From assembly GCA_965202585.1 (NCBI GenBank), contig OZ241833.1:47616001-47680000 (forward strand): a stretch of 64,000 bases of DNA, in the 5' to 3' direction. The notes under the pieces were generated by a model, which saw nothing but the letters and a program-made list of their open reading frames with translations, did not search any database and had not been told where the DNA came from. Shown piece by piece: positions 1 through 64,000 of the stretch (within the stretch, counting starts at the first letter, position 1; every line of letters starts with the position of its first letter). The translations under genes were made by a program, and so were the position numbers. This DNA comes from Thalia democratica (lineage: Eukaryota).

Positions 1-317
1 GTATACTTAAACTTGTAAACTAGTTAATGGTTCTACGCACCTGAAAACACCAGTAGATGTTATAATATTTATAATAAATATTATTGAGAAGTAGTATAAC
101 TGATTTTAAGAATATTGATATTTCTTTTGTTATACATAGTGTATACTAACAAGAGCATTTTACAAAAATGATAAAACAGTAAGATCTGAACACGAACCTG
201 CAAACGCCAGTAGTATTTACTACTGTTTGTAATATGTATCCAAACGTACTAATTAGTAATACTATTTGATAACTTTAATTTAGTTTTTATAAAATTCTGT
301 ACATAAAAGCTTCAAAC

Positions 318-441
318 CTGCAAACACCAGTGGCGGGGTCGCACTGCTTGGCCTGGTAGTTTCCTGATGACGCGTCACACTTCCTCGCGAACATTATGTT
401 GGTTCTGGCATCCACAAACTCCTTCTGGCAGTTTGTCAGGT
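318..441 (-). CDS. Exon: Tg1 repeat 5, first part ([40 protein letters not shown])
   Basis: Tg1 C...G.Y...QC motif; the gene continues beyond the window's left edge. Confidence 0.93.
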
Positions 442-3400
442 CTGAAAAGGATGACGTAAAAGTTATACATTGTTGCCGTTATAAAAATATTCATAAACCC
501 TTACATTGGTGATGGTGTAAAATTTTTTTGTCATTTATAGATATCTACAAACCTTAACACTCATAAAAACAGTAAGTTATAGAACCCTAATTAAAACATT
601 CAAACCTTTTCTTAATTATACAACCAAAAACCTTTGTAATTACTATTTTAAAGAATTATAAAAAATAGTTTAGTATGTTGCCATTTAAATAAAAGCATAA
701 TTCTTTTATTTTAATTAAAAAATATTTTAATCAGTCGCAAACCTTCGCAATCGTACCCAACTTGGTTTCTTTGGTGGGAAGTTCCCGGAATTTCAAGTCC
801 CTCTGGAGTTACGCACCTACAAATGTAAAATTATTTAACACTTATACAATGAAACTTAATACTTATGTGCTGATGATTGTAGTGATAGGCTGCATAAAAC
901 TTGTTTTTATGAATGTTCATTTTAAATAAAATATTTAAAGGCCCATCCAAGCGGGCTTAGGAAAAGTTTATTTTGTTGAATAAATCTTATATATACAACT
1001 GGTTTCAAAAAGTACACTTCAAACAAAAAACAGTACAATTATTTCATGTAGCGTGTTGCTACAATTTACAGCTATTTAAGTTTGAAAACTGGCACAGTGA
1101 AAATTGATTTAGTTAACCAAATCTAATTCTATTTTAACAAACAAATATGTATAGTTTATAAGTTATATTGGATATTGACTCCTGAACACGAATGGGGCTT
1201 TATTTCTACAATATAAAATAATATAATTTATATAAACAAATAAATATTAACCTGCACACGAATGGGGTGCACTGCCTGGGTTGGTAGCTGCCACTAGCGG
1301 TGCAGTTGGGCAGCATGTCGAACAAAGCCTGCCTGGTTTGTGGGTCCTGGATCTGGCTGAGTTGGCGCTCCAGCTCGCGTCTCTGGTCCGCACACAGGGG
1401 CTCGGTACGCGCTGTTATAATTGGTTATTCATAAACCAACTAGTGAGTAGCTAGTTAGTTTCGTTCAAGTGTATGGTTTATTCCCGACTTCGTTTAATTT
1501 ACTATGACTCTGCTGTGTTTTTATCACACTAGATAAAAGTTTACCGGAAGTTTTTAAATATTTAGTTAATAGATGCGTTTTTTTTTTTGTTTGCATTCTG
1601 TTTAGTATAGTGATATGTTTTATATAAAATAATTGATTACTGTTCAGCGTTATTTTTTGCGTTTGTAGTTAACTAGTCGTAACATTGTTTTCTTAAATAT
1701 AAAATCATGTAATACATTTAATTTATAATATTTTTACTATATCTACTTTTTTGTAATTAACAACACAAAGCTATAAAAATAAATGCGGTAACACATATAG
1801 TTCATCGATAAACAACAAACCTGGTTTTGTAGTTTCCACTGCTTGGGTTGTTTCTTCAGGTTTTGGTGTGGCTTCCCAAGTGATGATAGCCTCAGTGGCA
1901 AACTCAGTTGTCAGGATTGGCTTAACAGTGTTGTACAGTTCTAAAAAAATATTATATTGACCAGTGTAGTTAGCAAAATTTTATAGTTTTAAAATATATT
2001 TAGTTAGATACATAAAAGTAGTATTAATAATTCAGTTACACAATGTTGTCTAATTCAGAAAAAAATTCCAACAAAACAGACATATAAATAACTTTTAAGT
2101 TAGATAAGAATTCAACTATAATTTTCTAAACTCAAACATAAAACCTTGAGCATGTTAGAACATCCTCAAAACTACTAAACTTATACTTGATGCAAAAAGT
2201 GAGAAAACAATAAACAAAAAAGTCAAACATACATTGAAGGTTAATGTATATTAGTTTAATGAAACAGTTATCTCAAGATTAACAAACTAACGTTCGCAAG
2301 TGAAAGATCTTGTTCTTCCCTGGGGAAGTTCAGTGTTAGGAATCATCATCCCTGTTTTGATATCCACGCACCAGCAAACATTTGTGAAGTAGTTGCACTG
2401 TTGGTACTCGTATAAACCTGTTGATTTGTTTTTATTAATTGTTAACTGTTTTCGTTCAAACTTGTTGTTAAGGTTGTTTTATTATAATTAATAATTATTT
2501 TCCTAATATTGTGTTGGTGTTGGCTTGCTTACAATTATAATGAATCGTTTAAACCTGCGGTTTTATTGGTTAAATAGTATTTGTTATTTTTTATTTTTTT
2601 CTATATTTACTCATTATTATTGTCGTACAAAATATGTTTTTTTTGTTTGTTTATTATTATCAGTTATAATCACACATACTTTTCTTTAGATTGTGTTATA
2701 ATTTTTTAAACTAAATATCGAACACACCATGTGTAAAATTGCATGGTGGGTTAATAGTACAAACAAGAACATACCTGTAGTTGCATTGCACGATGGCACG
2801 TTTGGTCCGTCCATTATACCTTCGTTCTTGTTTCTCAGGATGAGGTCTGAGGTTTCGGAGTACTCACGTTGACAGGCGGTAAGGTCTGGAAACATTTGGG
2901 ATTAAGTACTTTAATTTTTTATCTTTTTGGGTAAAAGTTGCTTTTTTACTTTTTAAACTTTTAAAGTGTGCTACTTTTTTTGCGTTAGAAGGTAGTTAGA
3001 TATGGAGAAAATTAAAGTAAGTAAAAAGTTTGGTATAAAAATATTCGATATTGTTAATATTCTGTAATCAAAAGAAAATCTCATTAGTAAAACGAAATGA
3101 GACAATTCATATGACTTGCGTTGAAAATTGATCGGTGAGGTCTGTAGTAGGAAATAGTCACTTGAAACCAAGCTAATAAATCAGAATGTCAAAAATACCT
3201 ATAACTTTGTATATTTCAAAAATATAAACCGAAACACTAAAGCCTTAATAGTTTAATTTAAACATAATAATTCACAGTGCTCTTGTTTACAAGCCTTCAA
3301 ATCTATGTCGAGTAATTTAAATAGTTAATTGATAAGTTTACTATCTCTCTAAAACTAAGTGTATTATTTTCTTCTACAAATAGATTGAAATATTTATTGG

Positions 3401-6400
3401 TTTGATTGTAGAATACAAACAAAAAGTAATGTAACACACACTGTTATTTGCATATGCAATATTGTTTTTAATGAAAACAGATTAGATTGACCTTCGCTTC
3501 AAAATAGAGCTTTATACGTTCCTATAAAATTTTAATAAGCTCTGTTTTATGTCAACAACCTTAATTCAATTATTTAAATATTTCCTGATGTTTGTAATTG
3601 ACAAGGTTGTCAAAAGCGAATTAATCTTAACGAACTTTTATCTCAAACGAACACTGTTGCTCATTTTTTCTTCAGTTAAAAAATTTTTGTGGTGCACCGG
3701 TTTAACACCATCCTGTTTATATTGAGATTGACTTGTTTTTAACAAAAAATTTAAGCGAAGACTTCTCTTGAAGCTACAAACTTTTCCAAAGACAGTGACT
3801 TTGGTTAGTTATAATTTAAAAGCATCTGAATAAATAGAATAGTTAAAATAAAAAACTTGTTAAATTTTATTACTAAAAGTTACGCTTCTTAAAAAAAACA
3901 TTAAAAACATCAAAAGTAATCTTGGGTCAGTGCATTAAATGCCGTTAGCGTAAAAAACGTTAATTACTTAATTTAAATTTATTGTCATTTCAACTGTTAA
4001 TAGTTTTGTTTAACGTAATATGACATGTACTTAACTAATCCAAAAGAGCTTATCTTATTAACGTTTTGTCCAAGTCTTGTCTTACGCTCTGCTTTATCAA
4101 AAAAATTAATTGAAGTATATACTTGACGCTGTTAAACAATTTTAACATCGGTCGTCTTTGTACACCATAAATTGGTAAAATTGTTCATACAAGATATACA
4201 TTCTAATAGGTGTAACTGTTTTGAGATGTAAAACATTTAACGTTACAACCGAGCTGCGGATAAAATTAATATACTAAAACAAAAACTTTTTTTGGGAAAA
4301 TGTAAATGTTTTTCTAACCACTACAATCGAGTTGTGGGTTGAAATACCCGGTGACGTTGTTTCCTGTGACGTCATACGGCGCAACTTTCCCGGGAATCCC
4401 CACGCCGCTTTCCGTGGCGACGCACCTGCACACGTCATCGGTCTCGTTGCACTGCTGCGACGCAAAGTGGCCGCTTGGGGGCGCGCAAGTGGGAAGGAGC
4501 GACATCATTTGTTCGGCGCGGTCCGGGACGGTGCGGATGAGGTTGGAGGCCTGGTCGCGGTACTGGCGTTGACATTCCGTGAGGTCTGGTTGGAAAAATA
4601 AAAATAAAAGTTAAATACACTATTTAGTATTTATGCATAGTGAACAAAACTAGTTCTACCTTATTTTACAACAAAGGAAAAGTATTTTGACAGTTCAATA
4701 ATATTACAACCTTCACAGGTATAAAAAGGGTGCTCAGTAACATGTTTAAATAGCTATTAAACAAATATTCAAAACAGTGCAACCTTAAACGTTTTTTCAT
4801 CAGACAAAAACATTAAAATAAACTAAAACAAATAGTAATGTAAAAGGCAAACCTTCGCAATCGTAGTTGTTCATGTAAGGAGGATGCTCCGTGAAGGGGA
4901 TCCTAATCCCCTCGGGAGTCATGCACGTGCAGTTGCTGTTGAAGCACTGCCTCGGCAGGAACATGCCCTCATTGTCGCACTTGGGTCCGTACTGCTCGAC
5001 CAGATTCGCCAGCAAGGTGGCGTCATTAATTGCCCCTCCTCGCATGTTGGCCATCATCGCGTTGGTGGCTAAAGTGCACGGTCCCGGTACTGTGGGGGAA
5101 AAAACATGTTTTTTAACATGACTTTTGTTGTTGTAAAGTGAGGGCATAGTGAAAGCTTGCAGTGGTTTTTGATTTGGAAGAGTGCTGTACTTAAGGAAAA
5201 TAGCTAAAAAATGGTCATTTTAAATAAACGTTAACACTTGCACACACTATTGCAAAAAAAAAATAGCTTATTATGAAAATACAGAAATTTGAACTGTTAA
5301 AGTCTCATATTTCAACTGTCAATATTAACTAGACCTTAAAATCCACTAATGCAAAATGTTTTAAATTTAAATTTTACCAGTATAGTTTACTTACCTTGCG
5401 TAGTTGCTTCTTCCGTAGGTTGAGTGGTCATTTCTTGAGTTGTATATTCGAATGTTGATTGTTGGGTAGTACCACCAAATAAGTCTGTTAAATTAGATTG
5501 TTTACATCTACAAATATCAAGTTGCTTCTTTTTAACTCTTGTAGCACAAAAAAATAGCATTTTGTGCACCTGAATTCGAAACTTTTGTACATGATTACAT
5601 TAACATACGTAACATGACATTTAAAAAAAAAAGAAAAAGCTTTATTTCTTGTATTGTTTATTCTATTATACTTTTATCATTATGATGAAATGTTTCAAAA
5701 CTCTCACTTCCAAAGTACATTTCTCCGAAGTCGCCACCGTAGTAATCCCCATCATAATCTTGGGCGCACTTCTCCATACTGAGTTTGATGTCGTCAATAG
5801 CAACAAACGATCCCGCGTCCAAACCGCTGCTCTCCCCATTTATGCGCACCTAGTGGTTGAAAAAGTTGTTGAGAAAACTGTTTCTTTAGTTCTAATCGTT
5901 TAAAAAAATTTGTTTTTTTTCAAACATAAAAAATCTTTCTGGTGTTTTGTAATAAACTGTAATCTGAGACATAGCAAATTTATTTCTAGCTAAACAATAC
6001 AAACATATTTCCAAATCAAAGCTGTTTTTACAAAAACAAACCTGAAACTGCCTTCCTGGTCCGACGTAGTCCTTCATGTTGATGTTCTGTTGAACCCACT
6101 GTTCAGGGTTTTCCCCGGGAAGCACCATTGAAACAGTGGTGGGGGGAGTCCCGTCGGTGAATACGACCTCGACGTTGATGTAGACGGATCTTCCGTTGGC
6201 GATTGCCGCAAACTGGAGGCACGCTTCGTCTGTAAGGAGAAATAGTTATGAAGATGGGAAAACAACTGGTTAGTGTTTATGAGATAGTGTTTTTCAATTT
6301 GATATAAAACACATGCTTACTCTTCTTCTTCGGTTAAGCGTAATAGTTGTTACTTTTCGAGATTAAAGTTGATTTATGGCAAAAAAAAATCTTTTATTTT

Positions 6401-9400
6401 GTCATTAATAGTTCAGGTTAACAAAGCTGTTATTAGTATTTTTAAAAACTAAAACATTATTTAAACATTGGTAATTAAATAGTTCTAAAATTATACATTA
6501 AAAGTTATAATTTAAAAATTACCTGAAAATGAAGTTTTTGGTGACGTCATAATTGAAACGGTGTCTTTGTCTGAAGGCATCATGACGTAAGCATACCTTC
6601 CAGCTGCAAAAAAAAACTTAATGAGTTACAACAAAAACTATAAGCAAGTCGTACATAACAAATAAGGAATTGTTCATAAAACTTTTTATAAACTCAACAT
6701 CACATGTTATATATTATATTTATGTCTGAACACGAATTAAATTTGATTGTAGTTCAGCTGTCGAAAAAAGAGATAAAACTTGTTTTTAATACTTGCTAGA
6801 ATACCAACAAAACTTTTAGTGACTAATTACTTTCTTTAAACAAGTGAAAGTTTATTTATCAAAGTGACTGCAAATAGTATGAACCAAGAAAGTATTTTTG
6901 TAAAAATTTAAAAGGCATTCAAGCGTTACTTGTAGTACAACTTATGAAAACTACTCACAATTATCTTTTAATGAACTAACACCAGTTTATTCGTAAATGT
7001 CAATGATAAACTGAACATACATTTATATAGTTCTTAATACAACTTACAATTGTCATTGGTTGAATTGTCACCGCTTGGGCCATTCATAATTTCGTCCCTG
7101 GTAAACTGCCAATCCACGTTACTACCCTGCACTGATTTGTGCTCCCAGCCTTTAAAAAATAAATAATTGTTAGTACTTGTAATCTAAAACTTTCAGTGTA
7201 CTAAATCGTGCTTTGTTGAGTGCAGGCTAAATTCAGTTTTTGAGGTGGTGAAGAATTTCAAGTTTTGTTAAAAGTAAGAGTTTGCTAATTTACGTGCATT
7301 TTTTAAAAGAGCGCATTTATTTTCGCTTAAATAAACAGCAAAGTATTTCAAACTTTTAAAAAAGCTACGAGGTCAAAACAAAAATGTAATATACTATTTT
7401 ATTGCAACTAAAAACATTTAATTTACAAACAATTACGAGTCATAACAGTGAAGCATTTAGTTTTGCTTAAATAAATATAAAAGTGTTTTATCTATGGAAA
7501 AAGCTATAAAGTCAAAATAGTAATTTTTTAAAATCCAAAACACTTATTTTACTAACAACATTAGTCATAACAGGGAAGTAGTAGTGATTGTTTACAAATA
7601 GTGGCGCTACATTGGTACTTACAACAAGCTTTAATACAAATACAAGTTTCTTACTGATAAAATAAACTTTAAGCTATTATTTCATAAATGACAAAACTGT
7701 TCTGTTGAGTTTTATTTTCATTAAATAAACAAACTGGCTTAATCAAAAAGACTATATACCTTATCATAAAAGTCAAAATTATATTAAATTTTAAGTTATT
7801 ACTTTTTTTCTCTTGTTTCAAAAATAATTTTAAAGTTTTTACTTCATAAATAAGAAAATATATACAAATATATTCTTAGCAGATTGTCTTCTTAAGTTAC
7901 TATTTTAATGTCAGTTAAGTATAATTTATCATACACTTCGTATGATGCTTAAATAAGATATGTTGATGATTTATCTAAATTTTAATTAAAGTGTATTTAA
8001 AACTCTGGTACTGCGTTGTTATTTTTTCATGTTACTGGGAACTACAGGGTTATTTCTCAACACAAAAATAAACGTTAAATCATCAGATTTTTACTGTGAT
8101 GTCATAAGCCTTGTGGTAGGGCAATGAATTGAACGTTTGTTAACAAAATCAATTTATATTTTACAGGTGAATGCTTAAACATTTTTACTTTTACATTAAA
8201 CTTAAGCGAACTCTGGCTTCTTTTACTTCAACAAACGTATCTTACCTAATGGTATCAGCTTATTTTAATCTAAGAGAATTATCAAAGGTGTATAGCTTAG
8301 AAAAAACTTTTATAGTTATTGTATCTAAAAGAAGTGACTGTTTTTATTTTTTTAGTTCAATTTACTTATCTTTTATGCACTTACTTGTAACTAATGGCGC
8401 TACTAGCTTTGCTTATTGTTTTTTTTTGGTATAACTTGTGATTATAATTAAAAAATAAAAAGTATATTAATAATTTATTTTCTTTTTTTTTTCATTTGGT
8501 TTATTTTACCTGCGCACATGGGTATAGCTTCGTCAAAAGTGCAGTCGAAAGAGTCCTGTCTGTTGTTGACATCGATCGCATACCAGGACACGTTGAATCT
8601 GTTCTGCTGTTTGTTGAACGCAGATTCAGAGTAGAACTTTATTCTGAAACGTTTAGAGTGTAAGTTATAAAGCTGTTTAATAAAGTATCAAATAAACTGC
8701 TGTTGTGCAAATATATTATTCATTTTACGACAAAATAAAAACACTCAAATTTTTTGGTTCTAGGAGTTGGTGCACGAAAAACCTTTCGTCTTCAAACGCC
8801 TTTTCTAGGACTACTAAAATCTTTAATATAAGATAAGAATCTAATAGTAGAATCTTTAAGATAAGATAAGAATCCAATAGTACAATTTTTAAAATTGTAT
8901 TGACTTGTAAAAAATCTAAAAGTTTTTAGGTTGTATCACGAAACATAAAAATTAAAACAAAGTATGAACTAACAAAAGCTTGTTGCTGAAAGTGTAATCG
9001 GGGTAGACGCTTTGAGCAGCACAAAGTTTTTCGCCGAAATCTTTTTCAATGCCTGTGTATGAAAACTGGAGGTATTGTTTCGTGCAATCCTGGAAAAGCT
9101 GTCCCTCCAAATTGATGTTGGCGTCGAACTGCGTATTATATTTGTTTTAGGTAAAGTTAAATAAACTATTTATTACCATTTTTTAAGCTAAATTGTTTTA
9201 AGTATTTAATAACACCGACTTTTGCTTGCAAAAGATAACAATTTTACTGCTAGATCAATTTGTTTATTTACAATAAGAAATACTCCTGGCATTTATGTTC
9301 AATATTTTACATTTCTAAGTTTAAATTTGCTTCGAGTTTTAATTAAAAAATTTATTGCTAAAACTAGAAAGCTTGTATATTTACAAGATATTACCAAAAC

Positions 9401-12400
9401 TAGTTTAAGTTATGTTTTTTTTCAAGACTAGTAAAAATGTCATAGTCAAAAGTTTATGAAGAGCTACTGTTTAATCTCACTGTTTTAGTTAATTAATCGC
9501 TATTGTTCTAAACAAACCTAAGTAATAAAAAATAATTTTAGCTTCAAAAGTGACCAGTTCCTTTAATCATAATTATTAAACGTTATTTAAAAAAAGATTA
9601 CTTTTAAACTGTTTAATTAGACTTAATTAAACTAAATTGGAAAGTTTAAAAGTTTCACTTAATAACTCTTTGACTGTGTAAATTTTAATTTGTCTACTTT
9701 TCAAAGAAAAACTTCAGAGAGAAAAGTCACCTAATTTAAAATTCGTGACCCAATATCTAATTTAATTTATTACCCTAATGGCTTTTATAACTTGATTTTT
9801 ATGCTAATATAGTTTTACAAGCGAGGTTTTTTTAGCTATGCGTAATTTTTTTCTATTTGTACATCAAAGTGCTAAAACAGTGATAACTATCATATTGACA
9901 GCAATACAAAATGTTTATTTCTTTTATTATTACATTAGATTTGCGCCTAACGACGAATTACTATACTTGTTTTGTTAGAATGTCTTTAGTAGCTATTATT
10001 ATGTCAATATATTAAATTTTTGTATGAAAATTTTTAAAGTTACTATCGAGATTAATTATCAAGATTAATTATCAAGATAAAGTATTTGCAATTTTTCTTA
10101 AGTAAAGTGTTTAAAAGCTTAAAATTATCAAAACTCTTGTTTTATAACTAAATACAATGTCTTTCTATAAACTGAAATCACTCTTGACTTAAAAAATCGC
10201 ATAGAGTCGTGTTTAAATATTATAGGATAAAATAGTAAATATTTTCCAATCCAAAAGTTATAAGCTTGTAAACAAAATGTTTACAAAAAAGCTGATATTG
10301 TTTCACTGATAAAAAGAGTTTGTTTATAAAAAACAACTTTTTATTTTTTTTTGATAAAAAAGGTTAGTTTTTTGTAATTACAACTTAAAAAAAAAAAGTT
10401 ACTTAAAGACATTTAATTATGTTCAAGTAGAAGTCAAATTTTATCAAAGACTATAACTTTATTTAATTTGAAGTTTATCACTTATTTGTCAGCTTATAAC
10501 GTAACAACCGAAAAAACACATTTAAATTCAAAAATTCGATGCGGTTCATCGTACGTCAAGTTTTTAATATTTTTTCATAATTTTGTTTTGGGCGGTAACA
10601 TTTTTTTTTATTCCGTTGCTTTTTAAACATTTTAGCATTTTTGCATGACAATTTTATTTACTAACATCATTATTACTAAAACGATTTGTGTAGGAAACAA
10701 AAAAAAATTTTTTTGTACAAATTAAAGTTTTTTTTTTAAATTTAAATTAGTTTTTTTTTAATTTTTTTTAGTTAGTTTAAAAATTATTAGGTTTTTGATC
10801 TTTTTGTTTAAGAATCTAACGTTTTTATTATAACTGTTGAAAACAGTTTTTCTCAGAAGCTATTAAGACAATTAAAAATAAAAAAAAGGTCAAATACGGT
10901 TGTCTTCTCACAATAAAAAAAATAAATGCATTAGAGATGTAATGTGGATACAGCAAATAATACTTCAATGTGTGTTTAAATGTATGTGTAGATCATTTGA
11001 AACTAATATTTTATCTTTAATCTTTTTTAACTGTGCAAACCTGACTCACATTACAGCGAAAACATATCTGAAAATTTAACATAAAAAACATATAATGATT
11101 AAAAAAAAGTAAGCTTTTTTTGACTATATAAATAATATTGGGAAGAAGCACAAAACAATCGACTTTCTGCTCAATTAACAAAAGGTTCGTTACCAGAATT
11201 TAACTGAATTGAAACTTTAAGTAAGATTACTAGTTGTCTAGATAAATTTTTGAAAAATTCTAAGTTTTTAGAATATAAATACTCCTAAATATTTAGAAAT
11301 TATTGAGACACAGGTTCATCCTTTGTACTTTTGGGCGGTAACCTAGATCGTTGCAAGCAATTTTTAAGCGTAAAAACGCATAAACACAGCAGGAAAATTC
11401 AAACATAGCGCGTTATGAAGGCATGGTATTTTCGCCTTAGGGAAATTCTTCAGTGCTGCGCCTATTTAGAAACGCACATAATGTCTCTGTTGAAATAGAA
11501 AAATTTTTGTGAGGAATTTTAAACATTCTATTGTGCAACATGTACAAACACCGCAGTGTTTCTATGGAAGTTTGAACTTAAAGTAGGGATTGTTTCAGAA
11601 AGTCGTGTAAATGTTTGTGTTTTCTATTTTCGTAACTTTATATTTATCACCAAAATGCCTTTGAGATTAGTAAATACTTTTTATCATACGTTATTTAGGT
11701 ATTTCAAAACATACATATACTTCCTAAAAAATGATTTAATTATATTGTATTGTCTAATAAAGGGCCGCGATAATTGTAAGTTACTTAATAGTCGTGTGAA
11801 TTTTTGGCTCTACGTATATTAATCTTTTTCCATGTTTATCGGTTGACAGCCACAATACAAAGTTTTGCGCTTATTACTTAGTTTCAATACTTGACTTATC
11901 TCATTAATCTTTATATTCATGTTTGTTCTAATTTAGCTTTTTTCAATTATGATATGGAGCCCTTTTTATTTAAGGTACAAAATCAACCAACTTGTGAAAA
12001 AATTTATGCAAAATAAGCTTACACTTGAAAATTTAACTTGCGAAAGCAAACAGCCTTTACAAAAACAGAGAAATGTGTAGCAATAAGCCACAAAAATATT
12101 TTAAAGTTCCGACTCCTACAATTATTGCGTAATAAAACCGTGTCAAAATTTTCCGCAAAGTATGAAGAAAATTAAACAATTTTGCGTTACAAAATACGTT
12201 TTAAGGTGTCTTGCATCTATGCGAAATTTTATCGAAGCATCTTGTTCTTATACGTGTTTAACCGCGAGTTTGTTACTAGGGGTGCATGCTTTACATACTC
12301 GATAACAACTTTTGTAGACAACTTTGTGTTTTCGTTGAAAACTATAATAAAATTTGTAAAAGTTGTGTGAAAACTGAAAATGTTTATACGAATTTCGTAA

Positions 12401-15400
12401 ACTCTGTTTAAAAAACATGGTAATTTTATTTTGAGGACAAAATACAACGTTTAGTTTTATAAATATTTTGAAATTACTTATACGGAAAGAAGTGAATAAA
12501 ATAAAAAGCACATTGTTTAACGAAATTCTTCTAACAACTTTTATTTTAGTAAATTTATTTTTTAAATTATAAGCTCATTTGCTTAGCAACGCACCTGTTT
12601 GTCTCATATAAGATTAATGTTTAACAAATGTCATAAAAAGTTAATACAAATAAAACTTTATTATAGTGAAATACTTGTTCTATTCTCAATTCACGTACAA
12701 ATTTGTTTTATGTTTATCATATTCACTAACTCATGTAAATGTTTTTGTGCAGCTACGAACGAAATGAACTTAAGTCTTTTAACTTAAGTGTTTTTAAAAT
12801 ATTTATTAGTTTTTTTTCTCATCTAATTTTACTATTTTATACACTAACTCCAATAACGGATCCTTGCGCAACTTCGAGTTCAAACACGCAGTCCTTTCCT
12901 CCTTGTTGAAGATCTCCGAAATCCTCAGCGGTGATCGTGCCACTGTTGAACCCACTCCTCCTGAACCTGCACTCCTGAGAAGCTGTAGCTGTTAAAAATT
13001 ATTAAGTTATTTACTGTAAAACTTTGTTATAATATTAATATTTCAAACTTTTTAAATACAATAAAACTCGGGATTAATGATTCACAAGTGTCTGTAATCA
13101 CTAAGACGATTTCGTTTTAATTTACTACTAGTTGAACAAGTTCACTTTGTTTGAATATAACTGATTGACAATTATTTTGCTCTTACCTCTTTCTTAAAGA
13201 TCAATTGAACCTAAGTGTTGTTTGAGAACACTTTTTCAAAAAATTTTATAACTAAATTGTAAAAAATCCCCCTTCAAGTTTTTAAAAAAGTTAAGCAAAG
13301 TGCAACAAACAGAAAAGTGTGATAAGCACGTTATAAAAAAATTGTGTGTTTTAGTATAAATACCGCAAGGTGTTTAAATAAACAATTTCGTACTACTGTA
13401 GTATTGCAAGATTTTATTTTATTTATGTGGTAAAAGTTTTATAGATGCTCAAAAAAATTGAAGTTTGTTTTAACAACATTTAAAAAAAGATCCAAAATCT
13501 TAACTTTAGTTTATGTTTCATTTTTTTAAGTGAACAAGTTTACTTGTTTTCGTAAGGCTTGCTAAGAGATATACAAACACTGTTAAAGTTGCTGCAATTA
13601 AAAAATCTGTTTATTTAGTAAATAAATTAAATTTAATAACTCACTTTGTTCCACAGCAGTAGTCGGTTGAGGGGTGGTAGTTTGCACCAGTGTGGAGAAA
13701 ATTTTACCGTCGGAAGTTTTTTCACGACCGTCTTTTGTCGAAAACACCCGTACCATGTACTCAGTATCTGTTATATATTTCATTAAACAATGCTGCAAGT
13801 GTTAATACTTAATGTGATATAAGGCATCTGTGGTGTGCGACTCGATAACCGAAAGGTTTTTTTTGTGCACCAGGTTTTTTAGTGCAAAATATTTTGCGCG
13901 CTTTTTTATCGTTTAATAAGAAAAATATTTGATAGTTAGTGCTTGTTTTTTCTTACTGCTTTGTACTTGTAAACTTTGTTGCCCAGCATTCGTTGTGTAT
14001 TTGTTTTTTTCAGTGAAAACTTTTTTGTTGGGGTATTTGTTTTGTAGTTTTACCTTGTAATATTAAATTTGTTACTAAATGCTTATAAATCATAAATAGT
14101 CTGTGGATACAAAGCTTGATTTTTTACATTTACCACAATACTTAAAAGGCATTTGAAAATGTATATTAGGATGAACTAGAATAGTTTCAAAAAAAGTTTT
14201 AATCTTAGTCTTAGTAAATGCCTGAGCTCTTACATGATTACTTATGTTTCTAATTTTAAACGAAGTTTAGTATGTTTTGCTGATGTTTTTAACAAAACTT
14301 CATAAACATTTGTTGCTAAATTTTGTTAAATAAACTAAGATTCTTTATTTAAGAGAAGAATTTTCGAGTACTTAAACAAATGATTTAAACTCTAATAAAT
14401 TGAATCAAATTTCTGTTGAAATTAAATGAAGACAATAGTTATATGGTTTTTATAATTAAAACTCGTGCTGTTGTTTACAAAAAAGTATTTGTTTTGTCTT
14501 TTTTTGGTATTTGCTATCTTAGGTGTACTAAACAAAGAAAGAACAATGCCCATGCAATTTAATGATTGTTTTCAACTCAATTGACTTGTATTTAATGTTT
14601 ATAAACGCATGATATATAAATAACTTATTAATTATGATGTGACTAAAACCGCAACTATGCTTATTGTCGCCTGTAAAATCTTTTACGTTTTTGTAATTTG
14701 TCATAACAGATATATTTTCAAAAAGGTCATAGTAGTTTATTTAAAACTTATCGCAATCAATTACAGGTTTTAGTACATCAGAAAAAGTTTATCAAAGTTT
14801 TATATAAATATATCAACACAAAAAAATTTGCGCTACATAGTAAAACGTTATCTACAAAGTTAATCTAAAGTAGATAGCTAATCAACAAAAATATGTGACT
14901 TTAATTAAATCTACACTTCTACAAAAAAATCTATTGTACTTTTACTAACCAGAGTTAGATAGCAATTTTTTTTACTTGACTTTGTCAATTATTAAAGTTA
15001 ATAAACAACTTGCATCAAGTTAATGTTCGCAAAGGGAACATTTATTTGAATAAACAAAGCAAAATTACAAAATTATTTTATTAATATTTTACTTGAGTTA
15101 GTAGAAACATACAACAAATGATGAGAATAAATTAATTAAAAAGCACCTAAAGAGTTAAAATGAAGTCAAGTTTTAAAAGGATTAATTAAATATGTAACAT
15201 CTGTTTGCACAAGAAAATAAAGCTACGATTTGTTCTATATTGTCTTGGCTTCAGTAAAATCAATAAGCCTTTACTATAAATAATAAACATAAATAATAAA
15301 AATCAACCTGGTGTGAGGTTCTCAAAAGAAACTTGGTAAGTGACGTCGTTGAACCGGTTGTTAATGGCGGGCCTGACGACTTCGTATACTTGCGAACCGG

Positions 15401-18400
15401 GCGCGTACCTCTCAATTGTCACTCGGTAGCGCTGCACGCCCGTAACACCGATGAATTCGATGTCGGCACGGTCGTGGTAGGACTTGATGGTGAAGTCCTC
15501 GACTATCCTGAAGTCGGCGATTGTGGTTGATTCGACGGTTGTTGGGCAGTCGTAGTAGCTTATGCAGCTGTAAATTAAGTTGAAATGTAACTGATGTTTT
15601 TTTAACGAAGATTCCATTAAAATTGAGTCAACAAATTTTGAAGCACAACTTTATTAAATTCATTTATAAGTATTTGAACAGAGGTATTTGTTTTAAATTT
15701 TCTTTTATCAGTTTTAAGAAAGCTTACATTTACGCATACAGTAGAAAAATAACAGAATCATTTCAGGACATGTACATTTGGATTCACATGTCTTAATCAT
15801 AACTACTTCTACAAAAAACTCAAAACAATACTCAAAATCTCAACTAACGCTCCATTATAAAGCACAGGTAAATTCTCGGGGTAAGCAAACTAAAACTCGC
15901 ATACCTAATGTTACTATATATATAGTATAAAATATATTACATCAAAAATCTCAACTTACGTTCCCTTGTACAGCACAGGCAAGTTTTCAGGACAAGCACA
16001 CTTGGGCACGCAGGTCTGATCGTCGCACACAGGTCCGGTATCAGCATCATCGCACGTGAAATTGCACGGTGATGCGCAATTGTTGAACACCAGGTTGGAT
16101 GGACAAGATTGTGCTGTAATGTAGTAAAAGTAATGCTTTGAAACTTTTTGTGGATAATTTAAGTTATAGTATTAATTTGTGAAGTTTTTTCTAGGCAAAA
16201 AATAAAACTTTTGAAGTCGTCAACTTTTTGAATGTGTCTCTAAACTAATTGACACTTTGTGAAAAGTAAGTTACGATTAGCTTCAAAAAATAGTCTCTAA
16301 TCGTAACATGACAATTTTATACGAACTTGAGGTACAGTCATTTAGATTCTACATAATTTGAAAATTTTAATACAAACCTTTTTCACACTTAGCCTCATCG
16401 CTCCCATCGGAACAGTCTTTCACCTGATTGCAAACAAATGATTTCGGAAGACACAATCCATCGCACTCGTGTTCATCAGATGTACAGGCTGTATAATTGA
16501 TATAATAAAGTTTTAACGTATCACTAAACATTAATTAAAACAAATGATTCTGGTAAACACAATCCGTCACATTCGTGTTATTAAGTGGTAAGAGCTGTAA
16601 TTTAAAATAAGTAAAGGTACTGTCATACCAAATGCAAACTTCTTATTTACTTAAACGTGTTTGCACAAACCGTCATATTCATAATCTTCAGTGGTACTTA
16701 TTTATTTAAATTCTCTTTAGCTCTGCTTGCTACTACTTTATACTTGATTACAGTACGTAAGTCGAATAACAATAAAGCAAAAATTCCTAAATAAATTAGG
16801 GTAGGGTATTTAAAACCTACTTTTTATTAAAATTAAAAGTTAATATATTTTCACGCCAAATTTTTTATGAAAAACTGTCTAAGCTTCTACACGTAGAACA
16901 TTGTAAAGTTTCTATTTGTTTCGGTTAATACCTACCAATGGTATCCAGGTTGAAGTCGTAGTTGTCGTAACCGTAGTTACCGTAATCTCCCCCCTCCGTA
17001 TTTTCAGAGGAACTTTTGCACGCTCCATCACTCAGTTTGATGTCGTCGATTGCTAAATCTGATTTGTAACTCTTTCCGCGTTGACCGTCGAATCCGAACT
17101 GTTTGGAATTTTTTTTTAGTTTGATACATACTCTTATTTTAGGTTGTATAACTTTTTTTGTATTAAACTTAATTTGATCATGTTTTTATCTTAACTTTTT
17201 TAATCAAAATTTGGACATAAACAAATACACTAAAACAACAGCTGCTATGTCAGAATAAATAAAAAAAGAAACAGAAAAACAAACTATGTTCTACACTACA
17301 CATCCAAACTTATCTACGCCTAGGTTTAACTAAGTGTTAATTAAAGCACTTTAAGTTGTTTGATGAAAATAAGGTTTATGATACAGCTGCTTCCTAGTCT
17401 CTTTTAAATTGTAAATTTATCCTTATTTTAAACAAAATATTGAAAAATAAAAATAAGTAAAAACAATTTTTAACCTGCACTCTAACATTATTCTGCTCAG
17501 TAGTAACTTTAGCTTTTTTATAAACAAAACTACATTAGTATATAAACTAATTATTACCTGCACCCTAACACTACTCTGCTCTAATAATTTAAATCCTACC
17601 TGCACTCTTGTCATGCTCTGCTCTATAGTGACTTCCGTCTTCTTCCACTGTTCGCCCGTCACCTCGTCCGTGGAGTAGATGTCCCTGGTCTCGTTGTTTC
17701 CCTCCTTCCTCTCCATCACGAACAACCTTCCTCCCAGGTTTCCGCTGTCGTCGTTGTCGGCCCGGTTCAGAAACCAGAAGGACAAGCAGGACTCGCCTGT
17801 GGAAGAAGTTAAGAGTGAAACAGTTTTTTTAAGTTTGTTTTTTTTTTAATTTGGTCTCGCCATTGGAAGAAGGCGAAGTTATTAAAAAGAGGTTAGAAAG
17901 TTTTAGAATAAAAAATATTTTAGAATGTTTATTCTTATATTTTTAAAATTTGAGATGTTTTTAGATGTTTAATAACTTATTTATTGATACAATATGTTCA
18001 TGGACTATAAACTAAAACAGGCAGATTTTGAAAAAAAGGATTCGCCGTTAGAAAGTTTCTTAAGAGTGAAGTAGTTTTCTACGGTTTACATGTACGCTAA
18101 ATTTTGTTTTAACTTTGTATAAAGACTTTTTTTGAATTTTGCTTATGCGAGTTAATCTAGTATTAACTAGTTGACGTAAATTATACAACTAAAGATACTC
18201 AACAACTTTAAAGTTTAGTACAAGACAATTAACAGGTCTTAATGTAAGATTTAAAGTTTAAATAGTCTATGTTTTAGCATTATTATGTATAAGTTTAGAG
18301 ACTGATACATAAATAAATTTACCTTTCATCATAACAAGTGGAGAATACAGGATTGCATTATCCATTGGTTTTCTTTTTGAAGCCTCGATAAAAGCATATC

Positions 18401-21400
18401 GTCCCTCTGTGAAAAAATTTACAAATTACAAACTACTAGAAGTAATACAATATTTATTTACAGCACAATACACCGATGCTATCTTGTAATTGCCGACACT
18501 TGTAAACTTTACACATAAATACTGAAATTCAAAACAATAAACGCAACCGTTAACATCAAAATTGTTTTATGCATAGTTTCAAGTTTTACTAAAAAAAGCG
18601 ATAAGTCTTGTTTCATGCTTGGAAAAGTAGTCAAAATCGTTTAAAATAGTTTGATTTTTCTTTTAGTATTTTTGTGCAAAAGTAAAACGCTTGTTAAAGT
18701 AAGCTTTTCAATTTGGCTTTAACGCCGAATGTGTAATTTACTTTAAACCATAAAGTCCTTAAATTTTGTTTATCGTGTTTATTATTCTCTTAAAACTGAT
18801 TTTTGTACCGTACGTAACTTAGAACATTGTTTAATTTATACCTAACTGTGTTCGATTTTTTCTTTAAAGCTAACCTTTAGTGCCAAATGTGTGGTCAACT
18901 TCCGGTCCAGTGTATTTAGAAGGGGTCGGTCCTCTGTTGACTATCCAGTCCATTGAGTCCTGGGAACTTTGTGTGTATCCTAAATGAAAATTTTGTATAC
19001 AGAATGCATCATGTTGCAAGGTCAAACACTCATAAATTTGTGTTTAAAATAACGCAATATACCTAAACTAATAAAGTAGATATATTAAATAATCTAATAT
19101 TCATAACATCATTGCCAACATTTTACAGTTTTTCTGGTTTACTTAAATTTTGATTATTTAAATTTTATACTACTAAATTCTAACCTGGACACAGTTCCAA
19201 TGGACCATCAAAATCACAATCGACGGTTTTCGGCAGATCTTCAGGTCTGAAAGCTTTCCATTCGATCACGAATCCTGATGCAGTGACTGAATCGTCAGAA
19301 TTGAAAATAACTCTGAAGTAATAATAACAAAATTAATATGTTACAAACATTTTACTTTATTTCAATTGATAATAGCACGATTTTTATAACTAAAAACTCC
19401 AGTTAAAGTGATTTAAATGAATAGTGAGCACTTAAGATAGTTACGAAATACATCACCATAATTTAATGTTCACTAGTTTAAAAATTACAACACTGTAACT
19501 TTAAGTTTATAATTGTAACTGCAAAAAAGTTTGTTGATTTCGTCATAAACAAAACGTTGATATAATTATCATAAGAACAATCTAAATTTACTGTCTTTTT
19601 GTTTTCTACGTATGTGTTTTTATGGAACAATGCTTAATTTCTTATTACATTGTAGTTTTCAAAGAATTAATTTAATTATAGTTTTAGTTAGCTGTCTTAA
19701 AGTTTTGTTAAATTATCATTGAATGAAGATTAACTTATATGCTTTCAAACTCTTATGTAGTTCTAAAACATATTATTAAAAGACTAAAATTTGTGGGAAT
19801 ACTAGCAACAGACATTAAAAGATTTAAGCGAACCGCAAAACACATTCAAATAAATCATGTGGTTTTATAATCTGATGTTTATTAATAATTAAATTTTTAT
19901 AAAAGCAAACATTGAACTTGCGGTTGTAATTACTTCTTGCTATTCAAATGTACAAACTAGTAAAATTTTAATCCATGAAGCTAACTAATAATGCAATATT
20001 TCTGCTCTTTTTTTGTTCAGTAGTTAATAACACGAAAATATCATGCTATAAAGTGTTGACAGCTACAATAAATAACTTTAATAATGCTGATATATTTTTT
20101 GTTAAGTGCAAAATCAGCCACCAAACTAGCTTAATGATTGTTTAAGCTGGTTTACTACATAAAATCAGGGTTATAGTTCGTTTAAAAAACTAAATTTTAG
20201 TCACTTTTTATTGTGGATGCATCTAGTAAGTTAATAACTGTGTTACCTATTAAGTAAATCTTCGAACAATAAGTTGTTATTTAGAACTTTAATACATTTT
20301 TATTTGTTATAAAATACCTTATTAATCGTGTTTTATTAGTATAAACTCCACAAAATTTGATGAAAAACTAAAAATTGCTACAAACAAGTTTATCCAGTTT
20401 TTGTTTCATAGTTTAACAAAAACACATTTATCATTTAATAAGAAGTCTGAATACACCACACACACATTTTGAAAACGTTTTAAGTTTTTTTTTTCTGAAG
20501 AGGCCCAAGTGGTGTTATAAAAACACGTTAACCTAATCAGAAAACCACAATATATTCTAAATGTTTAATCTGCTTTTAAATAAGATTAAAGTGCGTTTAA
20601 AGGGTTATATAAATAACATGTGGTGGCATTTAATGTAGCCGTTTAATTCGTAAAACCATGTAACAAGCTTATTATATTTTCACATAATAAACACTTTACT
20701 ACTTCTGGTAAAGTATGATATCTTAGTTTCATACCACCATACTAGCTTATTAATAATTCAAGCTGGCTTACTACATCAAATCAGAGTAATGTTTCGTTTA
20801 CAAAACTACAAGTTGCAAAACTTAATAAAAGAGGTTATCTAAGGTTAGTAGTAATAATAAAACTAAAAACGCTTTTTTTAAAATATGTTAAATTATTTTA
20901 AGTAATGAAATAAACAAAAAGTTTTAAATGATTTGTATTTTGAATATTTAAGTTAATTGCATTTTTAAAAACATACAAAATCAACATAAGTATAATTATA
21001 CAAAGTTATTTAGAGCATAAAGTTAAACGAAATGTTTCTATTATTTTGCTGAAAACAAAAACTGGTTCAACTACAATTGTAAGAAAGTAAGAAATATCAT
21101 AAAACCATGCAACGCCCTTCTTATATGTCTTTTGATATCCGGTAACCTCAAAATGTATCTCTTTGTAGTAAAAAATCAATTTATTTCACTTGTAAGTTGC
21201 AAAACTGACCTTGTTTTGAAAAACTGAAGGATGTTAATGCTTGTGGTGTCAATATTAGTTTTTAATTGAACTAACTTCTGATAAAAAACTTACCTGAAGC
21301 GTAATTTTGTTACGTACTTGAAAGTTAGATAACTATTTTGGTAATTTAAAGTTTTGTTACTGTTAACATTTTTAGTTTTATCTATAAACTTCTTTTTTAA

Positions 21401-23471
21401 GTTTGTCATGCAAAAGTAGTTGATAACTATATCCAGTTTGTGGAAATTGCTTGAGTCAATGGACTTAAAGTAGGTCCTAAAAAGGTTATAAGTGGTATGC
21501 GAGTGTATGGTAGAATTGCCACAAAAAAAAAAAAAAATAATCACCATTAACTAAAAACATAACTACATCAAAGCATGTCTATCAGTTTTTTGTGAATATA
21601 TGATTGAATTATCGAACATAAAAGAATAAGGTAAAAAACTTGATGCGGTTATACCTGTAGTCTAGGAGTATATTGTACAGTAATCGAATAAATATAAACT
21701 TAAAAAATTAAATGAAGTAGTTACCTCAGAGCTGGTCTATCAGTTGTCTGTGAATATATGGTTGAATTATCGCACGCTCTGATGACTTCGTTAGCGTCGT
21801 TGGAGGGCGCAATCGCGATGAAATCCGTGCACCCTGATTGGTCCTCTGGCTCCATATCCATGTATATCGACTTGAACTGTAAATAAATTTTAGTATAAAT
21901 ATATTTAATCATGTATATTGGTTTGAACTATGGATAACAATAACAATACATCCATATAGATCGACTAGACTAGAACTGTGTTAATAAATATTATAGTTTT
22001 ATATTCAAGTATTGAATAGTCATTTAAAGTCAACAAAAAAACAAAACAACATCTATTTGGTTTAAAATGTAAATTAGATCAAAAATTTGGTTTAACTTAG
22101 TTCACTATGAAGCTAAAAAGTACTACTTCATACTATAAGATATTTGTGTTTGTAATTTTAAACTTAATACTTGAATGTATCTATTGAAATTAATAATTGT
22201 TACTAATAAAAACAAAAGTTTTATGAGAAAACTTTTTAATAGTAGTCAGTGTATAAATACATAAAGCATAAAAATTATATAGTCTGTGAACTTTATTTTT
22301 TCACCAAAATGTAGAATTTCACAATCTTTTGAATTCGTAAGAACACAAAGTGACAAAAGCAATATATGTTTAGTTAAAAACTGGTTTGAACTATAATTAA
22401 ACTTAACATAAACAGATGACTAAATTGTGGAATAAAACCTCATTAAAGGTTGTTTTACACGATAAAGTGTATTATCTAATAATTTAAAATAAGCGTGAAT
22501 TGACAGGGTTTTATGTTTACAATTAGTTTTATCTCTTATTCGGTAGTAATTTACTACAGTTTCTGAAAATCGAGTTTACCAATGTTTTTTGGAACTAAAA
22601 GAAAGCTATATAACATCTTTGCAATAAAGTTAACAAAATTCATGTGAAACTTAATTAAATAATGCATAAAACAAGTTATACTAAAATTTCAAGTTTTCAA
22701 GTAAAGTTTAATAACTTCGTGACTAATGTATAATGGCAAAACAAGTAAGTTTAGCATGTAGTTGTTTAAATCATAATAAACTTTACACTGATAAGAACAG
22801 TGAAAGCGTAGTTATAAAAATGTAAAAAAAGTGTTTTATGATAATGAAAGTGCTTAGTCTTAAAGAGATTTTAATAAAATATTCATAGTAAACTACTAAA
22901 AGTATCCAAAATCGTAGATATGCGATATCATACGAAGTTTATTAAAATTTTTAAATAATTAAAGCTACACAAAAACCTAAAACTAAATACATTTTCTAAT
23001 TTAAAACAAAAATACGCATCACTATCTAACTATATAAGTACTATACTTTAACACTATGCCTGCCTGCATAGATAAGACATCTAGCAATTTGACATTTTGA
23101 TGTAACCATTTGAAGTATTTTATTTTTAAATGTTTAAATTTTATTTCAAAGATTATAATAAGTATACGGTTAAAAATCGGTTACCTGGCATAATAAATAC
23201 TTAATATATATATTTTTTCAAAAACTCACAAAGGTAAATTACCCATAGAATTTATATTTTTGTTTATTCAAATAACCACATAAATGATTTCCGTATCTTT
23301 GATATTTGTTAATATTTCTACAACTCACAGAAATAAGGTATCCAGCTGGGGCGATAATCTCGTATCTGCACTGCTGGCCATTTTTGTAATTGTTTAAGGG
23401 AAATCCCGGACTTGCAATGCGGCCTTCTAATTGGTTCTCATAAATACCGCCGCATGTTCCCACTACGTCGG
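318..23471 (-). CDS. Multi-exon gene for a large mosaic extracellular protein: CUB-MAM-LDLa-TIL-FN3-CUB-MAM-(Tg1)x5+; C-terminus outside the window, N-terminus uncertain
   Basis: 27 GT-AG exons found by hand join with matching phases into one open frame (3,871 nt). Domain motifs are listed per exon below. Confidence 0.92.
743..816 (-). CDS. Exon: Tg1 repeat 4, end ([24 protein letters not shown])
   Basis: Completes CRCV; paralogous to the end of repeat 1 (TPEG…YDCE with the same gtttgc donor). Confidence 0.94.
1252..1411 (-). CDS. Exon: Tg1 repeat 4, first part ([12 protein letters not shown]…[20 protein letters not shown])
   Basis: Tg1 P.C...G.Y...QC motif; ends in phase 2. Confidence 0.94.
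1821..1940 (-). CDS. Exon: Thr/Glu/Pro-rich linker ([39 protein letters not shown])
   Basis: Phase 1-1, open frame, canonical splice sites. Confidence 0.88.
2292..2417 (-). CDS. Exon: Tg1 repeat 3, second half ([22 protein letters not shown]…FTCE)
   Basis: Canonical QC and CWCV motifs. Confidence 0.96.
2775..2885 (-). CDS. Exon: Tg1 repeat 3, first half (LTACQREY…[10 protein letters not shown])
   Basis: Paralogous to the repeat 2 start; phase 1-1. Confidence 0.93.
4319..4585 (-). CDS. Exon: Tg1 repeat 2 (LTECQRQY…[31 protein letters not shown]…QLDCS)
   Basis: Tg1 pattern; whole domain in one phase 1-1 exon. Confidence 0.95.
4853..5089 (-). CDS. Exon: thyroglobulin type-1 repeat 1 (GPCTL…[28 protein letters not shown]…YDCE)
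   Basis: Six-Cys Tg1 pattern P.C...G.F...QC...C.C....G...C. Confidence 0.95.
5395..5484 (-). CDS. Exon: Thr/Glu-rich linker ([29 protein letters not shown])
   Basis: Phase 1-1, GTAAGT donor, mucin-like composition. Confidence 0.88.
5708..5849 (-). CDS. Exon: MAM2 end and Asp/Tyr-rich linker ([47 protein letters not shown])
   Basis: AIDDIKLS..C, identical in motif to the MAM1 end. Confidence 0.95.
6042..6229 (-). CDS. Exon: MAM2 ([12 protein letters not shown]…[21 protein letters not shown])
   Basis: MAM CL.F and W....I motifs; phase 1 to 0. Confidence 0.92.
6523..6603 (-). CDS. Exon: MAM2 ([26 protein letters not shown])
   Basis: Paralogous to exon 18323-18406 (GRYA…SP). Confidence 0.9.
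7048..7149 (-). CDS. Exon: MAM2 ([33 protein letters not shown])
   Basis: MAM GW......DW....GP..D motif; phase 1-1. Confidence 0.9.
8510..8643 (-). CDS. Exon: CUB2 end and MAM2 start ([21 protein letters not shown]…[13 protein letters not shown])
   Basis: CUB I.F.S..F...Y motif followed by MAM C.FD...C. Confidence 0.93.
8818..8883. repeat. 33-bp tandem duplication, intronic
   Basis: aatctttaatataagataagaatctaatagtag / aatctttaagataagataagaatccaatagtac. Confidence 0.85.
8974..9128 (-). CDS. Exon: CUB2 middle ([24 protein letters not shown]…[19 protein letters not shown])
   Basis: CUB LE....C...YL and K.C motifs; phase 0 to 2. Confidence 0.9.
12849..12988 (-). CDS. Exon: divergent CUB2 N-terminal part ([42 protein letters not shown])
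   Basis: C...G.I....C.F.L.V..G..I pattern; same phase-0 intron position as CUB1. Confidence 0.85.
13645..13767 (-). CDS. Exon: FN3 end and Thr-rich linker ([40 protein letters not shown])
   Basis: FN3 TEY.V.V motif; phase 1-1. Confidence 0.9.
15308..15567 (-). CDS. Exon: TIL end (CISYYDCP) and fibronectin type III domain (…YRVTIER…[12 protein letters not shown])
   Basis: FN3 L.P.T.Y motif completed across the junction with 13767. Confidence 0.9.
15960..16113 (-). CDS. Exon: TIL (trypsin-inhibitor-like Cys-rich) domain ([48 protein letters not shown])
   Basis: TIL CP....F..C.S.C..TC......C...C...C.C pattern; the last two Cys lie in the next exon. Confidence 0.92.
16378..16488 (-). CDS. Exon: LDL-receptor class A module ([34 protein letters not shown])
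   Basis: Six Cys and DCSDGSDE calcium-cage motif; phase 1-1. Confidence 0.96.
16538..16599 (-). pseudogene. Dead partial copy of the LDLa exon (5' part plus acceptor); a weaker second copy lies at 16663-16696
   Basis: 47/62 ungapped identity to 16432-16493; reads [13 protein letters not shown] with two stop codons. Confidence 0.8.
16936..17098 (-). CDS. Exon: MAM1 end and Asp/Tyr-rich linker ([27 protein letters not shown]...[13 protein letters not shown])
   Basis: MAM C-terminal G......D.AIDDI.L..G.C motif. Confidence 0.95.
17600..17796 (-). CDS. Exon: MAM1 ([10 protein letters not shown]...GRLFV...[19 protein letters not shown])
   Basis: MAM CLSFW and G..W....V motifs; GC-rich; canonical splice sites. 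Confidence 0.95.
18323..18406 (-). CDS. Exon: MAM1 ([27 protein letters not shown])
   Basis: MAM G.Y..IEAS......A.L.SP motif; phase 1-1. Confidence 0.93.
18875..18979 (-). CDS. Exon: MAM1 ([34 protein letters not shown])
   Basis: Classic MAM DW..G.TPS..TGP..DHT.G motif. Confidence 0.95.
19185..19312 (-). CDS. Exon: CUB1 end and MAM1 start ([18 protein letters not shown]...[13 protein letters not shown])
   Basis: CUB F.SD.S....GF motif followed by MAM C.FD....C. Confidence 0.95.
21725..21876 (-). CDS. Exon: CUB1 middle ([22 protein letters not shown]...[20 protein letters not shown])
   Basis: Phase 0 to 2, CUB-like C.DF/C pattern, canonical splice sites. Confidence 0.92.
23329..23471 (-). 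CDS. Exon: CUB1 N-terminal part ([47 protein letters not shown])
   Basis: CUB signature CGG..G.I.SPGFP..Y..C.Y.I; tttttacag acceptor and GTGAGT donor. Confidence 0.95.
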
Positions 23472-36866: not shown

Positions 36867-39800
36867 AGTTAACTGTACTCAATAAAATTGTATTTGAGTG
36901 ATAAACTTTAAACTTGAGTGTTTTATAAGAAACTTGTTCAAACGTCGTAAATTTAATTTTTTGAGAAAATACGTCGTAAAGTCAAGGAACGTGATTAGAT
37001 TTACGATTTTGAGATTAAACAAGTTTTATTTGCATTGTCTTTACATTATAAGGTTTACGACTTGTTTTATTGGCGTATTTTCGCTTGTACAGACTTGGCA
37101 AATAGTAATCTCGCGTGTAAGCTTTCTTGGAAGTTTTTTATTTGTTTGCACTGAGATTTTAACTTTTAAAGTTTGAATTTGTTGTTTATTGTTACAATTA
37201 AATGTCTCCAGTTTTCCTAAATCAATAACCAGAATGCCAACAAGCAACTTTGATTAAAACTTTGATTAAACTCTTTTGTTTAGAAGTGTGTTTCTCATGA
37301 TAATGATACAATTATATGACGAGTAATTGTTATTTTCATAAACTTTTTCTTGAAAAATTGCTTTTCTTGTTAACAAAAAATTATCAAATTTTCTGAATTC
37401 TTCAAATTATCATAATGCTTGTAATTTTTTATTCCTTTCTTAAGGCTCTTTATGCCTTTTATCAGTTTTGGTAGATGTGTTTAGTCGTCTTTGAAAACAG
37501 TATACAAGGATAATCTATAGTTTGTTGACGTTTTAAAACTTAAACAGTCGCATTAAAATGTTATGTTTAGTATTTTAAATTTATTTTAAAAATATCACCT
37601 TTTATATGACAACTGTAAACGTTTTAGTTATGTTTTAGCCTAAAGTTGTATAACAAAATTAGTATGTACCATATACTTCTATCAATTCTAGTATACAATT
37701 TAATTTTTAAATCGATTAGCACAAAAACGTTATATAAAAACTACACAAAAAAATGTTCGATGCGTTACAGTTTCGAATTATAAAAGGTTTGTTAAATTAA
37801 AAGTACTTAAAAACATAAATTTAAGTAGTTATTTTTCATTTATCAGTTTCTGTAGTTACAAATTTCAATGCCCATTAAGTGTTTATACGTCACATCTGAA
37901 CAATGTACCAAATGTGACGTCATAGTTGTTTAAAAAATAATTTGACCTGTAATAAATTAAGGCACGAGTTTCGCATCTACATCAAAATTTTGAATGAGAA
38001 ATCAGTTTAAACCTTTATAAAAGTACTGTGCAAACTTATGAATTTATCTTTAAAGTTTTCTAAAAAGTTGATTAACTTTTTTAAAATTTATTTAAAGGCT
38101 TTGAAGTTAATTTATAGATAATTTCAAATAAGAACTTTAAAAGTTTAGCAAGTTACAATAATATTACACCAGGTGTTGAAAGTTAAATATAACAACTGAA
38201 ACTGTACATACAGTTAAAGACAACCTGTTTGATTAGTGTATTTATTGCAATAAACAATTTAAATTAATAAAGCTCATTAGTCTAAACGAAATAGTTATTC
38301 AAAACTTATGTTATTTTAACATAAACTCTCTACGTATCTATTTATTAATACTAACGGTCATTGATAATTGACTTGATTTTTTTTGTAAGCTTATCACTTA
38401 CATACGAACTTCAAAAACGTTTGTATAGTATTTATAATCGATTATACTTTTAATAAATTTGTCCTACAAGCTGAGTTATATAATTTTTGACCGATTATAA
38501 AATCAAAGTTTAGGTAAAAAACCGTGTGTTTTTTTTAATGAGAATAAAATAAGTATGCAGTATCTAAATAAGTTTTAAAACGAAAAACCACATCTATAAA
38601 TTTATATCGACACAATTTACTTAACACTTGAAAAGTTTATGTGCACATGCGAAACAGTTAATACATATTTTACTTTGACGCTTTAAGCTTGATTTATTTC
38701 CAAATTACAATTAGGTGTTTGTATGTATTTGTATATAGCTTAACTTGACATTTATTACTAGAATAATTGACTACATATACAAAAACAAACTTAACGCCTT
38801 TGTTTATTTGTTGAGAACAAATATTTTTTAAAAAACTAAATGTTATTTCAAGTAGCTTTTTATAACTTAAGTCCTAAATGAGTTCTAACTAAAAGGTTTA
38901 TTTAAAAACTTTTGTTTAGCTTTTTACTGCTAAAAAAATTTTTAAGTTACAAAACAATTTTTTCATTAGTTTGCACAAGTTTTCTATTTTATAAGTTCTA
39001 AAGCTAAAAAATATATTTTCTTTTTAATAAAGCTAATAATGAACCATATTAACAAGAATATTAAATTTTAATGTCATGGCAAAACTATGAAAGTTTAGTT
39101 CGTTGTGAGGCCAGTTTAAACATTATACAAATATTTTTATGATATTGTCAACTTAAAACAGCAGCTATTAGTTTTTTTCTTCTTTATGCAAAGATGAAAA
39201 AAGTTATTAGCGCAACAGATTATTTATGTTAAAGATAAAATAATTATTTTCAATGACATGTAATTAAGTAATTCAGTTTGAAGAAACAGTTTTTACGTAC
39301 CTGCTAATAAGAAACATTGTTTTTGACCAACATAAAACCTTCTATATGACTATGAGGTGTTTAAGCTGTAGAAGTAGATTTGTATCAATCTACTTAAGAT
39401 AAATATGAAATGGCTAATTTAGTTATTATTTTATAATAAAGTTTACAGTTTATAGCAAATAATAAATTTCATAAATAATAAACGTTTAAGATTCTCTAAG
39501 TAACTACTTCCTATAAAGTTTAAATTAACTACAAAACTTTTTTTAATGTTACAAGAGAATTAAATTTCGTATTAGTATATATTATACTATTAAAAAAGTT
39601 ACATTATATAAAACTTATGAAGCTAAAAAATAAGTTTTTTAAACCATGAAAATATTCAAAACCTAAGTTAAATTAAAATTGGCAATTCTATGATCAGTAT
39701 TTTTTAATTGATTTAAGTGTTATTACGTTTATTTTGAGTTATATTTAAAAACAAAATTATTTTAAAATGTTTTAAATTTAAGATTTTTTTTTAAATATTA

Positions 39801-39893
39801 TTATTTAATGCTTTTATTTTATTAGCTTAAAAAAAATTTTTCAAATTTGATTTAAATATTACAGATTATTATACCTTTTCTTATTGTTTATTT

Positions 39894-40254
39894 AAAGACA
39901 TTCTTTTTGACGGGTCAAATATGCACGAAGACGCTTGTGCATGAAACACGAAGGGTTGTTTTTGCACGAGAGTAAAAAAAAAAGGTTAATAAAAAAAAAA
40001 GAAAGTATAAAACCAAAAGACAATCAAAATAAAATCGAGTGATTATTTATGCTAATGTTATTTTATAGCAATTTTTTATTTTTTCTTATTTACTATCACT
40101 GTGACCCGTAACCCTTAGAAGAAATAGAAAATTTCTAAAAAATAAAAACATTTACCGACCAAGGCTTAGAGGTAACAATGATAGACAAAAAGATAAAATA
40201 CCTTGAAAAACTTAGAAATCAAAAAGATTTTTAAACCCGTGCAAAAATGTCTTT
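39894..40254. mobile_element. MITE-like element with imperfect ~25-nt TIRs
   Basis: aaagacattctttttgacgggtcaa at the left versus ttaaacccgtgcaaaaatgtcttt at the right; internal inverted ggtaacagtgatag-type motifs. Confidence 0.5.
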
Positions 40255-40884
40255 GTGCACATTAGAAACCTACCCCTTTTTGACACATTCTACTAACTAA
40301 ATTTAGATCTTAATGCTAGTTTTTGCTATAATGAATTGATTTTCGTTAGCTTAAAAACCTTTGTACTTGTTGTATTTTTATATTTTAGACAAGTAGTATT
40401 ATTTCTAAAAATTTTTCAGAACAAAATAGAATTCAGATAGTTTCTTTTACTTTAAAATAAAACTTAACCTGATTTACTACTAATAACTTTAAAGTTTAAA
40501 CACGTTATACTAACATTGTTACAGAAGATGTTTTTCTACGAAAAAAATTAGATGTAACATTAAGTACTACCTCTAAGTTAAAGTTTACTGTTAAAATTGC
40601 CTTAATGGTAAGAAACAAGTATTTAAACTAGATAATACTAAACAATTGTAGAGGTTTTAGTCAAATTTATTAAATTCTACGATCAGTAAAATTCGTATGC
40701 GTTACAAGCCGAAAGCAATATCTAAAAATATCCAATAATTAAGTACAATTTTGATATCTGGTTCTGAGAAAATATAAGTCTAGGTGTAGTATAAAGAAGA
40801 TCAGTAAGAAATACTTAATAAATCCCTTAAGAATCAGCATTTCATTATTGTACTTTTTTCTCGTATATCAGGAGTCCTCATCAA

Positions 40885-41583
40885 CTATTTTCTATCGGAA
40901 CCAGCTTTCGGTTCACCCGAATCTTTATCTGGATACTTCAAGGCAGATTGTCTCGATGCGTTAGAATGTACTGGCGGAGAAAGTATCGCAGGTAATGCGG
41001 CTGGATCAGCTCCCAAAGGCAGATACAACTGTAAACAATTTGCTCCGGTCAGCATACGGATATCAAGTACTGGATTAGGCAAAGTCGCTCCCATAAAGGT
41101 AAATGTGATTCTAGCGTAAAATATCCATTCTTCCTGCACTCTTTGGTAGAATAAATACAGAACTGTTATTGGGTTTAATAACCTTATTTCTATTCTCCAC
41201 CAGGGAACAATAGTCAACTGAATTAATGGAATCAACAGGTCGTTGTTAAAGCCTATTACAGGCGTCAGCACCAAAGCACCGGGTCCCGGAACGTTCACAA
41301 TAGTCGTGACGTGCACTACTCTCCCGAACGGAGACAAGTCCAAGTAGTCGGTCGTAATTTGATTAGAGTTAGATCTGAAGCCAATTGCAGGTGCTTTTAC
41401 GACAAAAAACACTTCTCTTCTGATTAACATCCATGCATTATGAGTCCTTAGGTAAAGTGACACTTCAACTATTGTTAGAGTGCCTAAAGTTAGTAGTCTC
41501 AGTATTAGGAGTCTACCATCTATACGAATGTAAAATCTTCGAATGTTGTTGCTGTTCTTGATCTGTTGCTGATCGTTTGCCAT
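40885..41583 (-). CDS. Unrecognised single-coding-exon protein, family member A (232 aa)
   Basis: Long ORF in AT-rich DNA, AAAATGG start context, clear paralogy to the ORFs at 45794, 51451 and 56790 (PAIG…TDYLxLSP…NVPGP.AL). Confidence 0.85.
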   Translation of the reverse strand: MANDQQQIKNSNNIRRFYIRIDGRLLILRLLTLGTLTIVEVSLYLRTHNAWMLIRREVFFVVKAPAIGFRSNSNQITTDYLDLSPFGRVVHVTTIVNVPGPGALVLTPVIGFNNDLLIPLIQLTIVPWWRIEIRLLNPITVLYLFYQRVQEEWIFYARITFTFMGATLPNPVLDIRMLTGANCLQLYLPLGADPAALPAILSPPVHSNASRQSALKYPDKDSGEPKAGSDRK

Positions 41584-43507
41584 TTTGTTTTCTGTTTTTA
41601 AGTTATAGTTACTTAAATTAACAATATAAACAGAAGAACAGTTTTTTAAACAAACTTACTATTTTAAATAAACTTTTTATGATAATGAATTTTAGTTATA
41701 CATCCTCACAAATATTTTACTTTTAAAATGTATGAAATTTGTTTGTTTAAACATAATATAAATAGATTTTTTTTCCTTGATAACTATAGAAATTTGCTTG
41801 TACATAAATACTTTCAAAAAATTTATTTGATAAATACTAATATTATCTTACAAAAATCCGTTTTATTAGACTATACAGTTTAACAAATGCATTTTTTTAT
41901 ATGCTAAAACTTATCTCTGTTTTTACATACCAGCAATGAAGAAATTTTCATGAGTATTTTAAATAAATATTTTATTTGAAAGAAATTTTACAAACTATTA
42001 TAACATTGACAGCATAAAACAAGTGAAAGTTTAATTTAAATTAATACTGTCACAAGTATTTTTAAAATAATTAGAAAAACATGTAATATATATTATATGT
42101 AACAATAATTTATACAATCGTATAAAAAAAATTAAAAATGCATGTGTTGACATTCAGGTATACATAACAAATGTTAAGAATCTAATACTTACTTGTTAAG
42201 TTTAAATTTTATGATAATATCTTCATTTGACGAAATTGATATCTTACAAAATGCATCTATATTTATACTAAAGAAACTATAAATATACTCAGAGTTGTTA
42301 TCAATGATTTTATAATGTTTACAATTATACAAAAAAAGCCATTATTTTTTTTTTATTTCGTATGTAGCTTCAAACCAAGTTCATAGAAATTGAAAAAACT
42401 CGTAAAGAATTGAAATTAATAAAATAAAAAATTCTTTAAAAAAAAGTACTTACCAGTTCATGATTGTATTTAATACTTATAGTTAATTTCATGAGTCAAA
42501 AGTGTTACAATAAAGAATGAAAACTAAACCTAAATAACATTTCAGTAATAGTGTATAGTAAAAATTTTTGAGCGAATATTTTCGAATTGATTTCAAATAA
42601 GAATCAATTACATTTTAGTATGAGTAAAAGTTTAAAATATGTTGCTTTTAGAATTTAATAATGTATTTTTTAGGTTAAACTTGTACTAGTTTAATAAATA
42701 TATAAGTAAAATTTTACGTTTTACTTTAAGGTAAATTTATTAAAATGTTTTTAAAAACCAAGTATCTTTAAAACTCTTTACGTACAAAAATGTGTTTTAT
42801 TTATTTTTAATAAATATATTTAAGAGGTAAAAAACTTAGTAGTAGCTTAAACTGATATTAATTTATTATTCTTAACTTGACTGATTTATTTTAAATAAAA
42901 CTTGTGCTTTATTGGTAAATTGTCAATTATATTTATTTAAAAAGAAAAAAATTGTAAGTTTTTCTGTAATAATTGTATTTAGTTATTGGAAGAAAGCAAT
43001 TTTCTACAGGTTTAATACAGTTTAACATGCTTTGGTATTTAAACAATTCTCGTAGAAGCTATGAACGAATCTTTATAATTTTAGCATAAAAGTTACAGTT
43101 AAAACTTTATAAAGTTTAGTTAAATGTTGTTTTACGTTATTAATACTTTTCTAGGCAAATTTGCTACAATTTTAAAGTCTTTTTAGCTACTTTTAATATT
43201 TATACACGTAAAGTTTAGTACTAGGTAAAAATTTTACTACTAAAAGTTGTTTCAGCATAAATAAATGTTACTTTTTTATTTACGAAAAGTAATTGTTATG
43301 TTTTAACTATATTGAAATAAAATTGTTTTTTTATCCTACACTATTCAATTTAAGCTAATTGATTTGTTTAAAACGATATGTGTTTCGTTTTAAGTTAGCA
43401 AATTTTAAACAAAGTAACAAAAACATCTATTTTTTCACTCTAGTTATTTAGATAATGTAGATAACAACTCAAAATTTTTCGATATTTATTAATAGGTAAT
43501 AAACTAA

Positions 43508-43567
43508 ACCACACGACCATTAACAACAATCCACGAAAATTCGTCCTAACTAGGACTCAACAGGCAG
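43508..43567 (+). mobile_element. Decayed left arm of the 61374 MITE family
   Basis: accacacgaccattaacaacaatcc…taggactcaacaggcag matches the MITE arm. Confidence 0.65.
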
Positions 43568-44511
43568 AAAAAATATTTTAGTTTTGTTGACGACCGCCAA
43601 TCTGTTTCTACTAGTTTATATTGGTAAAAAACGACATAACTTATGTAAACTAAAGTTAATTTAAATGCTTAACAATTTAAATGACAAAGAACAATTTTAA
43701 AACGCGAATAGTTCACATTGCTTTAAGTTTTACGACTGAAACAAAACTTTGAAAGTTTACTTTATAAAAATACATAAAGTGAATAAAAAGTTGTGTTGTT
43801 CTTGGTTTGCTTAACCAATTTTATTTTTAAATAAAAAAACAATAAATCAATTAATTATTAAGAGTTATTATGTCTACATATACAAACATCAAACATACTA
43901 AAAGTAACATAGTTTATAATGAAACAGTATAATCTAAACTACTAAACTTATAAAACTTGTGCGTGGATTTTAAATAAAAACTCTTTATAATCGATGAAGA
44001 TAAATAACTTAATACTTTTTTATATTTTTAAAAATTTATCGAGTAAGTTTCTTTGATTTAAAAATTCAAAAACGTAAACGTTTTGAAAAACTTAAAATAC
44101 TAAGACGAAATAAAAACCTTTATTCGTCGTTTTAAAGCTGATGAAATAAAACCAAACTTTCTTTAAGCATTATTATAGCTAAAACTTAGTAAACAGTTAA
44201 AGTACAGCTTTATACATTTGTATTAATAAGGAATAACAACTTATAACAAATACTTATTTTAACAATAATAGGTATCAATGATAAACTAGACAAGTTTGTT
44301 ATTATCACCTTAATAACATAATTATTTACGATTTTTTAAGTTACAACACTAGCTATAAGCCATAGATAAAAAGTTTAGAAAATATCGAGATACCAAGTAA
44401 ACACATTAGCTAGAAAACAAATAGTAAGGCACATTTATGAACATAAACTTACTCTATTTTAATTTACACTTAAAAAGTCTATGTATACAGCTAGATCACT
44501 TAATTTTAAGT

Positions 44512-44710
44512 ATGATTTACTACAATAATTCAATTAAGTGTTTATACATGTTTGTACATGGCTTAAATTGACATTTATTACTAGAATAATTGACTAATTA
44601 TACTATAGTCAACTTAAACACTGTTCTTTATTTGTTTTGAACATATTCTATAAAAAACTGAACGTTTTAATTTTTAATTTGCCCTGTATAATTTTGGGCT
44701 CTTTATGAAT
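44512..44710. repeat. Conserved ~200-bp 3'-flank block of the tandem array; other copies at ~38693-38880, ~49773-49935 and ~53598-53796
   Basis: Shared core gcttaa(c/a)ttgacatttattactagaataattgacta…tttatttgtt..gaaca at a similar position downstream of each unit. Confidence 0.8.
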
Positions 44711-45793
44711 GATGTTTAAAGAGTTTTCAAACTTTTTGGCTATCTCGGGTTTCTTTACATGAATTTGCTAATAACTTTAGATTTTTAACCTCTTAAAACG
44801 AACAAATTGTTACCTTGCTAATGAAGCTTGTCAATAAAACTTAGGTTAAATATAAATAGACAAAACAACATAAGTTTAAATTGTTGTGCGAACTTATAAT
44901 TTTGTAGATTTTTTGAAGGTTTTCAACATTTACTAGCAAACAATTATGCTCAAATAGTTTTATACATTTTCAGTAGTATTTTTTATTCTTATGTGTAAAA
45001 TGATTTTAATTAAAAGATTGTAATTATTTTCTATACACAATAAAGTTTCTTTTAAAGTTTTAATACTAATAAGTTTAACAACTAACCTATTTCGTTAAAA
45101 AAAATTTAATGCTTGCTCTTCCAATAATAATTATTCAAAAACAAAGTAATTAGAATGCATAAAGACTTTTCAACAATGTTTTAATTTGAGAATATACTAT
45201 ATTTCAACACCGGTTCATTTCATTTTTTATTCCAATATTTTAGATTAATACGGGCTTGTAAAAGCGAAAATAATTATAGCGCCTTATGTTTAGCAATAGT
45301 TTTCTAACTACAACAAATTTATCTAAAACTTTCTAAACTTTTAAGATTTTAAATAAAAGTAAATGTTAATATTATGAACATCAGGGTTTATACCTCGTTT
45401 AAACAAACTAGTTTTAGTTTATTTTAATTTATTATCTTATGTGTTTATTATCGATTGGTTACAGATATGTAATTTTGCTGTGAAACACAACCTATAACTA
45501 CTTCTTTGCTAAAACAGACTGTAAATAGCAATATACAAAAGTATTATTAAACTAAGTAAATATTTTATATCAAAATTTCTCCAGTTTTAATTCTTTTTTA
45601 TTGTTTGCGAAAAGCATTAAATTTAAAATCATACATAAGCTGAAAATCATCAAAAAGAAATTAAGTTTCATAAAACTAGTTGAGAAATATATATGCCTAA
45701 AAGTAATAAAAGAAAAAATTAAGTATGAAATATCTTATCAACCACTAAAAAATGAATAATTTTCAACTTCGAAAATTTCTTTTTTCTTACAAA

Positions 45794-46585
45794 TCAGAAA
45801 TCCTCTCCAACATCATCTTCATCTTCTCTTTTAGAGTCTTCTTCAGGTTCGCTCGAATCTTTGTCTTCAGCTCGAGCTGAATACGTCAATGCAGGATACG
45901 TCATAGTTTGATACGTCATCACAGGATACGTCAATGCAGGTACGTTGTTGCTAATAGCAGGAACACTCACAATAAAGATACACAATAAAAGTAGGAGTAT
46001 CATCAGAGCCGCTCCTTTATACGTGCCGGTCAGTGACCACATGCCACGGATTCTCTGGTAAAGTGAACCAACAACTGGGATACCATTAACTAACCATACT
46101 CTCAGAAACCAGTTATTACCTAAAATAACGTTCCATTGACCGTTACTTAGAGAAACAATTACGAACAGGTTGCTGTGGAGTTCAGTGGGTGTTGTTACGG
46201 GCACAGGCATTAAAGCATCAGGTCCTGGAACGTTCATAACAGTCGTGACGTCATGTCCTCTTCTGTATGGAGAAAAGCCCAAGTAGTCTGTCATATTGAG
46301 AACCAAGTTAGGTCTGTACTCAAGTGCAGGTAAACTTGGAAACATTATTACTGTTCTAGTTTGGGGCAATACGTTTTGAGGTTGCAACTGGTATATATAA
46401 CGAACTCTAACTGCTGTTCGTCTTCCTACTGTTAGAAGTTTTAGGTGTATGTGAGTTCTGTCGATAATAATCGTCATTAAGTTTTCTAAGACGTCGCTGT
46501 ATGGAGGTTGACCGGTAGCCTGAACTGTTACGAGTACACCAGGCGTTGTTGGATTACCGTAGCTCACTTTGATTTGTACCTCCAT
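45794..46585 (-). CDS. Unrecognised single-coding-exon protein, family member B (263 aa), with a hydrophobic segment and acidic tail
   Basis: Long ORF; paralogous motifs (KVSYGN, MFPSLPA, TDYLGFSPYRR). Confidence 0.88.
   Translation of the reverse strand: MEVQIKVSYGNPTTPGVLVTVQATGQPPYSDVLENLMTIIIDRTHIHLKLLTVGRRTAVRVRYIYQLQPQNVLPQTRTVIMFPSLPALEYRPNLVLNMTDYLGFSPYRRGHDVTTVMNVPGPDALMPVPVTTPTELHSNLFVIVSLSNGQWNVILGNNWFLRVWLVNGIPVVGSLYQRIRGMWSLTGTYKGAALMILLLLLCIFIVSVPAISNNVPALTYPVMTYQTMTYPALTYSARAEDKDSSEPEEDSKREDEDDVGEDF
45884..45943 (-). repeat. 15-bp coding minisatellite, four units (PALTY-PVMTY-QTMTY-PALTY) in family member B
   Basis: atacgtca recurs with a 15-nt period. Confidence 0.85.
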
Positions 46586-47119
46586 TTTCTGTGGAAGAAA
46601 AATATATTAAACATATTTACTTATTAAAAAAAGTTTTTTAAAGTTATTTATTTGGTTGAATCACTTAACAAAAAATATGGTTGTAAGTTTAAAACAGTTC
46701 AGTTTTAGATTAAAATATTTTTGTTAAGTTAGTTGCTTTAGTATTGCATCAATAAAATATCTAAAACAAGTTCACTTCAATAACTAAACTTTAAACAGAT
46801 TTGTATGATTAACTAACTTACAAAAAAACCTTACTACTAGACCTAAGTTTTTCTTTTATTGTTAAGGACTTTTAAATCAATGTTTATATATTATCAATGA
46901 AAAAATTTAAATGAGATGCTTGCATCATAAAAAATCTGGAAATTTTTAGACATTATTTCAATTTTACAGTACATAGCTATAACTAAAAATCTTATAATTT
47001 ATACTTTTACATTTGTCTCTACAAGTAAAATAACTTTAAAAAGTATACTATAAAAATTCTGCTTTGTTATGAAACAGAATTATGGAGCATAATACTAACT
47101 TGTTTAATTTAGTTTCTTA

Positions 47120-47360
47120 TTTTATCTTCAACTTTTCGTGTAAAATTTTGAAATCCTACTAAAGTTCATTGTAATAATCTTACATTTATACAGCAACAAC
47201 TATCAATATACTGTAACTTGTAATCAGTTAATTTACAATGATTAAATAACAGTTCACATTATACAAAAATGTATTTTTATTTCTTTCGTTTGTAGTTTTA
47301 AAGCAATTTTCTAGTTTTAAAAACTCATAAACCATAAGTAGTTTTTTTTGAAAAGTACTA
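47120..47360. repeat. Conserved ~240-bp 5'-flank block of the tandem array; other copies at ~52893-53140, ~54010-54250 and, in part, ~57978-58085
   Basis: Shared cttcaac.tt..gtgtaaaattttg…tatcaat.tactc…ttgtaat…tttgcagttt.aaagcaa. Confidence 0.75.
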
Positions 47361-48382
47361 AAATTAATGTGCCTAACATTTTATGATCGTATTTCAATAC
47401 TTATAGCTTTTTATATTATACGTTTTACTAAGAACTAAACTTTATTAATATTATAGCAATATTGCATAGTAAAATATTTTTTAAGTGATTTTTTTAATAT
47501 TTCCATACCATTACATACTTGCACGAGGTAAAGTTTTAAAGTAGAACTTTAAGTCTTTAAAAAAATATAAATAAAGTGTTTAATTTTTAAACTGGTATAC
47601 AAACGTAGTATACGTATTATTTTACCTCAAGTTTGAAACAAAAAAAATTAAGTTTTATTTAGCAACACAAACTTTATATAAACAAGTTTGTTTTAGAGTT
47701 TTAGACTATGGTTTTATCAAACAAATAAAAAAAACCTACTAGTTGCATTAATTTAAACTGGTTACTAAATAACATAAAAAGGTCAATTTTTAATCCCCTA
47801 TCATTGACATAGCTATTTTTTTTTATAAAACTTGTGCTTTACTCGTAAACTAGTCAAATATATTTACATTAGTAAGAAAAAAATTGAAGTTTTATTTTGT
47901 TAAAGAATAAAATCAGTTTTTGACAAGCTCAATTTCAGTACGTTTGTTTTGATATTTCAAATGAACGATTAAGCTACTTTGTTTAATAGTTTTTTTTGAT
48001 AAAACTGCTAATTTTGAACAGTTTAGCTTGTTAAGTGCATATTTACGTTATAAATAGTATTCACTTGGCAACCGTGCTATGACTTCAAAGTAATTTTAGT
48101 AATTTTCCTATTCAAAAACGTAAAATATTATAAATGAATGAAAATCATTTAGTTTCTAAAAGAAGGTTTTTGCTTGTCTAAAATCAAGTTTTGTTTTAAT
48201 AGATAAAATTTGCTTAATGTGAATTTATATCTTAAGTTTAGAACTTGAATTAACTGACTAATAAACTTTTTTTTTTATTTGCGCATTTTTAATATTTTAT
48301 TTTCAAAACCCTGGTAAAATACTTGTATACTAAGGAAAACAACTTACAGGTTTTTCATAATGATCGTTAAGCAAGAAAATGA

Positions 48383-48457
48383 ACCGCACGACCATTAACA
48401 ACAGTCCACGCGACATTCTACGACCTACTTTCGTTCTCATTTGGACTCATCAGGCAG
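48383..48457 (+). mobile_element. Decayed left arm of the 61374 MITE family
   Basis: accgcacgaccattaacaacagtcc…ctacgacctactttcgttc…ggactcatcaggcag matches the MITE arm. Confidence 0.7.
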
Positions 48458-51450
48458 AAAAAAGTCCTTATTTTGTGAAAAATAGACGAACTATTATAAT
48501 TAATTCCAGTTGGTATAAACATAAACCAACGGTAAAACTATTATAAATTAATGATAGTTTAAATGTTTTTCAATTTAAGTGACAAATAGAAAAATTATAT
48601 AAAGGAAAAGAATTACTTTACTTGAAGCTTTAGGAATTAAGAAAACTTTTTACAAGTTTTAAAAGATATAAACGTTTTTTATTAATGTTTGCTTGACAAA
48701 ATAAGTGTACTAAACAAAAACAAGCAAACATTAACACTTATTATGTCTGTTTGTGCTAATATTGTTTGTATATACATAACTTAATAAAGCTAACTAAACT
48801 ATTAAAAATATTGTAATAATTGACAACAGAACAGCTTTATATAAGAATACGACTAATTTACAACAAATTTTACCTTAAGGTTTAAGTGGTATAATTCGTG
48901 CGTGGTTGATAAACAGAAAAGTTTTCTAATCGATTAAAATAACTTTAGCCTTAATATTTTCGATTTTGTTTGTTTAGTACACACTTGTATAACAATCTAA
49001 AATATTTTTTAAACACTTTTAATACTTTTAAATGCACGACAATGCTCTTTTTATAATTGCAAAATCTAAAATGACAATTTTGAAAAACTCTTACATTTTC
49101 TATTCATTCATTGTAAATTTATATTGTAGTACCATAGACCTATATTAAACTAATGTAGGTCCACTTACTTTAAAGTAAGTAAGTTGTATGACTAGTTTTA
49201 ATATAAAACTTATCTAATCTGTAAATCGTTTATAGCTAAAACCTTTTTATGAAAAACCAAAACTAATAGTACTTAATAAACACACCTTACAAAGTATGTA
49301 AATACTTTCTAGTCTAAAGTACTTGAAAAAAACACATTGCGTACTTACTTTAGGAATAAAATTACTAGTTTAACTGTAAAACCAGCTAATAAAGATTCTA
49401 TGACAATAAAATTTTTCATTAACAATAAACTAGTATTATGTTGTGGATGTCAAATCTCACCGTAGGACCTAAGTTTGTGGCTTCATAACTGTTCAAAGTC
49501 CGTAACTATCATATTTAACAATACTGGAAAAATCAAAAAAATATTTTTATTGAACAAGTAAAAACGTTTGATGTTTTTAAAGTTTCAAATGTTTTCATTT
49601 AAATGTTAAGAGAAGTTTTATTTTTTACTAAAGATACCAAGATCATTATAGTTTGGTTTGTAACATCTGTGAATCCAAGGTTTTTGATTTACTTGAGACT
49701 TTAAAATTGTACGTACATAACACAAAATGCGCTTAAAACATATTTTACTTTGTCACTTTAGGTAGATTTATTATGTTATTTCGATTATTTTCTTGTACAT
49801 ATTTGTACATAGCTTAACTTGAAATTTGTTACTAGAATAATTTAACATTTGTATAAAAACAAACTAAAACTTTGTTCTTTATCTGAAAGAACTGATACTT
49901 TAGAAAACCAAATGTTTTGTTTCAATTAACTTTTTTATAACTAGTATTTAAATCAGTACAATTTAAATGGCTTGCTAACGATAATGGTAATAAAGTCTTG
50001 GTTAATAAGGTAGTTAAAATGTTTTTTTTTAATTCCAAAGAATGATAAAGCCTTTGAAATTTTTTAAAACAAAAAAAAACATATTGTCTACGAAGCCCGG
50101 CAATATATATTAAAAACAAGTATCAAAATACAGAACAGAGAACAACAACACATGTTCAAATCGTTGGATGACCTAATAAAAACTGTTTTTAAACTTTGCA
50201 TAATTAAAGAGCAGTTGTACTATAATCTTGTTAGTAGAATTGAAATGTATTTTACTTATTTATATATACACAATTTAATCGTTTTTAATAATATTTTATG
50301 GTCTTTTTATTGTATTATACTAATTTTTTTTTAAATCTTAATTCCAAGATTTGAATATGATGACAAAACATTTAAAATGCCTTAATTTTACTTTTATTTA
50401 CCATAAACTTTTACTTTGATCGTTAATTTTTTGAGATTAGACTCTGTTTAAAAAGTTTAATTATAGTCTATAAAAGCATATTCAACTGTTAACAACTTAT
50501 TACTTATATACTTTGTTTTTAAACATTACAAAGCATAAAACAAAAGTTTTCATTTTACTAATATTAAACAACTAAACCAGAATCAAAATATAGTTAATGT
50601 TAATCATAATCTTTAAATTAAATTTTTTCAAAATAAAATAATATATTAAGCAGACATTTACACAAAAACATGATTAATTGATCAAGATTACTAGATGTCA
50701 AACTGACAATCAGAACAAGTAACTAATATTAGCAATATAAACCAATGTAGTAAATCTATTAAAAAATTGTTAAAACTAACAATTATGTTTTAATCTCTCT
50801 CGATCTTGATTAATAATTTCAAGTTTTTTATATTAAGTTGCTAAATGATTTATAAATATTTAGTACTACATTCTATTTAAGAAAAAAAAAGTTTTATCGT
50901 ACTTAAAACAACACGCTATATATTTTTATTTCGCTTTTAAGCTAGATTTCACACGGTTTTGTAGTACATAAATGGAACTTCAAGCATGTAAACATCAATG
51001 GTTTGTTCTACTAATAACCTACTTTTAAACTAAATAGATTTTTTTTAACTTAATATTATTTACTATCCTAAGGTTAAGGTATAATTACAGGAGCTTGTTA
51101 AAAATATCAAATACGATTCCTATTGCGCAGCAAAATTAAAATTAGTTAGGTACTAGTTTAAATGATCTTTATTTGATAATATACAACTTAAATTGAAAAT
51201 AAGTATTGACTTTACAACAAAATTCAAGAGTTTTAGTTCAACTTTATTTAATATCACAACAAGTATAATTGAAGTCATAATAAAAATGAAAAAACATTTA
51301 TAAAAATCACTAAACTAAAACAATTTTTAAAGAGCAAGTTGTGAATTCCTAGGTGTGAAAAAAAAAAACCGTAAAAATACTTTTTTTTATCAGTTACTTA
51401 GAAACTGGCAATCAATATTGACCTGCGAGACTCTGGTAATGCACGATCAC

Positions 51451-52344
51451 TTAATAGTCTGGAACAACAACATTTCCATCATCGTCATCTTCAGCTTCAT
51501 TTTCGGACTCATCATCACTTGTCACAACGATAGTTCTACACGTCTCTTCGTCATCATCTTGATTTTGATACGTCAACGCAGGTACATTTCTAATAGCAGG
51601 TACACCCATAAAATTCAGGAAAGGAATTAAACTAGCCAAAGTCGTTTCTGTGAATGTTCCAATTAGTACCCACGAGTTCGGTGTTCTCTTGTAAACTGAA
51701 ACTCCAACCGGAATACTTTCTTCATACCAAACACTTAACCATATGTCGTACGCCACAACAACGAACCACTGACTGTTGATGAATGAAGCTATCGTCAGCA
51801 ACGAGTCGCTGTTTGATCTTAGTAGTGGGAACATCACTAACGCACTTGGTCTCGCATGAGTAACGTTTATAACATTCGAGTCGTTCTCTTCTCTTCTGTA
51901 TGGAGACAATCCCATATAATCTGCAAAGTTGATGACGAAGTTGTTAGGTCTACGACCAACTGCAGGTAAATTTGGAAACATTATTTCTGTTCTAATTTGC
52001 AAAACTACACGGGGTCGCCTTTGATAAACATAACGAACTATAGCGACTTTTCGAGTGCTAACTGTTATACGTCTTACCCATATGTTAGAGTTTAATAAAC
52101 TATCAGGGTAAGTTATCATAATTGTATCCTCGCACTGGAAGCAAATGCATGGTATCTTGTTAACTACCGCTATGACTAAACCCATCATCCCATCCTGATC
52201 TTTATCGAGGTACATTGTGAGTCCATTTGTAAACTTGATGTGACGTGTTGGTACGTTCTGATATGCCCTGATTACACCCAGCGTCCCATCGAGCGTTATT
52301 TGATTGCCATAGCTCACTTTAACACGTATGAATTCATCTGCCAT
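51451..52344 (-). CDS. Unrecognised single-coding-exon protein, family member C (297 aa), with an acidic tail
   Basis: Long ORF; paralogous motifs (KVSYGN, MFPNLPA, DYMGLSPYRR, VPALTY). Confidence 0.88.
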   Translation of the reverse strand: MADEFIRVKVSYGNQITLDGTLGVIRAYQNVPTRHIKFTNGLTMYLDKDQDGMMGLVIAVVNKIPCICFQCEDTIMITYPDSLLNSNIWVRRITVSTRKVAIVRYVYQRRPRVVLQIRTEIMFPNLPAVGRRPNNFVINFADYMGLSPYRREENDSNVINVTHARPSALVMFPLLRSNSDSLLTIASFINSQWFVVVAYDIWLSVWYEESIPVGVSVYKRTPNSWVLIGTFTETTLASLIPFLNFMGVPAIRNVPALTYQNQDDDEETCRTIVVTSDDESENEAEDDDDGNVVVPDY

Positions 52345-53210
52345 TTTTCTTTCCTGTTAACAAAGTTTACTTTTAATGACAATTGAAAGAAAAAAATAAA
52401 GCGAGCTCAGATGACGAAAAAAATATTTCAAAGTTTTTGATTTTGGTTGGACCACAGTTAGATATTATTAAATATTTATAACTTTAGTTGCTTTAAGCTG
52501 CTAAACAAAATCAATTAGTTGTTATTGCTTTAGGTCCTAGTACTTGACTAAATAAAATTTTGAACGATTTATCTACAGTACCTAATAAAAATTGTTTCTA
52601 CTAGATTTCTTATGTTTTTATTTAAATTTAAAAAATGTGGAAACTAGTAAAAGTTTTAATACTATAAATAACTCTAATTGAGATGCTTACGTCTGAAAAT
52701 GTTTTACTAAAATATTAATAAGCATTTTTTTTATATTAAACCAGTAGTAAACATCAAGCTCATGTTTCAAGCCTTGAAAGTTATCGTTGAAGTTATAAAC
52801 TAGTAAAGGACATAATACTCTATCAATTTTCTATCAATTAAAAAACAAATTCTAAAATTCATAACTTACTTGTAAAATACAAACTTGTAACAATATCTTC
52901 AACCTTCAGTGTAAAATTTTGCAATCCTACTAATTGCATTAAAGTAATGTTATATTTATACTACAGTAAATATCAATCTACTCAAAATTGTAATCAATTA
53001 TTTTACTTTAATTAAATAACTACTTTCAATTATACAAAAAAGTCTTTTTAGTTTTTTTCCTTTGCAGTTTCAAAGCAAGTTTTTAAATGTTTAAACAGTT
53101 CATAAACTATAATAATTGTTTTTAGTGAAAAGAAACAAAAATAGTGAACTTATAAGTTTATGATGGTGTTTTAACATTCATGTTAATTTATACTATAGTG
53201 TTAAAACAGG

Positions 53211-53523
53211 AACGGGTCAAAAAAGCACTAAGACATAATTACACGAGATTACTAAATTGCACGTAAAAAATTTTGTACGGAAGGTCTTTTCTGTACGAGC
53301 GTAAAATTATATGCGTATATAAAACTGAAAAACAAATAAATAAAAATATAAAAAAGAAAAAAAAAATCTGACCGAGAGTATGGGTTAGGGGTAACAGTGA
53401 TAGAAAAAATAATAACAAAATCACTAATATAACAATTTAAAAAACAAATAACAATATATAAAACTTAAATGATTTAAAAAAAACACTACCGGCCGAGGGT
53501 AAAGGTTTGAGGTAACAGTGATA
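53211..53523. mobile_element. Decayed element related to 39894-40254
   Basis: Begins acgggtcaaa and carries gg(t)aacagtgata twice (~53390 and ~53512), as in the 39.9-kb element. Confidence 0.4.
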
Positions 53524-56500
53524 ATATGTTAATCTATCTAAGTGTAAATTAAAATAGAGTATGTAAATACCTCACTCACTCAATTGTCACTTTACGTATG
53601 ATTTAATACGATATTTCAATTAAATGTTTATACATATTTGTACATAAATTAAATTGGGATTTATTAACCGAATAACTGACTAATTATACTAAAGTCTCTT
53701 AAACGCTGTTCTTTATTTGTTTTGAACAAATACTTTAAAAAACGTAATGTTTTTATTTTCAATTCGCCCTATATAATTTTGGGTTCTTTTATGAATCTAA
53801 ATGAGATGCTAACATAATGGTATTTTACTGAACATTAATAAACATCAATTTTGATTTTATGGTACAAAGCAAGTAAACATTAAGGTTGCGTGTAAAACTT
53901 TTACATTTTTTGAAAATACAAGAATAACAAAATACATTATTATTATGCTATGTTTTAATAGAAACTTTAAAGTTATTTGCTTACATGTTTAATACACAAT
54001 TGTGGCAATAACTTCAACTTTTGGTGTAAAATTTTGCAATTGTACTGAAGCGCATAATAACAATGTTATATTTATACTACAGCAATTATCAATATACTCA
54101 AAATTGTAATAATTTATTGTACAATAATTAACGACTAATTTCAATTATACATAACAGGCTTTTAGTACTTTTTAATTTGCAGTTTTAAAGCAAGATTCTA
54201 GATGTTAAAAAAGTTCATAAATCATAATACTTGATTTTAGTGAAAAGAAGTAAAAAAAGTTTATCTAAAACTTTATGATAGTGTTTTAGTACTCATATTT
54301 ACTTATATTATCTGTGTTAAAACATGTACTGCACTAAAATCTATACTAACATATTTTTACTAACATATTTATAAGAGTAAAAGATTTGAGTAGAATTTCA
54401 AGTTTTTTATAACTTTAAATTCAAATAAAGTGTTTTATTGTTTAAACTGGTGAAAATTTATCTATTTTTTAGCCTTCAGTTTATTATCTTCTTTTATTTA
54501 AAGTAAATTTTAGCCATACGATTTTTGTGTATACAAGTTTGTTTTATATAATAGATTTATCAAACAAATAAAAAATCTACTAGCTGCATCAACTTATAGA
54601 TAACCAAGGGAAACAATTTAAAAAGCTTATTAGTTACTTCACTTTAAATTTAAGAATTTCATTCACTTTTTGCAAGTTTTCAAAGTTTTAAAAAGTTTGT
54701 GTTCTTTTATGTTTGCTTGGCCGAGTTAACAGAATAAATAGAACAAAGCAAAGATTAATACCCGTTATATATATAAATTTCTACAAATAAAGAACTATAA
54801 TTTGCATATAAGAAACTTAGTAAAGCAAATTAAACTTTTTTAAAAATCAACATTGTTGATTAGTTTAATCTAAGATTACAACTAATTTACTTATTGAGGT
54901 TAAACTGGTAAAATTTGTGGGTTATCTATAAACTAAAAGCTTTACAACCTAGTAAAAAATCTTTATTTTTAATATTTTTTCATGTTAAAAATGTTATGTT
55001 GTATAACTGTGCAAATTTAAGCATTGTTATTTACTGGTCGAGTACAAGTACTTTAGAGTTTAAACATTTAAAGTTGTTTTTATAACTTTTGGTTTTTCTG
55101 AAATGCTATTGAAAAAATCGATTAAGATGGTATTTACTACTCATAGGTACTTATGTTATATTTGTTAAATCAGCTACGATTAAAAATTTATTTATAATAG
55201 TATTATCGCAGTTCTGTTCAGTAAAAGATACTTAAGTGAATGTTCTCTAATTGTTTTCATATCAGCTATATATTTGCATGAGTAAAATTTTTAGAGTAAA
55301 GTTTTCAGTTATTTTGCTTTTAAGATATATTTTGAAAGTTTTCATTGTTAAGTTGATACAAATTCAATACACGTATTATTTTACCAAAAAGTTAGGTTTA
55401 AGTTTATTTTTTACGGAATTATTAATAACTCATCAATAACTTAGCTCTTTTTAGCATTAATTAAACTATTTATTATTTTCGGTAGCCTATAGTATTTATG
55501 TTTAAAATAATAAATTCTCTAAGTTTATTTTGTAAAACTTTTGTGGTGTTGATAAAAGTTCATTAGTTTGGTTTCATTATACGTACTTTAGTTTTTACAA
55601 TCACAATAATATTACTTCTATAAATTCAAAATCAAAACAATAAATATAAGGATTTTTTATAACGAATATTTTCTTCGTCGATTGTGCTATAACAGGTTTC
55701 GCTAAGGTTTTAAAGTGTTTAGTTAACTCTAGAATTAATTAAGTAAAACTTAATACTAATAGAGAATACACTTTATCAAATGATATTGTTTTAGTTAAAA
55801 GAGACAAAATTAACGTATCTACAACATTGTTTTATTAAAATAATTTGTATAATCGTGAAGTTTTTATATTGTATAACTATTCGAACGGTTTGAACTACTT
55901 AAAAATAAAATTATTTGGAAAAATGAGTGTTTAAGTATTTTATCAGAGTAAGAAATATAAGTGTAAGTAAAAATAAAATCAAAGTTTTGTTATTTTTACT
56001 TATGCTAAAGATTTATAAGTACAATGTTTTTTAAAATAAGTTCTAAAAGAAGTTTTTGAGCTTTAAAACTACCTTAATATAAATTTGATTAAACTTCATT
56101 TTCACATAAAGCCTTGATATAATAAGGCAATAAATATTATTTAAATAAAAATAAGTGTCCTCAAACTTGTTGTAAGTTTTTTTAACATTTCTAGCATTTA
56201 TAAAGAATAATTGTTATTATTGCAGTTTCATTTTTTAAATTTAAGCATATTGTTATATAAATGTTAAAAAAATTAATTTAAATAATCAAACTTCTAAACC
56301 AGGTGATATTTTCAACTAAAAGTAAATATATACATTTAAAATAGTAAATGCATTATTCGTTTATATCACTACCTCGTTTTCTATTAAACTAGTTTCCTTA
56401 TGCTAATTCAATTTGAGTTCTAATCTTTTAGATTGAGATGAAATTGTACAGCTTGTCATTCTTCAGCGGAAAAACCGTTTAATTACTACTCTGCTTCAAA

Positions 56501-56699
56501 AGCGTTATGGTATTATAGAACTAAATCAATAAATCAGTTTTTTTTTTTAACAAAAAATTTCACGCTTTAATTTTATTTTATTGTTTGCGACAATAAGTAA
56601 AAGTCAAATCATTCATAATCTGGAAAAAACATGATATAACAAAAATAAATTAGAAATAATACTACTTTGCAAGAAAGATATCTGCTTAATAAGAAGACT

Positions 56700-57125
56700 A
56701 GCAAGAAATACCTGATCTGAAAAAATCAAAATGTTTTTGTTCTTCTTCTTGTACGATCCTAATGACATCACGAAAGCACCCTGGAACTTTCATATTTGTC
56801 GTGACGCTCCCTTCGGAATGGAGACATTCTTTCTTCGAAAAGGAGACAAACCCAAGTAGTCTGTCGCATTGAAATCCAATCTGTCAAATATGTTGCCGAT
56901 TGCGGGCAAACTTGGAACGTTAAATATTTCTCTTCTGATAAACATCCATGCGTTAAAAGCTGCAAGGTAAAATGACGCTACAACCATTTTTAGTGCGCCT
57001 ATTGTTAGAGGTCTCAGTATAACGAGTCTGTCCCCACTTTCAAAAAATATAAGTCCATCTTCTATCGTAACGTAAACTGTTAGAACGGGTTTGATCGCTA
57101 CAATTTGTCTCTGTTTGCTTGCCAT
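56700..57125 (-). pseudogene. Family member D, truncated at 111 aa by a frameshift (ATG 57125, TGA 56792-56790)
   Basis: Similar to member A up to DYLGLSPFRR. A ~20-nt internal duplication (56806-56847) shifts the frame; homologous VTTNMKVP/GAFVM continues out of frame. Confidence 0.75.
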
Positions 57126-59353
57126 TTTCTTGTCTGTAAAAAAAATAAATATCAACTTAATAATTAATTAAGACTACTTCTGTTTTTTTTCATTGAGATT
57201 TTAATATTTAAATCAGCGATACTTAACTTGGTGTACCCTTGTTTCTAGGGGTACAAGCTGTGCAAATTATGTTTATTTGTTGGGTTTTTATTTTATAAGT
57301 TTGTGTTTTTAAAAGTTTTATTCTTCTTTTAGTTAAAATAAACTATTTATATTTTAATGCTTTTTTTTAGTATGAGACTTAAATTTCAAAAATTGTAGTT
57401 CCTTTCTTCAAAATAAAGCACTGTTTAACTAAATATTATGAGTAAATTTAATAATTGCCTTCCAAAAAGGAGTAAAACATGAAAGAAGGTTATGAACCGC
57501 TAGATAAACACACATGTAAAAATATTGCTTTAAAGTTCAAAATATTTTGCCTATTTCCAAAATTAATAAATTTTACTTTTTTTAAGCTGAAACAAAGTAA
57601 AATTTGAGAATTTACTTTTATATTTTTAGTAAGTATACTAGCTTTAGCAACTTTTCAAATACTTAATAGTCTAAAACAAATATAGTACTTATATTAAACT
57701 CTTTCCACTAGATTTTATATAGTTATACTTATTCTTTAAACAATGTGTAAAAACAACCATTAAAAGTTTAAGTAATATGTGTCTAAACTTTTGTATTATT
57801 CTTATATTTTGCTTGCATTTGTTTTTCAATTAAAATTTGAATAATTAAGACTAAATAAAATATTTTTATTGTTTTTTAATTAAGATACTAAAATTTGGAT
57901 GATATTAAAACTCTGCTGTAATAATAAGCACACATAACAAATTTTAAGCTTACTTTTTTAGTTTGATTTTGGTCAAAATCTTTAACTTTTGGTGTAATCT
58001 TCTACATAATCTTACTAAAGTGCAGTAAAGAGTGCAAAATATATACTGAAACAGAAATTAATTTATTCAAAATTGTAATCAATAATTGAAAAAAAAAACA
58101 TTTGCTTATTAGTTATGAAATATAAAGCTTATGATTTATGAAGCTTAAAATTTCTAAAGCAGTTGATATATAAATATTTAAATTATAAAGTTTTTAGTAA
58201 AGTTGTAATGATAAATAAGACAGTTATAATAAAAAAACTAAAATTGCGTTTTAAACTTTAGTAATTTATTTAGAATTGAAAAATAAATGCTTCTAAGTTA
58301 ATATAATGTATCTTGTTTTGGAACTTAGCCATAATTTTTACTGAAAAAAATCTATTTATAAGTTTTTTTTAAATTATAGCAACCACTGCATTTCTGCATT
58401 TACAAAAACAATAATGTAAAGTTTCGATTTTTGTTTGTAAAAACTGAAATAAACTTTTATAAAAATTGTGAAGTGTAGTAGTATAACTGTTGCCTATTAT
58501 TCTACCCTTAATTTTTTTCGACAAATTTATAAACAAAAAGCCTTGTTTAGCACTGTAGACTACACTTTAGAACTTTTATAAATAAACAGTATCATTAAGC
58601 ATAGTATTAAAAAACAATCTTTTTTTTTAAATCAAATTTTATTGCTTTATGTCAAGTTTATTACATTTTGACTGTATAGTGTGCAGTTACGAATATCTTT
58701 TATCATTTGAATTTAGTTTAATGAAAACAAAATATGATAGAATTTTAAGAATAAGTGTTTTTTTACTTAGAAGCCTAAAAAAACGAAATTTTAAACAGAG
58801 TTTTGGTTGATTTTATACCAGTTTAACTTTTCACTTTAAGTATTCAAACGATGTTTATCATCTTGAACTAAGTTTTTGTTACAATGTATGTTTCTTAATG
58901 GTTGTTTTATATAAACTAGTCTGAATAATAAAAACACTGTACCTAAAAAAAACAGTTTAATTTTTTAACTCAAGTACAAATATATAAAAAATAGTTGCGC
59001 AAGTTTTTTAGAATATAATGAATCTAAAGTTATTTTATCAAAATAAGCTACATTTAGAAATTTTTTAATTACAAATTTTAAATTCATAGTTTGCTAACAC
59101 TTGAATTTTAATTAACTACAATGTTTATTACTTTCTATGCATTGTATAAAACTAAAAGGTTTTTTAAGTAAAAAAGCTAAAAATTTAAGCTTTATTGTTT
59201 AACATAGCTTTGTGATTTCTTGTAGTTTTATGATAATACGAACTTGATAATAATTTTAAAATATGTGTTTAAACATTGATAGTTAATCGTTATTTTTTAT
59301 TTAAAGAAATTTCAAAGCTGTCGTTGTTGTCGACTGCAGTTCTAAGGTCGCTT

Positions 59354-59364
59354 CTGATTGGCTA
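59354..59364 (-). promoter_or_regulatory. Possible CCAAT (NF-Y) box, TAGCCAATCAG, in a locally GC-richer patch upstream of the array
   Basis: Close match to the NF-Y consensus; no expression evidence. Confidence 0.25.
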
Positions 59365-61112
59365 AAGTTTTACTTTTCTTTGTACAAAGCTCCAAGATTT
59401 TTTTTGTATACTTGGGTAAGGTGGGTTAGGGATAGTGTGTAAATTAAAAATTGAAAACATTTTGGGTAATGTGAGTTAAGGAAAATGATAAAGATGTTGT
59501 TAATACTCTACTGTATTTATCGATATAATGTTATGAAGGAAAACATTTCCAGAACCCTACAACTGCGGCCGACCCGTGGAAAAGCGATAAGAATAACTCA
59601 AAGTATTTTCAATAGATGGTTTTTTAAACAGATAAAAGTTGAAAGTAAATTCAATAATAACTACTTAAACAATAACAAAGTATTCTTTTTTAAAATGAAA
59701 AATGTTATACAAAATAGTTTTAATTCATCTTGAAATTTTTCAAAATCACATTTATAAGTAGTTAAGGTTTCTTTAAATATCTGTCGCAATAAATTCTACA
59801 AAAAAAAAGATTCTTTTTAGTTTAGGTATCACTTTACGCAAACTAATTTTACTTTTATATAATTATAATTTATATTTGTTTACAATTTTCAAAAAAAATA
59901 CTTTAATTATAAGTTTATACCTAAAAATATAATTTTTATTTAAGAAATGGTTTCTTCAGAAATAAGCGTTTTTTTGTGTACTATATTTGTTGATAGGTGA
60001 ACAATATTTTAAAACTAGTTAAGATTAAGCTAAAATAAGTCATTACAAAAAAAAGTGTCTTTACTATTAAATTTTTAAAACTTTATGATTGTGGTTACCA
60101 AGGTAACAATATTTTTGTAAGCAGTTATGTTTCTATAGTTGAATTATCTTCAACATTTTGTTTATAATGAATTGTAAAGCTAAAAATTCAACAGAGAGTT
60201 CAGAACAAACTTGTAATTTAACTGAACTTGTTAAGAATGCTGAGAATTTAAATAAATGCACCTATTTTTTTATGTAAGATAAACAAAAAACCTTAAACAA
60301 CCATACATAGGTTTAAATATTTTTGAATTGATAAATATTTTCATTTATATTAAAAGAAGTTTTATTACATTAAATTTTTTAAGATATTAACTTGTTGGTC
60401 AAGAAGTGTAATTTCAAACATCAAAATAAATATATTCTGTTTTTAAAAGTATGTAAACATGTTTTAAAACGGGTTAAAATAATTATACAGTTAGATATAT
60501 AGAACAAAAAAAAATACAAAATTAAAAATAGTGAGTTTATTTTACAGTAACTGCACAGTGAAAAATTATATTAAGAACTGCAGAAAAAATAAAATCAATA
60601 GAAATTAATAATAAAATTAATAAAAATAAAATTAACTTCATTAATAATGGATTCATATACACATAATTATAAAGCACAGTTTAGAAATATGAAAATAAAA
60701 TATTTTCATTCAGTGAGTAATTAACTAAAGCCATAGATCACAGTCAAAGATGTTTTATAAACTATAAAAAGAATAAAAAATAGAACTAAAATAAAACATT
60801 ATAGATAGAAAATACAAAATAAATATAACTAAAACTAAAAGCAAAGTTTGTTATAGCAATTATAAATCATTAATAAAAAATAAAGTAACTAATTAAATGT
60901 ATTTGACTTATCTTCAGTTAAAAATCTTAACATAATTTTTATGAATAAAGAAAGAGACAAACAGAGTTTTGCATATATTCAAAATAAACAATAAAGCTTA
61001 ATCATAACATGAATTTAATATTCTAAGATGCATTGCTAAGTTTTAAAAGTTATTCGTTTGAAAGACTTTGTGTGATAAAAACTGCAAGTATTTTAATTAT
61101 TTTTCACAAAAT

Positions 61113-61173
61113 TTATTCTGTCGATTTGTTGTTTATTTTTGGCGATGAACTTGTAGGCTGGGAAGAACGGAAA
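61113..61173 (-). CDS. Coiled-coil protein, terminal exon (FRSSQPTSSSPKINNKSTE-stop)
   Basis: tttcag acceptor, phase 2 fits, TAA at 61115-61113. Confidence 0.8.
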
Positions 61174-61373
61174 CTGAAATAAAATAATAAATATTTATTT
61201 TATTTTATTAACTTTCATGTTTTTGCTATTAGTATAAATTCTTAAGGGTAAAAATAATATTTTGTTGGAACAGATTCAAATAAATATTGTCAAATAAAAA
61301 AGTACTACATCTTTTGTTGTTTAATTGCTACTTTGCTTACTTATTTTAAATGCATAAAAAAATAAAAAACTTT

Positions 61374-61586
61374 ACCACACGACCGTCAACAACAGTATCC
61401 GAGACAACCTACGACCGGTTTCGTACTTATTAGGACCCATCACGCAGGCATATTAACGAGAGACCCTTATCCCGTTTGCTTAGATCTCAACAGCGGTTTC
61501 TCGTGACTATGCCTGCCTGATAAGTCCTAATAAGTACGAAACCGGTCGTAGGTTGTCTCGGATGCTGTTGTTGATGGTCGTATGGT
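61374..61586. mobile_element. 213-bp foldback MITE with long terminal inverted repeats
   Basis: The outer 63 nt of each arm are inverted repeats with 3 mismatches; weaker pairing continues ~30 nt further around a ~25-nt spacer. No coding capacity. Confidence 0.85.
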
Positions 61587-61740
61587 GATGTTTAATATTA
61601 ATGGCAAAACATTTCAACTTTGTTGATGATGGTCTAAATATATACTGGTTATTCAAATTATTAATAAACAGGCAACTAATCAGAAACAGTTACTTACAAT
61701 TTACTTGTATATGTTAAGTAAGTAGTTTAATTAAACTAAC

Positions 61741-61911
61741 TTATGGATTATTGGACTTTCATTGGACAGAGTGACTTTTTTATCTGGTGACAAATTTCTA
61801 ATCGGTGACAAATTAACTTTTCTGTCAGGCGACTTTAGTGAACTGCTGAGTTGAAATTTGCACGGAGATTTGTTCAAGTCGTTCTTAATTGTTTCCATTG
61901 TGTCTCTGTAC
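61741..61911 (-). CDS. Coiled-coil protein exon with an SP-rich tail (YRDTMETIKNDLNKSPCKF…SPDRKVNLSPIRNLSPDKK…SPIIH)
   Basis: ttccag acceptor and GTTAGT donor; phase 2-2; open frame. Confidence 0.85.
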
Positions 61912-62506
61912 CTGGAAAGTATTTAAGTGATATAATTTGAAAATAAATACATAAATTAAGTAATACAGTTCAACATTTGTTTGTTCTAAAAAAATTTTAT
62001 AAGCTCAGTTTTCTGCTTTTGGGTCGTATGTATATCATTAAAAGTATAAAACTATGGATTAATGCTAACAGTACTACAAAAGTATTTTAGTTATAAAACG
62101 AACATAGTTAATCTTAACTTTTTTTTAAATTAATTTACCCAATCAATTTTGGGGACATTAAAAAGCTTTAGTTTAACCAATGTGCATTTTTGATAAGTAC
62201 TTACATAAAACTACATTTAGGTGTGGTTATATAATACCACTCTTGTTCACAAAAGATACTTAAGCAGATAAAACTACACATATTTTAAAAATAGGATTTA
62301 AACTTACATAAAACAATAGTACTTGTAGATAAATTTTACTAATTTATTTGAAAAAGATAGTTATGTGTTATATAAGGTGAAACTTAAACAAAATTTTTAA
62401 TTAAAACATAAAAACTTTAAAAAACAATTTTAAAAACCAAAAGTTATCTAACTTGCAAATTTCTTTAAATTAACCAAGCTATGCTAAAAGTTTAAGTAAC
62501 AGTAAT

Positions 62507-62673
62507 ACTAAATTTACCTTTAGTAATTAAAAAATCGTAATACAGTTAACCTATAGTATTTAAAAAAATAATGAAAAATACTAAGTTAATTACTTTACGT
62601 AATTTAAAAATTGTAATACAGTTAACCTATAATATTTAATCAAATAATGAAAAAAACTAAACTTACCTTTTGT
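62507..62673. repeat. ~75-bp tandem duplication (about 2.2 units) that includes the donor of exon 62667-62710
   Basis: Units start at 62507, 62580 and 62656; shared gtaatacagttaacctata.tatttaa…aaataatgaaaaa.actaa. Confidence 0.85.
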
Positions 62674-62710
62674 ATCTTTCTGATATCCTTTCTCTTTCTT
62701 TTCTTGATTC
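62667..62710 (-). CDS. Coiled-coil protein, 44-nt exon (ESRKERERISERYK)
   Basis: ttttag acceptor and AG|GTAAGT donor; phase 0 to 2. Confidence 0.85.
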
Positions 62711-63604
62711 CTAAAATGTTTTATATGATTACAGGCTTAAATGTGATATAAGTATAAAGTGTTTTCAAAGACATAAAATCATTTGTAACAACTTTTCAAT
62801 CTATAAAACAATAATTTAAAACTAAAACTTCACTTCTAAGCTGTAGTGTGTAAATTATTTTGGACTGTGCTTACATTAATTAAAACAAGTACTTTTAAGA
62901 AATTTAGATTTATATTTTCAAAAATCTGTAATTTAAAAGTTTTATAATACTTAAATTGCTAGCTACGCACTTTAAAAACTTACTAATAATCAATATAAAC
63001 TACAGGCAATTATTAAGTACTTAAATTACACAAACTTCTATTAAAGTAGAAGAGAACTTCTTGTTTTGGTATTTAGATGGTGAAAAATTAATTGTAGATG
63101 AGACATTCGATAATTGGTGAATTGTATCTTCATGCTAAAAATTATAATTATTTATTATAATTAAAAACAAATAATAGCAAGTATTATTTGAAGTTTTATA
63201 CAGATTAACAACAATTACATAACTACTGTTAAACTTTATTCGGTTTTGTAGCACAATTGATAACTCTAAAATTATCGTAGTTTATTAATTTAATTAGGAT
63301 GAGCTATTTACTTTTAGTATACATAGAAGTGTAAAATACATAACTAAATAAAAAGGTTTTGGTTTAACAATGTTTGACAATTTTTATTTAAAACTCTATG
63401 TTAAATACGTTTAAAAAAACATAGAAAAAGTTTAAATGGCTTATATAGTTTTCTTTATAAGATGAAACATTACTTCGTATAATATATTCTTAAATACATA
63501 AAAAAGATCAGCATACTTTTAAAACAGCTTATGTTCAACCTAAAAATTTTAAACAATATCATTTTATAGTAAGCATTAAAGTATTTCATTAGAAAACAAC
63601 CAAC

Positions 63605-63690
63605 CACATGTAAATCCTGCGTCAAATTTATAACTTTTTCTTCCAAATCTTGAACTACAAATCTGACTTCTTTGTTCTCCATTAGAAGAG
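63605..63690 (-). CDS. Coiled-coil protein exon (SLLMENKEVRFVVQDLEEKVINLTQDLH[V]); donor at 63607 or 63604
   Basis: tatcag acceptor; two possible phase-0 donors 3 nt apart. Confidence 0.8.
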
Positions 63691-63879
63691 CTGATAAAAA
63701 AACAAACTAAGTTCAAAACTATTGATGCTTATAACCAGTTGCTATACTTTATTTTATTTAGATTTTGTTTAATAAGTGCTTCAATTCTAACAAATTACAA
63801 AGTACATTCTCTTTATTTTCATAAATGATTTTAATAAACACATATTAGAACTTAATCTTATTATTCTCAGTAAACTAAC

Positions 63880-63982
63880 AAGTTCTCTCTTTATTAAGCT
63901 CATCTAAAACTTTATTTTGATCAGTAATTTCAATCATCAGTTTTCTATTTTCGTTTTCGAGCGATTTGTATAGCTTCTTACT
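63880..63982 (-). CDS. Coiled-coil protein, internal exon (SKKLYKSLENENRKLMIEITDQNKVLDELNKERT)
   Basis: ttttacag acceptor, GTTAGT donor, heptad-like sequence; phase matches the next exon. Confidence 0.85.
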
Positions 63983-64000
63983 CTGTAAAACAACAAATAA

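Follow-up and report, generated by a model that had tools for sequence, protein, structure and literature searches.

A candidate duplication-born intron in a thyroglobulin type-1 repeat of the tunicate Thalia democratica

The fifth thyroglobulin type-1 (Tg1) repeat of a gene of Thalia democratica is interrupted by an intron in the Arg codon of its C-R-C-V motif. In the explanation that we prefer, and to which we give about even credence, this is a young, lineage-specific intron that arose by local duplication of a short CAG|GT exon segment. The exon end upstream of the intron recurs twice inside it, and the more distal recurrence is joined directly to sequence resembling the start of the next coding piece. 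We regard the locus as a good yet incomplete candidate for a duplication-born intron.

The window analysed here is a 64-kb stretch of T. democratica DNA, the left 6.6 kb of which carries a minus-strand gene for a secreted protein of this AT-rich planktonic tunicate. The gene comprises MAM-like exons (6604-5707), a Thr-rich linker and five Tg1 repeats (Table 1), with a G+C content of 40-63% in exons and about 25% in introns. The first exon of repeat 5 matches the Pfam family Thyroglobulin_1 (PF00086, E=5.5e-05), is bordered by an acceptor (ttttcag at 442+) and a donor GT at 317-316, and has a GC content of 0.54 and a GC3 of 0.71. Exon flanks of the form AG|GT surround four of the 12 introns of the gene, three of these four being the introns internal to Tg1 repeats. 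The succession of domain types along the gene (743-6604, minus) is MAM-like, Thr-rich linker, A, B, B, linker, A, B..., and the order A, B, B / A, B... of the Tg1 types suggests a block duplication of repeats.

Table 1. Tg1 repeats, exon-end copies and associated sites in the left part of the window
Feature	Position	Strand	Description
Tg1 repeat 1	5089-4853	minus	single exon
Tg1 repeat 2	4585-4319	minus	single exon
Unbroken site in repeat 2	4420..4431	minus	TGC AGG TGC GTC
Tg1 repeat 3	2885-2775 + 2417-2292	minus	split at ACAG|GTTT
Repeat 3 intron	2418..2774	minus	
Internal copy in repeat 3 intron	2570-2539	minus	resembles the spliced junction
Tg1 repeat 4	1411-1252 + 816-743 (span 743..1411)	minus	intron 1251-817, at GCAG|GTGCGT
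Exon-end copy in repeat 4 intron	1199-1181	minus	CCCCATTCGTGTTCAGG; family D2; 70 nt past the donor
Tg1 repeat 5, first exon	441-318	minus	DLTNCQKEF...QCDPATGVC + AG of the Arg codon
Repeat 5 intron, visible part	41..317	minus	277 nt with the AG at 42-41 as its end, or else extending beyond the left window edge
Copy c1	316..333	minus	live exon end CCACTGGTGTTTGCAG + donor GT
Copy c2	196..213	minus	intron-internal CTACTGGCGTTTGCAG|GT; 16/18 to c1, 16/18 to c3
Copy c3	39..56	minus	CTACTGGTGTTTTCAG|GT; 16/18 to c1; AG at 42-41
Continuation of c3	7..40	minus	G TGC GTA GAA CCA TTA ACT AGT TTA CAA GTT TAA

Three copies of the repeat 5 exon end

The first exon of repeat 5 ends on the minus strand as ACT GGT GTT TGC AG|gt at 318. 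A preliminary description of this DNA had reported this exon end and two copies of it in the following intron, and we confirm all three, with coordinates shifted by 1-2 nt. A repeat search places the members of the family (D1) at 35-56, 192-213 and 312-333; the copies were taken as 18-mers (CYACTGGYGTTTKCAGGT), here called c1, c2 and c3. They are the only three 18-mer matches with at most 3 mismatches in the 64-kb window, where 0.14 are expected, and dinucleotide shuffling of the repeat 5 intron, repeated 20000 times, never produced even a single match with at most 2 mismatches. Tandem Repeats Finder, run on 1-1500, returned nothing relevant. It is barely credible that an assembly artefact or chance produced the copies: they differ from one another at two of 18 positions each and are separated by unique sequence, the shuffles (0/20000) do not reproduce them, and of the words sampled from 1-6000, contigs of runs X1 and X2 (one sample) and X3 (labelled as another organism) contain 0.89 and 0.67. 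Both c2 and c3 carry T where the exon has a synonymous C (GCC, Ala), which fits copies that retain an older codon.

The copy c3 reads on directly into GTGCGTAGAACCA (C-V-E-P), giving the translation RCVEPLTSLQV* with a TAA at 9-7; our translation thus bears out the earlier statement that c3 continues as an unbroken C-R-C-V junction ending in a stop. Over its first 13 nt this continuation agrees at 10 positions with the beginning of the second repeat 4 exon, and its codons spell the Tg1 motif C-V-x-P. Because both c3 and what follows it match, the end of the upstream exon adjoins the start of the downstream one here in genomic DNA, a state that is otherwise present only after splicing. The direct join of c3 to C-V-x-P is hard to account for if the intron is old and is predicted if it was born by duplication. 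The exonic flanks are of the AG|GT type (TGCAG|GTGCGT, combining the exon end at 318 with the sequence that starts at 40). In a plain echo of the donor, the exon end would lead into the start of its own intron, but c3 is followed by GTGCGTAGAACCA and not by GTTTGAAGC, and it is the sole exon-end copy in the window that continues into coding-type sequence.

If the AG at 42-41 is, or copies, an acceptor, as this comparison presumes, the 16 nt of c3 that precede it match the exon end at 14 positions (13 of 14 over 14 nt), compared with a mean of 5.7 and a maximum of 11 for matches between intron ends and exon ends in 132 mismatched exon/intron pairings. Repeat 5 provides the only instance among the 12 introns of the gene in which the intron end copies the upstream exon end. 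In a strand-aware search of the window, exon-end copies ending in AG were found in repeat 5, in repeat 4 and in a ladder of copies at 17473, and nowhere else.

The AG of c3 is either an acceptor or the fossil of one. The segment 40-10 has a GC content of 0.33 and a GC3 of 1/10, against a GC3 of 0.71 for exon 441-318 and of 0.52-0.77 for the remaining Tg1 exons; even against a GC3 of 0.45 the value has P<=0.023. Because of this low GC and GC3, the TAA at 9-7 and a Cys codon changed from TGC to TTC, we take c3 together with 40-7 to be no live exon but, probably, a decayed relic of the place where the second half of repeat 5 begins. That half in its live form, and its live acceptor, probably lie to the left of the window. 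This agrees with the earlier suspicion that c3 is a copy of a true exon outside the window. That the AG at 42-41 is instead the live acceptor of a very short exon is less probable, though far from negligible.

The status of c2 is more ambiguous. The sequence after it matches the intron start at 2 of 14 positions and the downstream exon start at 5 of 14 (p=0.3), neither of which is significant, and c2 could represent either another round of duplication or a later donor echo. As exon-end copies beside donors are common in the window, c2 may be such an echo and may be unconnected with the birth of the intron. Both c2 (at 198|197) and c3 (at 41|40) contain the AG|GT sequence form of a recursive splice site. 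The 5' edge of c2 is overlapped by a hairpin at 208-225 (7-bp stem, 4-nt loop), and an AT-rich palindrome of 23 nt (62-84) is 5 nt away from the 5' edge of c3; these could be sites of breakage or template switching, or chance features of AT-rich DNA.

The intron site in other Tg1 repeats and in other animals

At the homologous site, repeat 2 is unbroken within its exon, and repeats 1 and 3, which have the codons ACG and TGG and so no AG, have no intron there, as the preliminary description had stated. However, the intron of repeat 4, which went unmentioned in that description, falls in the same Arg codon as the intron of repeat 5. For this reason an older intron at repeat 5 retains some probability. 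Such an intron may have been inherited together with that of repeat 4, and its donor edge would later have been copied inward, making c2 and c3 donor echoes; we consider this rather unlikely, although it is a serious contender. In its favour, repeat 4 has not only the identical intron position but also a donor-type echo, a copy of its own exon end (16/18; p=0 in 2000 shuffles) that could be an ordinary echo in an existing intron. The introns of repeats 4 and 5 have no similarity to each other.

The relationships among the repeats speak against inheritance of an old intron. Pairwise identity among the Tg1 repeats is 23-37%, and a maximum-likelihood tree, in which branches are long, pairs repeats 1 and 4 with support of 90/80. 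These two have in common a short C3-C4 loop, TPEG and YDCE, and repeats 2, 3 and 5 all begin with DLTxCQ at a phase-1 exon border and have a C3-C4 loop that is longer. Judged by their sequences, repeats 4 and 5 are not sisters, and the intron pattern, with repeats 4 and 5 split and repeats 1, 2 and 3 not, therefore requires at least two events under any history. The preliminary description had proposed that intron positions be mapped onto a tree of the Tg1 repeats; this mapping separates repeats 4 and 5. At repeat 5 we infer a gain of the intron rather than losses elsewhere.

An intron at this codon in outgroup orthologues and in most metazoan Tg1 domains would, according to the preliminary description, refute a gain. 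No intron was found in the codon that separates the fourth Cys from the fifth in any of the 14 sampled outgroup Tg1 domains with readable exon structure, none of which is an orthologue. Ten outgroup domains span CxCV in one exon, four from Amphiura (L004), four from Anneissia (L006) and two from a marine animal (L002). In four domains of Lamellibrachia (L005) the split falls three codons ahead of the fourth Cys, and two Anneissia domains are split just before Q-C. This absence at the codon among the sampled domains also counts against an old intron.

A close relative (P0001) is encoded on a 740-nt ENA contig (L001; marine metagenome, sample ERZ17174903), which carries repeat 2 at 84% amino acid identity, unbroken at the homologous site (TGCAGGTGTGTT) and with identical exon borders. 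Between the window and this contig, repeat 2 has a dS of 0.51 and a dN of 0.11, and the introns are unalignable. We judge the copies c2 and c3 to be young because they differ from the exon at two of 18 sites, to be set against this dS and the unalignable introns; they are probably younger than the split from the relative on L001, with a wide interval on 18 sites. With repeat 2 as query against all representative proteins, P0001 was the one close relative, the other matches being distant multi-Tg1 proteins. Neither the homologous-protein search nor a scan of JGI metagenome contigs yielded orthologues of repeat 5 or repeat 4, and no intron-less orthologue or allele of repeat 5 was found. A search for RNA runs returned only a marine metatranscriptome with 8% of the sampled words.

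The intron of repeat 3 lies at a different AG|GT. Its end matches amount to 8 + 7 of 32 positions (sum p=0.023), and its internal copy resembles the spliced junction at 10 of 16 positions upstream and 10 of 16 downstream (20/32; shuffle p=0.006). The sequences that follow the internal copies of repeats 5 (c2), 4 and 3 match the downstream exon at 5, 6 and 8 of 14 positions, respectively, against 2, 3 and 4 for the intron start. This trend toward the downstream exon is weak, with a combined p of 0.03 that becomes 0.12 without the repeat 3 copy, which was chosen on the same criterion. If these hints are real, the Tg1-internal introns of repeats 3, 4 and 5 form an age series of one process, with a footprint that is clear in repeat 5 and faint in repeats 4 and 3. 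In the intron after repeat 2, the end of that exon with its donor recurs weakly (13/18, p=0.03) at 4239-4256 (minus), 62 nt in.

Exon-end copies elsewhere in the window

We scanned the whole window for local direct repeats of 18 nt with at most 2 mismatches and a spacing of at most 500 nt, where one copy had to contain 8 or more G+C. This gave 10 clusters, compared with 0.03 in block shuffles, and most of them lie beside donors. In addition to those of repeats 4 and 5, there are clusters at 15836, 17473, 21577, 35990, 45877 and 53383. Copies of exon ends at or beside donors occur at 15836/15947, 17473/17556/17609 (a three-step ladder), 21577/21735, 35990/36104 and 45877/45922. The four of these loci that were examined in detail (15836, 17473, 21577 and 35990) have the real intron start after the AG|GT of the copy.

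Two of the clusters have features of their own. At 45877 a GATACGTCA motif occurs four times and runs to CAG|GT. At 53383-53401 and 53504-53522 there is a direct repeat of about 30 nt with 121-nt spacing (ccgag.g.ta..GGTT.G.GGTAACAGTGAT), which lies in AT-rich, apparently non-coding DNA away from any obvious exon edge.

These loci bear on the possibility that the repeat 5 intron is old and that its donor edge was copied inward. Such inward copying would be in keeping with the five further exon-end-copy loci, four of which carry the real intron start, with the confinement of similarity at repeat 5 to a short core, and with the lack of a significant downstream-exon match after c2. It accounts for c2 and for the repeat 4 copy, but for c3 only through an extra event. 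The contact between c3 and GTGCGT would have to result from a deletion at microhomology, with one CAGGT in an echo and the other in the acceptor, or else c3 would have to be a copy of an acceptor that was already similar. A deletion would have joined c3 to the live exon, yet 40-10 has its GC3 of 1/10 and is followed by a stop, and a copied acceptor merely shifts the question to the real acceptor. Moreover, the plain echoes elsewhere run into the intron start, whereas c3 runs into coding-type sequence.

Short shared patches are also found among the introns of the Tg1 gene. The 11-mer TTCGTGTTCAG, equal to the repeat 4 exon end but for a G -> T change, occurs exactly at 186-196, 1182-1192 and 6726-6736 (minus), in each case in an intron of this gene; one of these copies adjoins c2 and another is the repeat 4 echo. 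With a further site at 1252-1262 that has one mismatch, there are four matches at up to 1 mismatch, where 0.72 are expected. This distribution suggests that short patches have been pasted between the introns of one gene.

A possible duplication route and known systems

Under the duplication explanation, repeat 5 would formerly have been a single exon reading ...ACT GGT GTT TGC AGG TGC GTA GAA CCA..., as repeat 2 remains today. At least one local duplication would have set further copies of ...ACTGGTGTTTGCAGGT... downstream, and their present spacing would derive either from tandem units later reshaped by insertions and deletions or from a short staggered-break duplication that was filled with AT-rich DNA. 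The spliceosome would then have used the first copy for its GT and a downstream copy for its AG, leaving the mRNA unaltered, while the DNA between the copies drifted toward A+T. The copy c3 (56-39) with 40-7 would be the fossil of the unbroken junction.

The preliminary description had attributed the intron to tandem duplication, with the upstream copy providing the donor and the downstream copy the acceptor. The part of this proposal that concerns the intron end is supported by the 14/16 match of the downstream copy, but the remainder fares less well. The intron start matches the downstream exon start at 6 of 16 positions (p ~0.2), with only GT..G.AG in common, and the 50-nt flanks of the copies give no significant alignment with the exon or with each other, so that similarity is limited to 18-22 nt. 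Nor does repeat 5 show the Rogers-model feature of an interior derived from exon sequence with an intron length equal to the duplicated length. Uniform decay of a tandem unit of 120-157 nt does not explain a core that is 89% identical next to flanks with no similarity at all. Either the unit was short from the outset and a spacer came in afterwards, or a staggered break led to a short fill-in duplication around filler DNA. On the sequence, a short duplication around filler DNA, of the type seen in Daphnia break repair, would fit as well as a classical tandem duplication.

The same pattern could be produced by insertion of a mobile element into repeat 5, the 18-nt direct repeat then being the duplicated overhang of the target site. 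We consider this very improbable, a judgement that applies to the mobile element only, as the filler or staggered-break version is counted within the duplication explanation. Insertion and filler alike draw support from the likeness of the locus in form to Daphnia break-repair introns, from an interior without similarity to the exon, and from the hairpins and palindromes near the 5' boundaries of c2 and c3; on the other side, the Daphnia repeats measure 4-12 bp and those here 16-18. For a mobile element in particular, the interiors of the repeat 4 and repeat 5 introns have no second copy in the 64-kb window, and neither a poly-A tail nor a terminal inverted repeat is present. The 11-mer patches shared between the introns of the gene favour local copy-paste instead.

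A broader proposition, which we put forward tentatively and with some doubt, is that local copy-paste at AG|GT sites is actively creating introns in this tunicate, with TGC-AGG-TGC-GTN as one target that is hit repeatedly. Repeats 4 and 5 would have gained introns there independently and repeat 2 would be unoccupied; repeat 3 would have gained an intron at another AG|GT, and the junction fossils might serve as recursive splice sites. The origins of new spliceosomal introns are still argued from a handful of well-documented cases, and a genome with frequent duplication of AG|GT exon segments and graded footprints would make the duplication route countable and datable over many introns.

If the duplication explanation holds, the repeat 5 intron would belong to the already known class of introns gained by duplication. 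The Rogers-model examples, as summarised in PMC4974935, include vertebrate ATP2A1 (Hellsten et al. 2011) and two fission-yeast genes (SPOG_01682, SOCG_00815) in which the intron spans several 24-bp AGGT duplicates. Repeat 5 resembles these cases in its coding AG|GT proto-splice site, in the repetition of the exon end at the far end of the intron, in having more than two copies and in an mRNA that is predicted to be unaltered. It differs from them in that its copies are non-adjacent, with cores of 18-22 nt separated by 100-140 nt of unrelated AT-rich DNA, and in having an intron start unlike the downstream exon.

Repeat 5 also has much in common with the 'TD introns' described at AG/GY proto-splice sites in Drosophila (Lehmann et al. 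2010, PMC2891723), namely a novel position in a conserved domain, a strong proto-splice site that is kept in an intron-less paralogue (repeat 2) and similar surroundings of donor and acceptor (11/15 by the Drosophila measure, with 3.75 expected by chance). The Drosophila introns rest on comparisons between species and that of repeat 5 on the footprint within the gene, which is much clearer on the upstream side. The neo-introns of Daphnia pulex, attributed to the repair of staggered double-strand breaks (Li et al. 2009; PMC4202315), likewise show a direct repeat (here c1/c3), an internal direct repeat (here c2) and parallel gains at one site, although the direct repeat is 4-12 bp long in Daphnia and 16-18 nt long at repeat 5. 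Finally, c2 and the repeat 4 copy are like exon-edge echoes, in which a short exon end with its AG|GT recurs within a few hundred nucleotides inside the adjacent intron. Plain echoes of this kind run on past the GT into the intron start, but c3 leads into the beginning of the next coding piece.

Follow-up and report, generated by a model that had tools for sequence, protein, structure and literature searches.

Taxonomically restricted (orphan) gene families commonly expand in tandem in invertebrate genomes. Many of those studied, such as the antimicrobial peptides of cnidarians, encode short, secreted proteins with signal peptides. The MSP/VAP proteins are small and all-beta and lack a signal peptide; nematodes have many MSP genes in clusters, and VAP has a C-terminal membrane anchor. 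HSP20/alpha-crystallin proteins are cytosolic and beta-rich, and the small heat-shock genes often form tandem clusters, their coding exons being uninterrupted and their TATA promoters inducible. Aerolysin-like beta pore-forming toxins without signal peptides also exist, e.g. the hydralysins of Hydra. Processed retrogenes and endogenous viral elements can show a coding exon free of interruptions next to a gene rich in introns. Genes that are TATA-driven, tandemly amplified and fast-evolving are usually cell-type-specific or inducible.

In the window (the whole 64-kb stretch of DNA that was analysed), we found a tandem array that is probably a taxon-restricted ('orphan') gene family of its host, a marine and probably planktonic metazoan, undergoing birth-and-death evolution. 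As in other orphan tandem families, homologues are found in close relatives only, truncated and dead paralogues are present, the genes evolve fast while their ORFs are maintained, and the predicted promoters are of the TATA type. Unlike the studied orphan peptides, the proteins of the array are 230-300 aa long and show no signal peptide by hydropathy. The genome is AT-rich, and the array is built from units of ~5 kb, comprising three intact copies (A, B and C), one truncated copy (D) and one unit without a coding part (X). Its features are as follows.

38615..58200, minus strand: complete tandem array of five units, namely D, X, C, B and A when read in the direction of transcription (self-BLAST and repeat families)
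38615..38867, no strand assigned: AT-rich block of ~260 nt, edging unit A on its low-coordinate side (repeat comparison)
44449-44710, 49687-49942 and 53529-53796: further copies of the ~260-nt AT-rich edge block
40885..41583, minus strand: gene A, complete single-exon CDS, 232 aa
41592..42192, minus strand: predicted 5'UTR intron of A, 601 nt, from sequence
42150..42420, minus strand: putative promoter block with non-coding exon 1, unit A, TATA box 42267-42262
45794..46585, minus strand: gene B, complete single-exon CDS, 263 aa
46589..47099, minus strand: predicted 5'UTR intron of B, 511 nt, from sequence
47075..47345, minus strand: putative promoter block with non-coding exon 1, unit B, TATA box 47190-47185
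51451..52344, minus strand: gene C, complete single-exon CDS, 297 aa
52354..52869, minus strand: predicted 5'UTR intron of C, 516 nt, from sequence
52845..53115, minus strand: putative promoter block with non-coding exon 1, unit C, TATA box 52960-52955
53529..54324, minus strand: unit X, promoter block followed directly by the unit-boundary block, no CDS
56762..57125, minus strand: copy D, A-subtype, truncated
57134..57953, minus strand: predicted 5'UTR intron of D, 820 nt, from sequence
57930..58200, minus strand: putative promoter block with non-coding exon 1, unit D, TATATA variant 58045-58040

The four copies A, B, C and D are arranged head to tail, all on the minus strand, and they account for every ORF of at least 100 aa within 39-59 kb. 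The ORFs (40885-41583, 45794-46585, 51451-52344 and, for D, 56790-57155 with the ATG at 57125) agree with the four paralogues listed in a preliminary description of this DNA, which had overlooked the fifth unit, X, and a probable 5'UTR intron. The coding and non-coding blocks that recur in the array have no copies elsewhere in the 64-kb window, according to self-BLAST and repeat families. Because the non-coding blocks repeat at spacings of 3.8-5.8 kb, the units are true DNA-level duplicates, as the same description had proposed. Among these blocks, the copies of the ~260-nt AT-rich edge block are 73-80% identical to one another. MITE-like fragments are present in the spacers of the array, and a neighbouring gene is split into many exons, unlike the CDSs of the array. 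An Rfam scan of the whole window detected no family, and a scan for bacterial-type promoters and terminators showed no enrichment, such models not being apt for a eukaryotic host.

Each of the five units contains its own conserved TATA block, with the variant TATATA in D. In the coding units, a CAG acceptor read from the sequence is located 3-11 nt 5' of the ATG, and the TATA block, the GT donor and the CAG acceptor are kept across units and in the relatives. The intron of A would have a GTAAGT donor and a CAG acceptor 8 nt ahead of the ATG, both kept in the paralogues and in the relative L002, and the intron of B a GTTAGT donor and a CAG acceptor 3 nt ahead of the ATG. That the units each carry a TATA block of their own, a non-coding exon 1 with a GT donor and a CAG before the ATG points to an intron in the 5'UTR and to DNA-level copying. 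The start codon context is conserved, and AATAAA is found 192-214 nt past the stop codon in all four copies (214 nt in A, 192 nt in B, 203 nt in C and 208 nt in D). These signals suggest that each unit is its own transcription unit with a TATA promoter, a short non-coding exon 1 and one coding exon, with a predicted 5'UTR intron of 0.5-0.8 kb and a predicted 3'UTR of ~200 nt. The genes had been described as intronless, which holds for the coding part, a single exon, and leaves out the predicted intron upstream of it. As TATA-driven, tandem, fast-evolving genes are usually cell-type-specific or inducible, the expression of the family is expected to be restricted or induced.

Two units are degraded to different extents. 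Copy D retains the N-terminal module and has lost the C-terminal module through one deletion; its reading frame contains one disruption and ends at a premature stop, and a 3' flank homologous to that of B lies just past the ORF. Copy D, previously designated a pseudogene, may be either that or a short form; short forms are also present in relatives (P0004/P0014 and P0021). In unit X, the promoter block has a TATA box at 54076-54071 and a donor at 53984. Its promoter region (53927-54324) is 78% identical to 52810-53208 over 402 nt, its boundary block (53529-53796) is 80% identical to 44449-44710, and no family CDS was found in the unit by tblastn.

An exhaustive HMM search of 1.84 billion (1.84e9) representative proteins detected 10 true relatives, and the family forms about 20 clusters at 90% identity. 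The relatives are all unnamed proteins without Pfam domains. The contigs that encode them are short and AT-rich and belong to marine metagenome assemblies (ENA or Logan), Tara Oceans being the source of several. These contigs are 70-86% identical to the window, flanks included. No relatives were found in JGI metagenomes or in IMG/VR, and no bacterial or archaeal homologues were found in the libraries searched. The sole match outside the family, the simple-repeat protein P0011 (E = 3.7e-4), was rejected as spurious. The relatives include a hybrid gene, L009, of which positions 1-469 match B (86%) and positions 345-1300 match A and its 3' flank (83%). Its B-type 5' half and A-type 3' half are consistent with unequal crossing-over between neighbouring units.

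The family was amplified by DNA-level tandem duplication of the ~5-kb units. Birth and death have left three genes intact, one copy shortened and one unit stripped of its CDS, and the hybrid gene in the relative is what unequal crossing-over between adjacent units would yield. The truncated copy, the CDS-less unit, the B/A hybrid and dN/dS ratios of 0.45-0.65 support the earlier suggestion of a fast-diverging birth-and-death family.

To assess the coding status of the ORFs, we considered base composition and codon comparisons. The chance of 232-297 codons staying open at the local base composition is 7e-10 to 2e-12, and the GC content is 0.40-0.42 in the CDSs versus 0.22-0.23 in the spacers. 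The alignment contains motifs common to the family (PA[ILV], DY[LM]x[LF]SP[FY]xR and NV..P.AL), and the amino acid identity is 47% for A/D, 41% for B/C, 33% for A/B and 27% for A/C. Shared motifs and the two subtypes, A/D and B/C, had been noticed before and are seen again in the alignment and in the codon comparisons. The dN/dS ratio is 0.56 (0.37-0.82) between B and C and 0.45 (bootstrap 0.32-0.66) between A and L002, one of the relatives (L002, L007 and L008) whose gene resembles an orthologue of A. Ratios are 0.45-0.65, and most pairs are clearly below 1. For the N-terminal part of B against L009, the ratio is ~1 (0.63-2.55), which could reflect neutral drift. In the conserved core, dS is lower, 0.36 for A-B and 0.48 for B-C versus about 1.0, on a short segment of ~41 codons; gene conversion may have acted there. 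As judged from these codon comparisons, the reading frames are shown to stay open across species under what appears to be relaxed purifying selection.

The proteins seem to be composed of a conserved N-terminal module and a changeable C-terminal part with a W-rich beta segment. The N-terminal module is ~110-125 residues long, with the core PAI...DYLGLSPYRR...NVPG. Hydropathy analysis revealed no signal-peptide-like hydrophobic stretch in the first 30 residues of A-D, where the top 9-residue values are 0.9-1.9, and the previous statement that a signal peptide is lacking stands. The start codons are conserved, and exon 1 contains no coding sequence. Family proteins contain 0-4 cysteines. The C-terminal end may be of two kinds, a membrane-spanning segment with an acidic tail in the B type or no anchor in the A type. 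Residues 193-211 of B form a transmembrane-like segment (19-residue hydropathy 3.03), which precedes an acidic tail of ~50 residues. At the matching alignment position, the hydrophobic segment reaches 2.64 in P0002, is lower in P0005 and C, and is absent in the A subtype. The B type is predicted to be membrane-anchored, from a conserved hydrophobic segment of ~19-21 residues, and basic residues ahead of this segment suggest that the N-terminal module would be on the cytosolic side. The product of C has a pI of 4.8, an additional N-terminal insert and a long acidic tail; that of A has a pI of 9.8 and a C-terminal part without a strongly hydrophobic segment. An internal duplication was considered as the source of the insert in C and rejected on comparison, and an internal duplication relating the N-module to the C-module was rejected as well (hhalign probability below 1%).

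No match to a known conserved family or a transposon ORF was found in Pfam, PHROGs, NCBIfam or the PDB. The Pfam scan of 15 family members, with E up to 1, returned zero families, in line with the absence of a recognised domain in the preliminary description. PHROGs gave nothing below E = 0.1, NCBIfam gave no match, and sequence searches of the PDB, run with individual proteins, with a profile of the whole family and with each of the two modules separately, gave chance matches only (E of 0.8 or more). A literature search for the family motifs returned nothing relevant. AlphaFold predictions with 4 and 17 sequences yielded all-beta, low-confidence models with a mean pLDDT of 39 and 41, respectively. 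Foldseek searches against the PDB and BFVD gave no match at E <=0.001, and TM-scores were around 0.2 (0.21 or less in BFVD), values that carry no meaning with so poor a query model. Taken together, the products may be non-secreted, cysteine-poor and beta-rich proteins, the last trait being weak in view of how little the predicted structures can be relied on (mean pLDDT 39-41).

The likeness to the MSP/VAP and HSP20/alpha-crystallin families is one of analogy only. The array shares with the first the small all-beta proteins without a signal peptide, the multi-copy clustered genes and, in the B type, an anchor resembling that of VAP, and with the second the cytosolic, beta-rich proteins of similar size and the arrangement of the genes. 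However, the 15 members have no Pfam profile match to MSP or HSP20, there is no PDB sequence match, and the B anchor is followed by the ~50-residue acidic tail; as judged by sequence, the array proteins are not members of either family.

The aerolysin-like toxins point to another explanation, which we consider unlikely: the products may be defence or toxin effectors that are released as beta pore-forming toxins are, with no signal peptide, their tandem diversification reflecting an arms race. These toxins are likewise cysteine-poor and beta-rich, about 25-30 kDa in size (25-33 kDa for the array proteins) and found as lineage-restricted groups of paralogues. The tandem arrangement, fast evolution with dN/dS of ~1 in part of B, and TATA-type promoters would also suit such effectors. 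Aerolysin, ETX/MTX2 and actinoporin are, however, among the profiles without a match in the 15 members, as is every other Pfam family at E up to 1, and neither the sequence searches of the PDB nor, with a poor model, the fold search found a counterpart. Moreover, dN/dS is clearly below 1 in most pairs, and the B type looks membrane-anchored rather than released.

The preliminary description had listed a retrocopied, viral or horizontally acquired origin among the meanings of the missing introns. This is not supported, since each unit has its own TATA block, exon 1 and predicted 5'UTR intron and no viral, transposon or bacterial relative was found in the libraries searched. That the founder was a processed retrocopy of an intron-bearing parent, duplicated in tandem later, is distinctly unlikely. 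The uninterrupted CDSs beside a neighbouring gene with many exons would suit such a founder, but coding regions of 0.7-0.9 kb often lie in one exon, and a conserved 5'UTR intron is predicted in every unit. The units differ from retrogenes also in their conserved promoters and DNA-level copying. No poly(A) remnant or tract is present 3' of copy A, and the 1.84e9 proteins contain no intron-bearing parent or other relative, although a parent gene or further copies may lie in the genome beyond the 64 kb analysed.

We find it highly doubtful that a viral gene, for example one for a small capsid-like beta protein, was captured once, domesticated and then amplified in the host. The beta-rich proteins of capsid-like size, encoded by a single coding exon and without host homologues, would suit such an origin, and a founder event older than the array would be invisible from the window. 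Nevertheless, IMG/VR and PHROGs hold no relative, the 1.84e9 representatives no match outside the contigs of close relatives, and BFVD no fold with a TM-score above 0.21, the last point being weak with so poor a model. There is no other virus-like gene nearby, no viral homologue was found, and the promoter, the predicted 5'UTR intron and the flanks common to related species are host-like.

It is very improbable that the ORFs are genes of transposable elements and the 'array' a cluster of insertions. Multiple copies, one of them truncated, and MITE-like fragments in the spacers could give this impression, but the Pfam scans detect neither a transposase nor an integrase nor a reverse transcriptase, the ORFs are not enclosed by inverted or long terminal repeats, the same flanks are kept in relatives, and the family is very small in a 15-billion-protein collection. 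The copies lie head to tail with collinear blocks across the whole unit, as in segmental duplication. It is scarcely credible that the frames are open by chance or belong to pseudogenes that died long ago and yield no product, which would fit the low-confidence structure models: the open-frame probabilities are 1e-9 to 1e-12, several related genomes also keep the frames open, at a dN/dS significantly below 1, the GC content differs between CDSs and spacers, and the start codon context, promoter and polyadenylation signals are conserved.

An orphan family of the host remains our preferred reading. If it is true, the array represents a compact case of lineage-specific family growth and decay within one 20-kb locus, where complete genes stand next to a shortened copy and a unit reduced to its promoter, and to which a related species adds an unequal-crossover hybrid. 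Orphan tandem families are common in invertebrates, and the sequence of the array leaves the general view unchanged; as the family is found only in the host animal and close relatives, its lineage-specific expansion is real but of a fairly ordinary kind. The family is also a candidate for a new fold. We tentatively raise the possibility that the N-terminal module is an unseen fold or family that arose recently in a single clade of marine zooplankton, possibly de novo out of AT-rich DNA. It would then have been taken up as a diversifying and inducible factor in defence or reproduction, with anchored and soluble paralogues cooperating. As relatives were seen only in marine metagenome assemblies, the family could mark the host clade in plankton data.

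Four ORFs of at least 100 aa, and no others, lie between 39 and 59 kb of the window:

40885-41583, minus strand: ORF A, 232 aa
45794-46585, minus strand: ORF B, 263 aa
51451-52344, minus strand: ORF C, 297 aa
56790-57155, minus strand: ORF D, with its ATG at 57125

Base composition here is strongly skewed towards AT (A.37, T.38, G.12, C.13), so a stop is expected about every 11 codons in a random frame, and the probability of 232-297 codons staying open by chance is 7e-10 to 2e-12. GC content is 40-42% in the coding parts versus 22-23% in the spacers. Positions and alignment confirm the tandem paralogous ORFs of the preliminary description: the motifs it listed are present in the alignment of all four translations, and its subtypes, A with D and B with C, match amino-acid identities of 47% and 41%, against 33% for A/B and 27% for A/C. 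No further family copy was found in the window by tblastn. The array is real and was accurately described.

Self-comparison of the window indicates that duplication covered whole units beyond the ORFs alone, as had been claimed: three kinds of non-coding blocks recur along with the ORFs and are found nowhere else in the window. The first is an AT-rich boundary block of ~260 nt, which forms the low-coordinate edge of each unit:

38615-38867, boundary block
44449-44710, boundary block
49687-49942, boundary block
53529-53796, boundary block

These copies are 73-80% identical to one another, which exceeds the identity of the coding sequence; the block may be a boundary element, an enhancer or a repeat remnant. 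The second block, of ~270 nt, is located 0.5-0.9 kb upstream of every ATG. It carries an invariant GTATAAAT (GTATATAT in D), with AAG|GTAAGT (GTTAGT in B) ~75-92 nt beyond its TATA motif, and its TATA-proximal part is kept in contigs of related species. The footprint TGATTACAA...ATTGATA, ~25-50 nt upstream of the TATA box and likewise kept among paralogues and related species, may be a transcription-factor site:

42300-42330 (approximate), footprint
47215-47250 (approximate), footprint
52985-53020 (approximate), footprint
54100-54135 (approximate), footprint

The third element, common to the relatives, is a pyrimidine run with a terminal CAG, 3-11 nt before each ATG. No ORF running from exon 1 into the coding sequence was found, and AATAAA occurs 192-214 nt past each stop, including that of D. 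We infer that each unit has a TATA promoter and consists of a short non-coding exon 1, an intron in the 5'UTR and a single coding exon, with intron lengths, predicted from sequence conservation, of 601 nt (A), 511 nt (B), 516 nt (C) and 820 nt (D). Identity among the promoter blocks is still 75-78%, whereas most of the intron and spacer DNA can no longer be aligned; the promoters therefore appear to be under constraint, which argues that they are in use.

Relatives were found by searching 1.84 billion representative proteins exhaustively with an HMM; no length limit was set, so longer, shorter or fused kin were also covered. Ten of the 11 matches were true; the other (P0011) is a spurious, simple-repeat protein. 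After word-indexed searches that used the family profile, or only the conserved N-terminal module (N-module), as query, the total rose to ~20 clusters at 90% identity. All are unnamed, lack Pfam domains and come from ENA or Logan marine metagenome assemblies, including Tara Oceans (project PRJEB4352). Their contigs (0.5-2.7 kb, AT-rich) share 70-86% nucleotide identity with the window across the coding sequence, promoter block, intron and 3' flank, and therefore come from related species with the same gene structure. One contig (L004) contains two promoter blocks 1.4 kb apart flanking a short-form gene, which shows that tandem organization is shared. At L011:228-781, a relative's gene was called as two adjoining ORFs of 87 and 94 aa, either a broken copy or an assembly error in a low-coverage contig. 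In three related contigs, the source's gene caller also placed a divergent 62-aa ORF just upstream of the A-like gene; it sits inside the intron predicted for the 5'UTR and is likely to be artefactual:

L002:1238-1426, minus strand: 62-aa ORF
L007:1564-1752, minus strand: 62-aa ORF
L008:1104-1292, minus strand: 62-aa ORF

We calculated dN and dS by the Nei-Gojobori method, with bootstrap ranges.

Substitution rates in the family
A vs L002/L007/L008: dN 0.27, dS 0.59, dN/dS 0.45 (0.32-0.66)
B vs C: dN/dS 0.56 (0.37-0.82)
A vs D: dN/dS 0.54
A-type half of the hybrid gene vs A: dN/dS 0.51
B-type half of the hybrid gene vs B: dN/dS 1.08 (0.63-2.55)

These ratios, 0.45-0.56 in most comparisons, bear out the fast divergence noted earlier and indicate a family that is constrained yet fast-evolving; the value of 1.08 may reflect drift or diversification of part of B. 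The paralogues are old (dS ~1 outside the core). In the hybrid, P0001/P0013 (loci L001 and L009) of a related species, nt 1-469 match B together with B's intron at 86%, and the sequence from nt 345 onwards matches A plus 480 nt or more of its 3' flank at 83%; the two matches overlap in the conserved core. In the window, B is the unit immediately upstream of A, and a single unequal crossover between adjacent units, with its junction in that core, would give exactly such a gene.

D keeps the N-module alone, with one frame disruption and a premature end; one deletion removed the C-terminal module, and shortly beyond the ORF the sequence is homologous to the 3' flank of B. The earlier label of pseudogene is uncertain, since D retains its promoter block, acceptor and AATAAA, and short forms exist among relatives (the 143-aa P0004/P0014, found unchanged in three samples, and P0021, an N-module with an acidic tail). 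D may therefore represent a short form and not a dead gene. A fifth unit, X (53529-54324), has a promoter block followed directly by a boundary block and no coding sequence. Its promoter block is 78% identical to C's over 402 nt. We note that X belongs to a 1,115-bp duplicate of the region upstream of C.

The evidence best supports a host gene family that is restricted to its taxon and evolves, as previously suggested, by birth and death, with the truncated D, the empty X and the hybrid in a relative as products of this process. The host is metazoan, given the Thyroglobulin_1, MAM and CUB exons of the neighbouring gene. This multi-exon gene (4300-23500, minus strand) has some exons of 55-63% GC within introns of 22-29%, a sharper contrast than that of the orphan family (40-42%). 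The intronless coding sequences had also raised the possibility of a retrocopy or of a viral or horizontal origin; no such signature was found in the array within the 64 kb. A founder event of this kind may still be older than the array. Against a retrocopy, a 5'UTR intron is predicted, no poly(A) remnant is seen after A and no parent was found among the 1.84 billion proteins. Against a transposon stand the lack of an enzyme domain or terminal repeats, and flanks that are collinear and shared with relatives. A viral or bacterial donor has no homologue in any library searched, and pattern-plus-tblastn scans of IMG/VR and JGI metagenomes returned no relative.

Pfam, PHROGs and NCBIfam scans gave no match, in agreement with the initial failure to recognize a domain, and sequence searches of the PDB, whether by individual protein, by family profile or by each module separately, gave no E below 0.8. 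AlphaFold models are all-beta with mean pLDDT of 39 and 41, only residues ~15-60 of A reaching 60-76, and this low confidence makes fold searches uninformative. The N-module (~110-125 residues) ends in a PAI...DYLGLSPYRR...NVPG core, beyond which the architecture varies, and no internal duplication was detected. In B, P0002 and P0005, it is followed by a W-rich segment and a hydrophobic one, whose hydropathy reaches 3.03 in B, and then by PAI/PALTY-like motifs and a tail that is strongly acidic; an anchor of this sort is missing from A and its relatives. In some relatives, the N-module is followed by nothing but an acidic tail, or by hydrophobic tails that may partly be read-through into T-rich DNA. 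The pI is 9.8 (basic) for A versus 4.8-5.6 for B and C, and each protein has 0-4 cysteines. Hydropathy revealed no hydrophobic N-terminal stretch, consistent with the reported lack of a signal peptide, and the proteins look non-secreted. From these features, the N-module would face the cytosol, tethered by a membrane anchor in B-type proteins and soluble in A-type ones, with expression predicted from TATA promoters, which are usual for restricted or inducible genes. MSP/VAP, small heat-shock proteins and beta pore-formers without a signal peptide resemble the family in form only, and profile searches did not place it in any of them. The family is new and unnamed, yet common in kind, as a lineage-specific tandem expansion.

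A near-perfect palindrome at 61361-61599, with 105-nt arms of 88% complementarity around a 29-nt loop, resembles a repeat of the MITE type. Pieces similar to its arms also occur in the unit A and unit B spacers and in a contig from a related species:

48383-48457, arm-like fragment
43497-43528, arm-like fragment
L007:387-450, arm-like fragment

At 62485-62636, a 76-nt unit is present in two tandem copies that are 75% identical.
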